A stretch of 64,000 nucleotides of DNA, taken from positions 1,600,001 to 1,664,000 of the forward strand of contig OY760175.1 in assembly GCA_963663165.1 (NCBI GenBank), in the 5' to 3' direction. The notes beneath the pieces are model-generated. The model had not been told where the DNA came from. It searched no databases and saw nothing but the letters and a program-made list of their open reading frames with translations. Below, piece after piece: positions 1 to 64,000 of this stretch; position 1 is the first letter of the stretch, and each line of letters begins with the position of its first letter. The position numbers and the translations under genes were made by a program. The stretch comes from an uncultured Desulfospira sp. Lineage in GTDB: Bacteria; Desulfobacterota; Desulfobacteria; Desulfobacterales; Desulfobacteraceae.

Positions 1-61
1 TCCCTAGGATTTCCTGTTCTCGTTTTTTTAGTTCCTGGATCTTGTCAGATATGACGCCCAT
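1..61 (-). CDS. 5' end of a gene running off the window (MGVISDKIQELKKREQEILG...), possibly an acyl-CoA carboxylase/carboxyltransferase beta subunit
   Basis: ATG at 61 preceded by AAGGAAAGG; open to the window edge; only 20 codons visible, so the product is a weak resemblance only. Confidence 0.4.
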   Translation of the reverse strand, partial: MGVISDKIQELKKREQEILG

Positions 62-455
62 AATTTCAACCTTTCCTTATGTTAAAACCAGTTACTACCG
101 CTTTTTATCCATCTGTTTTGTAAATTCGTCAGGCCGTTGATCAGTTGTACAGTTATAACGGCAACCCCCTTTTAGTTCAAATCAAATCTTTCATCAGACA
201 AATTCCGAGCGCGCGATCGGAATTTGAAATAACACTAATTCAAGGACATACGCCTTGTCAAGACACTTGTGAAATTCTACCCGGAAACCGGAGATAAACC
301 TATCCCCGGTAGGAAAATTTCCTATCCCGGCCCCTTGCCTCTCAAACCCAAAAAAAATTCCGATAAAAGACAAGACTATATCCTCGGATAGGGCCAACCT
401 GCAGACTGTTTGATGCGTGATTATAGATGATAAATGTATATTCCGCCCTGGACAG

Positions 456-650
456 TCGAAATCGAAATCGTTATCGAAATCGAGCGAATCTTGAAACCAC
501 TTTCAATTTTGGGCAGGAGCGGGCCATGCCCACGATTCGCGGGCATGGCCCGCTCCAACAAGGCCATGTTTCATGCTCTTGTTCAAATCATTCAGCTCGG
601 TGGACAAAAGCGTTGTGTTGCTCACCAAATTTTCCGATTTCGATTTCGAG
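456..650. repeat. (GAAATC)n hexamer array and its inverted (GATTTC)n partner flanking a REP element
   Basis: gtcgaaatcgaaatcgttatcgaaatcga at ~456-483 and cgatttcgatttcga at ~635-649. Confidence 0.6.
513..559. repeat. GTAG-type REP doublet (degenerate copy)
   Basis: gcaggagcgggccatgcccacga..tcgcgggcatggcccgctccaac; near-identical to copies at 9328 and 20174. Confidence 0.8.
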
Positions 651-866
651 CGGTACCCTTGGTTGAACCGGCACTCAGCAAATTCAATTTTATTGAAGAT
701 TTAACTTATTTTTAAACGCGATTGCCCTGCCCCTGCCCTTGACACGGAAATATTTATGGGCAAATATGGGGGTATTCACAAATCGAATCAACCTTCTGGC
801 CCAATGGATCGCATAGTGGTTTACATACAATGCGAATAAAGGTCTCAGATGAAAAGGAGGGCTCCA

Positions 867-2603
867 ATGAAAGCTGTTTCCTTTTACAGGCGACTATTTT
901 TAATCATTTTAGCGGTACTTATTTACTGTGTTTCCGGCCCATTGGCCGGCGCTAAAATTATCTATGTCAAATGGGATTCGGCAGCGCCTGCCCCGGACGG
1001 GGTCTCATGGGACACTGCCTATACGGATATTCAAAGCGCATTAAATGATGCCGGGCAGGGAGATGATATTTTTGTTGCAGCAGGGACGTATACCCCTGTT
1101 CAGGAAAACGGGGGCACAGGAACCCGGTTCACCTCATTCCAGTTGAAAAACCAGGTCGGCCTTTACGGCGGATTCGCCGGGACTGAAACAGATATCACTC
1201 AAAGGGACATTCAAGCCAACCCGACGATCCTCAGTGGTGATATCGGCACGGCTTTGGAAACAGGGGACAATTGTTACCATGTGTTCTACCATCCCGAAAA
1301 TTCCAACCTGGATGAAACGGCTGTTCTGGACGGTTTCACCATCACCGGTGGATATCCGAACGGATCAGGGGACCACCGCAGAGGCGGCGGGATGTACAAC
1401 GAGGATGCCTCCCCTGCCATTTCAAATTGTATATTTAAAGACAACCATGCTATCAGCAACTACGGCTATGGCGGCGGCATGTACAACCAAAATGCCTCCC
1501 CGCAGATTACATCCTGCACTTTCATGAACAACACCTGTAAAAAATACGGCGGGGGCATGTACAACAGCTATGCCTCGCCGATCATTGTAGATTCCGTGTT
1601 TCAAAACAACCGCTCGGGCCTGCCGCTGAATGTGACAAGCGGTGATGGCAACGGGGGCGGTATGTACATCAGCGGGACCAGTTCTCCGGCCCTGATCCAA
1701 TGCACCTTTGACGGCAACACAGCCCGGTACGACGGCGGCGCACTGTATATGACCGGCTCGAACGTCGCCCCGACCCTGATTAACTGCCGCTTTGTCAACA
1801 ACACCTCTGACAAACAGCATGGCGGAGCCATGTATATTACTTACGGCGCAACCCCTGAAATGGTCAACTGTGTTTTCAGCCACAACCAGGCCATGGCCAC
1901 GGCCAGGCACGGCGGTGCTATATACAACTATGCATCCTCACCTATTCTAACCAACTGCGTATTTTACCATAACGAAGCCGGGTGCATCGGGGACACCATA
2001 TACAATAGCCAGTTTTCCGACCCGGTTATCACCAACTCTATTTTGTGGCGCCATGACAACGACAGCGATCCGGATTTGATTTACAACACCAGCGAATGCT
2101 TCCCCTTGCTCACCTACTGCAATATCCAGGGCGGCTACGGCGATTCCCAGGAAGATCACAATATAGCTCTACCCCCTTTATTTGCAGACCCGGAAAATCA
2201 GGATTTCCACCTTCAGGCTGGCTCTCCCTGTATTGATGCCGGCAGCAATGATCTGCTGCCCCTGGATACAGAAGACATTGACGGGGACGGCGATGTATCG
2301 GAAACCATTCCCTGGGACATGGACCAAAATGACCGGCGCATGGATGAAAGCGACGTCACAGATACCGGGCAGGGAACGCCGCCGGTTGTCGACATGGGGG
2401 TTTATGAATCCGGCCAACCCGCCCCCCTTCCCGGGGACCTCAACCAAGACGGACAGGTTAACAGCCTTGACATCCCTTACTTTGCCGATTTCTTCGGTCT
2501 TTCACAACCGCCATCTGCCTGTGATGCGGATTTTGATACGGATAAAGACGTGGACGGGGCTGACCTTTCAGCGTTTATCCGTTTACTGGGCGGTCAGGAA
2601 TAA
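867..2603 (+). CDS. secreted right-handed parallel beta-helix repeat protein with choice-of-anchor-Q-like region and C-terminal dockerin-like EF-hand pair
   Basis: Signal peptide; repeated GGGMYN..SP.I.NC.F..N units; DFHLQAGSPCIDAG; GDLNQDGQVNSLD...DFDTDKDVDGADL; AGGAGG RBS before ATG 867. Confidence 0.8.
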   Translation: MKAVSFYRRLFLIILAVLIYCVSGPLAGAKIIYVKWDSAAPAPDGVSWDTAYTDIQSALNDAGQGDDIFVAAGTYTPVQENGGTGTRFTSFQLKNQVGLYGGFAGTETDITQRDIQANPTILSGDIGTALETGDNCYHVFYHPENSNLDETAVLDGFTITGGYPNGSGDHRRGGGMYNEDASPAISNCIFKDNHAISNYGYGGGMYNQNASPQITSCTFMNNTCKKYGGGMYNSYASPIIVDSVFQNNRSGLPLNVTSGDGNGGGMYISGTSSPALIQCTFDGNTARYDGGALYMTGSNVAPTLINCRFVNNTSDKQHGGAMYITYGATPEMVNCVFSHNQAMATARHGGAIYNYASSPILTNCVFYHNEAGCIGDTIYNSQFSDPVITNSILWRHDNDSDPDLIYNTSECFPLLTYCNIQGGYGDSQEDHNIALPPLFADPENQDFHLQAGSPCIDAGSNDLLPLDTEDIDGDGDVSETIPWDMDQNDRRMDESDVTDTGQGTPPVVDMGVYESGQPAPLPGDLNQDGQVNSLDIPYFADFFGLSQPPSACDADFDTDKDVDGADLSAFIRLLGGQE

Positions 2604-2640
2604 GAAGCCAATCTAAAAGAATAAAACCGGGAGTTAAGCG

Positions 2641-3249
2641 TTATTTCCCAAGATAGTCTGCCAGGCATTGATCCAGTTGGTTTAAGGTTCCCGAGTAAAA
2701 ATGGTCGCCGCCGCCCACGATTTCAAACCGGGTTTTAAGGTCCCATTTGCGAATAAGGTCTTTTATCATTCCCGGCGGCGCAATCTCATCGTTTTCCCCG
2801 GTCAGGATCAGGCCGGTATTGGAAAGGCTTTCAACGCCATCAAATGACATGAATGCCGCCGGCGGGGACACCATGATATGGTCATCAACCTTGATCCCGG
2901 CCGACACCACCGAAGCGTTTATCCGGGATCCGAAAGAGTATCCGGCAAGGACAATGGAAGAGATGCCCTGTTTTCCTAAAAACCCCACGGCGGCCCTCAC
3001 ATCTTCCTGCTCGCCGATCCCATCGTCATGGGTTCCTGAGCTTTTCCCGGTCCCCCTGAAATTAAACCGAAGGGTGGTAAAGCCAAGTTGTGAAAACCGG
3101 TCAACCACCTGCATGACCACCATATTGTCCATGTTCCCCCCATACAGGGGATGGGGATGGGTCATGACCACTGCCCGGTCAGACGATTGTTTATCCAGCA
3201 TTCCCTCAAGCTCAATACCTGAACATGGAATAATAACAGGTTGTTCCAT
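2641..3249 (-). CDS. alpha/beta-fold hydrolase
   Basis: HPHPLYGGNMDN, RFNFRG, GYSFG nucleophile elbow, GENDE, GDHFY. Confidence 0.88.
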   Translation of the reverse strand: MEQPVIIPCSGIELEGMLDKQSSDRAVVMTHPHPLYGGNMDNMVVMQVVDRFSQLGFTTLRFNFRGTGKSSGTHDDGIGEQEDVRAAVGFLGKQGISSIVLAGYSFGSRINASVVSAGIKVDDHIMVSPPAAFMSFDGVESLSNTGLILTGENDEIAPPGMIKDLIRKWDLKTRFEIVGGGDHFYSGTLNQLDQCLADYLGK

Positions 3250-3333
3250 ATGATTACCTTAATTTAGCCTTTAGCTGTTAGCATGCCCCGCATGTTTTCT
3301 GTATCCGGTCTCCGGTCTCCCGTCTTCCGTCTC

Positions 3334-4110
3334 CTACTTTATCGTTTTCATCAACTCTTTCACAAACCGGACCGGAATGGCATAGGTAATGCCCGAAGGC
3401 TCTTTAAGGACATGCTCTTTTTTCCCTTTAACAAAGACCTGGTTGATCACACCGATGACCTCCCCGGTGCGGCTCCGGTACAGGGGGCTGCCGCTGTTGC
3501 CCGGATAGGCCACGGCATCTACCTGGTACACATCATAGGGATCGTCTAAATACCGGACCAGTTTTCTGTCCCGGATCTGGTGAAAGGTGGTGGGCCGCAC
3601 CAGAGGGCAGACGCTTGAGATGATCCCCATGTGGGTGGTGGGGTTTAACCCGAGAACCAGGCCGATGGGGTATCCGGTAAAGGCCACCCCGATTCCCTCA
3701 CGGACATTGCCCGGTTTCCCGTCAAGGGTCATGGGGGAAAGGCGTTCCTGGGCCAGCTGTAAAATGGCCAGGTCATGGAACTTGTCCTCTGCCACAATTT
3801 GTGCCTCAACCCCTTTAACGGAAAGGTCTTTATGGAAAATTCTCAGATACCTGAGCCGGTTTTTCTCAACCACCGGGGCCACCACATGGTGGTTGGTCAC
3901 CACCCACTGCCCCTCTCCGACCACGAACCCGGTGCCAAGGTAGGTGGACTTGGGGACGTCGTTGAAATAGTGGGTCCCCACCGCTACAATGGCGGGCTTG
4001 ACCTTTTCAAGCAGATCGGCAAAGGGCTCGTCCCCTGCCCCAAGGGTTTCTTCACCGGTTGAAACCAGACATAAAACCACCCCCAGGGTAACGCAGAAAA
4101 ACCTTAACAT
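3334..4110 (-). CDS. secreted trypsin-like (S1C) serine protease without PDZ domain
   Basis: Signal peptide; GTGF, TNHHVV (His), HDLA (Asp), GNSGSP (Ser). Confidence 0.88.
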   Translation of the reverse strand: MLRFFCVTLGVVLCLVSTGEETLGAGDEPFADLLEKVKPAIVAVGTHYFNDVPKSTYLGTGFVVGEGQWVVTNHHVVAPVVEKNRLRYLRIFHKDLSVKGVEAQIVAEDKFHDLAILQLAQERLSPMTLDGKPGNVREGIGVAFTGYPIGLVLGLNPTTHMGIISSVCPLVRPTTFHQIRDRKLVRYLDDPYDVYQVDAVAYPGNSGSPLYRSRTGEVIGVINQVFVKGKKEHVLKEPSGITYAIPVRFVKELMKTIK

Positions 4111-4124
4111 CCGGCAGCCTTTGC

Positions 4125-5822
<1,698 letters not shown>

Positions 5823-5825
5823 TTA

Positions 5826-6668
5826 TCATTCGTAAATTTTCTTAAAATCTTCCAGCTGCCTGTCCAGTTCCCGGATGGTGTCGGCAAAGTTTTGTTCCGT
5901 TTCCGGATATTGGGCCATGATGTGGCTGATGTCAAAAAATCCAGGGGGAAAGTCTGATTTGAATTCAACCCGGCTGACCCGTATCTGTGCCGCCCGCTGC
6001 CCGTCCATATAAATATCGGTTTCCATGGGATACCAGGCCTGGCCGGTTTCCTGCCAGTCGCTGTAACGGTACTCCATGGTCCATCCCTTTTTCACCAGCA
6101 CATACCGGACCGGAAAAAGGCTTTCCTTATCAATCCAGAGGCTGGGGTAAAGCCCGTCTTTCTTTTGGGCCCGTCCAATGACATAACAGACCCGGCTGTC
6201 AAGCCTTCGGAAGACCACTTTTTCAGTGTCCACACCCTGCCTGGCCATCTGCTGTTCAAGGATGTCATACTCTCTATAAAGCAGAATATCCGTATAAAAG
6301 TCCAGGGCTGATTTTTCATAGGCGCTGATCCGGCCGTCCTGCACGGCAATAAATTGCCGGCCATCTGCCACGCATAAACCGGTCACGCCGTTGGCGCAGG
6401 TCTCTTTGCGCATCCGGTCCGGACACTGGTAAAACAATTTTTCGGTTAAGCCGCCAACCTTGTGAAACCCTAAGGCCCCACTGCCGGAAATCTTTTTAAG
6501 CTGGAGAACCGTTCGGGTCTGGCAAACCGCAAGCCCTGCAGGCTTCTGGACCTTCTGGATCATCATATACAGCAGATGAGGCGTTTGGGGAATGAATGCC
6601 CTTGCTGTTTTGGGAACAAAAAACAGAATAAGAGCAAGAAACAGATAGAATATTTTTTTTCTATTCAT
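5826..6668 (-). CDS. exported LolA-like/outer-membrane lipoprotein-sorting fold protein
   Basis: Signal peptide from ATG 6668 (MNRKKIFYLFLALILFF); LWIDKESLFPVR motif typical of LolA-like proteins; the longer ORF-track start derives from a repeat. Confidence 0.6.
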   Translation of the reverse strand: MNRKKIFYLFLALILFFVPKTARAFIPQTPHLLYMMIQKVQKPAGLAVCQTRTVLQLKKISGSGALGFHKVGGLTEKLFYQCPDRMRKETCANGVTGLCVADGRQFIAVQDGRISAYEKSALDFYTDILLYREYDILEQQMARQGVDTEKVVFRRLDSRVCYVIGRAQKKDGLYPSLWIDKESLFPVRYVLVKKGWTMEYRYSDWQETGQAWYPMETDIYMDGQRAAQIRVSRVEFKSDFPPGFFDISHIMAQYPETEQNFADTIRELDRQLEDFKKIYE

Positions 6669-6756
6669 TAAGGGGGTAGCATGAACGGATGAAGACCCCA
6701 AAAACCAAAAGCAACCGCAACTTTCAAAGTCTTCATCATTTTTTTTGAAAACCACA

Positions 6757-6832
6757 GGACTTGGGAAATGGGACTTGGGGTTTTCCGCCGAATCCCTGAC
6801 GCAAGTCCCAAGTCCCAAGTCTCATATCCCAA
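6757..6832. repeat. inverted pair of (GGGACTT)n heptamer arrays
   Basis: ggacttgggaaatgggacttgggg ... caagtcccaagtcccaagtctcatatccc; same family at 14771, 27140, 27453, 51902. Confidence 0.75.
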
Positions 6833-6910
6833 TCTATCACTATTTGCTGTGGGCCGGCCTTGAATCAGCAACCAAGGCCGGCCCGATTTCATCCCTTACG
6901 GGTATAACCG

Positions 6911-8182
6911 TTACAACAGGAGGCCTTCGGGGAAACAGGCACCGTCACCGAGCTGTTCCTCAATCCGGATCAACTGGTTGTACTTGGCCACCCGGTCGCT
7001 TCTGGACATGGACCCGGTTTTGATCTGGCCGGCATTGACGCCCACGGCCAAGTCGGCAATAAAGGAATCTTCGGTTTCACCGGACCGGTGGGAGACCACG
7101 GTGGTGTAGCCCGAGGCCTTGGCCATCTGGATGGTGTCAAGGGTTTCGGTTACAGTGCCGATCTGGTTGAGCTTGATAAGGATGGAGTTGCCGATCTGTC
7201 TTTCAATCCCTTTTTTGAAAATGTCGGGGTTGGTGACAAAGACATCGTCCCCCACAATCTGGATCTTGCTGCCCAGCCGCTGGGTCATGATTTCCCAGGC
7301 GTCCCAGTCGCCTTCAGCGATGCCGTCTTCAATGGACAGCAACGGGTACTTGTCAATGAGGCCCTCATAATAATCAATGAGTTCTTCAGCAGACAAAGAC
7401 CTGTCCTCAGAGGCGAACCTGTACTTGCCGTCTTCATAGAACTCGCTGGCAGCCGCATCCAGGGCAATGCCGATATCCTTGCCCGGCCGGTAGCCGGCCT
7501 CTTCAATGGCATGGATGATGTATTCAATGGCCTCTTCATTGGAGTTCAGGTTCGGGGCAAATCCGCCTTCATCGCCCACGGCCGTGTTCAGCCCCTTGCC
7601 CTTGAGTATCTTTTTGAGATGATGAAAGGTTTCAGCCCCCATGCGGATGGCTTCGCTGATGGAGCCGGCCCCGAATGGAAGCACCATGAACTCCTGAATA
7701 TCCAGGTTATTGGCGGCATGGGCGCCCCCGTTAACGATATTCATCATGGGCACGGGCATCACCCGGGCATTGATTCCTCCGATATGCTGGTACAACGGGA
7801 TATCACAAGATTGTGCCGCTGCTCTTGTGGCGGCCATGGACACCCCGAGAATGGCGTTGGCCCCAAGCCGTGATTTGTTCTCGGTGCCGTCAATGTCGAT
7901 CATGGTCCGGTCAAGCCCGGCCTGGTCCATGGCATCATACCCGATGATCTCAGGGGCAATAACGTCGTTAACATTGGCCACGGCGTTTTGAACCCCTTTG
8001 CCCATAAACCGGTTGTCGATTTTGTCCCGAAGCTCCAGGGCTTCCCGGGTTCCGGTAGACGCCCCGGACGGCACAGCGGCCCTGCCCTGAGCGCCACAGG
8101 CAAGGCTCACATCGACTTCAACCGTAGGATTCCCTCTTGAATCCAGGATCTCCCTTGCCCTGACATCAATTATCTCGGTCAT
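6911..8182 (-). CDS. eno: enolase
   Basis: [47 protein letters not shown]. Confidence 0.98.
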
Positions 8183-8410
8183 TTTCCCCCCCTTTTTTTA
8201 TGGTATTTGAATGAACTGATTGTAGATTGACTGGTATGTACGGTATCCATTATTAACAATAACCCATCCGACATTCAAGATTAATCTTGAATTTACCCCT
8301 GTTCCTTATTAAATTATTTTTCAAACCCCCTTAATCTTGACAAACAAAAGCCACTCTTATATTTACAAAAGTTGTCTTGATTTAACATTAATCTCATAAA
8401 GGAGTTATTC

Positions 8411-9079
8411 ATGAACATTCTTTTTTTCGGACCAAACGGCAGCGGCAAGGGAACCCAGGGGAAAATCCTCAAAGACAAATACAACATTGCCCATGTAGAA
8501 TCCGGTGCCATTTTCCGTGACAACATCAAGGGCGGCACCGAGCTTGGCAAAAAAGCCAAAGAATACATTGACAAAGGTGATCTGGTGCCCGACGATATCA
8601 CCATCCCCATGATGATCGACCGCATCAAAAAAGATGACTGTAAAAATGGATGGCTCCTTGACGGATTCCCGAGAAACAAAGTCCAGGCTGAAAAACTTCA
8701 TGCCTCTCTTGAAGCAGAAGGCATTAAACTCAACTATGTCATTGAAATGCTCCTTGACCGTGAGATTGCCAAAAACAGAATCATGGGCCGCCGGCTCTGT
8801 GAAAACGACAACAACCATCCCAACAACATCTTTATTGACGCCATCAAACCCGACGGAGACAAATGCCGGGTCTGCGGCGGCGCCTTAAGCGCCCGGGATG
8901 ACGACCAGGATGAAGGCGCCATTGATAAACGCCACTCCATCTATTATGACACCGATACCGGCACTTTGGCATCCGCCTACTATTTCAGAGATCTTGCCGA
9001 TGCCCCGTTCAAATACATCACCCTTAACGGCGAACAGGCTTTGCCGGATGTGACGGCAGAGCTGGTCTCCAAATTATAG
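8411..9079 (+). CDS. adk: adenylate kinase with metal-binding LID
   Basis: GPNGSGKGTQ P-loop, GDLVPD, LDGFPR; LID C-X5-H-X15-C-X2-C. Confidence 0.96.
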   Translation: MNILFFGPNGSGKGTQGKILKDKYNIAHVESGAIFRDNIKGGTELGKKAKEYIDKGDLVPDDITIPMMIDRIKKDDCKNGWLLDGFPRNKVQAEKLHASLEAEGIKLNYVIEMLLDREIAKNRIMGRRLCENDNNHPNNIFIDAIKPDGDKCRVCGGALSARDDDQDEGAIDKRHSIYYDTDTGTLASAYYFRDLADAPFKYITLNGEQALPDVTAELVSKL

Positions 9080-9081
9080 TA

Positions 9082-9229
9082 TAGTGTTTGGGCGATAAGT
9101 CACCCATCTGCTGCGTTGCAAAAAAATTTGCAATCCTCACAACCCTTAAGGTTGCTCCGGTTGCAAATTTTTTTGCGCCTTGCATATGGGCAACTTCTCA
9201 CCCAAACACGGGCTCTCGTTCAGACACCA
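9082..9229. mobile_element. structured MITE-like palindromic element (CTGCGTTG...CGCCTTG family)
   Basis: Nested stems gtgtttggg/cccaaacac and aaaaaatttgcaa/ttgcaaatttttt, inner hairpin caacc/ggttg; related copies at 35296 and 52869. Confidence 0.6.
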
Positions 9230-9244
9230 TCTGATCTGAAAAAT

Positions 9245-9288
9245 AAAAACGCCGTTGCAGGTTTTTTTACCTGAAAAGGCGTTTTTTT
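9245..9288 (+). terminator. intrinsic terminator after adk
   Basis: aaaacgcc...ggcgtttt stem followed by T-tract. Confidence 0.55.
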
Positions 9289-9327
9289 ATGCTGGGGCTT
9301 AAGCGCCTATGCTACTGTGTCGCAAAA

Positions 9328-9410
9328 GTAGGAGCGGGCCATGCCCGCGATCGGATCGCGGGCATGGCCCGCTCCTACGCCGCAACCAGAGGGAACTGCA
9401 AATCCGGCCT
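9328..9410. repeat. GTAG-type REP doublet with conserved tail
   Basis: gtaggagcgggccatgcccgcgatc..gatcgcgggcatggcccgctcctac palindrome plus tail gcaaccagagggaactgcaaatccgg shared with the 20174 copy. Confidence 0.85.
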
Positions 9411-9422
9411 TCGGTCTTCGGC

Positions 9423-9926
9423 CTAAACCCCTTTGAATTCCTTGGGCCTTAAGAATGCCGTTAATTTAATAGAGGCTTTTGATATCTCCTGCCAGGTGCA
9501 ATTTTCCGTTACGGTCAGCTGGGCGTATCCGCATGTGGGGATATTGTCGATATGCCGGTGGCCAAGTTCATTGCACAGATCCGTTAGGGCCGGGTTATGG
9601 CCGACAATCAGCACATCCGTTAAAGTCTCGTCGTGTAATTGAATAAAGCTGAGCAGATTTCTACTGTTAAACGTATACAGATCCGGTTCAATGGTCCATT
9701 CAAACGCCATGGTTTCCAGAGACTTTCGGATAAGTTCGATGGTGGACCTTGCCCTTAAGGCCGGGCTGCAAAACACGTGGTCAAAGCAGCATCCGGCCTC
9801 TACCAGGTGCCGGGCCATAAACTTGCCGGTGCGGACCCCGCGCTTGTTCAAGGGCCTGTCCACATCGGCAAGGGAGCTGTCCTTCCAGCTTGACTTGGCA
9901 TGCCGGATCAGGTGTAGGGTTTTCAC
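9423..9926 (-). CDS. sixA: SixA-like histidine phosphatase
   Basis: LIRHAKSSW, DRPL, SPALRA, VGHNP. Confidence 0.85.
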   Translation of the reverse strand: MKTLHLIRHAKSSWKDSSLADVDRPLNKRGVRTGKFMARHLVEAGCCFDHVFCSPALRARSTIELIRKSLETMAFEWTIEPDLYTFNSRNLLSFIQLHDETLTDVLIVGHNPALTDLCNELGHRHIDNIPTCGYAQLTVTENCTWQEISKASIKLTAFLRPKEFKGV

Positions 9927-9934
9927 GGCCCCGC

Positions 9935-11374
9935 CTATTTCCCCTCAAACCGCCAGAACGTCCCTGAAGGCCCGTCTTCCAGGACAATGTTCATGGCCTG
10001 CAGCTGGTCCCTGATTTCGTCGGCCCGGGCAAAATTCTTTGACTTCCGGGCTGCGGTTCTTTCTTCAATGAGCTTGTCGATATCGGCAGGGTCTATGGCC
10101 TGGTCGGCCATGCCCTTTTCTTTTTTGGCCGCAAACCAGTCTTTGGGGGCTTCCATGAAAATGCCCAGAACCCGGGACAGGGTCTTGATATCTCCGTACA
10201 CGGCTGACAATTCCGTTGCGGCCCCGGCATCGGGAGAATCACCGGCATCATCTAAGATCTTGTTGCCCCGTTTCACGGCTTCAAACACAGAGCCAAGGGC
10301 CCTGGCCGAATTAAAATCATCGTTCATGGCCGTTGTAAAATCTTCCCACAGACCGCCCCGGTTTTGATCATCCCCCGTAATCCCGGCGTCTTCAAGCCGT
10401 TCTAAAAAGGCATAAATCCGGTCCAGGCCCAAAGACACCTCCCGCATGGAATCTTCATTGTAGTCAATGGGGCTTCGGTAATGCTTGGACAAAAGAAACA
10501 GCCGGATCACCTCGGGGGAATAGTCGGCCAGAACCTCCTTGATCATGGTAAAATTGCCCAGGGATTTGGACATTTTTTCATTGTTGATATCCACAAACCC
10601 GTTGTGGATCCAGTATTTGACAAACTGGCACCCGAACAGGGCCTCGCTTTGGGCGATTTCGTTTTCGTGGTGGGGGAAAATCAGGTCCTTTCCCCCGCCA
10701 TGGATGTCAAACCCCTGGCCCAGGTACTCAGCGCTCATGGCCGAGCATTCAATGTGCCAGCCGGGCCGTCCCTTTCCCCAGGGGCTGTCCCAGGAAGGCT
10801 CGCCGGGTTTGGCCGGTTTCCATAAGGTAAAATCAAGGGGGCTTTGTTTTTTTTCATCTACGGCGATCCTGGCTCCGGCCCTCATGTCCTCGGGGTTCCG
10901 GCCGGATAACTTGCCGTATTCTTCAAAAGAATCAATGGAAAAATAAACATCCCCGCCCGGGACATGGTAGGCCTTGCCCTTGTCTATGAGCTTTTGGATA
11001 AAATCAATGATGTGCCGGATATGCTCGGTGGCCTTGGGCTCCATGGTGGGCCGAAGGACATTCAGGGCGTCCATTTCATTGTGGAATTCATCAATATACT
11101 TTTCCGTGATGGCCGTGCAGGTTTCGCCGGTTTCATTGGATTTTCTGATGATCTTGTCATCCACATCCGTAAAATTTCTCACATAGGTCACCTCAAAGCC
11201 GATCTGCCCCAACCACCTGAAAATCATATCAAAGACCACCACGGACCGGGCATGGCCAATGTGACTGGTGTCATACACCGTGGGACCGCACACGTACATC
11301 CCCACCTTTCCCTCGTTAATGGGAACAAATGCTTCCTTTTTTCCAGCCAATGTGTTGTAAATTTTCAAATCCAT
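9935..11374 (-). CDS. cysS: cysteine--tRNA ligase
   Basis: YVCGPTVY, HIGH, GRPGWHIECSAM, KMSKS; start MDLKIYNT overlaps the ispF stop. Confidence 0.97.
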   Translation of the reverse strand: MDLKIYNTLAGKKEAFVPINEGKVGMYVCGPTVYDTSHIGHARSVVVFDMIFRWLGQIGFEVTYVRNFTDVDDKIIRKSNETGETCTAITEKYIDEFHNEMDALNVLRPTMEPKATEHIRHIIDFIQKLIDKGKAYHVPGGDVYFSIDSFEEYGKLSGRNPEDMRAGARIAVDEKKQSPLDFTLWKPAKPGEPSWDSPWGKGRPGWHIECSAMSAEYLGQGFDIHGGGKDLIFPHHENEIAQSEALFGCQFVKYWIHNGFVDINNEKMSKSLGNFTMIKEVLADYSPEVIRLFLLSKHYRSPIDYNEDSMREVSLGLDRIYAFLERLEDAGITGDDQNRGGLWEDFTTAMNDDFNSARALGSVFEAVKRGNKILDDAGDSPDAGAATELSAVYGDIKTLSRVLGIFMEAPKDWFAAKKEKGMADQAIDPADIDKLIEERTAARKSKNFARADEIRDQLQAMNIVLEDGPSGTFWRFEGK

Positions 11375-11877
11375 TATTTCTCTTTCCCCAAAATAGATTT
11401 TATGAGTACCGTACACTGGGCGGCTATGCCCTCGCCCCTGCCGATAAACCCCAATTGTTCCGTGGTGGTGGCCTTGACGTTGACCCGGTCGGGATCAAGG
11501 TCCAGCACCCTTGCCATATGATCTTCCATTTTCCGTTTATAAGGGCCCAGGCGAGGTGCCTGGGCATACACCACACAATCTGCATTACAGATGGCGTACC
11601 CTTTCTTGGCCAGCAACTCAAGACACTGTTTTAAAAGAAGTGAACTTGATATCCCCTTGTACTGCGGGTCGTTATCGGGAAAATGCTCCCCAATGTCCCC
11701 CAACCCGGCAGCCCCGAGGATGGCATCACACAGGGCATGGATCAGCACATCCGCATCCGAGTGGCCCAAAAGCCCCTTATCATGCTCAATTTTCACTCCG
11801 CCCAGGATCAAGTCCCGGCCGGAGACCAGCTGGTGGACATCGGTCCCGAATCCTACCCTGATGTCTGTGTCTGTCAT
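11374..11877 (-). CDS. ispF: 2-C-methyl-D-erythritol 2,4-cyclodiphosphate synthase
   Basis: GFGTDVH, GHSDADV, GDIGEHFP, NVKATTTE. Confidence 0.96.
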   Translation of the reverse strand: MTDTDIRVGFGTDVHQLVSGRDLILGGVKIEHDKGLLGHSDADVLIHALCDAILGAAGLGDIGEHFPDNDPQYKGISSSLLLKQCLELLAKKGYAICNADCVVYAQAPRLGPYKRKMEDHMARVLDLDPDRVNVKATTTEQLGFIGRGEGIAAQCTVLIKSILGKEK

Positions 11878-11887
11878 TTGTAATCCG

Positions 11888-11970
11888 TTTTAGCTGTTAG
11901 CTGTTAGCCGTTAGCTGTTAGCGGACAACCGCAATCTAAAAAGGCTAACGGCTGATTGCTAAAAGCTAAA
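11888..11970. repeat. inverted (TAGCTGT)n heptamer arrays
   Basis: ttagctgttagctgttagccgttagctgttagc then gctaacggctga..gctaaaagctaa; same family at ~3265, 12626, 45355, 63434. Confidence 0.75.
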
Positions 11971-12061
11971 TGTCAAAAGAATCTGATACCATATTCATAG
12001 ATTCTTTTAAAGATTGGTTTTTATATTGCCTTAATATAGGGGGATATTGTAAAAAAAAGCC

Positions 12062-12646
12062 ATGAATTCACCAAAAATTATAAGATGCCCCTGGTGCGGG
12101 GATGACCCGGTTTATATGGCCTACCATGACACGGAATGGGGGGTTCCGGTCCATGATGATCAAAAATTGTTTGAATTTTTGATCCTGGAAGGGGCCCAGG
12201 CCGGGCTGTCATGGCTGACCATCCTTAAACGAAGAAGCGGCTATAAAAAAGCGTTTGCCGGATTTGACCCTGAAAAAGTGGCCCGGTTTACGCCCCAGAA
12301 AATTGCCGGTCTTCTTCAGGACCCCGGAATCATCCGAAACAAGCTCAAGGTGAATGCTGCCGTGACCAACGCCCGGGCCTTTCTGGCCGTCCAGGAGGCA
12401 TTCGGCTCTTTTGACCAATATGCCTGGCAGTTTGTTGACGGCCGGCAAAAGGTGAACCAGTATACCCGGTTCGACCAGGTCCCGGCCACCACAAAGGAGT
12501 CCGACGCCTTTTCAAAAGACCTGAAACAACGGGGATTCAAATTTACGGGCTCCACCATTATGTATGCCCATATGCAGGCCACCGGAATGGTGAACGACCA
12601 CCTGGTATCCTGTTTTCGATACCGGCAGCTAACCGCTAAAAGCTAA
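12062..12646 (+). CDS. tag: DNA-3-methyladenine glycosylase I
   Basis: RCPW, YHDTEWG, LEGAQAGLSW, IIRNKLK, QATGMVNDH..C. Confidence 0.95.
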   Translation: MNSPKIIRCPWCGDDPVYMAYHDTEWGVPVHDDQKLFEFLILEGAQAGLSWLTILKRRSGYKKAFAGFDPEKVARFTPQKIAGLLQDPGIIRNKLKVNAAVTNARAFLAVQEAFGSFDQYAWQFVDGRQKVNQYTRFDQVPATTKESDAFSKDLKQRGFKFTGSTIMYAHMQATGMVNDHLVSCFRYRQLTAKS

Positions 12647-12681
12647 CAGCTAATGGCTAACAGCTAAAAGGAGAAAAACAC

Positions 12682-14247
12682 ATGCTTCTCGTAACCGCCA
12701 GGCAGATGCAGAATATGGACGGATACACCATTAACGAGCTGGGCATTCCCGGCCGGGTCCTCATGGAAAATGCCGGCAGAGGCGCCGTTGACATGTTTAT
12801 CCGAAAATTTTCCCCTGATCACCGCACCAAGGTAGGCATGGTGGCCGGCCGGGGCAACAACGGGGGGGACGGGTTTGTCATGGCCCGGTATCTCATGGAA
12901 ATGGATGTGCCGGTAACCATGTTTTTATTGTCCCATAAGGAAAAAGTGACCGGGGATGCCGCCGCCAATCTTTCACTGGCCCAGCAACTTCTTGAACACC
13001 ACCCTTGCTCAAAACTCATTGAAATCCCCGATGCCGACACCCTTAAAAAGAACAGGGCCGCCCTGGTCCACCAGGATCTTTTTATTGACGCCATTTTCGG
13101 CACCGGCCTGAATGCCCAGGTCAGGGGATTTTTCAAAGAGGTGATCCAGCTGCTCAACCAGACCGGCAGACCCATCTTTGCCGTGGATATTGCCTCAGGC
13201 CTGAATGCCGATACCGGAAAGCCTTTAGGCGAGGCCGTCAGGGCCTCGGCCACCGCCACCTTTGCCCATGCCAAAGCCGGGCATATTCTCTACCCGGGAA
13301 ATGATTACACCGGAGACCTTGAGGTCATTGACATCGGCATTCCCGGGTTTGTCACCCAGAATGAAGGCATCGGCCTCCGTGTGGTTGAAACCGCCTATAT
13401 CGCCCCCCTGTTCCCCCAAAGGCCCTTTAACAGCCATAAGGGAACTTTCGGCCATGCCCTGATTCTGGCCGGATCTCCCGGAAAAACAGGGGCTGCCGCC
13501 CTGTGCGCCAATGCCGCGGTCCGGACAGGGGCGGGACTGGTGACCTTAGGCCTTCCCAGCAGCATCAACCCCTCAGTGGAGGCCATGGTCCTTGAGCCCA
13601 TGACCTTGCCACTGCCTGAAACCGTTAACGGAACCCTGAGTGCCGCCGGCTTTGACGCCATCATGTCACAAATAGACCACTTTCATGCCCTGGCCATGGG
13701 GCCCGGGATGGGTACGGATGAACAGACCCGGGACCTGGTCACCCGGCTCATTGAATATGTGGACATCCCCATGGTGATCGATGCCGACGGACTCAACTGC
13801 GTGGCCCAAAAGCCTGCCATCTTAAATACCCGGCACGCCCCCACCATTTTGACCCCCCACCCCGGAGAAATGGCAAGGCTGTGTGATACCACTCCGGATA
13901 AAGTCCAGGCCGACCGCATGGGATTGGCTGCGCAATTCGCAGGGGAATATGGGGTAATCCTGGTCCTTAAAGGGGCCCAGACCATCACGGCCCTGCCGGA
14001 CGGAAACATTTTCATCAATCCCACCGGAAATCCGGGCATGGCTTGCGGCGGCATGGGCGATGTGTTGACCGGCATCATTGCCGGGCTGGTGGCCCAGGGC
14101 CTGTCCGCTGACCATGCGGCCATGGCCGGCGTATTTCTTCACGGGCTCGGGGCCGATATTTTAGCCTGCAATTCACCGGGATTCGGCTTCACGGCATCGG
14201 ACCTGGTCCGTACCATTGCCCAAGCCATCCAAGAGACGATTGAATGA
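12682..14247 (+). CDS. nnr: bifunctional NAD(P)H-hydrate epimerase/dehydratase
   Basis: LMENAG, GNNGGDG, DAIFGTG, SHKG, GPGMG, DADGL, LTPHPGE, GGMGDVL. Confidence 0.95.
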   Translation: MLLVTARQMQNMDGYTINELGIPGRVLMENAGRGAVDMFIRKFSPDHRTKVGMVAGRGNNGGDGFVMARYLMEMDVPVTMFLLSHKEKVTGDAAANLSLAQQLLEHHPCSKLIEIPDADTLKKNRAALVHQDLFIDAIFGTGLNAQVRGFFKEVIQLLNQTGRPIFAVDIASGLNADTGKPLGEAVRASATATFAHAKAGHILYPGNDYTGDLEVIDIGIPGFVTQNEGIGLRVVETAYIAPLFPQRPFNSHKGTFGHALILAGSPGKTGAAALCANAAVRTGAGLVTLGLPSSINPSVEAMVLEPMTLPLPETVNGTLSAAGFDAIMSQIDHFHALAMGPGMGTDEQTRDLVTRLIEYVDIPMVIDADGLNCVAQKPAILNTRHAPTILTPHPGEMARLCDTTPDKVQADRMGLAAQFAGEYGVILVLKGAQTITALPDGNIFINPTGNPGMACGGMGDVLTGIIAGLVAQGLSADHAAMAGVFLHGLGADILACNSPGFGFTASDLVRTIAQAIQETIE

Positions 14248-14708
14248 TCCGGTTTACCTCAACATCAGACCAGGAGACCCGGAACTTCGGAAAAACCCTG
14301 GGAAAAATTCTTTCAGAAGGGATCACCATTGCCCTGACCGGGGATCTCGGGGCCGGGAAAACCACCCTGATCCAGGGGCTGGCCCAAGGGTTGGGGGTCA
14401 GCAAAGACTATTATGTGACCAGCCCTAGCTTTAACATCATCAATCAATATCCCACCCATGGGCTTAGCCTCTGCCATGTGGATCTTTACCGCCTCAGTGA
14501 TGTCGATGAACTGGCTGTCATCGGATTTGAAGACATCCTGGAACAGGGGGCTGTTGTCGCCGTAGAATGGCCGGACATCCTGCTGGAAACCGGTTTTAAA
14601 TTTGATCTTGAAATCAAATTTGAGTTTGATCCGGATTATAACCGGATCATTTCCGTTACAGGGTATGGACATCACCAAAAAAATCTGTTAAGCAAATTGT
14701 CCTTGTGA
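14244..14708 (+). CDS. tsaE: tRNA t6A biosynthesis ATPase TsaE
   Basis: GDLGAGKT, VTSPSF, HVDLYRL, VEW; ATGA overlap with nnr. Confidence 0.95.
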   Translation: MIRFTSTSDQETRNFGKTLGKILSEGITIALTGDLGAGKTTLIQGLAQGLGVSKDYYVTSPSFNIINQYPTHGLSLCHVDLYRLSDVDELAVIGFEDILEQGAVVAVEWPDILLETGFKFDLEIKFEFDPDYNRIISVTGYGHHQKNLLSKLSL

Positions 14709-14770
14709 ACGTCACGGATGACACCGGACTTTGTAACCGGCTTCATCTACAACGAATAGTGAAAGATCAA

Positions 14771-14855
14771 GGATATGGGACTTGAGATATGGGACTTGGG
14801 GATCTTATAAGAAACCGCAGGATAACCCCAAGTCTCATGTCCCAAGCCCCATGTC
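14771..14855. repeat. inverted (GGGACTT)n heptamer arrays
   Basis: ggatatgggacttgagatatgggacttgggg ... ccccaagtctcatgtcccaagcccc. Confidence 0.7.
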
Positions 14856-14885
14856 TTTCATACAACCAGTTTGCGGAGCAATTTT

Positions 14886-16154
14886 ATGGCGTTAAGAGTG
14901 CAAAAATACGGCGGTACATCCGTAGCAGATATTGACCGGATCTCCCATGTTGCCGACAGAGTCCAGAAAGCCTATGAAGCGGGTGACCAGGTGGTGGTTG
15001 TACTCTCGGCCATGGCCGGCGTAACCGACAACTTAATTTCCCTTGCCAGAAAGGCAGCCCAGAAACCCGACAAGAGGGAACTTGATGTCCTGCTGGCCAC
15101 CGGAGAGCAGACCACCGCGGCCCTGATGGCCATGATGCTCAAATCCAGGGGATACAAGGCCCGCTCCTTTTTGGGGTTTCAGGCCGGTATCCATACGGAC
15201 AACACACCCGGCAAGGCCAGGATTTTAAACATTGACTGCAACAAAATTAAAACGGCGCTCAATGAGGGGTATATCTGCGTGGTGGCCGGATTCCAGGGCC
15301 AGGATGATGACGGGGATATCACTACCTTGGGCCGGGGCGGATCAGACACCTCTGCAGTGGCCATCGCATCATCCCTTAATGCGGATGTATGTGAAATTTT
15401 TACCGACGTGAACGGCGTCTATACCACGGACCCGAGAATCTGTTCCCAGGCCCGTAAAATTTCACGGATATCTTATGAGGAAATGCTTGAAATGGCAATT
15501 CTCGGAGCAAAGGTACTCCAGATCCGCTCTGTGGAATTTGCTAAAAAATTCAATGTGCCCGTGCATGTCAGGTCATCATTCAACGAGGAGGAAGGAACAA
15601 TGGTAGTCAATGAAAGTTCTGATATGGAAAGTGTGGTGGTGTCCGGCATTACCTGTGATTTGAACGAAGCCCGGATCACTTTAAAAAAGGTGCCGGACCA
15701 GCCCGGGATATCCGCCAAGGTCTTCGGGCCTCTGGCTGAAGCGGAAATCATGGTGGACATGATCATCCAGAACACCCGTTCCGGCGGGGAAACCGATTTG
15801 ACCTTTACCGTGCCCCAGGACGAGTTTGACCGGGCCCTGGAGATTTCAGAAAAGGTGATCAAGGAAATTGGCGGGACAGAAGTCCTGACCGCCAAGGAGA
15901 TTGCCAAAGTCTCGGTGATCGGACTTGGCATGAAAAGCCATTCCGGGGTCGCCGCCACCATGTTTGAGGCCCTGGCATCGGAAAATATCAATATCCGGCT
16001 GATCGCCACATCGGAAATCCGGATATCCTGCGTCATCCTGGCCAAATATGCGGAGCTTGCCGTAAGGACCCTTCACACGGCCTTTGGCCTGGACCAGGAA
16101 GGGGGCGCCCCCCAGTCTCACCTGATTAAGAAAACCGCCCACCCGACTGAGTAG
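14886..16154 (+). CDS. lysC: aspartate kinase
   Basis: VQKYGGTSV, TTLGRGGSDTSA, TDVNGVYTTDPR, two ACT domains; GGAG RBS before ATG 14886. Confidence 0.95.
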   Translation: MALRVQKYGGTSVADIDRISHVADRVQKAYEAGDQVVVVLSAMAGVTDNLISLARKAAQKPDKRELDVLLATGEQTTAALMAMMLKSRGYKARSFLGFQAGIHTDNTPGKARILNIDCNKIKTALNEGYICVVAGFQGQDDDGDITTLGRGGSDTSAVAIASSLNADVCEIFTDVNGVYTTDPRICSQARKISRISYEEMLEMAILGAKVLQIRSVEFAKKFNVPVHVRSSFNEEEGTMVVNESSDMESVVVSGITCDLNEARITLKKVPDQPGISAKVFGPLAEAEIMVDMIIQNTRSGGETDLTFTVPQDEFDRALEISEKVIKEIGGTEVLTAKEIAKVSVIGLGMKSHSGVAATMFEALASENINIRLIATSEIRISCVILAKYAELAVRTLHTAFGLDQEGGAPQSHLIKKTAHPTE

Positions 16155-16219
16155 GGATTTAGACTGAAGGCTGAAGGGGGTTAGGGTTGCGTATTCCTTC
16201 AGCCTAACCACCTTCAGCT

Positions 16220-16330
16220 TCTCGTTTCTTGTCTCTTGTCTCTTGTTTCCTGTCTCTTGTTTACTGTTTCTTGTTTCTTGTTTCCTGTTTCCTGTTTCTT
16301 GTTTCCTGTTTCTTGTCTCTTGTCTCTTGC
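16220..16330. repeat. (TTTCTTG/TTTCCTG/TCTCTTG)n heptamer array overlapping the lon 3' end
   Basis: About 15 degenerate 7-nt units; read in frame by lon as QETRDKKQETRNRKQETRNKKQ. Confidence 0.8.
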
Positions 16331-18723
16331 CCAAATACCACCTCAAAGACATCCTTATATGTCTTGGCAAAATGAAAGGTAATCCCCTCCTTGATATGGT
16401 CGGGCAGTTTTTTAAAATCCGGCATACACCCTTCAGGTAAAATAATTTCACTGACCCCGGCCCGCCGGGCCGCAATGATTTTTTCCTTGATTCCGCCCAC
16501 GGGCAGAACCTTTCCGGTCAGGGTAATTTCACCGGTCATGGCCAACGGCCGGTTCACCGATCTCCCCCTGGCCAGGGAAATCAGGGCTGTTGTCAGGGTG
16601 ATCCCGGCACTGGGCCCGTCCTTGGGGGTCGCTCCCTCGGGCACATGGACATGGATAAAAGAGGATTCAAAATAATCTTTTTTGATTCCAAACTCCTTGA
16701 GATGGGCCTGGACAAAGGAAAAGGCAATGGTGGCCGATTCCTGCATGACCTCCCCGAGTTTTCCGGTCAGCTTGAATCCGGCCGTTTTTTCATGGACCTT
16801 TACCGCCTCAATGGGAAGGGTGGCCCCGCCCATGGATGTCCAGGCAAGGCCGGTGACCACGCCCACCCCTTTCATCTGCTTTTCAGTCTTAAACATGGGC
16901 GGCCCTAAAATTTCCTCTAAGGACTTTATGGAAATCCGGATCTTTTTTTCGTTTTCCTTTAATATTTTGACAATGCTCTTTCTGATGATCTTGTTGAGCA
17001 GTTTTTCAAGGGTTCTGACCCCGGCCTCCCGGGCATACCCCTCAATGAGCTGCCGGATGGTGGGATCGGTGATGGTAATGGTGGCCGATGTCAGTTTGTT
17101 TCGTTTCAAGAGCTTTGGCCAGAGGTGTTTTTTGGCGATCTCCATTTTTTCCGATGTAATGTAGCCGGACAGGTTGATCTGGTCCATCCGGTCCAGCAAC
17201 GGCCCCGGAATGGTGTCCAGCTGATTGGCCGTGCAGATGAACAGCACCTTGGACAAATCAATCCGGAGATCCAGGTAATGATCCAGGAACTCGGAATTCT
17301 GCTCAGGGTCTAAAACTTCAAGCAGGGCCGATGCCGGGTCCCCCTGGTAGGACGCCCCGATCTTGTCCACCTCGTCCAGCATAACCACAGGGTTGGCCAC
17401 GCCAGTATCCTTTAAGGCCTGGACCATCTTGCCGGGAAGGGCCCCCACGTAAGTCCGCCGATGCCCCTTGATTTCAGCTTCGTCCCGCATGCCGCCCAGG
17501 CTGAACCGGTAAAATTTTCTGCCCAACGCCTCGGCAATGGATTTTCCAATGGAGGTTTTCCCCACGCCGGGAGGCCCTACAAAAAGAATTATAGAGCCGG
17601 AAATATCCTTGCGGTAAATCCCTTGGGCAAAAAATTCAATAATCCGTTCTTTGACATCGGCAAGGCCGGCATGATCCCGGTCCAGCACCTCTTCGGCCCG
17701 CTTAATGTCGATGTTGTCTTCAGAATAGACCCCCCAGGGAAAAGAGGTGACCCAGTCCAGATAATTTCGGGTCACCCCGTATTCGGAAGACCCGGTTTCC
17801 AGCACGGACAATTTCTCAATCTCTTCTGAAAACCGTTTGACCACATGCTCCGGCGGGTCCAGCTGTTCAAACCTTTCCTTGAACTTGTCCACATCTGATG
17901 TCTTGTCATCTTTCTGGATGCCCAGTTCTTTTTGAATGGCCTTGAGCTGCTCCCTTAAAAAAAACTTGCGCTTGTTCTCATCCACCTTGACGTTGATGTC
18001 TTTCTGGATTTTGGTCTGGAGCTTGGCAATTTCAATTTCTTTTTGAAGGAGCATTAACACCTGTTTCATCCGCTCAATAACGGATTCGGTCTCCAGAATC
18101 TTCTGGAGTTCATCTCCGGAAGCCGTGGTAATGCCGGCGGCAAAGTCGGTCAGGGGAGACGGCTGGTCCGGGCTGAACCGCCCTAAATACTGTTTGAGTT
18201 CTTCAGAGTACAATGGGTTTAAGGACAGCAGCTGCTTGATGGAAGATATGATGGAAATGCCGTAAGCCTTGAGCTTATCCTCATCCTCCTGCAGGTCTTC
18301 GAAATACTCCACCTGAACCACAAAAGGCGGCGAATTTGACAGAAATTTCTTGATCCGGAACCGTTCCAGGCCCTGGGCAATGAACTGAAGATTGTTTTCC
18401 ACCTCCACGACGTTGAGCATCCGGACCACGCATCCCACCTTAGGAAAATCTTCTTCATCCAGATCTTTTCCCCTCACATTGCTCAGGTAGGAGAGCCCAA
18501 GAAGATTTCTTGAATCCCGGGACGCTTTCATCAACGTTTCCTCCCAGCGGTCTTTGCTGACCACTAAGGGCTGGACCTGGGCCGGCATGTGGGGACGTCC
18601 GGTGATAGGAACCAAATAAAGTATTTCCGGCTTGAACTTTTGCTCAACCAGCTGACCTTTTTGGTCCATTCCGTCATCGTCATTTACTATTTCAGGGGTA
18701 ATCGGGCTGTTGTCATCCGTCAC
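16261..18723 (-). CDS. lon: Lon ATP-dependent protease
   Basis: N-terminal LON domain, GPPGVGKTS, LDEVDK, PKDGPSAG, VGGIKEK. Confidence 0.97.
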   Translation of the reverse strand: MTDDNSPITPEIVNDDDGMDQKGQLVEQKFKPEILYLVPITGRPHMPAQVQPLVVSKDRWEETLMKASRDSRNLLGLSYLSNVRGKDLDEEDFPKVGCVVRMLNVVEVENNLQFIAQGLERFRIKKFLSNSPPFVVQVEYFEDLQEDEDKLKAYGISIISSIKQLLSLNPLYSEELKQYLGRFSPDQPSPLTDFAAGITTASGDELQKILETESVIERMKQVLMLLQKEIEIAKLQTKIQKDINVKVDENKRKFFLREQLKAIQKELGIQKDDKTSDVDKFKERFEQLDPPEHVVKRFSEEIEKLSVLETGSSEYGVTRNYLDWVTSFPWGVYSEDNIDIKRAEEVLDRDHAGLADVKERIIEFFAQGIYRKDISGSIILFVGPPGVGKTSIGKSIAEALGRKFYRFSLGGMRDEAEIKGHRRTYVGALPGKMVQALKDTGVANPVVMLDEVDKIGASYQGDPASALLEVLDPEQNSEFLDHYLDLRIDLSKVLFICTANQLDTIPGPLLDRMDQINLSGYITSEKMEIAKKHLWPKLLKRNKLTSATITITDPTIRQLIEGYAREAGVRTLEKLLNKIIRKSIVKILKENEKKIRISIKSLEEILGPPMFKTEKQMKGVGVVTGLAWTSMGGATLPIEAVKVHEKTAGFKLTGKLGEVMQESATIAFSFVQAHLKEFGIKKDYFESSFIHVHVPEGATPKDGPSAGITLTTALISLARGRSVNRPLAMTGEITLTGKVLPVGGIKEKIIAARRAGVSEIILPEGCMPDFKKLPDHIKEGITFHFAKTYKDVFEVVFGQETRDKKQETRNRKQETRNKKQ

Positions 18724-18863
18724 GTTTCACCTCAAGAATTGATTTATTAAATTTGCAAAACTCGCTTTATTCACTATAATTATATTTATAAAAATGACAA
18801 CCCATTTGACTTAACTGATATTTCAGTATACACATAACAATATTTAAAAAAAGGAGGTTCGTC

Positions 18864-19253
18864 ATGACTTATAAGACTGATTTATCTGAAAGCCTTGAAG
18901 ATTATCTTGAAACCATCCTGGAACTCCAGGAGAAAAACACCGTGGCAAGGTCAAAGGACATTGCCGAAAAGCTTGACATTAAAAGGGGTTCCGTTACCGG
19001 CATGCTAAAAAAGTTAGCCACCCAGGAACTGATCAACTACGAACCCTACGGGTTTGTTACCCTGACGGCAAAGGGGAAAAAAATCGCCCAGTCTATTGAA
19101 AAACGACACACTTTTTTTAAGGACTTTTTCTTTAAAATGCTGGAACTTGATGAAGACACCTCCGACAAAACTGCCTGTCGGATGGAACATGTTATGGACT
19201 CCAAAACATACCATAAATTCAAAGAGTTTATACAGAAAATCGGCGAAAAATAA
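18864..19253 (+). CDS. DtxR/MntR-family metal-dependent repressor (no C-terminal SH3/FeoA domain)
   Basis: LEDYLETI, HTH, SVTGMLKKL, LT.KG, RH, ACRMEH; AAGGAGG RBS. Confidence 0.92.
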   Translation: MTYKTDLSESLEDYLETILELQEKNTVARSKDIAEKLDIKRGSVTGMLKKLATQELINYEPYGFVTLTAKGKKIAQSIEKRHTFFKDFFFKMLELDEDTSDKTACRMEHVMDSKTYHKFKEFIQKIGEK

Positions 19254-19311
19254 TTTTCAGCAGCATTGGGGAAGCCCCCTGTGAAACCGCTTTTCAAATT
19301 AAAAGGAGAAG

Positions 19312-20070
19312 ATGCCTCTTTTGCCGGAGCCCTGCCCTGAAAACCCAACAGAATTTGCGCTGGACAAAAAAGGGCTTTTGCAAATTATCAATGCGCTTCC
19401 CAATGCCATCGCAGTGGTCGACCACAAGGCCTGTGTGCTTTTTTCAAACCAGCCGATTCTAACATTGTTCAACAAGAACAAACTTGATTTTATCGGCCAA
19501 AAAATTGGAAAGGCCTTTGGCTGTCATTACTATAATGACGAATGTGAGAAAGACTGCGCCTTGGTTTCAAACAGCGGTGTCTGCGCCCTCAAGCAGGGCA
19601 TAATGACCGCCCTGAAACAAAAAGACGCCTGCCGGGATATGGAAATCACCATAAAAATTGGGGAAACAGATGAAAAGGAATTGATATTCTCTATCCTTCC
19701 TGTGACCCTGAACGGGGATGACCTGGCGCTGCTGACCATTGAGGATGTCACCAAAAACCGCCACCACGAAATGCTGCGGATAGAAAAAGAAAAACTATCC
19801 GCTGTGATGAAAACCGTGGGTGCGGTCTGCCATGAAATCAATCAGCCCCTGATGATTGTCATGGGGCTTTCTGAAATGCTGTTGGAAGACCTTCCCCAGG
19901 ACCATGCCATGCATGAACGTATCCGGAAAATAATGAACCAGGCCGACCGGATGGGCCAAATCACCAAGAAACTGATGTCCATCACCCGGTACCGGACAAA
20001 ACCTTATCTCAAAGGCGAAATCCTGGATATTGACTCGGCGTCCAGCCCTTCCCCGCCTGCAGAACCATAA
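19312..20070 (+). CDS. PAS-domain protein with HisKA dimerisation domain but no HATPase domain
   Basis: PAS-like IINALPNAIAVVD..N; H-box VCHEINQPL; protein ends shortly after the DHp helices. Confidence 0.75.
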   Translation: MPLLPEPCPENPTEFALDKKGLLQIINALPNAIAVVDHKACVLFSNQPILTLFNKNKLDFIGQKIGKAFGCHYYNDECEKDCALVSNSGVCALKQGIMTALKQKDACRDMEITIKIGETDEKELIFSILPVTLNGDDLALLTIEDVTKNRHHEMLRIEKEKLSAVMKTVGAVCHEINQPLMIVMGLSEMLLEDLPQDHAMHERIRKIMNQADRMGQITKKLMSITRYRTKPYLKGEILDIDSASSPSPPAEP

Positions 20071-20173
20071 AATTGAAGGAAACCGAAAAAAAGGAGGCCG
20101 CAGACCGGATAGCAAATTCGGAGATTAGCATCTTGCTCTGAATAGTTTGAGAAAAGGCAAGAAGACCAACCCT

Positions 20174-20256
20174 GTAGGAGCGGGCCATGCCCGCGATCGA
20201 ATCGCGGGCATGGCCCGCTCCTACGTGGCAACCAGAGGGAACTGCAAATCCGGTCT
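20174..20256. repeat. GTAG-type REP doublet with conserved tail
   Basis: Same palindrome and tail as the 9328 copy. Confidence 0.85.
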
Positions 20257-20310
20257 GACGGTTTTCCTCCCTCCGGTCTCCAGTCTTCCCTTTTTCCGGT
20301 CCCCCCTTCT

Positions 20311-23300
20311 TTATTCCCCCGCAAACAACCCCACCACATCCTGAACCGTCACATAAAGGGCCGGTACAAACACCAGGGTCAGCCCTGTGGCGGCAATGAG
20401 CCCGAAGCTGATGGACACGGCCATGGGAATTAAAAACTGGGCCTGAAAACTTTGTTCAAGCAGCAATGGAAACAGGCCGGCAATGGTGGTCACCGAGGTC
20501 AGCAGCACGGGTCTGAAACGGCTTCTTCCCGATTCCAGTACCGCCTCAACCCCATGAAGGCCCTGACGGACCCTGGCATTGGCAAAATCAATGAGGATCA
20601 ACGAATCATTAACCACGATGCCGGACAGGGCCACAATCCCGAAAATACTGATCATGGTGATGTCCAGCCCCATGATAAAATGGCCGGCCACGGCGCCCAC
20701 AAGGCCAAAGGGGATGGCCGTCATGATGATCACCGGCTGAATATAAGAGCGGAACTGGCTGGCCAGCAGCAAAAACATGACCATGGCGGCCAGCGCAAAC
20801 CCCTTGGCCAGGCTGTCAAGGGATTCCTGGGTCCGTTTGGCCTGGCCTTCAAGGTTAAAGGATACCCCGGGGGAATGTTTTTCAAGCCCCGGCAGAAACC
20901 CGGCTTTTAAAGAGGCCATGATGTTTCTGGCATTGGCCCTGTTCTCATCGATATCGGAGATTACGGTGATGACCCGGCTTCGGTCCACCCGCCGGATGGC
21001 GGAATAGCCCTGTTTTTCCTCTATGCGGGCCACCTGGCTTAAGGGGATCTGCCGGCCGTCCCGGGTCCTGATTCTCAAATTTTCAATGCTGGCCTCTGAT
21101 TGTCTTTCCTTTTCAGAGTACCGGACCGTGACCGTGACCTCGTCCTTTCCGCGCTGAAATTTTAAAACCTCATCCCCGTAGTAAGCCTGGCGGATCTGGG
21201 CGGCGATATCGGCCATGGTCACCCCAAGGGATTTGGCCCCTTCAAGGATATGAATCTGCTTTTCCATTTTTCCGGGCCTGAAATCATCGGTAATATCAAA
21301 GGTTCCGGGATAGGTGGCGATTTCGTCCTTCAGGGCGGATGCGGCGGCCTTGAGCTGGTCCAAGTCATCCCCTTCCAGGCGGATCTCTATGGGGTTTCCC
21401 CCGGGCCCCCCGCCAATGGTACTGAAGGTGAGCTGCTCGGTTCCAAGAATATCGCCGGTGAATTCACGCCATTTGGCCACCACCTCGGGCGCGGCAATAT
21501 CCGGCCGTTTGGACGACGGCAGGATTTCTATCCAGACCTCCCCGCAATGGGCCCCGTTGACGGAAGGTTTCCAGTCCCGTCTCGGGATGATGCCCACCTG
21601 GGAATAGGTGTTTGAAATCAAGGCCCGCCCCCCATTCACCCGGTCTTCAAAATGCCGGTTCAATTTGAAAGCGCCCTGCTCTATCTGCTTTACGGCGGTT
21701 TCCGTGGTGTCAAGGCTGGTGCCCTGGGGATAAATAATTTCAGCCACCAGCCAGTTGGAATCGGTTTTGGGGAAAAATACAAAAGGGACATGCCCCCCGG
21801 CCAGAAGGCCCAAGCAAACGATCAGGCAGGAAAACCCAATGGCCAGGGTCATATACCGGTTTTTAACACAATAAGTTAGAACCGGGGTATAAAGCCTGTC
21901 TATAACTTGATTCAAAAGGATTTCAATTCTCCCTCTAAGCCAGGAATGGGCAGCCCCGATATCCGCTTTGAGCCAGTCCAGCCAGAACAAACAGATTTTT
22001 CCCAGTATGGGCCTTCTGGTTTTGGCGGGAACAAGGGCATGCTCCAAATGGGCCGGCAGAATAAAAAAGGCCTCCACCAGGGATACGGCCAGGATAACCA
22101 CCACGGCCTGGGGCATGATGGCCAGAAATTTGCCCATGATCCCGGCAATGTACATCAATGGAACAAATGCCACAATGGTGGTGGCCACGGCCATGACCAC
22201 GGGGGAGCCGATCTCTTCCAATGCATCCATGACGGCTTTTTTGGCCGGTTTCCCCATTGAATAATGGGTGTACACATTTTCCCCCACGATAATGGCATCA
22301 TCCACCAAAATCCCCAGGGTCATGATAAAGCCGAACAACGACAGCATGTTAATGGAAGCCCCAAAGGCTTCCAGGACCAGGAAGGCCCCCATGAACGAGA
22401 CCGGAATCCCGGCGGCCACCCAGAAGGAAAGGCCTAAATTTAAAAAAAGGGCCAGCACAATAAACACCAGCAGAATGCCCTGGCGCCCGTTTTTAAGCAG
22501 CAGGTCAATCCGGTCCTGGACCATGTCAGCCATGTCAAACCAGTATCCGAGTTTCACCCCTTTGGGCATGCGGTCTTTGTGCTCGTTAATATAGGCAATA
22601 GCCTGGTTTGAAATGGCAATGGTGTCCTGGGCGTCGGTCCTTCTGATGACCACCATGGCCGCCGGCTTCCCGTTGAACCGGGCCTTGATGTCCGTATCTT
22701 CAAACCCGTCTGTCACATGGGCCACATCCCCTAACCGGAGAAGGGTCCCGTCCGCCTTGGCGATCAGAGGGATTTTTTCAAATTCTTCACCGGTATACCG
22801 CCGCCCCTTGGACCGGACCAGGAACTCACGGCCCCGGGTCTTGATCTTTCCGCCGGGCATTTCAAGGCTTCCGGTCTTCACGGCCTGAGCCACATCGTCA
22901 AAGGAAAGGGCATACTGCCGAAGGCTTTGCTCTGAGACCTCAACGCTGATTTCAAAATCCCTGACCCCGGACAGGGCTGCCAGGGAAATTTCCGGGGCCT
23001 TGACCAGATCGTCCCGGATTCCTTCGGCCGTATCCCGGAGCAGCCGTTCTGACACATCCCCGTATACGGCCACATAAATGGCCGGGTCATTGTTCTTGAT
23101 CTCAATGATCACCGGATCTTCAGCTTCCTCGGGAAACGAGTCGATCAAATCAATTTCAGTTCTGACCTCGTCAAGCTTGACATTGATATCGCATCCCGGG
23201 TTCAACTCCAGGGTTACAGAGCCCTGCCCCTCTATGGCCGTGGAATACATGGTTTTCACATCTTCCAGGCTCTTGAGCTGCTCTTCAATCCGGATGCAGA

Positions 23301-23490
23301 TGCCCTCTTCCACCTCTTCGGGGGTGGCCCCGGGATAAGATACACTGATATTGATCATGTCCAGATTGAACTGGGGGAACATCTCCCGCCTCATGTTCAT
23401 GGCCGTATACCAGCCGGCCACAATAATAAACACCATGACCAGGTTTACCGACACCCGGTGTTCAACGGACCATCTGCCTAAGGCCTTCAT
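20311..23490 (-). CDS. RND efflux transporter permease (AcrB/AcrD/AcrF family)
   Basis: 1059 aa; YPGATPEEVE, GILVDDAIIVGEN, RFRPVLLTS, two TM blocks. Confidence 0.93.
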   Translation of the reverse strand: MKALGRWSVEHRVSVNLVMVFIIVAGWYTAMNMRREMFPQFNLDMINISVSYPGATPEEVEEGICIRIEEQLKSLEDVKTMYSTAIEGQGSVTLELNPGCDINVKLDEVRTEIDLIDSFPEEAEDPVIIEIKNNDPAIYVAVYGDVSERLLRDTAEGIRDDLVKAPEISLAALSGVRDFEISVEVSEQSLRQYALSFDDVAQAVKTGSLEMPGGKIKTRGREFLVRSKGRRYTGEEFEKIPLIAKADGTLLRLGDVAHVTDGFEDTDIKARFNGKPAAMVVIRRTDAQDTIAISNQAIAYINEHKDRMPKGVKLGYWFDMADMVQDRIDLLLKNGRQGILLVFIVLALFLNLGLSFWVAAGIPVSFMGAFLVLEAFGASINMLSLFGFIMTLGILVDDAIIVGENVYTHYSMGKPAKKAVMDALEEIGSPVVMAVATTIVAFVPLMYIAGIMGKFLAIMPQAVVVILAVSLVEAFFILPAHLEHALVPAKTRRPILGKICLFWLDWLKADIGAAHSWLRGRIEILLNQVIDRLYTPVLTYCVKNRYMTLAIGFSCLIVCLGLLAGGHVPFVFFPKTDSNWLVAEIIYPQGTSLDTTETAVKQIEQGAFKLNRHFEDRVNGGRALISNTYSQVGIIPRRDWKPSVNGAHCGEVWIEILPSSKRPDIAAPEVVAKWREFTGDILGTEQLTFSTIGGGPGGNPIEIRLEGDDLDQLKAAASALKDEIATYPGTFDITDDFRPGKMEKQIHILEGAKSLGVTMADIAAQIRQAYYGDEVLKFQRGKDEVTVTVRYSEKERQSEASIENLRIRTRDGRQIPLSQVARIEEKQGYSAIRRVDRSRVITVISDIDENRANARNIMASLKAGFLPGLEKHSPGVSFNLEGQAKRTQESLDSLAKGFALAAMVMFLLLASQFRSYIQPVIIMTAIPFGLVGAVAGHFIMGLDITMISIFGIVALSGIVVNDSLILIDFANARVRQGLHGVEAVLESGRSRFRPVLLTSVTTIAGLFPLLLEQSFQAQFLIPMAVSISFGLIAATGLTLVFVPALYVTVQDVVGLFAGE

Positions 23491-24794
23491 CCGGCCTCCC
23501 TTTCGCCTTTTACGGTAAGGGCCATCCCGTCCAAAGCCCCGGGCAGGGGCGAGGAGATGATCAGGTCCCCGTCCTCAAGGCCCCGGGTAATATAAACCCG
23601 GTCCTCAAACTTTCTTAAGACGGTCACTTTCCTGATTTCAAGCCGGTTTTCACGGACCAGAAAAAGGGTATCCCCGGGCTTTAAAAGATCTCTTGGCAGC
23701 ACAAAGATATGGTCATAGGTTAACCCCCTGGTCCGGCATTCCACAAAACTGCCGGGTTTTAACCCTAAAAACGGTCCGCCGCTTTCCTGATCCGGCTTAA
23801 GGGCAAGGATCTCCAGGGTCATGGGCAGGGTTCGGGTCTTTTCGTCAATCTGGGCTTTAATCCGGGCCACCCGGGCCGTGTAGACCGGGCCGTCCATGTT
23901 GGCCATGCTCACCTGGGCCATGGGAAGCTTTCCATCACTTAACCCTTCTTGTATCCATTGAATCTCTTCTAAGGGGATGGCCACATCCACTTCCAAGAGC
24001 CCTTTTTCGTAAATCGCGCCCAGAAGCTGTCCCGGGCTGACCAGTTCCCCGGCCTCCACGGATTTTTCAAGAACAAACCCGTCAAAGGGCGCATAAACCT
24101 TGGTTTTCTCAAAGGCCAGATCCGCCTTTTTAAAATCGGTCTCGGCCATGGCCAGGGCGGCTTTTTGCTGGGCCATCAAAGGGTCCTGAAGGGCCAGATT
24201 GTTTTCCACGGCCTGAAGCTGGATCCGGGCGGCCAGATACTGCTGCCGGGCCTTGTCCAGGCTGGTTTTTGAGGCAAATTCATTTTGGGTTAAGGCCTTG
24301 ATCCGGTCCAGCTCCTTTTGGGCCAACTCCGTGTTGGTTCTGGCCAGCACGATATCTTTTTTTAAATTTTCAATATCCTGAGCCTGGCGGTTAATCTGGG
24401 CCTGAATCTGTAAAATTTTTATCCGTGCCGCCTCCCGGTCCAGATAATAGGTGCGCTGGTCAATGCCTGCCAGGCAATCCCCTTTGGCGATAACTCCGCC
24501 GGCCACAAAGCCGGGGTTTAAATATTCAAGCCGGCCCGATACTTCAGTGCAGATCCGGACCCGGTTTTGGGGCTTAACGGTGCCAAAGGCCGACACCTCC
24601 ATGGTCTTTTGTACGGCCGCCGCCTTGACCGCCCGGACTGCCGGCGCGGCCTTTACCAGATCAATTTTTTCCGGCGGTTTTTTGCTTTTGAACAATACAA
24701 ACGCCACAACAACCGCCGCCCCGATGATCAGCCCCACCCGCAGCAACCTGAAAAAAAAGCCGCGAATCATTTTGGACCCAGATAATTTTTCCAT
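23487..24794 (-). CDS. RND efflux periplasmic adaptor (MFP)
   Basis: N-terminal TM, EVSG, long coiled coil, APFDG, V..G..V.PGQ; coupled to the RND permease. Confidence 0.9.
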   Translation of the reverse strand: MEKLSGSKMIRGFFFRLLRVGLIIGAAVVVAFVLFKSKKPPEKIDLVKAAPAVRAVKAAAVQKTMEVSAFGTVKPQNRVRICTEVSGRLEYLNPGFVAGGVIAKGDCLAGIDQRTYYLDREAARIKILQIQAQINRQAQDIENLKKDIVLARTNTELAQKELDRIKALTQNEFASKTSLDKARQQYLAARIQLQAVENNLALQDPLMAQQKAALAMAETDFKKADLAFEKTKVYAPFDGFVLEKSVEAGELVSPGQLLGAIYEKGLLEVDVAIPLEEIQWIQEGLSDGKLPMAQVSMANMDGPVYTARVARIKAQIDEKTRTLPMTLEILALKPDQESGGPFLGLKPGSFVECRTRGLTYDHIFVLPRDLLKPGDTLFLVRENRLEIRKVTVLRKFEDRVYITRGLEDGDLIISSPLPGALDGMALTVKGEREAG

Positions 24795-24847
24795 GGTACG
24801 ATCCTTAAACCAAATAATAAATTTTAAGCAGATGGGTGACTTTTAAT

Positions 24848-26986
24848 TCAAACACCTGACAACTCAGCAACCCGGTAGTTCGGCCGGTCAAACACCTCAA
24901 CCCGTTTCTGGTAAAGGGCCTGCTCCCGGATCCGCCGGGACTTGACCCTGGCCTGTTGAACATCTTCCATGGGGATGTTGTTTTTCTGGTACCACTGGTC
25001 CGGGTCCTGCAAAAATCCCACCAGCTCAATAACCGCTTCCCTGGCGCTGGCACAGGATTTGACCAGCCGGGGGGTAAAGGCCGGCCCGTATTTTTTCAAG
25101 GCGATTTCCCTGATCTGTTTGCGGGCGTTTTCCCACAAATTGTCCGGGTCCAGGAGGATGACCGGGGCTAGGGGGCTTTCGTGAAGTTTTAAGGAGGTAA
25201 TGGTAATGAACAGTTCTTCACAGCTGCCGTAACCGCCGGTATTGACAATGGGGATGTTGCTCAGTTTCTGGATATGGTCCTGCCGGGCCAGGCGCAGGCC
25301 TTCGGTATATTTGATCAGGCCGTCGCAAGTGGTCAGGGACGCCTGATGTTCGCCTTCAAGGGCAATGGCAATGCCCACACTCATGATATTGTGCTGCCGG
25401 GCCAGGTCATTGGCCTCTTTCATCAGCCCGGGGCCGCCGCCGTGGACAATGCCCATCTCGTAACCAAGCCTTACGGCCAGCCGGTTGATCAGGTCGATGG
25501 TCAGCCGGTTGTCTGCCTCATTGGTATGGGAACCGTAAAAGGCGAACCAGTAACGGACCCGGTCAAACCGGTCCCGGTCGTCGGGCTCCATAAAGCAGCC
25601 GTGGTAAAAGGAGTAAAGTTTGTCGGTATTTGAATCATACCGTAAAAATTCACAGCCGATATCCCCGGACCAGTGGTCGGAATGGGTCAGTTTGATCATA
25701 TTTTTGATGATATCATCCTCAAACACAGGGTTATCGGCGTTGGCCAGAAAGGTTCTCAGCCCGCTGCGCTTCAAGGCGTCAATCACCTCTGGGGCCGGGA
25801 ACTTGCGGCTGATAAACACCCGGGAGTTGACCCCGCCGAGAACCGAAAGTTTTTCCAGGGTCCGGACAAATTCCCCGTTCTCCTTTTGGCCGGACTGCCC
25901 GGCCCGGGTCTTCCGAAAGGTGGAGGCCAAAATCGCGTTTTTGATAATTTCAAGCTGGGCTTCGCCCTCAGGGTTCAAGGCCTGGGGAACGGGGATAAAA
26001 TTGCCCTTGTTTAAAATCAGGCCAAGGTTTTCGGGTTCAATGGAGGAAAACAGGTTGGCCACCTCGGCATTGGTCAAAAGATCGCACAGCCGGTATCCCT
26101 CTTTGACCTTGAGCTTTTCCAAGGGAACGGTCAAGGGATTGGCCGCCCTGAAAAACCGGATCCTTATCCGGATCTGGCTTAAGGCCACCGGGGTTTTCCC
26201 AAAATGAAACAACTCCACCTGCCGGTCCCTGAAGGTTCTGAAGGGATCGAGAACCCGGGCCGGCAGATGCTCTATGTTGTCTTCATCAGGCTCCACCACG
26301 GAATCAATGATCCCGTAAATATCCCCCAGAGATATTTTAATGGCCCCGATAAACAACTGTCCCGGATTGAGCCATTCATGGTCCGGATCCAGGGCCACCC
26401 TGGACCGGATGGTATTTAATGTACTTCGCCCCTTTTTCATGACCGCAGAAATAGTGGAAGCATTCAGGGCATGGGGTTCAAAGGCATACTGGTAAGGTTC
26501 TAACGCCACACGGATGTAATCACAGGTTTTTCCGGTAAACGGGTCGGTCTCCTGGCAGATGTCAAAGCCTTCGTAATATCCTTTGCCCGCCCGTTTCCCC
26601 ACAAAAAGGCGCTTGTGAAGATAATGCCGGACATCGGCTATCCTTAACGCAGGATCTGCTGTCACGATCCGGCCGACCTCATCGCCGGGCTTAAAAAACT
26701 CCAGGGCATTGGAAAGCACCGGGTTCAGATTCTCCAATCCCCCTTCAAAATAGACATTGGCCCCGTCCATCACCGGATCAGGAAGGGTTTGGTCCCGGAC
26801 AATTTTAATCCCCATCTGGGCATTCCCGCTTCTGCCTGAAATAAAAAAGGGTTTGCCTTCGCCCATGGCCCCCCGGATATAATCGGAAACACTGGGGAAA
26901 CAGAACACCCCCGAGATCCGCTCATCGGTTCTTTCCTGAATTTTTTCTATATAGCCGTCCGTACTGATAATCCGGGGTATTTCCAT
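24848..26986 (-). CDS. LOG-family protein with long N-terminal extension
   Basis: C-terminal AFYGS, HGGGPGLMKEAN, TGGYGSCEE (PGGxGTxxE-like); ~470 aa unrecognised N-terminal region. Confidence 0.75.
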   Translation of the reverse strand: MEIPRIISTDGYIEKIQERTDERISGVFCFPSVSDYIRGAMGEGKPFFISGRSGNAQMGIKIVRDQTLPDPVMDGANVYFEGGLENLNPVLSNALEFFKPGDEVGRIVTADPALRIADVRHYLHKRLFVGKRAGKGYYEGFDICQETDPFTGKTCDYIRVALEPYQYAFEPHALNASTISAVMKKGRSTLNTIRSRVALDPDHEWLNPGQLFIGAIKISLGDIYGIIDSVVEPDEDNIEHLPARVLDPFRTFRDRQVELFHFGKTPVALSQIRIRIRFFRAANPLTVPLEKLKVKEGYRLCDLLTNAEVANLFSSIEPENLGLILNKGNFIPVPQALNPEGEAQLEIIKNAILASTFRKTRAGQSGQKENGEFVRTLEKLSVLGGVNSRVFISRKFPAPEVIDALKRSGLRTFLANADNPVFEDDIIKNMIKLTHSDHWSGDIGCEFLRYDSNTDKLYSFYHGCFMEPDDRDRFDRVRYWFAFYGSHTNEADNRLTIDLINRLAVRLGYEMGIVHGGGPGLMKEANDLARQHNIMSVGIAIALEGEHQASLTTCDGLIKYTEGLRLARQDHIQKLSNIPIVNTGGYGSCEELFITITSLKLHESPLAPVILLDPDNLWENARKQIREIALKKYGPAFTPRLVKSCASAREAVIELVGFLQDPDQWYQKNNIPMEDVQQARVKSRRIREQALYQKRVEVFDRPNYRVAELSGV

Positions 26987-27139
26987 GAATTTGCCTTTAT
27001 TTTCGGAACGTAATGGATCGGTTCATGACCATATCACGCAGTCATAAACCGATTGCCTGCCAAAATCAAGGTTCGGACAAATTTTAAACAGTTTTAAAAT
27101 CTTTGCCGGCAACATGTGGGGATCAGGTGTATCAATAAA

Positions 27140-27200
27140 AGGGACTTGGGATATGGGACTTGGGGATTGCAGCGTCCGTGGCCTCCCCAAGTCCCAAGCC
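27140..27200. repeat. (GGGACTT)n heptamer inverted arrays
   Basis: gggacttgggatatgggacttgggg...ccccaagtcccaag. Confidence 0.7.
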
Positions 27201-27284
27201 GGCAGTTAGCATGGCCCCGTTTGATTTACCCCTCACAAACAACATGTTATATGGACAATGGTGGGCAACGCTTTAAAAAAACTT

Positions 27285-27370
27285 ACGCAACGGCGCAACG
27301 GCGCAACGGCGCAAAGCTTAACTTCCCTTGGGCAATAGTATTCTTTGCGCCTTAGCGCCTTTGCGTGAGA
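27285..27370. repeat. (CGGCGCAA)n octamer array with inverted partner
   Basis: acgcaacggcgcaacggcgcaacggcgcaaag ... ctttgcgccttagcgcctttgcgt. Confidence 0.65.
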
Positions 27371-27510
27371 ATATAAAAAAAGAGGGCGAAGCCCTCAATT
27401 TTAGGATGAAAGAGCAAGGAGAAAAGCATTCCATACATTGAGAACCTCTTGCTACCCCATATCCCAAGTCCCAATTTTATACATTATAGAATTTAACTTC
27501 TAACCTAAAG

Positions 27511-27540
27511 AAAAAGCCGGTAAAATAAATTACCGGCTTT
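27511..27540 (-). terminator. intrinsic terminator after porin gene
   Basis: aaagccggtaa/ttaccggcttt stem with T-tract on the minus strand. Confidence 0.65.
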
Positions 27541-27564
27541 AATTCAACTGTTCAGACAGACGTT

Positions 27565-28698
27565 TTAGAATTCAAAGGTCAGCTGTAAGGTGTAGGTATC
27601 AATTTCTTCTGCATCATCATAATCTTCTGCGTTTCTGTATTCAGCGGCAACGGACAGGTTATCGGTCAGGCCAACCCCTACGGAAAACAGATATACTTCT
27701 TCAGGCAAAAGCCCCTCGGCATCATCACTGGCCTGGTATCCAATAGCCAGGGTAGTCTCAAATCCGGACAGATCAAAAGTATATCCGGCTTCAAGGGCGT
27801 ATGCGGAGGCTTCATCCCAAGTCGCATTGGGATAGTTACTGAACTCTACTTCATCCGTCAGGGCCACATATTCACCAATAACGCAGATAGGGCCAAAAGT
27901 TACCATGGCATGAATAGCCCACCCAGGAACCTGGTCATCTAATTCAGCCGCAGCTAAGCCCAGATCTGCCAATTCATCATTAGCGTCGTCGAATGCACCT
28001 TTAAGGCCGCCGGATTCCAGGATATTGTTGATCCAGTCCAGTCCGATATCAAATGAGAAATCATCGGTTTCCATGGTATATCCAACAGAGACGCCATAAA
28101 CATCAATGGATTCGTCATCATCATCTTCCATTTCACCGTTGAAAAGATAGGCAGCGGCCCTGAAACCGTTAATCTCAATGCCGACCTGAATGGCTTCATC
28201 CCTGACTTCACCAAGATCCTGGGTGATGGGATCAGAAATCATCATGGTTTCATAAGCGCCAAAGGGCACATAAATTCTACCGGCCATCAGGTAGTAGGGG
28301 ATATCATCGGTAGCACCCAGGGTGATGTGGGCTTCATCAAGGGTGATTTTGTCATCTTCATCATCCCAGCTGAGCAGCATATAGCCGGTTACCCAGTCCT
28401 GGGGTTTGGCTTCAATGCCCAGTTCCCCTGTGGCCAGGCTGATATCATCATTGTCTTCATCATCGTCGACGTCATAATCTTCTGAAGTAACCGCCACCTC
28501 AATGGTTCCGGTAAGGGTGACCCATTCTGAAATCTGGCCGATGGCTGATCCGCCGGCAGAACCGCCTGTGTTTCTCTCCAGTTTTTCGATCCGCTGTTCA
28601 AGTTCGGCATTGGAAGCGCAGAAGCCGGGAAGGGCTCCGATAAGAACCGCCACAAGGGCAGCAACAAGAATAAGTACTGCATTTTTCTGTTTCATCAT
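27565..28698 (-). CDS. LbtU-like outer-membrane siderophore/metal porin
   Basis: Signal peptide, short coiled coil, acidic beta-barrel, AGRIYVPFG.YET.MISDP.TQDLGE motif, C-terminal Phe (QLTFEF). Confidence 0.8.
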   Translation of the reverse strand: MMKQKNAVLILVAALVAVLIGALPGFCASNAELEQRIEKLERNTGGSAGGSAIGQISEWVTLTGTIEVAVTSEDYDVDDDEDNDDISLATGELGIEAKPQDWVTGYMLLSWDDEDDKITLDEAHITLGATDDIPYYLMAGRIYVPFGAYETMMISDPITQDLGEVRDEAIQVGIEINGFRAAAYLFNGEMEDDDDESIDVYGVSVGYTMETDDFSFDIGLDWINNILESGGLKGAFDDANDELADLGLAAAELDDQVPGWAIHAMVTFGPICVIGEYVALTDEVEFSNYPNATWDEASAYALEAGYTFDLSGFETTLAIGYQASDDAEGLLPEEVYLFSVGVGLTDNLSVAAEYRNAEDYDDAEEIDTYTLQLTFEF

Positions 28699-28825
28699 TT
28701 TCTCCTTTTAAGAAAATATGGGTTAAAAAAAAATAATATAAAATTGATTTCAAGCCGCTTAAAGTTTAGGGCTTTGCGGTCCTGAAATTAAACAAACAGT
28801 CAAAATTCATAAAAAATCAGACTGT

Positions 28826-29680
28826 TTATTGTCTGGCTTTTCGTTCATTGTCAATCTGGAACGTCAGCGTGGCTGTCAGTTTCAACTCCCTGTACATGTC
28901 CTTTTCAGATTCCGGGGCATCCGACGCAACGGAATACCGGATAAACCAGCGCCCGGGATGGGGAATGGGAATAGACAGCCGTTCCCCTTTCACCGTTGTC
29001 TTGGGATAAAACATATCCTCTGCAAGGGTGGAATACCCCATGTAGGTCGCGTCCCAGGCTCCTTCCCCTTTAAAAGGAATGCCGTCGCACAACACCTCAA
29101 GTTCAAGATCTTTCCCAGGGGTTAAACCAAACGGGTCATTTACGGGTACCAGCTCCAGGGCAAGCCCCGCCGGTTTAAAGGAACCGGCCGAAGGCGCCTC
29201 ACAAGCCACATAAGCTTTGGCATACTGTTTGGCGTAAATGGCCCTGTGAATTTCAGCGGCCTTATCCATGACGGCTTCCATGGGTTTAACGGTGTGCCGT
29301 TCTCTGCCCTGCTGGTCGGTAAATACAGTATAGTATCCCGGCGTGGTCACCGCGGCCAGGATCCAGGTTCCCGGGACATCATAGGTCACCATATGGGACT
29401 GGAGACCGGTATCTTCCCGGCTTTGGATCTCGGTGCTTTCGCCTTTTGGATTGATCACCCGGATTGATTTGAGCTTATTGCCCCGGACCCCGTCATCCAC
29501 GGGGACCCGATGGCCGTAACAAAAAAACAGGGGCGCTGATTTCCCGGAATCCACCGTATACCGGCTGGACTGGATAAACAGGGTATGGGCCGGACATGCC
29601 ACTGCCCACATCAGAATCACCCCCGCAGCCAGTGCCGGAATAAATATCTTTGAAGAAATGAATGGGGCAACGGGTTTCAT
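28826..29680 (-). CDS. DUF4198-family periplasmic metal-binding protein
   Basis: Signal peptide ending ..PA-H, YGH..P.DD, YAKAY, GLALELVP..DP, ATLTF. Confidence 0.75.
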   Translation of the reverse strand: MKPVAPFISSKIFIPALAAGVILMWAVACPAHTLFIQSSRYTVDSGKSAPLFFCYGHRVPVDDGVRGNKLKSIRVINPKGESTEIQSREDTGLQSHMVTYDVPGTWILAAVTTPGYYTVFTDQQGRERHTVKPMEAVMDKAAEIHRAIYAKQYAKAYVACEAPSAGSFKPAGLALELVPVNDPFGLTPGKDLELEVLCDGIPFKGEGAWDATYMGYSTLAEDMFYPKTTVKGERLSIPIPHPGRWFIRYSVASDAPESEKDMYRELKLTATLTFQIDNERKARQ

Positions 29681-29889
29681 GATGGTTTCTTTCTTTTGTC
29701 CACTGGTGTCCGGTCAATGGGAAACGGACTGTTTTGGCCCCCGGCCGGGGGACAGGTTCCCTGGCACCCGCCGCAGCCGTTGCAGCCGGGTTTTTCAGGG
29801 TCGGCCATGGACTTGATATGCCGGTACAAATACCAGACAGCGGCGGCCACAGCCAGAATGGGAATCCCCGCATTAAGCAGCATTTCCAT
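29677..29889 (-). CDS. FeoB-associated Cys-rich membrane protein family
   Basis: Single TM followed by GCNGCGGCQGTC; GGAGG RBS; ATGA overlap with the next gene. Confidence 0.75.
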   Translation of the reverse strand: MEMLLNAGIPILAVAAAVWYLYRHIKSMADPEKPGCNGCGGCQGTCPPAGGQNSPFPIDRTPVDKRKKPS

Positions 29890-30112
29890 GGTTAACCTCC
29901 TCCGTCCGCCAGGGCAATGGCATGTGGCTCAATTGCCGCCAATACAATTTTTTGTTGAACGTGTTGATCAGGTGGGTCTTGCCGGTGCCGTGCCTGCACA
30001 CCAAGGCGTGAATTTTTTCAGACGGGGCCCAAAAATTCAAATCTGCACAATTAATGGTCCGCTTCCCGTATCCATAGATCAGGCGGGAAACCTTAAATAC
30101 CTTATCCGACAA
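29873..30112 (-). pseudogene. short remnant resembling an ABC-ATPase N-terminus
   Basis: VFKVSRLIYGYG...IHALVCRHGTGKTHL resembles beta-strands plus Walker A; only 79 aa, no signature or Walker B. Confidence 0.4.
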
Positions 30113-30174
30113 TCTTAAATACTCATATCAAGTTAACGTCATAACCGGTCCATACAGGAAGAACGGTTTAAATA

Positions 30175-30221
30175 AAAGGCGCCGGATCCCTACATCAAAG
30201 TTTGGCCAAAGATCCGGCGCC
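30175..30221 (-). terminator. intrinsic terminator-like hairpin
   Basis: ggcgccggatc/gatccggcgcc stem followed by TTTT on the minus strand. Confidence 0.5.
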
Positions 30222-30329
30222 ATGCGCACCACCTTTTGCCCACTGGGACAAAAAGTGAAAAAAATGTCACAAAAAAATTACAAAATATGCCACATTCTGT
30301 CCCAGCACCAGGCCAAGATACAAGAATGT

Positions 30330-31145
30330 TTACTTCATGTCAACGGCTTTAATCCAGATTACAGCATCCCGTGAACATTCTTTGCCTTTATATGTCCCTT
30401 CGGGGTCCAGACCTAAGGCGGCAAAGCCCCACCAGCCGGCTCTGGGAATGCCAAAGGTAAATACGCCGTTCTCATCGGTAAAAATGGTCTGAAGAACAAA
30501 GGCATCCTGAGGCGCTTCAACCGCACCTTTTTTGGCAAAGGCTTTTTTGTCCAGATCGGGTTCATGGTTCAGGTATTCAATCTCGATTTCCGCTTTGGAT
30601 ACCGGGTGTCCTTTGAACAGACACTGACCCTGGAACACATTGCCGGTCCACCGGTCATAGGGTTTGCACAGGGGAACGATTTCACAATCCAGCCCCACAG
30701 GTTCCATCCAGGCACCGGGCTCTCCGCCCACATTGACGATCACCTTGGTGGTCTGCTGAATATAAGCGTCTTCTTCACCTTCATAGTAAGGCGCCGGCAC
30801 CAGGCAGAAGATATGATCCCCGCCCCTTGCGGTGTATTCGGTTTCAAAGGCGGCCCCGGAATTGGTCAGGCTGGTCCAGGTAATGGGTTTAAGGGACCCT
30901 AAAAGATCACTTTTCTTTGGTTCGTTTTCGCCCCTGGAGCGAACCACAAAAAACTGTTCCGGCTGTCCCATATCCATGGTATGGCCGGCTTCAAAGGGAT
31001 GGGTGAACACCAGGGCCAAAGGAATTTTTCCGCCATTGGCAAGGGCAGCTTCAGGGGTATAGATCATCTGAAAGTGGGCAAAGGCCGGGGCGGCCAGGGC
31101 CAGGGTGGCCGCAAACGCAATCACAAAACCAAGTCTTTTCATCAT
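30330..31145 (-). CDS. DUF4198-family periplasmic Co/Ni-binding protein
   Basis: Signal peptide AFA-HFQM, FTHPFEAGHTMDM, PAPYYE.EED, EIVPL.KPY, GWWGFAAL. Confidence 0.82.
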   Translation of the reverse strand: MMKRLGFVIAFAATLALAAPAFAHFQMIYTPEAALANGGKIPLALVFTHPFEAGHTMDMGQPEQFFVVRSRGENEPKKSDLLGSLKPITWTSLTNSGAAFETEYTARGGDHIFCLVPAPYYEGEEDAYIQQTTKVIVNVGGEPGAWMEPVGLDCEIVPLCKPYDRWTGNVFQGQCLFKGHPVSKAEIEIEYLNHEPDLDKKAFAKKGAVEAPQDAFVLQTIFTDENGVFTFGIPRAGWWGFAALGLDPEGTYKGKECSRDAVIWIKAVDMK

Positions 31146-31180
31146 TTTTTCTCCTTTAAATCATCCGGTTACATTTAAGT

Positions 31181-31498
31181 TTATTCAACAATCTCTTTGC
31201 TCTTCACCTCTATTTGATGCCCTTCACCGGCATCAAACAGAACAGAGTAATCTCCTTTGGGCTTTTCAAAAGTATACTCGCTGTCCTCGTTCATCTTTCC
31301 TTCAAGCAGCACCTTTCCGGCCGGGTCTTTTACCTTCATGGCAACGCCTGACGCTGAAGAGCCGTCAGAAAATCCGCCTTCACAGGTAACGGTCCCGTCT
31401 CCATTGTCATAGCAGGAGCATAAGGGGGTATGGGCGAACCCGACTCCGGTAAAAATAAAACCAAGTGCAAAAAGAGTAAGCCAAACGTGTTTAAACAT
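31181..31498 (-). CDS. small periplasmic protein of Ni/Co transport loci
   Basis: Signal peptide GFA-HTPLCSC, CEGGFSDGSSA, FDAGEGH; AAGGAG RBS. Confidence 0.7.
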   Translation of the reverse strand: MFKHVWLTLFALGFIFTGVGFAHTPLCSCYDNGDGTVTCEGGFSDGSSASGVAMKVKDPAGKVLLEGKMNEDSEYTFEKPKGDYSVLFDAGEGHQIEVKSKEIVE

Positions 31499-31662
31499 GA
31501 TCAATCTCCTTATCTTATACGATTTATTCATTGGCTTAATTCAACAGTTCTTTTAGAAACTCCTTATTTGAAAAAAACCACAATTCATATTGAATAATAT
31601 TATAAAGTGAAGGCCTAATTTCATTCTTATGTAAACGTCAAATTATAATATTATTTAATAAA

Positions 31663-31678
31663 GTTACTTAGAACTAAC
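31663..31678. promoter_or_regulatory. candidate DtxR-type operator (one mismatch)
   Basis: GTTACTTAGAACTAAC upstream of the metal-uptake operon; matches TTAG-N6-CTAA at 7/8. Confidence 0.6.
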
Positions 31679-31769
31679 CTGAATACGGAGACCATATATC
31701 CCATGAACGGCATTTCATGTCAAGCGATTAAAAAAAATTCATTTGAAAGAAATCTCTGTGAGGGCCTGC

Positions 31770-32675
31770 TTACGCCACAAGGAACAGACCGCCCAAAGCG
31801 GCCACCAGTATCCCCGAAACCGCCTGGATAAGGGCTTCCGGGCGTGCCAGATCCCAGGGCAGGCGGGCAGCGCCGGCAACCAGGGTCTGCCGGCCCATAA
31901 GGGAAAGAACAACGACCGTTGAAAGGGTGAAGGCCATGCCGGTGCCAATGGCAACCCCTAGAGCGATGCCCAAGCCCAAGGCATCCATGGACAGACAGAA
32001 CAAGGTGGCCATCACCACCCCGGGACAGGGGATCAGGCCCATGGCCACCGCTGCGAAAAAACCGAGAACCGGTTTTTCATCCTTAAGTTTTTCATGGGGT
32101 TTTGCCCGAAGCCGGATAACGGCATCCGCAAACAGATATACCCCTAAGGCCAGGATCAGGGAGAAACTGACCTGCTGGGTGATCCTTGTAACCTGCTCCA
32201 ATGAGGCATTGACAGAATAGTGAAGAACGGCCTTGACCATAATGACCAGCAGCATGCCGGAACCCGCATGGGTAAATGCCAGGATAACGGCAAACAAAAT
32301 CCCCCGGGCCAGCCCGGGCCGGGCCCCCACCACATAAGAAGCGGCCGCGGCCTTGCCGTGCCCCGGCCCTGCAGAATGGACCACCCCGTAAACAAACCCC
32401 AAAGCCAGCACCAGAGCAACCGGGCCGTATTGGCCGTTTTCCCGGGCACTGCGGATCAGGTAGCTCATCTTTTCACGCAGCAGCTGCTGCCAGCGGACAA
32501 TGGTCAGGGACAACCCTGAACCCGGGCCCGGCCCTGCCTTTTCGGTTCTTACAACAGGGGATTGTTTCTGGGTAAAGGGATTGGCACACACCTTTGAATC
32601 TGTCAGGAGAATACCGGCCATCAGCAGGCCGGCCATCAGGCCAATGGCCCCGGCATTAAAAAACGTTGAATTCAT
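31770..32675 (-). CDS. RcnA/HoxN-type nickel/cobalt transporter
   Basis: YGVVHSAGPGHGK, H in TM, GLIPCPG, GMAFT. Confidence 0.85.
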   Translation of the reverse strand: MNSTFFNAGAIGLMAGLLMAGILLTDSKVCANPFTQKQSPVVRTEKAGPGPGSGLSLTIVRWQQLLREKMSYLIRSARENGQYGPVALVLALGFVYGVVHSAGPGHGKAAAASYVVGARPGLARGILFAVILAFTHAGSGMLLVIMVKAVLHYSVNASLEQVTRITQQVSFSLILALGVYLFADAVIRLRAKPHEKLKDEKPVLGFFAAVAMGLIPCPGVVMATLFCLSMDALGLGIALGVAIGTGMAFTLSTVVVLSLMGRQTLVAGAARLPWDLARPEALIQAVSGILVAALGGLFLVA

Positions 32676-33277
32676 GATCCGGCTTTAAAGGTTAAAAACA
32701 AGGCATAAGGATTGACCGTGTCATAGTAAATCAGGGTGGATCTGTCAATATCGGCTTTTGAGGTAACGGTAAAATTATCCGCATTTTCAAACATCAGGTA
32801 TTCTTTTTCCGGAAAATAAATGGCTGAATAAAATTCCGGGTCATAGGGAGAAATCACAACCTTTTTGGGGGTGGGCAGGGCCGTGACATGGCAGGGAATA
32901 AAAAACTCATACACCAGGCTGCCTTTTACCACTTTGGCGTTAAAATCCTTGATAAACGTAACGGCAAAGGGCTTTCCCTCGATTTTAATATGAATGTAAT
33001 AATTGTAAGGGGCAATATAGGAAAATGCCCCTTCCTTGACCGCGGCCACTTCCGTTTGATCCAGGGCACCGTTCCGGTCAAGGTCAAAATCATCCAGGAT
33101 CATGGTGGAAAACATCTCATCAAAGGCCCATTTGACCCGAATTCCGGCCAAGCCATTTTGATCAAACACCACATGGGTCTGCTGGGCAATAAACACGTGG
33201 GGATGGCACATTCCCGTCCCTGCCCCGGCCGCCAGCACTATGATCCCGGCCATTACCGCCGTTAAAATCTGTTTCAT
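32672..33277 (-). CDS. DUF1007-family periplasmic protein
   Basis: Signal peptide then HPHVFI, W.FDEMFS, EF-hand-like DLDRNGALD, YDPEFY; usual partner of RcnA-like genes. Confidence 0.82.
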   Translation of the reverse strand: MKQILTAVMAGIIVLAAGAGTGMCHPHVFIAQQTHVVFDQNGLAGIRVKWAFDEMFSTMILDDFDLDRNGALDQTEVAAVKEGAFSYIAPYNYYIHIKIEGKPFAVTFIKDFNAKVVKGSLVYEFFIPCHVTALPTPKKVVISPYDPEFYSAIYFPEKEYLMFENADNFTVTSKADIDRSTLIYYDTVNPYALFLTFKAGS

Positions 33278-33387
33278 CCTCAATTCCCTAAAATTCCTTT
33301 CCCGGCCTTTATAGTATAGATCAGGGCCGGTTTTCAAGAATTTGGAAACCGGTTCGAGGGAAAGGGCAAAAAAAAGAAATTTTTCTC

Positions 33388-33430
33388 TTGACAGGATATG
33401 ACAACACTTTTATTGTTAGCAAAAACTAAA
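33388..33430 (+). promoter_or_regulatory. sigma70 promoter of flavodoxin overlapped by a TTAG-N6-CTAA operator
   Basis: TTGACA 33388-93, 17 nt spacer, TATTGT 33411-16; GTTAGCAAAAACTAAA 33415-30. Confidence 0.7.
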
Positions 33431-33495
33431 TAATGGAGCTTCACAAAAAAGTATTAAATAAACGAGACTTTCATCTTAATCAAATGGAGACAAAA

Positions 33496-33939
33496 ATGAG
33501 TACCGCTTTAATTGTTTACGGGTCCACCACAGGCAACACGGAATTCACCGCAGAAACCATTGAAGGCAGCCTTTCGGACAGCGGTTATAATGTGACCGTC
33601 CTCAATGCAGCCAACACCACCCCTTCTGTCCTCAACGATGAGTATGACCTGTATCTTCTGGGCAGTTCCACCTGGGGAGACGATGATATTGAATTCCAGG
33701 AAGACTTTGCCCCATTTTTTGACGACATGGGCGCGGACATCTCCCTGGAGGGGAAGAAATTTGCCATATTCGGGTGCGGGGACTCCACCTATGAATACTT
33801 TTGCGGTGCCGTAGACGCTCTTGAGGAACGGGTCCAGAAAATGGGCGCAAAGCTCATTTGTGATGGCCTTAGAATTGACGGCGACCCCGAAGAAGACGAA
33901 ATCAAAGAATGGGCACAGGACATCATCAATGCCGCATAA
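33496..33939 (+). CDS. fld: short-chain flavodoxin
   Basis: YGSTTGNTE, GSSTWG, FGCGDS.YEYFCGAVD; GGAG RBS before MSTAL. Confidence 0.93.
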   Translation: MSTALIVYGSTTGNTEFTAETIEGSLSDSGYNVTVLNAANTTPSVLNDEYDLYLLGSSTWGDDDIEFQEDFAPFFDDMGADISLEGKKFAIFGCGDSTYEYFCGAVDALEERVQKMGAKLICDGLRIDGDPEEDEIKEWAQDIINAA

Positions 33940-34318
33940 AAAAAACGATCTTCAAATCAAACATGCCGGCCGGCATGCCGTTTCTCCCAAGCAGTTTAAG
34001 GCCACGCTCAAACTCATCGGCAGCCTGAACCGGACCGGTATGGAAAAGGCAAACCGCGGCCGGTTTGAGCAGGCTTTTCCCGACCTTGAGGATGCCCTGG
34101 GCCTGTCCCGGGATTTAGGCAAAAAATGCCTTGAGGCCAAACTGCTCAACAACCTGGGGATCCTGTATACCATGAGCGGATCCTGGGACAGGGCCATGAT
34201 CCATTATGACAAAGCCCTGACCCTTGTTTTTGACCACTACGGCACAAAGAATTTTCTGTACAAGACGTTACAGAAAAACATCGGCCATATTCTCCATGTG
34301 GCCATTCCGTCTGCATAG
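33929..34318 (+). CDS. small TPR-repeat protein
   Basis: LNRTG....G.FEQA...LEDAL and LLNNLGILY...G.WDRA..HYDKAL; overlaps the flavodoxin stop. Confidence 0.75.
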   Translation: MPHKKNDLQIKHAGRHAVSPKQFKATLKLIGSLNRTGMEKANRGRFEQAFPDLEDALGLSRDLGKKCLEAKLLNNLGILYTMSGSWDRAMIHYDKALTLVFDHYGTKNFLYKTLQKNIGHILHVAIPSA

Positions 34319-34339
34319 CCCTCAAGAGCGAGCCCTCCA

Positions 34340-34387
34340 GGGCGGCCCCCGGAAATCTGCTTTCCGGGACCGCCCGCCTTTTTTTTG
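34340..34387 (+). terminator. intrinsic terminator
   Basis: GC-rich stem gggcgg..ccggaaa/tttccgg..ccgccc followed by a long T-tract. Confidence 0.6.
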
Positions 34388-34429
34388 ACGCGCTGTTTTT
34401 ACATTTTATAATATAAGGAGAATCTCAAA

Positions 34430-35143
34430 ATGAATCGGATTAAACTTGGCATGTGTGTTCTGTTATTAATCTTCGGACTGGCCGGATCAGCCTTTGCAGA
34501 TACTGTAACAGTGAATGCGACCGACAGCCTTAACATTGACGGCACGTCATATAGTTTGGTTTCAGACTCTTATGAAGGCGGCGGCCTGATGTGGGAACCG
34601 TCAGGTACCAGCTATAAAGCCTGCCTGTGCCGAATGGTCGCCTATGGTGCCCTTCAAGCTGTAGCCGGTTACCTTGGCATTACCGACCTGACCTCTTCTG
34701 AAATCAGTATCGTCACCGGATGGAATACCGATGGCCCTGAAGAGTTGTATGAACTTATGGGCTGGACAGGGACAAATTTTTCCTATGCCCAAAACATGAC
34801 CGACAACGCCTCCCTGACCCTGGCGGACGCCTGGTTTGAGTTTACCATTAATGGAACAACTTACAGGGTAACTTCTTCGGCCTTGAACTACGAGTTCACA
34901 GTTGACGGAACTGAGAGCGGCTATGTAGAAGACTATGATTTTTTTGACTACAGAAGCTATGTAAAAAATGGGGGGACCGGGGCTACAAAATCCCTGTTTT
35001 CCAGTAATATCCGCGACCAGATTGCTGACAACCTATCAGGAGTAACCTACTTTGATGTCCAGGCAGTCCCGGTTCCGGGCACAGCCTTTCTCATGGCCTC
35101 AGGCCTTCTGGGACTTTCCGCAATGAACAGAAAAAGAAAATAA
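34430..35143 (+). CDS. exported protein with PEP-CTERM/VPLPA-type sorting signal
   Basis: Signal peptide; C-terminal VPVPGTAFLMASGLLGLSAMNRKRK (motif, TM, basic tail); AAGGAG RBS. Confidence 0.82.
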   Translation: MNRIKLGMCVLLLIFGLAGSAFADTVTVNATDSLNIDGTSYSLVSDSYEGGGLMWEPSGTSYKACLCRMVAYGALQAVAGYLGITDLTSSEISIVTGWNTDGPEELYELMGWTGTNFSYAQNMTDNASLTLADAWFEFTINGTTYRVTSSALNYEFTVDGTESGYVEDYDFFDYRSYVKNGGTGATKSLFSSNIRDQIADNLSGVTYFDVQAVPVPGTAFLMASGLLGLSAMNRKRK

Positions 35144-35146
35144 GAC

Positions 35147-35445
35147 GTAACTGTTCAGCAGTGCCCCATCTTCGCTCATTCAGGCCTTCTCACATAGCAA
35201 CAGTATGCTACGAAGGCCTGACTAAACAAATATGAAGCACTGATGAACAGTTACGGACCCTGGTTTTGCTTAGTTTTCAGCATTAGCTGAATAGTTAGTG
35301 TCTGAACGAAAACCTGGAAATTTTGTCGAGTACAAGGCGGGCTGAAATTTTAACCGGAGGAATACATTGAGTATTTTGAGGATTAAAATTTCAGCCCAAC
35401 GCAGTAATCGGCAAAATTTACGGTTTTCGTTCGGGCACTAGTTAC
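35147..35445. mobile_element. composite palindromic repeat: GTAACT-ended hairpin element with a nested CTGCGTTG/CGCCTTG-family element (35296-35440)
   Basis: gtaactgttca...tgaacagttac hairpin; second end gctgaatagtta|c split by tagtgtctgaacgaaaacc...ggttttcgttcgggcacta. Confidence 0.6.
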
Positions 35446-35480
35446 AATAAGACAAGGTTGAGGGGCCTCACCCCCATCCT

Positions 35481-36977
35481 TCATCCTTCATCCTTCACCC
35501 CTAATTCCAGGGCCTGGTCAATCAAGCGGCAAAGCTGCTCATAAGAGGGGACGCCCACATGGAGTTCCCCGTTGATGATCAGGGTGGGGGTGGATGTAAT
35601 GCCGGCCTGCCGGACGCCCTCAAGCGCCTGGTCCAGTCTTTCAAGTTCTTTGGGGTCAGCCGTGCATTCGTTGAACCGGGCCATGTCCAGGCCCAATTTC
35701 CGGGCATAGGCCAGGGCATCTTCAAAGGCGGGCTTTTCCCCTGAAAACAGCAGATCATGAAACGCCCAGAATTTTCCCTGCTCCTGGGCGCAGCCGGCAG
35801 ACAGGGCAAGCTTTTTGGCCCCGGCATGGATGCTTTCCAACGGGTTGTCTTTGAATACCCATTTAACTTTGTCTTTATAGGTTTCCCTGATCCGTTTGAC
35901 GGTTTCATGGCCCCTCCGGCAGGCGGGGCAAAGATAATCAGACAATTCGACCACCATCACCGGCGCATGGGAAGGGCCGGTTGACGGGCATCCCTCAATA
36001 ACCACGCGAGTGTTTGGCAATGGCGGCTTTTCCAGATGGACGGTTACCGGAAAGGTCTTCTTTAACTGTTCACAATGATTCAGAATCGCTTCGTTTTCCC
36101 CGGCCAGGGTCAGATACTGCCGGATTTTTTGTTTTATCTGCTGTTCACTGCCTGTCCAGTTTCCCCAGCGCCGGTATTGTCTGCTCTGATAATAATATGA
36201 AACGGTTGCATCATCCGGGGCCTTGGCCTTTGATGACAACTCCTTTGTGAGGGCCGCCACCGTAATCCCCTGTTGGGCCGCATCTTTTTCAAGCAGGATT
36301 TCATTGATCCGGTCATCCAGGGCCATTTCTTTCATTCGATAGATCTTGGTCTGCATTTGATAGAGCCTTGTGGTCAAAGGCTGTTCAATCTCTTCTCTGG
36401 TAATTTTTTGCCCATCCACCACGGCCAGGATATCTGACGTCGCTTCCAATGCGGCATGATCGGAAACCGCCCCGTAGGGTGACGCCACCAGGGCATCGGA
36501 AAAGACATAAAAGCAGAGTCCCAGGCTCAACATCCACGGCAGGCGTTTGGGATCAAAAAATGAAAAAAACAGGATGGACATCAGGATAAAATTTACGGCG
36601 CAAAGCACACAGACAAATTTCATCTTCACCATAATCACAATCAGAACCGCCTCGACGCCGCAGCCGGCCATGACGGCAAAAAACAGCCAGGAGGGACGGA
36701 TAAAGTATAAGAGCACAAGAGAAAGGTAATAGGCAATCCCCCACCAGGGAACCGGTATGCCCATCATGGTGTAAGGCACGGTTTCCCGGCACCCGTCACC
36801 AAATGCCCCGCAAAAAGAGGCAATCCATGCCACCCGGGTTTCAAAGGCCGACATGACGGCAGCCGCCACCCCGAGGGCAATCACAATGCCAATGGCCTTT
36901 TTAAAAAATGAAGATCTGTCTTTAAAAGGATTTTTCTGTGTGACGATATTGGGTTGATCTGTTTTGGGCTGCGCCAT
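35481..36977 (-). CDS. VKOR-DsbA/thioredoxin fusion membrane protein
   Basis: N-terminal TMs with C-X7-C loop and CVLC; C-terminal SDYLCPAC and STPT cis-Pro loop. Confidence 0.85.
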   Translation of the reverse strand: MAQPKTDQPNIVTQKNPFKDRSSFFKKAIGIVIALGVAAAVMSAFETRVAWIASFCGAFGDGCRETVPYTMMGIPVPWWGIAYYLSLVLLYFIRPSWLFFAVMAGCGVEAVLIVIMVKMKFVCVLCAVNFILMSILFFSFFDPKRLPWMLSLGLCFYVFSDALVASPYGAVSDHAALEATSDILAVVDGQKITREEIEQPLTTRLYQMQTKIYRMKEMALDDRINEILLEKDAAQQGITVAALTKELSSKAKAPDDATVSYYYQSRQYRRWGNWTGSEQQIKQKIRQYLTLAGENEAILNHCEQLKKTFPVTVHLEKPPLPNTRVVIEGCPSTGPSHAPVMVVELSDYLCPACRRGHETVKRIRETYKDKVKWVFKDNPLESIHAGAKKLALSAGCAQEQGKFWAFHDLLFSGEKPAFEDALAYARKLGLDMARFNECTADPKELERLDQALEGVRQAGITSTPTLIINGELHVGVPSYEQLCRLIDQALELGVKDEG

Positions 36978-37065
36978 TTTTATTTCCCGGTCTGCCTTTA
37001 GCGTCTGTTGAATTTTACAGTAAAGGTCATGTATAGAATTGAATGATTAACGGGTCAAGAAAAAA

Positions 37066-37081
37066 GTTAGCCTGGCTTAAT
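37066..37081. promoter_or_regulatory. candidate DtxR-type operator (one mismatch)
   Basis: GTTAGCCTGGCTTAAT, 7 nt upstream of a minus-strand TTGACC. Confidence 0.5.
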
Positions 37082-37095
37082 AGCCCCGATTCTTC

Positions 37096-37386
37096 CTACA
37101 CCCTGTTTTTCCAATGGCCGGGTTTTCGATGCAGAGTCATTACGGCAACGACTCGTATTTCAGGCGTTTTGATTCGATAAAGAACCGCATAAGGGAAATG
37201 GGAAAATAGATGCCTTCGGATATTACCTTCAATAACAGGCCATGTTTCCGGGAACTCAACTATATTCTTAACAGCAATATCCAAATCTTTTAAAAACTTA
37301 AAACCAAGGTTTTCTGCCTGGATTTCGTAATAAATGGCGGCATCCATCATCTCTTCCTCGGCTTCAGGATGATAAATTACTTGCAC
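37096..37386 (-). CDS. type II toxin, RelE/ParE family
   Basis: YHPEAEEEM.DA..YYE, RRH...FPY.V.Y, VAVM...RKPGHW. Confidence 0.88.
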   Translation of the reverse strand: MQVIYHPEAEEEMMDAAIYYEIQAENLGFKFLKDLDIAVKNIVEFPETWPVIEGNIRRHLFSHFPYAVLYRIKTPEIRVVAVMTLHRKPGHWKNRV

Positions 37387-37610
37387 GACAACGCCTTGGT
37401 TGCCGATTCCATTACTTCGGCATGGGTTTTACATGTCACTCTACCTGCAGATATCTCGCTATCCCTTCTTTTTGCCTCATCCATCCACAGTCTATTGTGA
37501 CTGACAATATCAACATCCACCAGGCTGTCCAGAAGAACGTCTGCCAGAATGGCCCTTGATTTTGGCGGCAAGGATAATGCTTGAGCCGTGACTTCCTCTA
37601 TAGTCGGCAT
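37377..37610 (-). CDS. addiction-module antitoxin
   Basis: ALSLP..SRA.LA..LLDSL, W..EA.RR..EI..G; overlaps the toxin start. Confidence 0.85.
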   Translation of the reverse strand: MPTIEEVTAQALSLPPKSRAILADVLLDSLVDVDIVSHNRLWMDEAKRRDSEISAGRVTCKTHAEVMESATKALSCK

Positions 37611-37843
37611 TGTAATGCCCTCCCCAAATTTTAGTTATTCAGCATCCCTCCCTTAACCAATCTTCAGAGGGAAAAGCCACCTTTTCCGGAAGCTGGGCTT
37701 ATTATAAATTTTGAAACCGTGAAAGTCAAAACCGTTACAGATCAAAACATCATAGATTTGAAAATGGAAACAGAAGGCCGTATGTTGTTTACTCCCATTT
37801 TTGATAACTCGCCTGGGGTTTGACGGTCTTGCGGTTTTTCGTT

Positions 37844-40060
37844 TTATTTTTTTTCAGGCGGCGGCAGTGCCGGGCGGCCGGACAGGGCGGGGCGGGCCGC
37901 GTTCACCACGGCGGTCAGGGTGACCAGGTTGTGGATCAGGGCCCCGGCCAGGGGCGAGATCATGCCGGCGACCATTAAAGAAAGGACAAGGGCATTGGCG
38001 CCCATGGCAAAGGCATAGCTTTGTTTGATCACGGACAGGGTGTTTTTGCTGGATTCCAGGGTCCAGGCCAGGCTGGACAGTCCGCCCTGCTGAAGGACGA
38101 TGTCGGCATACTCCAGGGTCACGTCTTCGCCGGCCTCGCCCACGGCAAAGCTCAAAGCCGCCCTTGAAAATGCCGGGGTGTCATTGATGCCGTCCCCGGC
38201 CATGGCCACCACGGAACCGGGAAAATCAGCTTTTCTTTTTTCGATCCACCGGGCTTTGTCCTCGGGGGACATGCCCCATTTCACCTCATCAAATTTAAGG
38301 GCACGGGACAGCTCAGTGGTTCCGGCCCGGGTGTCGCCGGTGAGCAGGGCAATGTGGGTGATCCCGGCCTTTCTTAACCGCGCCAGGGTCTTAGGGGTGG
38401 CATCCTTGCGGATCATGTGGGAAGCGTGGATACACCCCAGAAGATGGCCGTCACAGGCCACAAAGACCAGGCTGCCGGAATCATCGGGATCTTTCTCCCC
38501 TGCTCCGTGGCCGTTTTTCAGGATACCCCGGTCTTTCATGAATTTTTTGGAGCCGGCCAGAATGGTCCGGCTGCCCGTGGTTCCGGCAACCTGTGCCTTG
38601 ACCCCGAGTCCCACAAAATACTTTCTGGATTCACAGGCCGGCACCTCCAGGCCTGTTTCATGGGCCTTCCGGGTAACGGCCCGGCTGATGGGATGATTCC
38701 AGGGCTGGAGCGCGGCAGCGGCAAACCCGAGAATGGTCTCTGGTTTGTACCGCCGGTCCATCACCTCAATATCCGTCACACTGGATACAGACTCGGTCAG
38801 GGTTCCGGTTTTGTCCAGGGCCAACGTGTTCACCGTTGCCGCGGTTTCCACATGGGAGCCGCCTTTGATGAGAATCCCGTTGGCAGCGGCATTGCCCATG
38901 GCCGTGGAGATGCCTGTGGATGTGGACAGGCGCAGGACGCAGGGACAGGTGACCATAATAGAGGTAATGGCCAGGAACAGGGACCCGCTCATTAAAAAGA
39001 CAATGGCGGCAAGGCCCAAAGAGACAGGAACCATGGCCTGGGAAACGGAAAGGCTGGTCCGGCCCAGTTCTCCCAAGTCATCCCGGGCCGATTCAATGAG
39101 CCGGATAATGGCGGCCATCCGGGTCTGCTCCCCGGTTTTCTCCACGGTCACCCGGATTTCACCCTCTTCCACCAGGGTTCCGGCCATGACCGGCATGCCT
39201 TCAAGTTTCACCACGGGCAGGCTTTCACCGGTCATGGCCGCCTCGTTGACCAGGGCCGTGCCTGAAAAAACCGTTCCGTCCACGGGGATGGATGCGCCCT
39301 GGCCCAGGACAATGACGTCTCCGGGGACGATATCGGTGATATCCACCTGAACCTGTACTCCGTCCACCAGTTTCCAGACCCGGGTCTGTTTGCCGGTGAG
39401 CATGTCCCGGACCAGGCGGCCGGTATGGTCCTGGATCCTGGATTCCATCCATCCGGACAGGTTGTACAGCCAGGCCACCAGGAGCGCGGTCAGGATATTG
39501 CCGGTAAACAAAGAGACATACAGCAGACCCGTAGAGATCAGGCTCATGTCCACGCGGCCCGTGGCCTTTACGTTTTCCACGGCCTGGCGCTGGATGGGCC
39601 GGGCCAGATAAAGGGTCAAAAGCCCCGGGATGCTGATGATCCCCCCGATAAGGGCGGCAGAGGAAAAGAGGGGGGCGGCGGCCCGCCGGAGCAGAAGAAA
39701 GGAAAGATAAAGCCCGGAAAACAACAAGGTCATGCCGGACACGTGGGACCGGCACAGCTGGGGGTCCTTTTCCGAACCAGACTTAATACTTTTGGAATCT
39801 GCCGTACCTTCCATGAGGCCGGTCAGTTTCCGGGAAAGGCCGTTGACCAGTTCGATGACCTGCCGGACCGGTATATCCCGGTCCGGATGGACCAGAATCA
39901 AAGACCCGGACTTGGGCCTGACCTGGGCCATGGCCACCCCGTCCATCCGGGCCAGTTCTTTTTCCACGGCCTTGCAACAGGCCGGCTGGCCCCGGAAAAT
40001 CGAAAACTGAATCCGGGTCCGGTATGGTTCCGCCTGCCGGATTTTATAACTTAGTGTCAC
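37844..40060 (-). CDS. P1B-type ATPase (TCPC type) in fez-like cluster
   Basis: TGES, TCPC, DKTGT, HP, TGD, GDGIND, LIHN; N-terminal RxR/HMA-like domain. Confidence 0.9.
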   Translation of the reverse strand: MTLSYKIRQAEPYRTRIQFSIFRGQPACCKAVEKELARMDGVAMAQVRPKSGSLILVHPDRDIPVRQVIELVNGLSRKLTGLMEGTADSKSIKSGSEKDPQLCRSHVSGMTLLFSGLYLSFLLLRRAAAPLFSSAALIGGIISIPGLLTLYLARPIQRQAVENVKATGRVDMSLISTGLLYVSLFTGNILTALLVAWLYNLSGWMESRIQDHTGRLVRDMLTGKQTRVWKLVDGVQVQVDITDIVPGDVIVLGQGASIPVDGTVFSGTALVNEAAMTGESLPVVKLEGMPVMAGTLVEEGEIRVTVEKTGEQTRMAAIIRLIESARDDLGELGRTSLSVSQAMVPVSLGLAAIVFLMSGSLFLAITSIMVTCPCVLRLSTSTGISTAMGNAAANGILIKGGSHVETAATVNTLALDKTGTLTESVSSVTDIEVMDRRYKPETILGFAAAALQPWNHPISRAVTRKAHETGLEVPACESRKYFVGLGVKAQVAGTTGSRTILAGSKKFMKDRGILKNGHGAGEKDPDDSGSLVFVACDGHLLGCIHASHMIRKDATPKTLARLRKAGITHIALLTGDTRAGTTELSRALKFDEVKWGMSPEDKARWIEKRKADFPGSVVAMAGDGINDTPAFSRAALSFAVGEAGEDVTLEYADIVLQQGGLSSLAWTLESSKNTLSVIKQSYAFAMGANALVLSLMVAGMISPLAGALIHNLVTLTAVVNAARPALSGRPALPPPEKK

Positions 40061-40407
40061 TTCTTACCCGCGGCTTCTGCCTCCACCTCCGCCTTGGCAT
40101 CCTCATACTTTTCTTTCATCTCTTCAATACCCGCCGAAGTCGCCGCCATCACCTTGGAAAAGGTTTTAACCACGGCTTTTTGAACGGTTTCATTGGTCAC
40201 CAGAAGGGTGACGCCGGCGCCAAGGGCCGCGCCCTTCCAGAAGGTGGCAGAGGTTACATCAAGACTTAAAAAAGAGGTGGGGGCGGGGACATAGGCCTGC
40301 TGCTGTGCCATGGGCTGCTGGGGATACACCGGCACATAGCTGACCTTATCCTGGGCCTGGGCGTAGGTTTGGGCCTGATAGGCCCCCTGGGCTTGATCAA
40401 TACTCAT
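40057..40407 (-). CDS. small Gly-rich membrane protein (FWKG..GA..TLL.TN motif, YtxH/Fez-like)
   Basis: Q/P/Y-rich N-terminus, GxxxG TM, C-terminal amphipathic/coiled helix; overlaps the ATPase start. Confidence 0.75.
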   Translation of the reverse strand: MSIDQAQGAYQAQTYAQAQDKVSYVPVYPQQPMAQQQAYVPAPTSFLSLDVTSATFWKGAALGAGVTLLVTNETVQKAVVKTFSKVMAATSAGIEEMKEKYEDAKAEVEAEAAGKK

Positions 40408-40522
40408 CTTGAAATCTCCCTTTCTCGAAAGGATGAAGGCTGACGGATGAAGGATGAAAATGGCTCATCCGGCAGTCTTCGTTACTTTCAAAGTTCATCT
40501 ATTATATTCTGGTCTCTAATAA

Positions 40523-40933
40523 CTAAAACTTATTAATCAAATAACTGACGCCGGTAGCGGCGGCAATGGTGACGGCAAGTCCGGCCACCCCGCCGTTGGT
40601 CAGGGTAGATGAGGCGGCGGTGGCGGTGGCGGCGGCCACGCCGCCGATAGCCCCTTTGGCCAGACTGTCGGTCATGGCCTGGCCCATGGTCATTTCACCC
40701 TTGCCCACCCGGTTCAAATTGGCACCCAAGGTCCCGGTGGTGACCACGATCATGCCGAACATGCCGGCTGCGGCGGCCTGGTTGGCAATGGCCGAAGTGG
40801 TTATTTTAGTGGGGTACTGAACCGGAACGGCCTGCACACTGGTGTTCACCGGTACATACTGGTGCAGCGGCACGGTCTGGTAGGCCATGGTCTGGATGCC
40901 CGAAGGCTGTTGGGTTGCGTATAAATGTTCCAT
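40523..40933 (-). CDS. MamC-like membrane protein
   Basis: GTLGANL..V..GEMT...A..DSLAKGA.GG.A.A...TGVSY pattern resembling MamC/Mms13; AAGGAA RBS. Confidence 0.7.
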   Translation of the reverse strand: MEHLYATQQPSGIQTMAYQTVPLHQYVPVNTSVQAVPVQYPTKITTSAIANQAAAAGMFGMIVVTTGTLGANLNRVGKGEMTMGQAMTDSLAKGAIGGVAAATATAASSTLTNGGVAGLAVTIAAATGVSYLINKF

Positions 40934-41013
40934 ATATAGTTTCCTTTTTTTTAAGTGATCAGGCTAAAGGGGGTCAGACTGAGGGTTGCCGACGCTCAAT
41001 CAGCATCGCCGCT

Positions 41014-41688
41014 TCATCCTTCATCCTTTTTCACAGTTCCCCCAAAAATTCCGCCAAATGTTTTCCCCATGGCATTTTTGACCGACTTGTTCGTGAGCAG
41101 AACCGTGGCTGCGGCCCCGACCAGGGCGCCTTTCCAGAACTGGTCATCCTGGGAGGTTTCCGAGTACAGGGTCTTGACCACATCGGCTACAGTGGCGTCG
41201 CCTTCGGCAAAATCCTCAACAGATTTAATCACCCGGGCATAATCGGGCGGGGCCTGCTGTGCGGCGGCAGGGTCCTGGGCCTGGTAAGGGGCCTGCCCTA
41301 AAGAGGACTGGACCGCCATTCCCGCCGGCACCGCATAGGTATAATACAACTGGCCGGTGCGGGGGTCCATGACCAGGCCTGTGGGCTGGGCGGCCATGCC
41401 CTGGGCCTGGCCGGTTTCAGGCTGCTGGACACCCGGGGCGGCCTGGGATTGGCCGGCATAGTCCGGGTGAATGCCCTGGGCGGTTGTACCGGCAGGGTTA
41501 ACGGTTTCCCGGGCCTGTCCGGCCGGGGGGGCCTGATGATCGGCGGCTGCGGCCTGACCGGGTGAAACGCCCGGGGCCGGATTCTCCGGAGCCGGGCCGC
41601 CCGGGGCCGCTGCCTGATCCGTGCTGTGGCCAGATTGGGCCTGGCCCGGGGCCTGATGTAAGGTGGGGTTACTGGTTGGGGCTTCCAT
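41014..41688 (-). CDS. Pro/Gln/Ala-rich protein with C-terminal FWKG Gly-rich TM
   Basis: ~150 aa low-complexity region then QFWKGALVGAAATVLLTN; AGGAGG RBS. Confidence 0.75.
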   Translation of the reverse strand: MEAPTSNPTLHQAPGQAQSGHSTDQAAAPGGPAPENPAPGVSPGQAAAADHQAPPAGQARETVNPAGTTAQGIHPDYAGQSQAAPGVQQPETGQAQGMAAQPTGLVMDPRTGQLYYTYAVPAGMAVQSSLGQAPYQAQDPAAAQQAPPDYARVIKSVEDFAEGDATVADVVKTLYSETSQDDQFWKGALVGAAATVLLTNKSVKNAMGKTFGGIFGGTVKKDEG

Positions 41689-41818
41689 GGTTTACCTCCT
41701 GAAGCGCTTCTTTTATCATACTGATTAAACCTGCCGAAAAGAAATCGTCGGGCAGGCTCTTTATGGATTCAATGATGATCAATTAAAAAGGTTGCGAATT
41801 GAAATAGTTATAAAATAT

Positions 41819-42355
41819 TTATCCATCATGCACAAGAACGAATCCCCCCCTGCCCCGGATGTCCACAATATCCCTTACCGTCAGGAAGAGCAGCCTTGGG
41901 GCCTTAAGCCCGTATGCCTTGAACGACCATTTAAAAGCAAGGTCAATGGTTATTTTTCCGGATTCTTTTGCCACATAAAAGGTAATGGGCAATTGCCGGC
42001 GTTCTCCGATAAATTCGAGGACCGCAAGGATGTCGGCCCTGTAACGGCCGTCATCCTGAAGGACGAATTCCTTGCATTCCGTCATCTCAACTGAGGCTTC
42101 CGGGAATTTTTCCTGCTGCATGTAATCGACCATGGCCTTGTTCCGGTCGGCATACCCGGTGTCAAAAAACCGGGTCTGGGCCGTGGCCGAAGCGTTAAGG
42201 ATTTCAAGATGTTGAAAATCTATGCTGATTTGGGCGTCAATGCCCTTGATGCTCCACCCTTTAAAGGTGTGAAAAGGGGCATAGGCCGTAAAATCAACCC
42301 TGAAATCCCGGGACAGGGTATAGGCGTCTAATGTTTTTTCAATTTGGCAAGTCAA
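41819..42355 (-). CDS. YceI-family protein (no signal peptide)
   Basis: V.F......H.FKG, FDTG..DRN..M...M..EKFP, F.AYGL..P; overlaps the ATPase stop. Confidence 0.75.
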   Translation of the reverse strand: MTCQIEKTLDAYTLSRDFRVDFTAYAPFHTFKGWSIKGIDAQISIDFQHLEILNASATAQTRFFDTGYADRNKAMVDYMQQEKFPEASVEMTECKEFVLQDDGRYRADILAVLEFIGERRQLPITFYVAKESGKITIDLAFKWSFKAYGLKAPRLLFLTVRDIVDIRGRGGFVLVHDG

Positions 42356-44657
42356 TCGGTTGTCCTTTCCGGGGGGGGATTTCGCCCTTGGTTTTGCCTG
42401 ACAGGGTATCCGGATTTTTATTTTGTTTCATGGGTTCTGACGGGGGTTCCCAGGTCAGAAGGCGGCCGGAATTGACTAGAATCCCCCCGGTGTGGAAAAT
42501 ATGAATCATCCCGGCCATGACCGGCGAAAGAATGCCCAACATGCCCAGCGCCGCACCAATAAGATCAGTAGATACAGCAAAATAGTGGTTCTGGTCAATA
42601 ACTTTCATGGTCTGGTGGCTTAAATTTCGCACTTTGACCAGCCCTTCCAGGTTGGCATCGGCCAGGGCGATGTCGGCCGCCTCCAGGGCAACTTCAGCCC
42701 CGCCGGCCCCTACGGCCACGCCGATATCGGCCCGGGCAAGGGCCAACGCATCGTTGACGCCATCCCCGATCATGGCCACCATGTGGTCTTTTTTCAATTC
42801 CTCCACCCGATCGGCTTTTTCTTCGGGCAGAAGCGGGGCCCGGCAATCGTCAAAGGGGAATATATCCATCATGGTCTGGGCCACCTCTTTGTTGTCGCCG
42901 GTGACCAGGTGGATGGATCTGACCCCGTCGGCCTTGAGATGGTTCAACACGGCCACGGCTTCAGGCCGGATGGGGTTGGCAATACCCATCATGCCCGTGG
43001 CACTGCCGTTTTTGGATACAAAGATGACCGTTCGGCCCTTGTTTCGTTCAGCCGCCGCCTTTTTATCAAACCAGCGAAGATCCACCTCGTTTTCTTCCAT
43101 GAACTGCCGGTTGCCCACCAGGACCACTTCCTCACAGCCGATATTGCAGGAAACCCCCCGACCGGCCTTGAATTCACAGACGGCGTGGGCCTCAACGTCC
43201 AGGTTTCTCTTTTTGGCTTCAGCCAGGATGGCCCGGGCCATGGGGTGCTGGTTATGGGACTCGGCCGTGGCCGCAAGGGACAGGATCATGTTTTCGGAAA
43301 TGGACGGGGTCCGGCCGGTAATGGTCATGATCTCGGGCAGGTCCTGGGTTAAGGTGCCGGTCTTGTCAAAGCAGAAGACATCGGTTTTGCCCACCCCTTC
43401 AAGATAAAGGCCCCCTTTAATAAGGATGGAGTGTTTGGCGGCATTGGCCAGGGAGGCGGTAACCGCCGACGATGCGGCCAGGACCGTGGCACAGGGACAG
43501 GACATGACCAGCATGACCGTCAGCGCCCGCAGAGGATCCAGGGTAAACACCAGGGTGGCCAGGGTGGCGGCAAGCCCGATCTTAAGCAGCCGGGCCGCCA
43601 GTTCATCGGCCTTGTGTTCGGCCGGGGCCTTGTTGGCCAAAGAATCCTCCACCATTCTCATGATACCGGCAAGGTAGGTGTCTTCTCCGGTTTTTACGGT
43701 CCTTATAAATAAGGTCCCCTGGGAAATAATGGTGCCGGCATAAACCTTGTCCCCGATATTTTTCACCACGGCCTCGGCCCTGCCGTTAATGGTGGCCTCG
43801 TCCACTAAGGCGTCCCCGTCCAGGATTGTACCGTCCACCGGGATCTTCTCCCCGGTATGGGCGGCCACAATATCATCCACGCGGATCTGCGCCACCGGGG
43901 TTTCCACTTCCATGCCGTCGACCATCACATAGGCATTGGGCGGGGTAACGTCCAGGATATCCCTGATGGCCTTGCGGGACCGCTGGGCCACATAGTCTTC
44001 CGTGGTCTCGGCCACATTGTATATCCAGAGGATCTGGATGGCGGAAAAGGCCTCTCCCATGCAGATGGTGGCAATGGCACCGGCGGCCAGAAAGGGTTTA
44101 ACCGTCACCTTTTTCTTTTGGGCCGTATCCGCAATTGCCTCTTTGACCAGGGGAATAGTGCCGGCCATGGCGGCCAGGCCCAAAAAGCTCAAGGGATTCT
44201 GGGCCAGAACCGCACCGAAAACAAACCGGCGGACAACGGCATAAACCATGACAGAGGACAGCCATGCCACTCTTTTTAATTTGGTCCCAAATCCGGCGTC
44301 ACCGGCGCATTCGCACGCCAGGATATCTGCGGCAGGCCCGGCAGCGGGTTCCAGATCGAATTTTTTCGGGGATAATACCTGGCTGAGGATGGCGGCCATA
44401 ATGGTTCGCGCGGTTACTGCCGACGAATCAAAGGTAACAATGACGGACCCGGAAACCGATCTGGCCTCGGCCCCTGTAATTCCGTCAACCCCTTTCAGGT
44501 AAAGGGCCATCCATCCGGATTTTTTTTCATTGTACCGAAGGGCTTTTACCTGAACCCGCATCCGCCCGGCCATGGACTGCCGGACACAGATCCCGTTCTT
44601 GCTCAAAATACTTTTACTGATATAGCTTACACTATTATATTTTTTGTTATTCATCAA
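42339..44657 (-). CDS. P1B-type ATPase (SCPC type) with non-canonical A-domain motif
   Basis: SCPC, DKTGT, HP, TGD, GDGVND, HIFHT; TGES replaced by NGRA; N-terminal GRMRV domain. Confidence 0.9.
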   Translation of the reverse strand: MMNNKKYNSVSYISKSILSKNGICVRQSMAGRMRVQVKALRYNEKKSGWMALYLKGVDGITGAEARSVSGSVIVTFDSSAVTARTIMAAILSQVLSPKKFDLEPAAGPAADILACECAGDAGFGTKLKRVAWLSSVMVYAVVRRFVFGAVLAQNPLSFLGLAAMAGTIPLVKEAIADTAQKKKVTVKPFLAAGAIATICMGEAFSAIQILWIYNVAETTEDYVAQRSRKAIRDILDVTPPNAYVMVDGMEVETPVAQIRVDDIVAAHTGEKIPVDGTILDGDALVDEATINGRAEAVVKNIGDKVYAGTIISQGTLFIRTVKTGEDTYLAGIMRMVEDSLANKAPAEHKADELAARLLKIGLAATLATLVFTLDPLRALTVMLVMSCPCATVLAASSAVTASLANAAKHSILIKGGLYLEGVGKTDVFCFDKTGTLTQDLPEIMTITGRTPSISENMILSLAATAESHNQHPMARAILAEAKKRNLDVEAHAVCEFKAGRGVSCNIGCEEVVLVGNRQFMEENEVDLRWFDKKAAAERNKGRTVIFVSKNGSATGMMGIANPIRPEAVAVLNHLKADGVRSIHLVTGDNKEVAQTMMDIFPFDDCRAPLLPEEKADRVEELKKDHMVAMIGDGVNDALALARADIGVAVGAGGAEVALEAADIALADANLEGLVKVRNLSHQTMKVIDQNHYFAVSTDLIGAALGMLGILSPVMAGMIHIFHTGGILVNSGRLLTWEPPSEPMKQNKNPDTLSGKTKGEIPPRKGQPIDLPN

Positions 44658-44709
44658 ATTAATATCCTTTAAATTGCCAATTTAACAGTCTGATTATATA
44701 GCCTATTTT

Positions 44710-44846
44710 GTTAGTAAAATCAAACTATTATTTGATAATTTTAAAAGGCCGGGGGGCGTCATAAAGTTACCTATAGTTAAAATCTCCTTTAAAATTAAGA
44801 GGTTGACACCCATCAAACCCTGATTTATTATATACCTGACGCTAAA
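44710..44846. promoter_or_regulatory. divergent promoter region with degenerate TTAG-N6-CTAA sites
   Basis: GTTAGTAAAATCAAAC 44710-25; GTTACCTATAGTTAAA 44766-81; plus-strand TTGACA 44803-08, 17 nt spacer, TATTAT 44826-31. Confidence 0.55.
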
Positions 44847-44899
44847 ATTAAGTGTCCGAAAGTTCTTAATCAAATTTAAAGCTTTAAAAGGAGGATATT

Positions 44900-45073
44900 A
44901 TGTTTTATCTGCCCCTTACCACAAACCCATTGGGATGGGTAATCCTTGGCGTGGGCGGTTATGCCCTGTACAAGGCTGGAAAGAAAAAAGGTGAGGACGA
45001 GGCAGCTGCCTCCCAGATCACCGAACCTCCTGCCGATGATAAGGCAAAACCAGAAACCAAAGGAGCCAAATAA
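44900..45073 (+). CDS. 57-aa single-TM microprotein (NPLGW motif), not in the ORF track
   Basis: AAGGAGG RBS; MFYLPLTTNPLGWVILGVGGYALYKAGKKKGEDE...; TAATG coupling to its paralog. Confidence 0.8.
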   Translation: MFYLPLTTNPLGWVILGVGGYALYKAGKKKGEDEAAASQITEPPADDKAKPETKGAK

Positions 45074-45351
45074 TGAGCGTTCCCGTATATGCCCCCGCAC
45101 TGGCCGTTAACCCCTTAGGATGGGCCGTAATCGGTGCCGCCGGATATGTGACCTATAAAGCCGGGAAAAAAGCCGGTAACAATTCCCAGGAAAAAGCCGT
45201 CAAACCCGGGCTGGCCGACAGGGCCATCAAAGGCGCCATGAAAACTGTTTACCGGGCAAAGAAGAGTGTAAGTGAATCTTTTGGCAAAAGCCGGGAAAAA
45301 TATTCCAGCATGTGGAGTGAAGCCCAGGAAGAAGTTAAAGCAGCAGAATAA
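45073..45351 (+). CDS. small single-TM protein (NPLGW motif, FezA-like architecture)
   Basis: NPLGWAVIGAAGYVTYKAGKK then amphipathic helix ending EAQEE. Confidence 0.75.
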   Translation: MSVPVYAPALAVNPLGWAVIGAAGYVTYKAGKKAGNNSQEKAVKPGLADRAIKGAMKTVYRAKKSVSESFGKSREKYSSMWSEAQEEVKAAE

Positions 45352-45420
45352 TCAGCTGCCAGCCATTAGCGGTTAGCCTTTCGTGGTCAGCCGTTTGCTT
45401 AGAATCTTTCTTTAACCGCC

Positions 45421-45471
45421 AAGGCCCCGAGGATGTTCTTAAAATCGCCTTTCATCAACGGGGCCTTTTTT
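45421..45471. terminator. hairpin terminator between convergent genes
   Basis: aaggccccg/cggggcctt stem plus T-tract. Confidence 0.55.
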
Positions 45472-46193
45472 TATTCTCCTGTTCTGACAATCACTGCGCC
45501 GGCTTTTTCGTGGGCCAGGTAAAGTCGCAGCCCTTGAGGGCTGGACACGGTAACGGACTGGGTTCTCGGGGCATGAAGTCCCTGGGCCGCCTCCACGGTT
45601 TCAAGGACCAGGCTCACCCCCGGGGTGACCCCGTGGGTTTTCAAATGGCGGACCCCTTGAGGCCCCCCCATGATATCGGTCACCTCAAAGGCCTGGTTGG
45701 GTTTGGCGAAGTAGAACTGGCTCTTTTGCCCTTTTTCGCAGAATCCCCATATTTTGGCAGCTTCCCCTTCGGACAGCCGGGTCCGTTCCTTCCGGTTGAT
45801 CACGGTGATGTAATCCATGTGGGGCAGGGCCCGTAAAAATTTAATCTGAGTGTCTTCCTTGAGCCCGAGCCGCTCCAGGCTTTCCGCCAAGTACACGCCC
45901 CCGGAATGGATTTCAATATGGGCTTCCTGGTTTTTTTTCATTTCCGTTAAAGGAATGATGTTGCCGTCGTTTAAGTGGGCATAGACCTTTGTGGCCAGGC
46001 CGGCGGGAAGAACCACATCCCCTTTGGGCCCCCTGACCCGGACAGAGTAATAGTTAAAATCCTGGTCATGGCGGGTCAGTTTTCCGCCCACAAACAGGCC
46101 GAGCCGGTTCAGCCAGGTTTCAAGGGAAGGTTCGGTGATCTCCAGGATGACCAGCTCTGTATTGATGGGTGCATCAAGCAAGGATGAATACAT
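45471..46193 (-). CDS. multi-FeoA-domain protein
   Basis: Three FeoA/SH3-like units: LNRLGLFVG, LERLGLKED, LKTHGVTPG; start uncertain (46193 or 46226). Confidence 0.75.
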   Translation of the reverse strand: MYSSLLDAPINTELVILEITEPSLETWLNRLGLFVGGKLTRHDQDFNYYSVRVRGPKGDVVLPAGLATKVYAHLNDGNIIPLTEMKKNQEAHIEIHSGGVYLAESLERLGLKEDTQIKFLRALPHMDYITVINRKERTRLSEGEAAKIWGFCEKGQKSQFYFAKPNQAFEVTDIMGGPQGVRHLKTHGVTPGVSLVLETVEAAQGLHAPRTQSVTVSSPQGLRLYLAHEKAGAVIVRTGE

Positions 46194-46237
46194 GGGTTTT
46201 ATATTTTCCTGATGGTCTGGTTTCAAGGCACAGGGGC

Positions 46238-48391
46238 TTATTTCTTTTCCCCGGCCTTACGGTTATTTTGTTCCGGGCTTTCACCCGCTTTGGACTGCTG
46301 CTCTTCAATGCCTTTCAAGGGCTGCTTTTCCCTTAACCCCGCATAGGACAGAATCCCCACCGTGCTGGTATTATGAAGGATGGCGGCGGTGACCGGGTTG
46401 ATCAATCCAAAGGTGGCCAGCATCAGGAAGAGCGAGTTAAGCCCCACAGCAGAAACAAAGCTGTGTTTAATGGTATCCTGGCACCGCAGGGCGATTTCCC
46501 GCCCGGCCAACAGACAGTTTAAGTTCTCCTGCATTAATATCACCTGGGCCGACTCCTTGGCAAGGTCCGCCCCTGAGGGCAGGCAGATGCCCACATGGGC
46601 CGATACCAGGGCCGGTGCATCGTTGACCCCGTCGCCGATAAACCCGAGATACGCCCCCTCTTTTTTAAGGTCTTCCACAATGGCGGCCTTGTCCTCGGGC
46701 TTAAGTTCGGCCCTGACCTCGTCCACGGCCGGCAGTTCTTTGGCAAGCGCCTTTGCCGTAACTTCCGTATCCCCGGTAAGAATGATAATCTTTTTAATAC
46801 CTGTTTTTTTCAAATTGTCCAGAACTTTTGGCGCTTCGGGCCGGAGTTCATCCCTTAACCCCAGTATTCCCACAAGCTTTTCTTCCCTTGTCACATAGAG
46901 CAGGCTCTTGCCCTGCTTTTGAAAGGCCAGGGCCGGTTTGTCCACCAGGGAGCAGTCAATGCCTTCATCATCTTCAACAAAATGGCGGGATCCCACCAGG
47001 ATATTGTCGTTGCTGATATAGGCCGACACCCCGTGGGCCACCACAAAGTCCACCTGGCTGGTGGGGGGCAGGTCAAGCCCCTTTTCTCTGGCAGCCCGTA
47101 CCACGGCGCGGGCGGCCGGGTGGGAGTAATGTTCCTCTGCTGAAGCGGCCAGGGCCAGTACCTCATCCGGGGCCATGCCGTTCACCGTGTGAACGTCGGT
47201 CACGGTCAGCTCTCCTTTGGTCAATGTGCCGGTCTTGTCAAAGACCAGGGTATCCAGCCGGGCCAGACTGTCCATGGCCTGGGAGCCTTTGAGCAGAACC
47301 CCCTGCCGGGCCGCCGTGTACATGGCCACCCTTACCGCCACCGGGCTGGACAATTTGATCACACAGGAATAGTCCACGGTAAGAACGGCGGCCGCCTTTT
47401 CCAGATCCCGGGTCAATCCGAAAAGGCCGACCCCCAACCCCAAGGTAACCGGGACCAGCTTGTCGGCGAGTTCATCGCTTTTCTTCTGGGCTTCGGATTC
47501 GTAATTGAGGGAGTCTTCCAAAAATTTGGAAATCCGGGCCACCGAAGTTTCAGCGCCCACTTTCAGGGCCTTGAACACGATCCGCCCGTCTTCAATGACC
47601 GACCCTGAAATCACCTCAGTACCGGGCTTCACATGAACGGGAACAGATTCGCCGGTGACGGAACTCTGGTTCACGGCAGCCTCGCCCCTGACCACCACCC
47701 CGTCCAGAGGAATCATCTCGCCGGGCCCGCAGACCACCTGGTCTCCGATCCTTGCATCATTAAAGGGGATCTGGACCTCCTGGCCGTCCACCTCTATCCA
47801 GATATGTTCGGTCTCGGGCTTGAGCAGGCTTTTCAGCAATTTGTTGGTCCGGTTCTCGCTGAGCGCTTCCAGGTATTCCCCCAGGGAAAGCAAAAATACA
47901 ATGGTTGCGGCCGTAAAATAATCCCTGCGGAACAAGGAAAAGGCCACGGCTGATCCGTCCAGGACCTCCACACTGATTTTACGGTTTACCAGACAGACCA
48001 GGGCATCGATCATAACCGGCAGGGACAGTATCAGGGCGATGGGCATGCAGCCCAGAGCCGGCAGAACCAGACAGCTTGCGGCAAGGGCCCCTTTTGCGGC
48101 CAGATTAATCAAAGACGGGCCGTTTTTCCGGTTGTTTTTCCCGTTAAAGGCATCCAGGGGCAGGTCACTGATACAGGCCAGAATCGAAGACCTTGTTTCA
48201 GGCCGGCCGTCATACCGGGCGATAATGGAGGATGCCCGGGTATTGATCCGGGCATTTTCAACCCCGGGGATGCCTTCAAGGCGAGCCTCCAGAAAATCCG
48301 GGTCCAGTTCCGGGTCCCTTAAAAACCGCCCCTTAAGGCGGATCCGGTGGGGCAGTTCATTGACGATCTGAACCGGACGCGGCGCCATCAT
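46238..48391 (-). CDS. fezB: P1B-6 ATPase, ferrosome FezB-type
   Basis: VDYSCVIKL TM motif, LHN..T, TGES, DKTGT, GDGVND, N-terminal HRIRLK motif. Confidence 0.85.
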   Translation of the reverse strand: MMAPRPVQIVNELPHRIRLKGRFLRDPELDPDFLEARLEGIPGVENARINTRASSIIARYDGRPETRSSILACISDLPLDAFNGKNNRKNGPSLINLAAKGALAASCLVLPALGCMPIALILSLPVMIDALVCLVNRKISVEVLDGSAVAFSLFRRDYFTAATIVFLLSLGEYLEALSENRTNKLLKSLLKPETEHIWIEVDGQEVQIPFNDARIGDQVVCGPGEMIPLDGVVVRGEAAVNQSSVTGESVPVHVKPGTEVISGSVIEDGRIVFKALKVGAETSVARISKFLEDSLNYESEAQKKSDELADKLVPVTLGLGVGLFGLTRDLEKAAAVLTVDYSCVIKLSSPVAVRVAMYTAARQGVLLKGSQAMDSLARLDTLVFDKTGTLTKGELTVTDVHTVNGMAPDEVLALAASAEEHYSHPAARAVVRAAREKGLDLPPTSQVDFVVAHGVSAYISNDNILVGSRHFVEDDEGIDCSLVDKPALAFQKQGKSLLYVTREEKLVGILGLRDELRPEAPKVLDNLKKTGIKKIIILTGDTEVTAKALAKELPAVDEVRAELKPEDKAAIVEDLKKEGAYLGFIGDGVNDAPALVSAHVGICLPSGADLAKESAQVILMQENLNCLLAGREIALRCQDTIKHSFVSAVGLNSLFLMLATFGLINPVTAAILHNTSTVGILSYAGLREKQPLKGIEEQQSKAGESPEQNNRKAGEKK

Positions 48392-48816
48392 GGGGCCCCG
48401 TCCTTTCCGGCATGGGGTTTGGGCTTCATGGCCCGGTCAATGGCATAGCCGGCCCCGGCCAGAGCCGCTGCGGTCAGGGCAATTTCCCATACGGTCTTTT
48501 TGGGGGTCAGGGATAAAATCACCGTGGCGGCAGCGCCTTTGGCAATGCCGTTGACCACGGCCTTTGTTCCGGTCATGGTGTTGTTCTGCACATCCACCAT
48601 GTTGGCGCCGATGGTGGCGGCACTGGCTATGGCCAGGGTGGCCGCAGCAAATTCCAGGGGGGTGTAGGTATCCTGGGGGATGGGGATGGGGGCAAAAAAA
48701 GGCCCCGGTGCAGGGGTTAACGCAAGCCCGGTTCCATCAGAAGTTAAAAAGACCGGCCGGGCTGATCCGGCGGCGATCCCGGGAGCGCCGCCGGCCGTAT
48801 TCATCTGGGTTTTCAT
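48388..48816 (-). CDS. MamC-like membrane protein
   Basis: TIGANM..V....MT...A...GIAKGA...AGAGYAID, paralogous to 40523-40933; ATGA overlap with fezB. Confidence 0.65.
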   Translation of the reverse strand: MKTQMNTAGGAPGIAAGSARPVFLTSDGTGLALTPAPGPFFAPIPIPQDTYTPLEFAAATLAIASAATIGANMVDVQNNTMTGTKAVVNGIAKGAAATVILSLTPKKTVWEIALTAAALAGAGYAIDRAMKPKPHAGKDGAP

Positions 48817-48934
48817 ATTGTTTCCGTGGCTATCAATTTTTTAGAGGCACTTGAAATATTGAATTTAATAAGTTTTAGCAAATTTGAGCCGTAAAAACAA
48901 TTGATAAGTCTAACCGCCCCTTTGCCGTTTGCCG

Positions 48935-49444
48935 CTATACCGCGTCACAGCATATTGATTCACACATGGGTTCCCTGTCCGGTTCGCCAAAAATGCTTAA
49001 AATCCGGTCTGCTGTGACCTTGGCCGCAATGCAGGATTTGGTTTCTGCGGTAATCCCAAGCCGGCCGCCGGTGTCCATGGGCTCATAGCCGTAAGCCGTG
49101 CGCACCACCTTTTCATAGGCGCAACGAAGCTGCCGGAAAGAGGCCTCAACTTCCGGGTATTCATTGGAGGCCCGGAAAGGCAGCCGGATAAAATCCTCAA
49201 TTTCCCCTCTTTTAAAGTGGGGAACACTCAAATAATGGAACCGTTCAGGCTGCCAGCCGGGGCGCCGCTCGTTTGTCCCGGGCATGCAGGTGCTTGAATG
49301 GGAATCGGGCACCACCGGGATGCTGCTCTCGATGCTCACCGCATTGACGGCCAATTTTTTTTCAAAATCCTCAAGGATCAGGGAGTATTTCAGAAAAGGC
49401 CTGAAATTGCCGCGTTTTTTCGTTATGGTCCAGTTGATCTGCAT
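48935..49444 (-). CDS. hypothetical protein, third gene of the AAA/VWA operon
   Basis: GGAG RBS, start MQINW 4 nt after the VWA gene stop; no recognised domain. Confidence 0.7.
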   Translation of the reverse strand: MQINWTITKKRGNFRPFLKYSLILEDFEKKLAVNAVSIESSIPVVPDSHSSTCMPGTNERRPGWQPERFHYLSVPHFKRGEIEDFIRLPFRASNEYPEVEASFRQLRCAYEKVVRTAYGYEPMDTGGRLGITAETKSCIAAKVTADRILSIFGEPDREPMCESICCDAV

Positions 49445-49448
49445 AAGT

Positions 49449-50723
49449 TTAACTCTCCAGACAGATGGTGTTGCCAAAGGGCGGTTTACTGCCGCCGGGA
49501 CCGGCCCCGCCGGGACCTGTCTTTACCCAGAGGACCGGGTATGGGGGCCGGTTTGAAGGAAACAATTTACATTCAAGATCGGTCAGGTAAATCAGGCAGG
49601 CCGGGCTGACCCGCTGATCAGCGATAAACTCAAAGGCCGGGCGAAAATCGGTTCCCCCGCCCCCTTTGGGCTCAAACTTTATGGGCAGGTCCCACTGATT
49701 AAACACCTGATACCGGTTCACGGCCATATCCGTATACAACAGGTGAAGCTTGGACGGGAAACATTCCAGAATGGCAGATAGTTCTGCGGCAAACTGGTCC
49801 AGTTCTTCGGGCAGGACAGACCCTGAGGTATCAAGGGCCACAGCCAGTTCGCTCAACTCATGGGTGTTCAAAGAGGGAAAATAAAGGTTCTGGTGAATAT
49901 ACCGCCGGTTGGGCGTGGTCCAGGAGTAATCCGACCGGGCTGAATTCTGGATAAACCGGGACAAAAGCTGCCGCCACCCCAGTTTGGGATTAATCCTTTC
50001 CTGGACCAGCCGCTCCAGCCCCTTTGGCAGCTTTCCCATGCGCCGGGCATTGGCCGCGGCCTGGACCAGGGCCTGGTCCCAGTCAATGTCCTCATCTTCC
50101 CCGGTTCCCGGCGCATCTTCCAGGTCCCGGACCTCGCCGGCCATGCCCGGATCAGTTCCGGGATCTTCCTGATTTTCATCCTGGCCGGTATTTCCCGGGT
50201 CATCAAGTGGCAACGGGTTTCGGCCCTGTTCGGGATCTGTCTCTTTCAGGGCTTCACTGTTGGGGTCGCCGACTTGCCCACCCCTGTCCTCTTCATTTTT
50301 CTCATCCGCCAGGGTCTGATAAACCGCATCGGCGCTTTTGTTCCGGAACCTGTCATCAAACAAAAACCCGTCGGGCAGGTCCATGCCCGCGTCCAAAAGA
50401 ATGGGATTAACGGCATAATCACAGGCCCGGTTCCACAGATCCTTGTCCCGGCTGCCGCGCCGTATGTGGTGGCCGCAGGCCGGGTGCATGACCGTATGGG
50501 CGCAAAGGCCGATGAGCTTTTGCCTTGGCAGGGTGCTGATGTAAGAAGGGTTATAGGCAAATACCCGGCCGTCGGTCCAGGCGGTGTGGCAGGAAGGGTC
50601 CGGCGTGACCTTTAACCTAAGGGCCAGGGACGCAAAAAACGGCTGGGCCATGACCATGGAAATCCTGGCCCGGACCACCCGGTCATGGGCAGACTGTTCT
50701 ATGGAGGAAAGGGGCTTGATCAT
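49449..50723 (-). CDS. DUF2201-type protein: metallopeptidase-like N-domain plus VWA domain
   Basis: TAWTDG, HTVMH...H, WN.ACDYAVN; acidic linker; LDTSGS, GGGTDF, YLTD (MIDAS). Confidence 0.85.
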   Translation of the reverse strand: MIKPLSSIEQSAHDRVVRARISMVMAQPFFASLALRLKVTPDPSCHTAWTDGRVFAYNPSYISTLPRQKLIGLCAHTVMHPACGHHIRRGSRDKDLWNRACDYAVNPILLDAGMDLPDGFLFDDRFRNKSADAVYQTLADEKNEEDRGGQVGDPNSEALKETDPEQGRNPLPLDDPGNTGQDENQEDPGTDPGMAGEVRDLEDAPGTGEDEDIDWDQALVQAAANARRMGKLPKGLERLVQERINPKLGWRQLLSRFIQNSARSDYSWTTPNRRYIHQNLYFPSLNTHELSELAVALDTSGSVLPEELDQFAAELSAILECFPSKLHLLYTDMAVNRYQVFNQWDLPIKFEPKGGGGTDFRPAFEFIADQRVSPACLIYLTDLECKLFPSNRPPYPVLWVKTGPGGAGPGGSKPPFGNTICLES

Positions 50724-51703
50724 ACCAGAACTTGGGCATGGCATGAGGCCCAGTCTGCGAAGGCCGGGGTCCGGACCAGGCCGGCATGTTTACGGACCGC
50801 CTCCCGAACCAGGAGAACGGAAAATTCTACGGGCAGCCGGGATGCCCAGGCCATGACGGGGTCGGCGGTATCTTCTTTAAGGGCATGGCTCATCATTTCG
50901 CACAGGGCAAAGAGGACCGCCGGATCTTTGGGGATCTCAATGCCCTCAGGGTCTTCTATAATATCGGCGGCTTCGGGAAGGCAATGCCAGATTTTTAGAA
51001 ATCCTGAAAACTCTGCGGCAGCGCCCTTGCCCACGGCACCGGCCACCATGGAACCAAGAAGGCCCGGGTCAGGAGCGGCCTTTACCAGCCTTGAGACAAA
51101 TTCCCAGGACCTTGGGGAAGGAAAGGCCCGGTCGTCTTTTTCAGGATCAAAATCGTGGAGCAGGGCGGGCCGGAAACGAATAAAGGCAACGACCTCCGGT
51201 GCAATGGCATTGGCACCGGCCCAGGTGAGCCAGTCCGGCACATCCACCTCAAATTCCAGATGAACAAACCGGTTGGCCAGGGCCGAGGGCATGCGATGGG
51301 AAACGGCCCGGTCCTGCTCCCGGTTGCCGGCAGCGATCACAGACCAGCCTTCAGGGAGCTCATACTCCCCTAACCGGCGGTCAAGGACTAACTGGTAACA
51401 GGCCGCCTGAACCAGGGGAGGCGCCGCGTTCAGTTCATCCAAAAACAGCACCCCCCTGCCCTGCCGGGGAAGAAAGCCCGGGGCGCACCATTGGGAGACC
51501 CCGTCCGGGGTGATCTTAGGGATTCCCCGTAAATCCACAGGGTCCAGGAGAATGGCCCGGATGTCAATGAGGGAGAGGGACAAAGCATCGGCGGTCTGCC
51601 GGACCACCTGGCTCTTTCCAATGCCCGGCGGACCCCAGAGAAACGCGGGCTGCCGGATGTCAAGCAAGGTATTCAGGGCCGTTGAAATTTGGGATGGCTT
51701 CAT
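50720..51703 (-). CDS. MoxR-like AAA+ ATPase
   Basis: WGPPGIGKS, DLRG.P, LFLDEL, AAGNR, ALANRF, SPRSWE. Confidence 0.9.
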   Translation of the reverse strand: MKPSQISTALNTLLDIRQPAFLWGPPGIGKSQVVRQTADALSLSLIDIRAILLDPVDLRGIPKITPDGVSQWCAPGFLPRQGRGVLFLDELNAAPPLVQAACYQLVLDRRLGEYELPEGWSVIAAGNREQDRAVSHRMPSALANRFVHLEFEVDVPDWLTWAGANAIAPEVVAFIRFRPALLHDFDPEKDDRAFPSPRSWEFVSRLVKAAPDPGLLGSMVAGAVGKGAAAEFSGFLKIWHCLPEAADIIEDPEGIEIPKDPAVLFALCEMMSHALKEDTADPVMAWASRLPVEFSVLLVREAVRKHAGLVRTPAFADWASCHAQVLV

Positions 51704-51798
51704 GTTTTAAAACATTACTTTTATTATATTAAAATTTTTTAGTTATTCAATTCGTAGATTTGTTAATATTAAAAATACTATTTTTTGTCAATCTAAAT

Positions 51799-51814
51799 GT
51801 TAGGGATCTCTAAC
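51799..51814. promoter_or_regulatory. candidate DtxR-type operator (perfect)
   Basis: GTTAGGGATCTCTAAC, 7 nt upstream of a minus-strand TTGACA (51786-91). Confidence 0.7.
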
Positions 51815-51901
51815 GTAAAATTTTCCTGTATCGGATATGGTTCCCTTGGTTTAAATTGTTTTCTTTGGATTTTGTGGATTCAGGAGTTTAATGTATAAAA
51901 T

Positions 51902-51985
51902 TGGGACTTGGGATATGGGACTTGGGACTTGGGGAGGCCGTGGATGCCGCAATCCCCAGGTCCCATATCCCAAGTCCCAAGTCCA
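51902..51985. repeat. inverted (GGGACTT)n heptamer arrays
   Basis: gggacttgggatatgggacttgggacttgggg...ccccaggtcccatatcccaagtcccaagtcc. Confidence 0.75.
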
Positions 51986-52023
51986 TTTTTTTGGAGATTT
52001 AATTGAATGAATTCCCCCGGCCC

Positions 52024-52178
52024 AAAAGCAGAGAGGCAGCGTCCGCCAACCGGATGCTGCCTCTCTTAAGGCAAAATAAAGTAACATTAAGGAGGTTTTG
52101 CTTAAGCCGCTGTGACCTCAAAGGTGGAATGGCTTTTGAAGTCATCATGGGGTGAGGATGAAAGCAATACCCTTATGG
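52024..52178 (-). ncRNA. candidate small regulatory RNA
   Basis: TTGACA-N17-TAGAGT promoter, two hairpins with C/U-rich loops (one carrying CCUCCUU), 16-bp terminator stem with U-tract, no RBS-led ORF. Confidence 0.5.
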
Positions 52179-52231
52179 TGAGTCACTCTATATTAAAAAA
52201 TACTGCGTGTCAAGGAAAAGTTTTATAAAAC

Positions 52232-52486
52232 TTATTTTTTTATTTCCGTCTCATTTTCAAGTGCTTTCTGCTGCTTTTTGACTCTTTTTTCAGGCTGGTA
52301 CAAGAAGTGATGCCAGAGGGCGGCCCCGGCCAGCAGGGCACCGGCACCGGTGTGGATGTTTTTTAAAGTCCTGGAACGGTTCCCCTTTAAAAACGGAGCC
52401 GTGATGACGGCCACCCCGAGGGAGGCGGTCATGGCAATTTTGGCAATTTCTTTTTTAGTCTCGAGATCGAGCGGCTTTTCTGGCAT
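52232..52486 (-). CDS. small two-TM membrane protein with His residues
   Basis: KKEIAKIAMTASLG...IHTGAG.LL.GA.LWHH.LY. Confidence 0.7.
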   Translation of the reverse strand: MPEKPLDLETKKEIAKIAMTASLGVAVITAPFLKGNRSRTLKNIHTGAGALLAGAALWHHFLYQPEKRVKKQQKALENETEIKK

Positions 52487-52598
52487 TTCTTCGTTTTTTT
52501 CTCTGGATGGTTTTTTTAGTGCCTTTCCCGGTTTCAACAGCAAGGGCACAGGTCAGTACGGTTGCAACCCCACAGACGATAGGAATAAATGGTGCCAT
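52455..52598 (-). CDS. 47-aa membrane-anchored basic microprotein, not in the ORF track
   Basis: GGGAGG RBS; MAPFIPIVCGVATVLTCALAVETGKGTKKTIQRKKRRNARKAARSRD. Confidence 0.6.
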   Translation of the reverse strand: MAPFIPIVCGVATVLTCALAVETGKGTKKTIQRKKRRNARKAARSRD

Positions 52599-52668
52599 AT
52601 TTCCTCCCAAAATGCAATATCAAGTTCTTCGCCCGAAAAACCCCGGGTCGGATTATTTATTCCCGGCT

Positions 52669-52697
52669 ATATTAGTTTTAACTAAATTAATAGTCAA
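52669..52697 (-). promoter_or_regulatory. sigma70 promoter with TTAG-N6-CTAA operator in the spacer
   Basis: TTGACT 52697-92, 17 nt spacer, TAATAT 52674-69; ATTAGTTTTAACTAAA 52671-86. Confidence 0.7.
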
Positions 52698-52868
52698 CTC
52701 TTTATTTTATATAATTTAATTTTATTTATATCATATATATAACTTTTTTAAATATTAACAACAATTCAGGGATACTGAAAGAATAATAAATATGACAGAA
52801 TTGATATATCCACCATACCCTAAAGGGCAGAAACCGGGACGGCTTGGGTTATCCAACCAAGCACCGCC

Positions 52869-52940
52869 CACAACAAAGCTGTTGTGACAATTCCAGATCT
52901 TTCCGCAACGCATCAGATGGGTGGCTTTCCGTCCAAACAC
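52869..52940 (-). repeat. truncated copy of the CTGCGTTG-family structured element
   Basis: Minus strand gtgtttggacggaaagccacccatctgatgcgttgc aligns with gtgtttgggcgataagtcacccatctgctgcgttgc at 9084. Confidence 0.6.
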
Positions 52941-52945
52941 CGCAT

Positions 52946-52990
52946 AAAAAAGCAGACCCGCCATGGATCAAAGTCCATGGCGGGTCTGCT
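52946..52990 (-). terminator. intrinsic terminator of feoAB
   Basis: agcagacccgccatgga/tccatggcgggtctgct perfect stem plus T-tract. Confidence 0.8.
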
Positions 52991-53019
52991 GCCGGTCAAT
53001 ATTGTTTTTGGCGGTTGGG

Positions 53020-55551
53020 TTACCGGGTACTTAACTCCGGCATTCCTTCGGAAGGCTCAATGGCCTGGGGCCTGGGTTTAAAGAGCCCCACCACAATGGT
53101 AAGAATCACCACAAAGCAGTAGAATGCGGCCATCATCTGAATTCCGGTAAGCCCCAAAAGGTTTCCGCCGGTAAAAATGACGGATGCCGTGATAAAGCCC
53201 AGAAGCGTGGGAAATATAACAGAAAAGAGCATCCACTTGTATGATCCGGTCTGGACCTTAATCATGATGGTGGTGGCCAGACACGGCGGGTACATGGCAA
53301 AAAAGATCATGATGGCCAGGGCATGGAGGGGAGAAAAATCCGTTTCCCCGGCTTCGGCCCCCATCCGCTCTTCAAGGCTCTTATTTTCATCAGCCCCCTG
53401 CTGGTACAGCACACCAATGGTGGCGACACTGGACTCCCGGGCGGCAAAAGACGACAGGATGGCCACGTTGACTTTCCAGGAGAACCCGGCCCACTGGGTC
53501 AAGGGCTCCAGAGACCGTCCGATCTTCCCCATAAAGCTGGTCCGGATCTGTTCTTCCTTGATCTCCCGGCGCAGGGATTTTCGGGTGGATACCACATCTC
53601 TTAATGCCTTGTTGACTTTTTTGGCGTCCTTGTCCCCTTTGGGCTTTAAAAATTTAAAAAGATCCGGGTAGTTTTTCTCAAACCTTTCATCCAGGGCTTT
53701 TGCGGCATCTGCACCCGAAGCGGTCAGCCGGGCGGTTTTAAAGTCGTCATAGGCATTGATCAGGGATAGAAGCGTTGTGTCATCACCACTGAACTGACCG
53801 GCATAGGCAGTGGATTGAATTTTTTTGTGGAAACCGGTCACGGCCTGGTCCATTTGGGTCTGAAAATCAGCTTCCCGGTCATCGGTGAGGCCTGGAAACT
53901 GCAAAAGCGTAAACACACAGACCGAAACGGCCACCACAATAGAGCCGACCTTTTTGATATACTGCCAGGTCCGCTCAATGGCCCGCTGCCCCACCCCGAA
54001 AATGGTGGGGGGATGGTATTTGGGCAGTTCCATGACAAAGGGCGCGGTTTCCATGGTTTTAAGGACAGTGGATGTAAGCAGCCGTGCCACCAGAAGGGCC
54101 ACAAAAATGGTAAAGGTGGACAAAAAGAGCATAACCCAGGATTTATAGGGCACAAAAAACACATTGATGAGCAGGGTATAAAAGGGAATCTTGGCCAGGC
54201 AGTTCATATAGGGAACCGTTAAAATGGTAGCCATCCGGGAGCGTTCATCGGGAATCCCCTTGGTGGACATGACCCCGGGCACCGCACACCCGCCGGCAAA
54301 TACCCCGCCCAGAATATACGGCAGGGTGGACTGGCCATGCAGTCCGAATGAGTGGAACAGCCGGTCCAGGACAAAGGCGATCCGGGCCATGTACCCCGAG
54401 TCTTCCAAGATAGCAATCAAAGAAAATAAAATTAAAAAGATGGGAATATAGTTGAGCAGGGCATTGGCCGAGTCAACCATCCAAAGGCCCATGGACCGGA
54501 TATAAGGATCGTGGAGCATGCCGGCATCGGGCAGGACCCCGGCGATGATTTCCCTTATTTTGGCCAGTACCGGCCACCAGTACTGGGTTAATTCATACCC
54601 TTTGACAATGGAGAGCTGGTAGATAATAAACACCGAGGCCACCAGGAAAACCGGGGCGGCAAACCGGTTTAAAACCACCTTGTCGATCATCTCGGTGATC
54701 CTGTCCTTGCCGTCATGTTCTTCGGTGACGCAGGATTCGATGATGGAGGTGGCCAGACGGTCCCGGCACCCCACCATGTAATCGGCCACGTTCATGTAGT
54801 GGTCCTGTTCAAACTGTTCCCGGATCTCTTTGGCCGACTTGAGGATTTCATGGTCTTGACCGAATCTCTCACCAACAACCTTCCAGGCTTCGGAATCGCC
54901 TTCAATGAGCTTAACGGCCAGCCACCGGCCCGGATAGGTTTTGACAAGGTCGGTGGCGTCGATGATTCCCTGGAGGGCCGCGACCTTGGGCTCCAGGTCT
55001 TCGTAAGCGATATGGAGGGTGTTGTGTTCCCGGCGCCGGGAGGTTTCCAGAATAGCATCCCGAAGTTCGTTTTTACCTTTTCGTTTACGGCCCACCGTGG
55101 GAATCACATTGACGCCCAGGCGGTGTTCAAGCTTTTCCACATCAATGCGGGTCCCGTTTCGCTTGGCCACATCCATCATATTAAGGGCCACGACCACGGG
55201 AAAACCCATTTCCATGACCTGAAAGGTAAAATAAAGGCTTCTTTTCAAGGAGGAGGCATCCACCACATTGGCGATGACATCGGGTTTTTCCAGAATTAAA
55301 AAATCCCGGGCCACCCGTTCTTCAAGGGAAAAAGAGGTCAGGCTGTAGGTTCCGGGAAGGTCCACGACCTCCACCCGGACATCCTTGTACCGGTAGACCC
55401 CGGACTTTTTGTCCACCGTGACCCCGGGATAGTTGGCAATGTGCTGGTTGGCACCGGTAAGCATGTTAAAGGTGGTGGATTTACCAGCGTTCTGCTGGCC
55501 GGCCAGGCCGATGAGCAGACGGGTTCTTTCAGATTCAGATGATTCTGTCAT
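53020..55551 (-). CDS. feoB: ferrous iron transporter B
   Basis: GQQNAGKS, NYPGVTVD, DLPGTYSL, NMMD, LEDSGYMAR, FVMELP.Y, YPPCLAT. Confidence 0.96.
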   Translation of the reverse strand: MTESSESERTRLLIGLAGQQNAGKSTTFNMLTGANQHIANYPGVTVDKKSGVYRYKDVRVEVVDLPGTYSLTSFSLEERVARDFLILEKPDVIANVVDASSLKRSLYFTFQVMEMGFPVVVALNMMDVAKRNGTRIDVEKLEHRLGVNVIPTVGRKRKGKNELRDAILETSRRREHNTLHIAYEDLEPKVAALQGIIDATDLVKTYPGRWLAVKLIEGDSEAWKVVGERFGQDHEILKSAKEIREQFEQDHYMNVADYMVGCRDRLATSIIESCVTEEHDGKDRITEMIDKVVLNRFAAPVFLVASVFIIYQLSIVKGYELTQYWWPVLAKIREIIAGVLPDAGMLHDPYIRSMGLWMVDSANALLNYIPIFLILFSLIAILEDSGYMARIAFVLDRLFHSFGLHGQSTLPYILGGVFAGGCAVPGVMSTKGIPDERSRMATILTVPYMNCLAKIPFYTLLINVFFVPYKSWVMLFLSTFTIFVALLVARLLTSTVLKTMETAPFVMELPKYHPPTIFGVGQRAIERTWQYIKKVGSIVVAVSVCVFTLLQFPGLTDDREADFQTQMDQAVTGFHKKIQSTAYAGQFSGDDTTLLSLINAYDDFKTARLTASGADAAKALDERFEKNYPDLFKFLKPKGDKDAKKVNKALRDVVSTRKSLRREIKEEQIRTSFMGKIGRSLEPLTQWAGFSWKVNVAILSSFAARESSVATIGVLYQQGADENKSLEERMGAEAGETDFSPLHALAIMIFFAMYPPCLATTIMIKVQTGSYKWMLFSVIFPTLLGFITASVIFTGGNLLGLTGIQMMAAFYCFVVILTIVVGLFKPRPQAIEPSEGMPELSTR

Positions 55552-55608
55552 AATGATTTAAAGACCTTCCTGGAAGGGTTACACTTCACTCTTTCTTACG
55601 GCAGGGGA

Positions 55609-55872
55609 TTAATCGTCCTGATCTACTTCAATGAGAGCGGCTTCAGAACCTCTTAAAGCCACTTTGTAATTGGCCACCCGGCATTCGATTGGATCGCCTA
55701 AGGGGGCCCTTCGAATAACGTCCACTTCGGTATTTGGAACAAAGCCAAGATCAAGCAGTCGCTGGCGAATCGCCCCGTTGGCATGATGGCAGTGGATTCT
55801 GGCACGGCAACCGGGTTTTATCTGGTTCAGCATACAACAATTACCCCTGTGGCGTTTTCTTTGTCTGGTCAT
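55609..55872 (-). CDS. feoA: ferrous iron transport protein A
   Basis: RQRLLDLGFVP, RRAPLGDPI, VALR..EA; start uncertain (55872 or 55902). Confidence 0.93.
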   Translation of the reverse strand: MTRQRKRHRGNCCMLNQIKPGCRARIHCHHANGAIRQRLLDLGFVPNTEVDVIRRAPLGDPIECRVANYKVALRGSEAALIEVDQDD

Positions 55873-55984
55873 TTCTACCTCTGTAAATATATGTTGTTCC
55901 ATAAGTTATGTTTTTTACGCCAATCAAAACGAAGAGTCAATCCCTTTTTACACACATATTACTATCTTCGCCAAAAAAATATAT

Positions 55985-56000
55985 TTTAGTAAGAACTAAC
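55985..56000. promoter_or_regulatory. candidate DtxR-type operator upstream of feoAB
   Basis: TTTAGTAAGAACTAAC; perfect core, overlaps the stop codon of the upstream gene. Confidence 0.6.
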
Positions 56001-58212
56001 TCAATGCCTCAAGACGGCTTCCCATGCTATGTTCCATGAACTGCTCGGCCTCATCTCCGGACAAAGGCTTTGAAAAATAATACCCTTGTGCAAACCCGCA
56101 TTCCAGCCGGGACAACGCTGTCAGCTGATCCAAAGTTTCTACGCCTTCAGCAACACTGCTCAAGCCCAGGCTCTTTCCTAGCAGAAGGATGGATTTAACA
56201 ATTTCAAAGCTTTCTTCATTTTCGGTCAAAGAGCCGATAAAGGAACGGTCGATCTTGATCTGGTCAATGGGAAAGCGCTGAAGGTAGGACAAGGAAGAAT
56301 AACCGGTCCCAAAGTCATCAATGGCCAGGATAAACCCGGCTTCCTTCAAGGCATTGAGCTTTTCAACAGCCCATTCCCGGTGCTCCATGAGCAGGGTTTC
56401 GGTAAATTCCAGCTTGATGTCCCAGGGGTTAAGGCCATTCCGGTTAACCGCCGCCATGATCTTTTCAGAAAAATCCGCCTCAATGAACTGCTTGACGGAA
56501 ATATTGATGTTCATGGTCAGGTCAAGGGCAAACCGGTCCTTCCAAAGCGCCATCACGGTACAGGCCTGTTCGGTGATCCACTGCCCCATGGGGATGATCA
56601 GGCCCGTATCTTCGGCAATGGGAATAAACTTATCGGGCAGCACCAGCCCCTGAGTGGGGTGAGCCCACCGGACCAGGGCTTCAAACCCTTTAATATGCTG
56701 GTCTCTGGTACAGACAATGGGCTGAAAAAACAGCACCAGTTCCTCTTTTTCAATGGCCTTTCTCAACTCCTGCTCAATGGTGACCGTGGCCATCAGCCGC
56801 TCATGCATTCCCGGTGAAAAAAACTTAAACTGGGCCTTGCCCGAATCCTTTGCATGGTACATGGCAAGGTCCGCATCCCGGATCAGCTGGCCGGCATCTT
56901 CATAAGGGCGGGTGTCCATGACAATACCGATGGAGGCTGAAATATGAATGTCCCGGTTCTGGATGGGAAAGGGGGCCTCCACCGCATCCCTGATCCGTGA
57001 GGCAATCCGTGTAACCGTTTCCCGGTCATGGGTTTGGGGCAGCAGAACGGCAAACTCATCTCCCCCCAGCCGGGCCAGGGTGTCGTTGGTTCTAAGACAG
57101 TCCCGGATCCTTGCGGATACGGCCTTGAGCAGCTCATCCCCGGCCGGATGCCCCATGGTGTCATTAACGCCTTTAAACCGGTCCAGGTCTATGAGCATCA
57201 CACTGAAATAATCATCCGGGGTGGTCCCCTGCTTTGAAAGCGCATAATTCAGGCGCTCACTGAACAACAGCCGGTTGGGGATTCCGGTCAAGGCATCATG
57301 GTAGGCCTGATGCTTGAGCTGCTCTTCAAACATTTTGCGCTGGGAAATATTTTCATAAAAGACAAACACCCCCTGGACCCGCCCGTTCACCTTGACCGGG
57401 TAAGCCAGGGAACTGACCGGAATCTGAAATCCCCGCCGGTGAACGCACCGGGATTCCATGGACACGGTCTGTCCGGCCAGGGCCCGCTGGATTAAATCGT
57501 TCTGGGCTTTTTTTCTTTCCTCGCTGATAAAAAAATCCGGCCTTTCCCGGTCCATAATTTCCCGTCCCGAATACCCCAGAAGCTTTGATGCGCTGTCGTT
57601 GACATTGATGATCCGGCCATGGGTTCCCACCAGCACAATGGCATGGGGCGAATTCATGAACAGCTCCCTGAAATAAGCCTGATGCTTGTGGGCGGCGGCC
57701 TGGCGGTCCTTCAAGTCTCCGGTCATCCGGGTGACCTTGTCCTTTTCTTCCTGGAGCTGGACAATGGAATGGTTGATCCGGCAGTCCTTTTCTTCCACCA
57801 TCCGGGACAGGCGGTCCCGGTGGTGTTTGAGTTCCAAATGGGACCTGATCCGTGCCAGGGTGACTGCCGGGGTGACGGGTTTGCGGATATAGTCCACGGC
57901 CCCGACCTCAAACCCGTAAGCTTCGTCTGAATCATCGACCTTGGCCGTGACAAAGATAATGGGGATGCTTTGGGTTTTATGGTGGGATTTGAGGTGCCGG
58001 GCCACTTCATATCCGTCCATTTCCGGCATCATGATGTCCAGCAGAATCAGGGCCGGGGGTCGGTCGGATTTGGAAATCTCAAGGGCCGCCATGCCGTTGA
58101 CCGCCACGCTGACGGCATAATACTCCGACAGCATGGCCCCTAACACCTCAATATTGGCCGGGGTATCGTCCACAATCAGTATCCGGTCTCTTTCAGTGCC
58201 GCAAGTTGTCAT
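55996..58212 (-). CDS. REC-PAS-GGDEF-EAL response regulator
   Basis: IVDD..LLDIMMP..K receiver; PAS; RTND I-site plus GGDEF; EAL and DDFGTGYSS intact. Confidence 0.93.
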   Translation of the reverse strand: MTTCGTERDRILIVDDTPANIEVLGAMLSEYYAVSVAVNGMAALEISKSDRPPALILLDIMMPEMDGYEVARHLKSHHKTQSIPIIFVTAKVDDSDEAYGFEVGAVDYIRKPVTPAVTLARIRSHLELKHHRDRLSRMVEEKDCRINHSIVQLQEEKDKVTRMTGDLKDRQAAAHKHQAYFRELFMNSPHAIVLVGTHGRIINVNDSASKLLGYSGREIMDRERPDFFISEERKKAQNDLIQRALAGQTVSMESRCVHRRGFQIPVSSLAYPVKVNGRVQGVFVFYENISQRKMFEEQLKHQAYHDALTGIPNRLLFSERLNYALSKQGTTPDDYFSVMLIDLDRFKGVNDTMGHPAGDELLKAVSARIRDCLRTNDTLARLGGDEFAVLLPQTHDRETVTRIASRIRDAVEAPFPIQNRDIHISASIGIVMDTRPYEDAGQLIRDADLAMYHAKDSGKAQFKFFSPGMHERLMATVTIEQELRKAIEKEELVLFFQPIVCTRDQHIKGFEALVRWAHPTQGLVLPDKFIPIAEDTGLIIPMGQWITEQACTVMALWKDRFALDLTMNINISVKQFIEADFSEKIMAAVNRNGLNPWDIKLEFTETLLMEHREWAVEKLNALKEAGFILAIDDFGTGYSSLSYLQRFPIDQIKIDRSFIGSLTENEESFEIVKSILLLGKSLGLSSVAEGVETLDQLTALSRLECGFAQGYYFSKPLSGDEAEQFMEHSMGSRLEALS

Positions 58213-60902
58213 AAACCTTCCTTAATTTCCAAGGCCGCCACCCCGGCCTGAAACTGTTCATAAACCTGTCTGGCCTGGCCAAAATCAAACCGCTTGAGTC
58301 TGGATTCAATGGCCTGGGCCTGGCCGGACAATGGGGTGGCTGAAAATTTTACAGCCAGAAGCCTGGAATACTTTTTGGCATCCAGGCTGTTTTCATCAAT
58401 AAGCCGGCCCATTTCCCGGACCATGTCCAGGGTTTCCCGGTCCGGCAAAAAGGCCTGGGATGGGGCCTGCCCGGCCCGGTCCGATGCCGGTGCCGGTTTT
58501 TTCCCTTCCCGGTCTTTGGTAATCCGGCCGGCGGTCCGGACAATGGTCTCAAATGCGGTTTGGGCCCGGTCAAGAAGCTTATCCAGGGTGCCGTCATCCA
58601 GGGAACCATTGACCCTGTCAAGGCCGTATTCGAGTTGTTCTAGGTTTTCGGCCAGTTCATCGGCAGACAGGTTCCGGCTGACCCCTTTGAGCTTATGGAC
58701 CAGGGCCCTGGCCTCCTGGTGCCGCCCCGATAGCAGAGAATGACGAATTTTTCCAAAATTATCCCGGTTTTCTGCCACAAACTCAATCACCAGTTCATAC
58801 AGCAGGTCCATTTCCTGGTTGAGCCGGTGGGCAGCGGTTTTGACATTGATCCCGGGAAGGGCGGGCAAAGCGGCCTGTTGGCCGGGGGCCTCCCTGTCCG
58901 GCAGAGACCTTGGGGCTATCGGGCCTGCCCCCGCCACGGTAACCAGGGATAACAGGGCTTCAAACAGGCGGCCGGCCTCCACGGGTTTGGTGATATATTC
59001 GTCCATGCCCGCCTGAACCCCTTTTTGCCGGTCGTGCGCCATGGCATTGGCGGTCATGGCAATAATGGGCAGATCCTTTGCCTTGGGCAGGGCCCGGATC
59101 TGACGGGTGGCCTCATACCCGTCCATTCCCGGCATCTGGATATCCATGAGCACGGCATGGAACAACTGGCCGGATACCAGTTCAACCGCCTGGGTTCCTG
59201 AATCGGCAATGACCGGGTCAATGCCCCGGGTCCTTAAAATCTGGGCCGCCACCTTCTGGTTGACCTTGTTGTCTTCCACCAGCAAAATCCTAGCACCGGC
59301 CAGGGGGAAGGGATCGGCTTCGCCAGGGGTTAGCCCCGTATCCCGTGGATTTTCCAGGACCTCGGCAATGGCGTCATACAGCTGGGACTGCTTGACCGGT
59401 TTGGGGACCAGGGCTTTTGCCCAGGACGGTGCCCTGCCCTGCCGGCCGAACCGGCCTAATGCCACCACGGGAAAGGGCATGGGGTCAAACCAGGCCGTAT
59501 CCAGAAAGCCCGGACCTGCCGGATCCGGCAGATCCGCATCCAAAAGTGCCAGGGCAAAGGGGGTTTCCCCCTGCTCACCGGCCCTGCTCCAGGCGCTCAA
59601 GGCCTGGGAAAAGGTCCCGTGGGAAGAAACGTTGAGGCCAAAATCCGTTAAGAACCGTTCCATCACCTTTCTGGCATTTTCGTTGCCGGCCGCCAAAAGA
59701 ACCCGCCGGCCGCAAAGGGTCTCCGGAAGGACCAGACATGGAGACCCTGGTTCCACCACTTGAACGGTAAGGGAAAATGAAAAGGTTGAGCCCTTGCCTG
59801 TTTCACTTTCAACGGTTATATCCCCTCCCATGAGGTTGACGAGTTTACGTGAAATGGCAAGTCCCAGGCCGGTTCCGCCAAATTGCCGGGAAGTGGACCC
59901 GTCGGCCTGGGTAAAGGCGGAAAACAGCTTGTCCATGACCTCGGGCGCCATGCCCACTCCGGTATCCCGGACACTGAACTCCAGGACCGCTGTCTGATCA
60001 TCATGGCTCACCACCGCCGCCCGGACACAAATCTCCCCTTCCCGGGTGAATTTAACGGCATTGGATATGAGGTTGACCAGGACCTGGCGCAGCCTCATGG
60101 GATCACTTAAAATTTTGGCCGGAAGGGCCGGGTCAAGGTCCAGGATAAATTCCACATTTGAATCAGCGGCCTGGTGGCGGAACATGTCCGTGATCTCCTC
60201 GAACAGGGCCTTGAGATTCACGGCAATTTTTTCAATGTCCAGCCTTCCTGCATCCATCTTGGAAAAATCCAGGATATCGTTGAGGATGTTGAGCAACGCC
60301 TTGGATGACGAGTTGATAATGGTCAGCTGTTCTTTCTGGGAAGGGGTCAGATCCGCTTGAAGAACCAGATCGCTCATACCGATCACCGCGTTCATGGGGG
60401 TCCGGATTTCATGGCTCATGGTGGCCAGAAACTGGCTTTTGGCACGGGCTGAGGCATTGGCCTCGTCCCGTGCCTTGATCAGGGCCTGGTTGGTTTCTTC
60501 AAGGTCCCGGGTCCGCTGGGCCACCCGTTTTTCCAAATCCATTTCCCGGGCTTCAATCTGATGGACCATCCAGTTCATGTTCCGCTTCAGCCCGGCCATT
60601 TCATCTTCATCTTCCCTGAGGGCCGGCTCATTGCCAAGGTCAAAATAGGTATACACCCCTTTTTTAATGCCGTCACACATGCGGTCAATTTCACGCATCC
60701 GGTCTAAAAACAGCCAGTTCAACCCCATCATCAGGGGGGAACAGGCCACCACAAGGGTCATCAACGTGATGCACAGGATCAGGCCGGCCTGAAATCCCGA
60801 ATCCAGGAACAGGGGAGAATCCTTGACAAAAAATAAAATTATCCCCAGGGGGACCGCCATGTAAAGGGCAATGACCAACCTGAATTTTGATCTGATTTTC
60901 AT
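58209..60902 (-). CDS. membrane hybrid sensor histidine kinase (HAMP-HisKA-HATPase-REC-HPt)
   Basis: Two TMs, SHEIRTP, NLISNAVKFT, DTGVG, GGTGLGL, LMDIQMP, HKLKG HPt. Confidence 0.93.
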   Translation of the reverse strand: MKIRSKFRLVIALYMAVPLGIILFFVKDSPLFLDSGFQAGLILCITLMTLVVACSPLMMGLNWLFLDRMREIDRMCDGIKKGVYTYFDLGNEPALREDEDEMAGLKRNMNWMVHQIEAREMDLEKRVAQRTRDLEETNQALIKARDEANASARAKSQFLATMSHEIRTPMNAVIGMSDLVLQADLTPSQKEQLTIINSSSKALLNILNDILDFSKMDAGRLDIEKIAVNLKALFEEITDMFRHQAADSNVEFILDLDPALPAKILSDPMRLRQVLVNLISNAVKFTREGEICVRAAVVSHDDQTAVLEFSVRDTGVGMAPEVMDKLFSAFTQADGSTSRQFGGTGLGLAISRKLVNLMGGDITVESETGKGSTFSFSLTVQVVEPGSPCLVLPETLCGRRVLLAAGNENARKVMERFLTDFGLNVSSHGTFSQALSAWSRAGEQGETPFALALLDADLPDPAGPGFLDTAWFDPMPFPVVALGRFGRQGRAPSWAKALVPKPVKQSQLYDAIAEVLENPRDTGLTPGEADPFPLAGARILLVEDNKVNQKVAAQILRTRGIDPVIADSGTQAVELVSGQLFHAVLMDIQMPGMDGYEATRQIRALPKAKDLPIIAMTANAMAHDRQKGVQAGMDEYITKPVEAGRLFEALLSLVTVAGAGPIAPRSLPDREAPGQQAALPALPGINVKTAAHRLNQEMDLLYELVIEFVAENRDNFGKIRHSLLSGRHQEARALVHKLKGVSRNLSADELAENLEQLEYGLDRVNGSLDDGTLDKLLDRAQTAFETIVRTAGRITKDREGKKPAPASDRAGQAPSQAFLPDRETLDMVREMGRLIDENSLDAKKYSRLLAVKFSATPLSGQAQAIESRLKRFDFGQARQVYEQFQAGVAALEIKEGL

Positions 60903-60923
60903 TGCAGCAACCCGCCCCTGGAC

Positions 60924-61304
60924 CTAAGACCGCTTAGACGAGGTCTGGCCGCAGGTACAACTCCGGCACTTGCCGGTGCATTCATGGGCCTCCAGGGTCA
61001 TGGAACACCCTTCCGGGGCCAGGTCCCCGGCACAGGGGCCTGAAAAATGCAGGCAGGCCCGGTGGCGGTTTTTAGGGAGCCTTGCTTCAAGGACGGCCTT
61101 GCCAAAGGGCAGGGTCCGGGTCACGGCGTTGGTGTCAATGAAGATATGCCGGATCGGATTTTTTTCTTGTTTCATGTCCGAATCCATTTGCCTTTCAATA
61201 CAGTTAACCAGTTCATGGGCTGAAGAGCCGTCAAACACACCTTGCAAATCCAAGTGAAGGCCGTTTTCCCGAAAAGAGGCTTTGATATTGAAGCTCATCC
61301 GCAT
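60924..61304 (-). CDS. STAS-like protein with Cys-rich tail
   Basis: LHLDLQGVFDGSSA.EL, IFIDT..V; C-terminal HECTGKCRSCTC. Confidence 0.65.
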   Translation of the reverse strand: MRMSFNIKASFRENGLHLDLQGVFDGSSAHELVNCIERQMDSDMKQEKNPIRHIFIDTNAVTRTLPFGKAVLEARLPKNRHRACLHFSGPCAGDLAPEGCSMTLEAHECTGKCRSCTCGQTSSKRS

Positions 61305-61512
61305 TCTTTTTTAAGTTTGGGTTGACTTATCTTTTTCGATAACTTAAATATCGAGATCCGGCTTGCTTGTCAAGCCAAAAATCGAAATCCATACCAAAAA
61401 TGGCTGATTCATTTCACTTAGAGTTTACATCGACCATAAAATAAGATATAGGCTTTAAAGTTATCTTAAGCTTATCAAAATATCCATGACATATAATAAA
61501 GAGGAGATACCC

Positions 61513-63432
61513 ATGGGACTTAAAGAAGAACTGGAAGAAAAAGCCTCGGCATGTGACGCCCCCGAAGAGTATATTGAGGTGGCCAAAGAAATTGCAGACG
61601 GTCTGTCAGACAAGGACTGGGCCAGGGAATTGCTCGAAGAAGGCGCGGAATGGGCCCAAACCTATGAAGATGCCGTGGCCTATGCCAGGGCGGGGATAGA
61701 CGTTCTTGGGGACGAGGAGGCGGCCGCAGCCTTTCTGGCCCAGGGCCAGACCCTGTGCATGACCATGGATGACTTTCTGGATCTTGCCGCCAAAGCCCTT
61801 GAACTTAACCTTGAAGAGGCATCCCGGCAGGTTTTCAATGCCGCAGGGACCAAGTGTGTTAAAATTTCCGATTACCTGGCCTTAAGCGAAAAGATTTCAA
61901 CGGTCCTCAATGACCAGGACCTGGCCGGACAGACCGTGGATAAAGCCTTCGGCAAATGCAATAAGGCCGAAGACTTCGTGGCTTTTGCCAAATCGGTTCT
62001 GGACATGTTCAATGACAAACCCCGTGCGGCGGCGGTCTATGACAAGGCCGTGGAAAAGGCCGCCAAAGCCGAGGATTTTGTTGGCCTGGCCCGGGGAGCG
62101 GCAACCGATCTTGAAGATCCGGACCTTGCCCGGTCCATATACGACAAAGCCCTCTCCTGTCTTGAATCCGGAAACGAGCTGCTCAAATTTGCCGAAACCG
62201 TCAAGGAAAAAAGTGATGACAAGACTTTCCTGATGTCGGTTTACCAGAAAGCGGCATCGGTATTTACGGGTTTCTCCGACTACCTGAAACTGGCCAAGGC
62301 CGCATTTGAAAACACCGGTGATGCGGCATTTTCTTCAGGCGTTTACCAGAAGGCGGCGGCCACCAATCCCGACTGCGGTCAGCTGGTGGACCTGGCCAAT
62401 GCCCTGGCCAAAGACCTTAAAGATACGGATGCGGCGGTTAAGGTGTTAAAACAGGCCGAGCAGGCCGTTAAAAACAATGCCGATTTCATCAAAACCGCCA
62501 CAGCCATAAAAGAAATTGTTACCAATGATGACGCATGGACCAACGCCGTGGCCTTTCAGGTGGAAAAAAGAGAAGAATTCAAGGCGCTTTACAGCGACTT
62601 TATCTTAAGGGAACAGGAATATAAAACCTGCGCCCCCATGCGCCGCCTGGCCCATGAGGTCTTTGAAAAAACCGGCGATATTTATTATGCGGCAAAACTG
62701 TACCGGCTTTCCCAGGGCCTGACCGTTAATTTCAACGACTTTATCAAGCTTGCCGCCGGGATCCATGCCGATCTCGGGGACAAGGAATGGGTAACGCAGA
62801 TTTACCAGGACCTGCTGCCCCAATGCGTCAGCCTGAGCTACACCGAGGAACTGACCCGTGCCATTGCGGACACCCTCAAGGACCAGGAATGGATAAAACA
62901 GATATACAAAGACGTGGAAAACAGCAGCCGCGATATCAGTGACCTGGTGACCCTGGCCTATATTGCCGTGAGAAAATTTGACGACCGGCAATGGGTATCA
63001 GACCTGCTGGGCAAAGCCGAATCAAAATGCAGCACCATGCAGGATTATGCCCTGGTGGCCGGTGCCCTTTACAACTGCACCGGAGACCGGGACCTGACCC
63101 AGAGGCTCTACCAGGCCGCCCAGGATCTTTGCCAGACCCCGCGGGAATACCGCACCCTGATTTCCCTGGCCAACCAGTCGGCAGGGGAAAAGTCCTTTCT
63201 GATGGACATCATCCATTCGGCGAAATCCAAATTAACCTCTTTTAATGATTTGATTTTTCTGGCTGAAATCACCATGGTGTATGCCGAAGACAAGGATATG
63301 GCCAGCGGACTCTACCAGGAAGCCGAGGAAAAAGCCCTGTCCAATGCCATGCTCTCCGCCCTGGCCACCAGCATCGGCAGCCGGCTGGGTGAGGCCCAGT
63401 GGGCGTCCCGGGTGTTAAGAAAGATTCATTGA
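61513..63432 (+). CDS. cytoplasmic alpha-solenoid protein of 34-aa TPR-like repeats
   Basis: Repeated D(F/Y)..LA......D...A...Y.KA units; GAGGAG RBS before ATG 61513. Confidence 0.75.
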   Translation: MGLKEELEEKASACDAPEEYIEVAKEIADGLSDKDWARELLEEGAEWAQTYEDAVAYARAGIDVLGDEEAAAAFLAQGQTLCMTMDDFLDLAAKALELNLEEASRQVFNAAGTKCVKISDYLALSEKISTVLNDQDLAGQTVDKAFGKCNKAEDFVAFAKSVLDMFNDKPRAAAVYDKAVEKAAKAEDFVGLARGAATDLEDPDLARSIYDKALSCLESGNELLKFAETVKEKSDDKTFLMSVYQKAASVFTGFSDYLKLAKAAFENTGDAAFSSGVYQKAAATNPDCGQLVDLANALAKDLKDTDAAVKVLKQAEQAVKNNADFIKTATAIKEIVTNDDAWTNAVAFQVEKREEFKALYSDFILREQEYKTCAPMRRLAHEVFEKTGDIYYAAKLYRLSQGLTVNFNDFIKLAAGIHADLGDKEWVTQIYQDLLPQCVSLSYTEELTRAIADTLKDQEWIKQIYKDVENSSRDISDLVTLAYIAVRKFDDRQWVSDLLGKAESKCSTMQDYALVAGALYNCTGDRDLTQRLYQAAQDLCQTPREYRTLISLANQSAGEKSFLMDIIHSAKSKLTSFNDLIFLAEITMVYAEDKDMASGLYQEAEEKALSNAMLSALATSIGSRLGEAQWASRVLRKIH

Positions 63433-63759
63433 TGGTTAGCTTTTAGCTTTTAGCCATTAGCATCAAGCGGTTGGGCAATTCCCAGCCCTTGATGCTGATG
63501 GCCTCGCCCCTTTTTCCTGCATTCCAGCATTCTCAGACCGGTTTTCCGTTTTTTTCCGGCCGAAAGTCTCCTTTCTTGCCCCAAATCAGTTGCAGGATTT
63601 GTGTTCGATCTTCCCTTCTGATATATTCATTTTTTACATATAACGGCCAATAAAAAATAATGAAAGCGCCTGAAAGGATATCAGGTAAACTTTCAGTGAA
63701 AAGGAAGCCCATTTGCGCCTTATCAAAATCGAATCTTTTAAAAACGGAAAAACCTGTCC

Positions 63760-64000
63760 ATGACCCAAAACGCAAATTTTTTTAAACTCGGTCTGTTTGT
63801 CATTCTTTCATTTGTCCTGTTTGCCGGTTTTCTGATTGCATTCGGCGCAGGTCAGTTCTTGAAAAAGGAACTCATCGCCGAGACCTGTTTTGACGAGTCG
63901 GTCCAGGGCCTGGATATCGGCTCTGAGGTCAAATTCCAGGGCATGGAAATCGGCAAGGTCAAATCCATCACCACCCCGGCCCGGATTTACCAGACCGAAT
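63760..64000 (+). CDS. MlaD/MCE-family protein (partial, runs off the window)
   Basis: FKLGLFVI TM then F.ESVQGLDIGS.VKF.GMEIGKV..I. Confidence 0.85.
   Translation, partial: MTQNANFFKLGLFVILSFVLFAGFLIAFGAGQFLKKELIAETCFDESVQGLDIGSEVKFQGMEIGKVKSITTPARIYQTE

Follow-up and report, generated by a model that had tools for sequence, protein, structure and literature searches.

The window analysed here, a 64,000-nucleotide stretch of the genome of an uncultured Desulfospira species, contains an 11 kb cluster (37844-48816) with three divergent P1B-ATPases, six small membrane proteins in three paralogous pairs, one YceI-like protein and a protein of three FeoA domains, and it probably encodes a ferrosome-type (fez-like) system, known here from its genes, that would store iron in a lipid-bounded compartment and would represent an enlarged, composite form of such systems. 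Ferrosomes have been recognised as a bacterial organelle only recently. The initial annotation had proposed a larger three-pump variant of a fez-type cluster, and this proved to be real and conserved in 13 loci. The modular origin of the cluster, an arginine-for-glutamate exchange in one of the pumps, a MamC-like protein pair, a PacL-like layout in the remaining small proteins and a DUF4405-like gene go beyond what had been seen earlier.

All three P1B-ATPases are present as previously listed (TIGR01525 at 432, 454 and 492.7 bits for ATP1, ATP2 and ATP3, respectively, against a cut-off of 346). They are only 27-32% identical to one another, and account for three of just five P1B-ATPase genes in the whole 6.74 Mb genome. 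The N-terminal RxR motif attributed to them is found in each, as HRIRLK in ATP3 (residues 15-20), GRMRVQ in ATP2 and YRTRIQ in ATP1, and CxxC is absent from the first 150 residues of all three. In the P1B-ATPase phylogeny that had been proposed as a check, the three pumps fall in separately supported clades (100, 100 and 99; IQ-TREE quick, 95 rows) which lie jointly apart from the CopA-like and 617-aa pumps of the same genome (support 97). The pump genes are all on the reverse strand, with the s57-s92 pair on the forward strand; stop and start codons overlap at s142-ATP3, s116-ATP1 and ATP2-YceI, and gene spacing suggests at least three transcription units. The ferrous iron importer genes (53020-55902, reverse strand; feoB 53020-55551, feoA 55609-55902) and a flavodoxin gene (33433-33939, forward strand) adjoin the cluster as reported. 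The earlier boundaries were right for the genes that they enclose, but a further member lies outside them, namely s105 (52232-52549, reverse strand), a DUF4405-like small membrane protein that is displaced in this genome. With homologs in or next to the cluster in 20 loci, s105 appears to belong to the set, and DUF4405 matches among the scanned small proteins are weak (9/121, best E 0.0016, below the curated cut-off).

The assignment of ATP3 (717 aa; 46238-48391, reverse strand) as a FezB-type P1B-6 ATPase rests on motifs, compared with the published description of FezB. FezB is defined in the main text of the fez preprint by D[Y/F]SC in TM4 (motif form D[Y/F]SCA), HNxxT in TM6 and an R-rich N-terminus (bioRxiv 10.1101/2020.01.10.902569), and ATP3 fits this definition with DYSCV in TM4 (DYSCVIKL) and HNTST in TM6, the combination of DYSC..KL and HN..T that had been picked out in one pump. 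Across its clade, D[YF][SAG]C is kept in 40/40 members with alanine or valine after the cysteine, the TM6 consensus is LHN.sT, and in the tree ATP3 groups only with DYxC-bearing pumps. Its catalytic motifs DKTGT, TGES, TGD and GDGVND are all there. Together with the translationally coupled, MamC-like s142 and the three-domain FeoA protein, ATP3 forms one module. The FeoA protein (45471-46226, reverse strand), earlier described as a triple-FeoA protein, is borne out by one significant and two weak domains: the central domain scores 48.7 bits in the whole protein (PF04023, cut-off 23), and the three segments give E-values of 0.14, 4.5e-7 and 0.032. Its structure model, of SH3-like domains, matches solved FeoA structures (VIA-align Z 10.9 for 3e19, with an rmsd of 1.8 Å over 73 residues, and Z 10.1 for 7r7b), while a Foldseek search with the full model returned no match at E ≤ 0.001.

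ATP1 (738 aa; 37844-40060, reverse strand), with TCPC in TM4, HNLVT in TM6 and an intact TGES, represents a rare third clade of 18 rows (support 100) found in 4/400 sampled genomes of the phylum. The predicted binding score between its N-terminal domain (residues 1-105) and s116 was 0.20, short of the 0.32 set for a verdict. Both ATP1 and ATP3 keep every catalytic motif, but ATP2 (772 aa; 42339-44657, reverse strand, with the ATG at 44654 as the likelier start) does not. ATP2 combines an HMA_2 N-domain, SCPC in TM4, an Asp in TM5 and HIFHT in TM6 with the phosphorylation and nucleotide-binding motifs DKTGT, TGD and GDGVND; however, it carries NGRA in place of TGES and by motif is not catalytically complete. 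Metal pumps of this kind normally need the TGES glutamate to finish each pumping cycle. The TGES loop has been described in review as the built-in phosphatase of P-type ATPases (PMC10654040). The arginine of ATP2 aligns with the glutamate of SGEP in the solved Archaeoglobus fulgidus CopA (3j08), and this position is R in 32/33 and V in 1/33 of the local members of the clade, in contrast to the [TS]GE kept by 40/40 FezB and 18/18 ATP1 members. Among worldwide representatives (149 aligned rows) it is R in 33, 28 of which have an xPCAT TM4. Judged from these alignments, ATP2 is a member of a worldwide 'TGR' pump family with arginine for the catalytic glutamate. Pumps of this type are not tied to iron clusters; they are also found beside P2-type pumps (five loci) or without a second pump in the fetched stretch (six loci, several at contig ends). 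The idea that an ATP2-type pump always sits next to a competent one was rejected on the same ground, with 6/14 further ATP2-bearing stretches lacking a second pump (several at contig ends). The YceI-like protein (41819-42355, reverse strand) shares 17 bases with the ATP2 gene end; as previously assigned, it matches PF04264 (33.5 bits, cut-off 23.7), it has no evident signal peptide, and a YceI-family ORF is found in 18 loci, downstream of ATP2 where mapped.

The six small proteins had been described as Gly-rich membrane proteins in three paralogous pairs. The pairing stands, but Ala (14-22%) outweighs Gly (5-12%) in their composition, and a hydropathy scan gives two clear transmembrane segments in s136 and s142 only. 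The first pair comprises s116 (40057-40407, reverse strand), whose stop overlaps the ATP1 start and which has one GxxxG hydrophobic segment (FWKGAALGAG) followed by a Glu/Ala-rich helical tail, and its paralog s224 (41014-41688, reverse strand; blastp E 1e-9), with a long Pro/Gln/Ala-rich N-terminal part and an FWKGAxVGAA segment. The second, s57 (44900-45073, forward strand; NPLGWxILGxGGY hydrophobic segment, GEDEAAA tail) and s92 (45073-45351, forward strand), with its longer amphipathic tail, matches at E 2e-10. Between s136 (40523-40933, reverse strand) and s142 (48388-48816, reverse strand; its stop overlaps the ATP3 start), pairwise blastp gives only E 0.03, whereas the family profiles match at a probability of 97.3% (E 1.9e-11 over 84 columns). 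GxxxG is found in hydrophobic segments of s116 (GAALG), s224 (GALVG), s136 (GAIGG and GGVAG) and s142 (GIAKG), and fez clusters are expected to encode at least one small protein with such a region. NCBIfam returned no consistent family for the 121 small proteins of the s116/s224, s57/s92 and s105 families, nor did Pfam for the s136/s142 family; s116 has weak DUF5132/YtxH-like matches, all below cut-off.

The s136/s142 pair appears to form a MamC-like family. By hydropathy and in an alignment of 39 sequences, it has the two-transmembrane hairpin of about 100 residues with a conserved loop that is seen in MamC, with G70, V76, A86 and G94 invariant. The MamC model (NF038051) matches 21/39 of these sequences at E ≤ 0.1, and relatives of s136 cover positions 4-88 of 97 with E-values down to 1.8e-14. 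All s136-family scores (16.8-53.8 bits) are far under the 100-bit cut-off, however, including the best match (L045, 53.8 bits) and the s136 of the window (16.8 bits, E 0.006-0.013), and the s142 branch gave no direct match to NF038051. Genome-wide, s136 is the sole match to this model, below cut-off, and at E ≤ 1 the model also matches in 8/14 control genomes.

The neighbourhood survey that had been suggested found this gene order again, complete with the three pumps, in 13/24 related loci from the Desulfobacteraceae and Desulfobulbales, and therefore this is not a chance arrangement; two further loci are cut at the FezB side. The pumps of the 13 loci are 42-77% identical to those of the window, the exception being L001 (94-97%), and the three pump trees group the same loci in similar ways. 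Smaller combinations are found in other genomes. FezB-only clusters share the small proteins (L026, L027, L035), and the s224, s136, s116 and s105 families accompany FezB in L027 and L035. Seven loci (L028-L034) are two-pump clusters of FezB and an ATP2-type pump, two (L044, L045) have ATP2 and ATP1 without FezB, with no FezB-type match in G267 (99% complete), and L056 has an ATP1-type pump alone with s224, s136, s116 and s105. Gene content indicates that the cluster combines modules that also occur apart, as FezB-only, FezB with ATP2-type, and FezB-less ATP1/ATP2 sets. The second module comprises ATP2, YceI, s224, s136, s116 and ATP1 with the divergent s57-s92 operon, and exists alone in genomes where no FezB-type pump was found. 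An AAA/VWA/180-aa trio (48935-51703) was rejected as a core member, being beside the cluster in L001 and L018 only.

A sigma-70-like promoter (TTGACA-17-TATTAT; 44803-44831, forward strand) lies ahead of s57, its -35 element (TTGACA or CTTGACA) recurring in 17 orthologous regions inspected, and a terminator-like hairpin with a T run (45447-45464, forward strand) lies between the convergent s92 and FeoA genes. No Fur box (E. coli 19-mer consensus, ≤ 4 mismatches) was found in the whole window, cluster promoters included, and by eye the promoter regions share no operator, save an inverted repeat near the ATP2 promoter. Across the loci, feoB lies near the cluster in 12 and flavodoxin in 8. A strong foreign-DNA signal was rejected, the GC difference being modest (0.563 in the cluster vs. 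0.51-0.52 in the flanks). A ParE/antitoxin pair is located at one cluster edge and Ni/Co transport genes on the left flank.

Described fez clusters include fezABC of D. magneticus, six-gene operons of S. putrefaciens and R. palustris and larger ones with FezH (bioRxiv 10.1101/2020.01.10.902569, Grant & Komeili). As outlined there, a P1B-6 pump that has D[Y/F]SC and HNxxT besides its R-rich N-terminus is common to them and the window, as are small proteins with GxxxG, one protein with a FeoA domain and another that is DUF4405-like, a further R-rich P1B-ATPase, feo genes close by and an anaerobic host. Both ATP2 (GRMRVQ, SCPC, HIFHT) and ATP1 (YRTRIQ, TCPC, HNLVT) answer to FezH as a second R-rich P1B-ATPase with different transmembrane sites. 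ATP2-type pumps resemble it as the partner of FezB in the seven two-pump loci, and ATP1, from another clade, answers just as closely to the wording, both being compared by description only. Where the preprint speaks of 'two to ten genes' and of 'a second' ATPase, the window has three pumps and 11-12 genes; these are split over both strands and include no stand-alone FezC-type protein. The YceI-like and MamC-like members have no mention in the main text of the preprint, and the parts of that text consulted, with its passages on FezH, describe no second pump with arginine for glutamate in the TGES loop (10.1101/2020.01.10.902569).

In the ferrosome-type reading, Fe(II) imported by FeoAB would be passed on via the FeoA-like protein and the R-rich N-domains of the pumps, which lack Cys, and ATP3 and ATP1 would transport metal into the lumen of the vesicle. 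The single-segment s116, s224, s57 and s92 may act as PacL-like scaffolds which stabilise and cluster the pumps, and the two-transmembrane MamC-like and the DUF4405-like proteins may organise membrane or mineral. ATP2 would be inefficient at hydrolysing its own aspartyl-phosphate and may therefore be a partner that works slowly or regulates, not a pump that runs freely. In favour of this reading are the FezB signatures of ATP3, the pump clades, the accessory families, the conserved gene order, the modules found apart, the iron context, the TGES exchange in ATP2 and the MamC likeness; against it count the CPC-type sites of ATP1 and ATP2, the lack of a Fur box match in the window, the presence of ATP2-type pumps away from iron clusters, the low MamC score of the window's s136 with matches in control genomes, and the DUF4405, DUF5132 and YtxH matches under their cut-offs.

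It is unlikely, in our estimate, that two adjacent systems are present, with the FezB module forming ferrosomes and the ATP1/ATP2 module with its PacL-like proteins a plasma-membrane 'effluxosome' for Zn, Co, Cd or excess Fe. In Mycobacterium tuberculosis, PacL-Ctp effluxosomes serve to export Zn and Cd as platforms in the plasma membrane, in which CtpC, a 'P1B-6-like' pump with CPC and HNx(S/T), exports Zn with the small scaffold protein PacL1 (as outlined in PMC13460109). The CPC-type sites of ATP1 and ATP2 resemble those of CtpC, and therefore part of the cluster could be an efflux platform; ATP1 also has HNxxT as in CtpC. Cys-free pump N-domains are common to both systems, as is a small single-segment protein with a Gly motif and Glu/Ala repeats encoded with the pump, a build seen beside the P1B pumps in s116 and s57 (EDAKAEVEAEAA, GEDEAAA), the former translationally coupled to ATP1. 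The FezB-less module and the flanking Ni/Co transport genes also agree with separate systems. However, the modules remain joined, with gene order unchanged, in 13 loci that span two orders, the s224, s136, s116 and s105 families also go with FezB alone in L027 and L035, and the FezB-less L044 also adjoins feoAB. PacL itself is a DUF1490 protein, and this model matched only 2/121 small proteins, weakly (best E 0.00045; Atlas lead of 0.83 for s92). The ORFs scanned included no metal-sensing regulator of the MerR/ArsR type, and the account of the effluxosomes describes efflux platforms rather than storage vesicles, with no FezB, FeoA or MamC-like partner (PMC13460109).

A further reading, which we regard as quite improbable, would make the three pumps one machine in one organelle, loaded by FezB and ATP1, with ATP2 as an ATP-set latch or gate and the MamC-like and PacL-like proteins shaping the mineral and clustering the pumps. 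Being phosphorylatable and hardly self-dephosphorylating, such a latch could, for example, control the release of stored iron or switch the partner pumps. If this were true, ferrosomes, magnetosomes and mycobacterial effluxosomes would share one pump-organising toolkit.

In magnetosomes, crystal growth is influenced by MamC-like proteins. This counts for a compartment holding a mineral or metal other than iron phosphate, or several metals with one ion per pump, as do the three site signatures (DYSC/HNTST, SCPC/HIFHT with the TM5 Asp, and TCPC/HNLVT) and the pairing of ATP2-type pumps elsewhere with Ca-type P2 pumps. We nonetheless consider it very unlikely given the iron context of feoAB, FeoA-domain protein and flavodoxin, and since all fez clusters characterised in the sources cited store iron (10.1101/2020.01.10.902569; 2026 preprint). 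That the genes are neighbours through gene transfer only, without joint function, is hardly credible: the raised GC, the ParE/antitoxin pair at the edge and a patchy distribution in the order, where the only other genome sampled from this family has no FezB-type match (best hit E 5e-61), would suit it, but the order is kept over 13 loci despite the divergence of the pumps, the stop/start overlaps tie three gene pairs together and the pump trees show similar locus groupings.

If the cluster is a ferrosome-type system, clusters with one, two and three pumps that draw on a common set of small proteins offer a natural comparison set, and two of the carriers, Desulfobacter curvatus DSM 3379 and D. 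vibrioformis DSM 8776, are cultured type strains. A conserved worldwide pump family with a phosphorylation site but without the glutamate for dephosphorylation could show that a P-type ATPase may serve in regulation or gating. The presence of MamC-like and PacL-like proteins, in turn, points to components that may be common to iron-storage vesicles, magnetosomes and platforms for metal efflux.

The three P1B-ATPases ATP1, ATP2 and ATP3 announced by the initial annotation were all recovered above the NCBIfam heavy-metal P1B model (TIGR01525; 432-493 bits vs. a cut-off of 346), and account for three of the five P1B-ATPase genes in the complete 6.74 Mb genome. The eleven cluster genes placed at 37844-48816 were likewise recovered by ORF listing and translation. 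On the minus strand these encode s142 (48388-48816), the FezB-type (P1B-6) candidate ATP3 (46238-48391), a 251-aa FeoA protein (45471-46226), ATP2 (42339-44657), a YceI-like protein (41819-42355), s224 (41014-41688), s136 (40523-40933), s116 (40057-40407) and ATP1 (37844-40060), and on the plus strand s57 (44900-45073) and s92 (45073-45351), where the s-prefixed names denote small membrane proteins. A further small membrane protein, s105 (52232-52549), lies outside the range originally assigned to the cluster. The described proximity to feoAB and flavodoxin also holds, with feoA-feoB at 53020-55902 and flavodoxin at 33433-33939.

Several other genes flank the cluster. The stretch between s105 and s142 (48935-51703) encodes a MoxR-like AAA_5 ATPase and a DUF2201 metallopeptidase/VWA protein, along with an overlapping 180-aa ORF that has no recognized family; among the loci compared, this trio adjoins the cluster in just L001 and L018. 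Directly downstream of ATP1 (37096-37610) is a ParE-type toxin with its antitoxin (PF05016, PF09720), carrying its own strong promoter-like site (37729-37701). A 498-aa protein (35481-36977) begins with a membrane part containing multiple Cys and also has a SurA_N-like region and a DsbA/thioredoxin domain. The left flank (28826-33337) is a metal-uptake neighborhood, in which DUF1007 and a NicO-family permease occur with an outer-membrane beta-barrel protein and two DUF4198 proteins.

The three pumps share just 27-32% pairwise identity. A maximum likelihood tree (IQ-TREE quick search, LG+G4) was built from 95 P-type ATPases, each 600 residues or longer, encoded in the window, elsewhere in its genome and in 45 other loci. 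In it they fall into three separately supported clades (100, 100 and 99), which are jointly separate (97) from the CopA-like pump and the 617-aa pump of the same genome. The ATP3 clade (40 rows) has D[YF][SAG]C in TM4, where the residue after Cys varies between A and V, and HNxxT in TM6; the 33 rows of the ATP2 clade carry M[SA]CPCATVL as their TM4 motif, with an Asp in TM5 and a TM6 of H-I-x-H-T; the ATP1 clade, of 18 rows, is marked by [TA]CPC with HNxxT. ATP3 itself carries DYSCV in TM4, HNTST in TM6 and an N-terminal HRIRLK without CxxC, in agreement with the definition of FezB/P1B-6 in the ferrosome preprint (Grant and Komeili, bioRxiv 10.1101/2020.01.10.902569). Judged by these motifs, ATP3 would be a member of the FezB clade, as had been proposed.

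ATP2 is set apart by its A-domain loop. This loop is [TS]GE in 40/40 FezB-clade and 18/18 ATP1-clade pumps and [NTS]G-R in 32/33 of the ATP2 clade (G-V in the other), reading NGRA in the window, and an independent HMMER alignment places the Arg onto the Glu of SGEP in the solved CopA of A. fulgidus (3j08). The substitution is also found beyond these loci: when 146 hits from 1.84 billion representative proteins were aligned with the three pumps of the window, 33 of the 149 rows had Arg at the TGES-Glu site, 28 of these 33 also with an xPCAT TM4, and one clade (support 100, FastTree) has Arg, Gln or Asn there in 25 of its 26 rows. The ATP2 family keeps DKTGT, TGD, GDGVND and the HP motif, and is therefore under selection as a phosphorylatable protein. 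As a review (PMC10654040) assigns TGES the role of an intrinsic phosphatase in P-type ATPases, replacement of its Glu by Arg implies that dephosphorylation of ATP2 would be slow, if it occurs. In L048, L051, L053, L055 and L062, P2-type pumps of ~1030-1085 aa with AVPEGLP and an intact TGES are encoded within 2-6 kb of the ATP2-type (TGR) pumps, which suggests that the Arg-substituted family also pairs with calcium-type pumps; in six loci no second pump was found beside the ATP2-type pump within the stretch compared. Four representatives of 1628-1706 aa (P0032, P0040, P0048, P0103) appear to be fusions of a P2-type ATPase half and a degenerate P1B-like half without CPC.

The three paralogous pairs of small proteins stand. 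Common segments unite s116 with s224 (FWKGAxxGA...LLxTN, with GxxxG inside) and s57 with s92 (NPLGWxILGxGGYxLYKAGKK), and profile-profile comparison unites the families of s136 and s142 (probability 97.3%, E 1.9e-11). The s116 family also has a conserved C-terminal tail, EEMKEKFEDAKAEAxAE. Both s136 and s142 are two-transmembrane hairpins with G70, V76, A86 and G94 invariant across an alignment of 39 sequences, of which 21 are hit by the NCBIfam model for MamC at E <= 0.1. In the 13 sequences examined singly, the matches belong to the s136 branch and cover nearly the full model, with a best E of 1.8e-14, far under the 100-bit cut-off. The match of the window s136 (E 0.006-0.013) would not suffice by itself, since 8/14 control genomes are also hit by the model at E <= 1. 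By sequence, s136 and s142 belong to a MamC-like family, which is not MamC. Homologs of s105 occur within or adjoining the cluster in 20 loci and match DUF4405 weakly, a family named as a fez component in the preprint. Hints of DUF5132, YtxH, DUF6203 and DUF1490 among the small proteins were all under cut-off.

Taken by thirds, the 251-aa protein matches FeoA as its sole family (E 0.14, 4.5e-7 and 0.032), two homologs have three matched FeoA stretches, and profiles compared within the protein score E 2.5e-5, 9e-4 and 0.017. Its AlphaFold model (pLDDT 86.2, pTM 0.76) predicts three alike strand-helix-strand modules, the top structural matches of the model being FeoA proteins (Z 10.9, 10.7, 10.1), with FeoA-like domains of DtxR-type regulators also among the best and unrelated structures at Z <= 4.4. 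The YceI-like protein is above the Pfam cut-off, and its family is present in 18 loci, downstream of ATP2 where mapped.

There are likely at least three transcription units, judging from gene layout and predicted signals. Stop/start overlaps join s142-ATP3, s116-ATP1 and ATP2-YceI, and gaps of 80-130 bp space YceI, s224, s136 and s116. A strong sigma-70-like promoter is predicted 5' of s57 (TTGACA-17-TATTAT, 44803-44831), with a -35 element (TTGACA or CTTGACA) that is shared by 17 orthologous regions inspected. No Fur box of the E. coli type was found in the window at up to four mismatches. Comparison of the window with the divergent regions of L008, L013, L014 and L022 revealed an inverted repeat over the likely ATP2 promoter (ATCAAA-N6-TTTGAT, ~44720-44740), with a Desulfobulbales version, TTGTT(T)-N-(A)AACAA, followed downstream by a conserved TAAGAT; the repeat is a candidate operator for some regulator.

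An ATP2 query against species-representative genomes gave 24 related loci and one outgroup, onto which all window proteins were mapped. The three-pump architecture, in the window's order, recurs in 13 of the 24 (Desulfospira L001; Desulfobacter L003, L004, L005, L016; Desulfobulbaceae and Desulfocapsaceae L010, L011, L012, L018, L020, L022, L023, L024). In the other loci, the sequence is cut on the FezB side in L002 and L015, ends short of the ATP1 position in L007, L008, L013, L014 and L019, and retains 1.5 kb past s116, without ATP1, in L017; ATP1 is absent despite room for it in L006, L009 and L021. Of 400 genomes sampled evenly across the phylum, 11 have ATP3-type pumps at E <= 1e-200 and a further 13 at E between 1e-119 and 1e-142, while 22 have ATP2-type pumps and four have ATP1-type pumps. 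Some Desulfobulbales loci have an extra stand-alone HMA_2/R-rich domain gene (L010 12889-13071, L012 13080-13322, L021 7714-7923), which follows YceI or ATP2 and is absent from the window.

Other loci hold parts of this arrangement: FezB with an HMA_2 protein as a minimal form (L036, L039, L040), FezB as the only pump with the same small proteins as the window (L026, L027, L035), two pumps in an ATP2-type, s224, s116, s105, FezB and FeoA cluster (L028-L034), FezB-less ATP2 and ATP1 with s224, s136 and s116 (L044, L045) or with s116 only (L052), and ATP1 only (L056). It follows that the window cluster combines modules that use one common small-protein toolkit. No FezB-type hit was found in G267, a 99% complete genome. 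In the trees of ATP1 and ATP2, the Desulfobacteraceae group together inside the Desulfobulbales, a node that is unresolved in the ATP3 tree, and the sole other genome sampled from the family of the window gave no FezB-type match, which together suggest transfer of the entire cluster from one order to another.

The preprint describes fez clusters as holding two to ten genes, with 'a second' ATPase, FezH, as opposed to the three pumps here. The fez operon of S. putrefaciens has been expressed in anaerobic E. coli. 'MamC', 'YceI' and 'third' are absent from the preprint's main text, and within the literature searched FezH in a ferrosome context was found in that preprint alone. Among the matches listed for ferrosome with Desulfobacter-type names, fez cluster architecture was no topic by titles and abstract openings. 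Ferrosome is co-mentioned with MamC in some of the literature searched and with PacL1 in one review. Window-type proteins may well be included in the supplementary tables of the preprint and Nature 2022 paper, since these are described as spanning ten genes each side of 304 FezB homologs.

In the main rival explanation, the ATP1/ATP2 module would instead serve as a platform for efflux across the plasma membrane, comparable to the PacL-Ctp effluxosomes of mycobacteria (PMC13460109). Under the ferrosome-like reading that we propose, Fe(II) would be imported by FeoAB, with delivery or regulation by the FeoA-like protein and the Cys-free R-rich N-domains, and metal would be pumped into a vesicle by FezB-type ATP3 and ATP1. 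The pumps may be stabilized and clustered by PacL-like single-segment proteins and the membrane or mineral organized by the MamC-like and DUF4405-like hairpins, with ATP2 acting as a slow or regulatory partner.

Follow-up and report, generated by a model that had tools for sequence, protein, structure and literature searches.

A previously uncatalogued family of small RNA genes in the sulfate-reducing Desulfobacteraceae, with a predicted role in iron sparing

In the RyhB and PrrF systems, an iron-bound repressor silences a small RNA (sRNA) that itself silences iron proteins, and both systems are Fur- and Hfq-dependent, as described in PMC9410917. The same source describes IsrR of Staphylococcus and FsrA of Bacillus subtilis as Fur-repressed RNAs with C-rich anti-Shine-Dalgarno (anti-SD) motifs that spare iron independently of Hfq, FsrA working with the small helper proteins FbpABC. 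MrsI (ncRv11846) of mycobacteria has a site for the DtxR-family regulator IdeR near its start, belongs to hosts without Hfq, is most conserved in a stretch of about 30 nt before the terminator and base-pairs within the 5' UTR of bfrA, whose mRNA encodes an iron protein (PMC6016810). In the manganese system of E. coli, one MntR-repressed transcript, MntS/RybA, is both a structured RNA and the message of a 42-aa protein (PMC4361602). The delta-proteobacterial FUR regulon has a gene set similar to the one met here (feoAB, flavodoxin, P-type ATPase, HD-domain protein and the MoxR/CoxE operon, the last in Desulfovibrio); its dFUR box is 17 bp long, and the text covered mentions no sRNA as part of it (PMC545781). 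No iron-sparing sRNA of a sulfate reducer, nor the RNA, operator or peptide described below, came up in literature searches at the level of listings and the openings of abstracts. The accessible text of an ncRNA prediction in O. alaskensis (PMC11124144) makes no mention of such an RNA, operator or peptide, and neither does that of a ferrosome paper (bioRxiv 10.1101/2020.01.10.902569).

The locus described here is best read, by analogy, as functioning like MrsI, IsrR, FsrA and RyhB with an architecture like that of MntS/RybA, and by the tests of homology it is related to none of them. Like MrsI, it has a presumed DtxR-type site near the start of the RNA, a most conserved part close to the terminator and a predicted partner in the leader of an iron-protein mRNA; however, no sequence homology was seen, the phylum and operator are different, the predicted target is cytochrome c3 rather than bfrA, and no linked small ORF is mentioned in the text of PMC6016810 covered here. 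Compared with IsrR and FsrA, its best-conserved seed is U-rich and is predicted to pair upstream of the SD, the promoter has an operator other than a Fur box, and the small protein that accompanies it is acidic and contains Cys and His. The logic would be that of RyhB and PrrF, whereas Hfq was not found and there was no Rfam match. Unlike in MntS/RybA, many genomes keep the two functions apart, and the peptide is matched by neither Pfam nor NCBIfam.

We analysed 64,000 nt of an uncultured Desulfospira sp. (contig OY760175.1, positions 1,600,001 to 1,664,000), hereafter the window, in which an earlier note had proposed an sRNA gene on the minus strand. The proposed gene is located 3' of feoA-feoB and two small ORFs; on its own 3' side follow an AAA/DUF2201 operon and then a cluster with three P-type ATPases. 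The features are listed in Table 1.

Table 1. Sequence features of the sRNA locus and related elements, in window coordinates (G001, the closest relative of this genome; members, the 29 loci of the RNA family; CM, covariance model; PWM, position weight matrix)
Feature	Position	Strand	Remarks
22-bp operator	52217..52238		3 nt upstream of -35; overlaps stop codon of upstream 84-aa gene
-35 hexamer TTGACA	52208..52213	-	TTGACA in 28/29 members, TTGACG in 1
-10 hexamer TAGAGT, 17-nt spacer	52185..52190	-	one change in G001
Predicted sRNA, ~156 nt	52024..52179	-	ends inferred from promoter and terminator; CM family
Hairpin 1, C-rich loop	52113..52144	-	lineage-specific 5' domain, not beyond G001
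5' arm	52162..52172	-	predicted pairing with 52094-52103, partly masking site 1
Site 1, anti-SD CCUCCUUAAU	52086..52095	-	CCUCCUUA in 17/29 members
Site 2, UUAUUUUGCCU	52069..52079	-	best-conserved seed; complementary to cytochrome c3 leader; 27/29 members
Intrinsic terminator	52024..52066	-	stem 52030-66 and short U-tract; covariation; G001 similarity ends just beyond
129-aa DtxR/MntR-family repressor	18864..19253	+	candidate operator-binding regulator; Pfam and NCBIfam
Second operator-like site	51796..51817		before -35 of AAA/DUF2201 operon; 10.5 bits; rank 41 genome-wide, symmetric PWM

The two promoter hexamers with their spacer, hairpins 1 and 2, the terminator stem and the upstream palindrome were all found where the earlier note had placed them, and the promoter scored 10/12 in a consensus scan. 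The minus-strand region folded better than shuffled sequences (z = -3.76; 1/200 shuffles equally good). Several details required correction. The 16-bp terminator stem is present but consists of 15/16 pairs with one A-C mismatch, and its U-tract is in this genome just four U after a GC. The sequence of hairpin 2 with its CCUCCUU loop is there as well; this is not, however, how the complete 156-nt RNA is predicted to fold, since the 5' arm pairs with one strand of it instead and leaves the hairpin 2 pairs a probability of ~0.003. The predicted cost of opening CCUCCUU (site 1) in this genome was ~3.2 kcal/mol, against 0.4 kcal/mol for site 2. An equivalent helix is common in the relatives, where the C of UGCC is paired upstream with a probability >0.5 in 17/29 members. 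The perfect 16-bp palindrome at 52218-33 exists but is not a meaningful unit, the genome having 277 of this kind; the conserved site is the 22-bp operator, centred ~2 nt further upstream. The hairpin 1 loop CCAUUCCACC occurred only in this genome and G001. G001 has 98% mean column identity over the predicted RNA and 86-91% in the upstream flanks; shortly beyond the terminator the two genomes cease to be similar, and the next gene there is convergent.

Other observations were made around the locus. A long imperfect inverted repeat of TTGGGAC-like units at 51901-51986, between the sRNA and the AAA operon, is missing at this place in G001. The overlapping small ORFs after feoB (47 aa, 52455-52598, and 84 aa, 52232-52486) had no Pfam or NCBIfam match; relatives of the 84-aa ORF were present in 23/161 family genomes, some directly before a gene resembling an HMA-bearing P-type ATPase. 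A segment of ~64 nt upstream of these ORFs (52844-52900) recurs elsewhere near the G001 locus and is perhaps a short mobile repeat. In the P-type ATPase cluster, a 240-aa protein (45471-46193) matches no family apart from a FeoA domain at its centre.

The Rfam and covariation search that the earlier note had suggested returned no Rfam family, but it did yield a covariance-model family with a covarying terminator. Rfam gave no gathering-level match in the window; the 34 matches at E<=10 were generic hairpins, none named RyhB, PrrF, FsrA, IsrR or MrsI. By blastn against 61 genomes the sRNA was matched only in G001, no paralogue was detected in this genome, and synteny with the upstream 84-aa gene led to no sRNA in other genera. 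A 16-nt hairpin 1 pattern with 2 mismatches was uninformative, matching 155/161 genomes. A two-sequence covariance model recovered ten further loci, and the 14-sequence core model that was then used with a threshold of 40 bits detected one copy per genome in 28/151 Desulfobacteraceae genomes, with the lowest member at 40 bits and the next match at 33. In a search of 151 genomes of the order nothing above 31 bits was obtained outside Desulfobacteraceae. Eight weak covariance-model matches had no operator-promoter by regular expression. The set of 29 members used below includes G110 (32 bits), added by inspection, and omits G147, which has no promoter; G023, G101 and a truncated copy in G089 were seen later and are outside the 29. 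A GTDB-wide pattern scan gave 48 matches, 13 of which were judged real members and the rest chance; their titles were Desulfospira, Desulfobacter, Desulfobacula, and Desulfobacteraceae or Desulfobacterales without a genus name. Among the 11 matches of a metagenome scan, 9 had the operator-promoter and 3 the ORF described below, at least one being apparently identical to a genome member. A metagenomic subfamily (L509, L511-L515) has another 5' domain, and its copies L512 and L515 are without a promoter within 330 nt. One Phycisphaerae record (L130) combines a promoter, C-rich CCUCCU repeats, UUUUGCCU and a terminator, and is possibly an unrelated anti-SD sRNA.

Conserved across the family are a core of pyrimidines, the covarying terminator and, next to TTGACA, the 22-bp operator. 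Promoter, operator and terminator signals were recognizable by sequence in 29/29 members. In the terminator, 7/9 modelled pairs had changed on both sides, which 0/500 shuffles reached; the alignment had been fitted to the tested structure, and slid controls scored lower. The anti-SD loop, singled out in the earlier note, did not prove to be the leading seed: its motif had decayed in 12/29 members, and its apparent invariance in the first 14 was owing to how those had been found. The U-rich UUUUGCCU (also written U[UC]UGCCU), kept in 27/29, was better conserved and more exposed. The "iron island" setting is real here but specific to this genome and G001; usually the RNA is divergent from a DUF2231 gene (21/29) and from a DOMON gene (20/29). 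The downstream gene is in sense orientation in 14/29 members and convergent in 15/29, so a leader role is not conserved. These comparisons show that the element is real, conserved across six genera and, as far as its signals can be read, a sigma-70 unit in its own right, complete from operator and promoter to terminator.

The operator is a 22-bp quasi-palindrome with the family consensus AAAGTTAG-N6-WWAACTTT, located 3-4 nt upstream of the -35 in all 29 members; one regular expression finds it before TTGAC[AG] in each. With PWMs built without this genome and G001, the window site ranked 1st in the 6.7-Mb genome when the matrices were asymmetric and 2nd or 5th when they were symmetric. A PWM learned from the sRNA promoters alone reached >=10 bits in 34/40 upstream regions of standalone feoA genes (1.0 expected from shuffles) and >=15 bits in 28/40 (shuffles 0.15); the 40 regions were hand-picked among the listed matches before scoring and, coming from relatives, are not independent samples. 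In the feoA promoters the operator lies mostly over the -10 and in several just 5' of the -35, as at the sRNA. The sRNA promoter thus carries a motif common to feoA, to which an iron-uptake repressor would bind. In this genome, 37 leaders of TonB, FeoA and periplasmic-binding operons scored above AT-matched controls (p = 0.0025 and 0.0095), and its own feoA promoter had only 2.7 bits. Other top sites preceded the peptide gene, a radical SAM gene that we take to be HutW-like, a TonB receptor, and also the iron-unrelated PGK and an HD-domain gene. Weaker operator-like sites of 3-12 bits are scattered across the island (31660, 37063, 44707, 51796, 52668), before nickel/cobalt transporter, fez-associated and AAA genes. 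The genome has 31 TonB-dependent receptor matches.

A DtxR/MntR-type gene is divergent from feoA in 21/40 regions, and its products are 56-84% identical to the 129-aa protein of the window. In that protein a Cys takes the place of the Glu ligand of B. subtilis MntR, and the MntR-like Asp near the N-terminus is kept; the Cys of the C-x-x-E-H ligand motif was present in all 20 full-length copies examined. Iron-sensing DtxR has a Cys in the corresponding ligand position (PMC2628430), and the presumed box of the 129-aa regulator has the TTAG-N6-CTAA core in common with the motif of the haloarchaeal DtxR-family protein TroR (PMC10783522). Since the operator is common to feoA and a DtxR/MntR gene stands divergent from feoA, its regulator is probably of the DtxR/MntR type rather than Fur. 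The published dFUR box did no better than shuffles at the feoA promoters (mean best mismatch 4.3 vs. 4.5). In the upstream regions of the 29 members it had 2-6 mismatches (median 4) and the E. coli box 4-8. The operator was also mostly missing upstream of Fur-FeoA-FeoA genes (2/26 loci above 9 bits). De novo palindromic EM on iron promoters recovered composition artefacts only. The analysis yields, at the level of sequence, a family-wide iron operator distinct from the dFUR box. Four DtxR-like proteins are encoded in this genome, one fused to an ABC-3 permease. The family-wide Fur-FeoA-FeoA regulator of ~326 aa is split here (G000:C1:4306657-4307622) into a 247-aa Fur-FeoA part and a separate FeoA piece, apparently without its usual N-terminus and promoter.

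A candidate target was picked by eye from a short list and was one of four then tested in orthologues. This is the class III cytochrome c gene (G000:C1:6387513-6387974, minus strand), whose leader mirrors the whole RNA core, with a complement of site 2, an AU-rich spacer and the SD. The comparison covered 22 of the members; G015 gave no c3 match. The seed complement GGCAA[AG] stood just before the c3 ribosome site in 20/22 carriers (19/21 without the discovery genome) and in 0/8 other genomes, against a background of 281/5213 genes. Pairing of site 2 alone with the c3 leader beat shuffles in 19/22 (a control gene, 3/21), and full-core pairing, with the anti-SD held fixed, in 18/22. By these three measures the predicted pairing with an iron-protein mRNA is conserved in 18-20/22 genomes, with few independent contrasts: presence and absence of the complement require only 2 changes on a one-gene tree, or about two evolutionary events. 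Cognate sRNA-c3 pairs were stronger than non-cognate ones (-14.7 vs. -13.4 kcal/mol; p = 0.02 by Wilcoxon test, with related genomes that are not independent), and matching one-base variants on both sides were seen by eye in G018, G179 and G086. In this genome and in G001 the c3 leader has an additional and longer stretch of complementarity near its 5' end (~-93 to -66, -25 kcal/mol). This distal site was significant in only 3/22 genomes, and the c3 transcript may begin no earlier than the site itself. Among the 5213 genes of this genome c3 ranked 71st with site 2, 181st with the core and 67th with the distal site.

The promoter-pattern search detected no member in G150, G154, G155 or G013, and the c3 leaders of the first three still pair well (-21 to -25 kcal/mol). 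G089, first counted as RNA-less among the non-carriers, has a truncated member of 98 nt (L518:1480-1640) with operator and promoter and without site 2; its predicted pairing covers the ribosome site and AUG of the c3 gene in that genome (p = 0.016). For G087, G091 and G094 the absence of the RNA is that of the first count. For the other three candidates, a ferritin-like protein, ferredoxin and rubrerythrin, the pairing was not conserved in orthologues (3/21, 3/23 and 3/7). A genome-wide duplex scan favoured 4Fe-4S genes (p = 3e-6), but this reflects SD strength: a bare anti-SD gave the same AUC (0.65), and 6-9/58 shuffled cores matched the real core. The target enrichment anticipated in the earlier note thus showed nothing for iron proteins beyond SD strength, with iron proteins defined by Cys regular expressions that miss many and genes taken from a simple gene finder (5364 genes). 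Hfq was searched for with PF17209, PF01423 having missed bacterial controls; it was not found in this genome (96.7% complete), while the control matched in 5/14 genomes.

In 10/29 members the promoter is separated from the core by an ORF of 45-49 aa that has a ribosome site. The earlier statement that no RBS-led ORF is present therefore holds for this genome, where the small ORF lies apart from the RNA, but not for these relatives. Clear in-frame remnants were seen by eye in 7/19 ORF-less members (in G081, G014 and G086 also by HMM), while the 5' domain of the window RNA has no ORF remnant; all 19 retain the operator and the -35. ORF loss would be the simplest reading of the remnants. The protein of ~47 aa is acidic, with invariant Cys and His (81% column identity, the peptide of this genome included), and was found in 68/161 family genomes, often in several or tandem copies. 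It has 850 database relatives, the 120 listed all being without a name or "hypothetical", and it matched no Pfam or NCBIfam family (Atlas scores <=0.79). A RiPP cluster was not supported, as the neighbours vary (LuxR, ArsA, radical SAM, ABC). In this genome the gene is located elsewhere (C1:3143544-3143687, L224:2545-2688; 47 aa), is preceded by the top symmetric operator match, has its own terminator and lacks the core. Some copies in other genomes are preceded by a second palindrome (ATGATAG-N7-CTATCAT-like).

A stand-alone minus-strand iron-regulon sRNA is well supported by the conservation, by the operator common with feoA and by the co-conserved iron-rich candidate target, all of them sequence comparisons. 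With moderate confidence we consider it a trans-acting iron-sparing sRNA that is non-homologous to the known ones. Its operator, strongly inferred to be the family's feoA operator, would be bound by the small DtxR/MntR-type repressor; the Fe-bound protein would repress transcription, so that the RNA would be expected under iron scarcity. Site 2, being U-rich and single-stranded, would nucleate on an A-rich stretch ~37-25 nt before the c3 start codon; pairing would then spread across the anti-SD site to the ribosome-binding site, blocking synthesis of the multi-heme c3. As no Hfq was found, pairing would be Hfq-independent. The earlier proposal of an iron-sparing functional analog in a sulfate reducer is supported as to an iron-regulon sRNA with an iron-rich candidate target; it differs in the anti-SD seed and the iron-island setting, and the regulator appears to be DtxR/MntR-type, not Fur. 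As for history, the RNA may have begun as the 3' portion of the message of a co-regulated small protein. Both functions would still be joined in 10/29 members, and the ORF would have been lost in others; this genome has its small-protein gene at another place, behind the same operator. That a discrete RNA is transcribed, that translation of c3 is blocked and that the RNA arose from a 3' UTR are what we infer from the comparisons above.

Several other explanations have to be weighed. The note had regarded the proposal as refuted if the region were only the 3' UTR of the upstream gene, and in part this applies: in relatives the RNA is the 3' UTR of the small-protein gene under the same promoter. 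It might then be no more than a conserved 3' UTR and terminator without trans function, ORF-less copies, that of this genome included, being relics or terminators of the upstream feo and small genes. The intact ORFs and remnants agree with this, as do the variability of site 1 and the lack of any other visible terminator between the 84-aa gene and that of the sRNA. It is nevertheless unlikely, given that all ORF-less members keep operator and -35, that this genome combines a new 5' domain with an intact core, that its peptide gene ends in a terminator of its own without the core, and that core-c3 complementarity is co-conserved. We judge it rather improbable that a real metal-regulon sRNA answers to another signal or with another sign, that is, to Mn instead of Fe or through activation by the metal-bound regulator. 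An operator upstream of the -35 would fit activation, the closest solved relatives of the regulator are MntR proteins, and a weak site precedes a ZnuA-type operon; TroR of T. denticola answers to both Mn and Fe (PMC2628430) and haloarchaeal TroR also activates a storage gene (PMC10783522). However, most feoA promoters have the operator over their -10 and others have it just 5' of the -35, and the ligand-motif Cys is that of iron-sensing DtxR in every full-length copy examined.

There is a similarly small chance that an iron-repressed sRNA acts mainly on other mRNAs, by broad anti-SD pairing or on a lineage-specific ferredoxin or [FeFe]-hydrogenase, or that it stabilises c3 mRNA. In this genome the leaders of ferredoxin, rubrerythrin, an iron-sulfur-flavoprotein-like protein and hydrogenase pair at least as well as that of c3, but the orthologue comparison above did not bear out ferredoxin, rubrerythrin or the ferritin-like protein, and the c3 pairing covers the SD; sRNA pairing over an SD usually means repression. 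Very improbable is a cis attenuator, in which translation of the peptide would set whether UUUUGCCU pairs upstream (terminator) or with the 5' strand of the terminator (read-through). RNAalifold does propose the latter pairing, the peptide stop codon lies within the 5' strand of hairpin 2, and the downstream gene is on the same strand in 14/29 members; against this, the gene is convergent in the others, site 2 persists in G124 despite a different terminator stem, and its predicted downstream pairing is ~0 in 27/29. We give hardly any credence to a Csr/Rsm-type RNA that would sequester protein from the plus strand, or to an antisense small ORF with its ribosome site here. AAGGAGG does occur on the plus strand, whose predicted fold is stable, but promoter and operator are conserved for the minus strand only, which agrees with the strand choice of the earlier note. 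The repeated GGA in loops typical of CsrB and RsmY/Z was not seen in the five members counted, which had 0-3 ANGGA per strand and 1-3 on the antisense one; no ATG lies 3-12 nt after the antisense AAGGAGG, and a TTG does so in 5/19, with unrelated lengths.

The trans-acting sRNA reading can be extended. Tentatively, and with less than even confidence, we suggest an sRNA being born: the iron-repressed mRNA of the ~47-aa protein would have gained a 3' UTR mirroring the c3 leader, acting as a dual-function transcript in part of the genomes and solely as an sRNA in those where the ORF has decayed, co-evolving with its target under an undescribed DtxR-type iron regulon that would have displaced Fur in Desulfobacteraceae.

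Sulfate reducers depend on heme and Fe-S proteins and inhabit places where sulfide precipitates iron, which is why their rationing of iron is of interest. The family offers a testable circuit with a single element at each level (repressor gene, 22-bp operator, RNA, seed and a target of defined pairing), and also a widespread small protein without annotation. The series from mRNA 3' UTR to stand-alone sRNA would be a rare natural record of the origin of a regulatory RNA.
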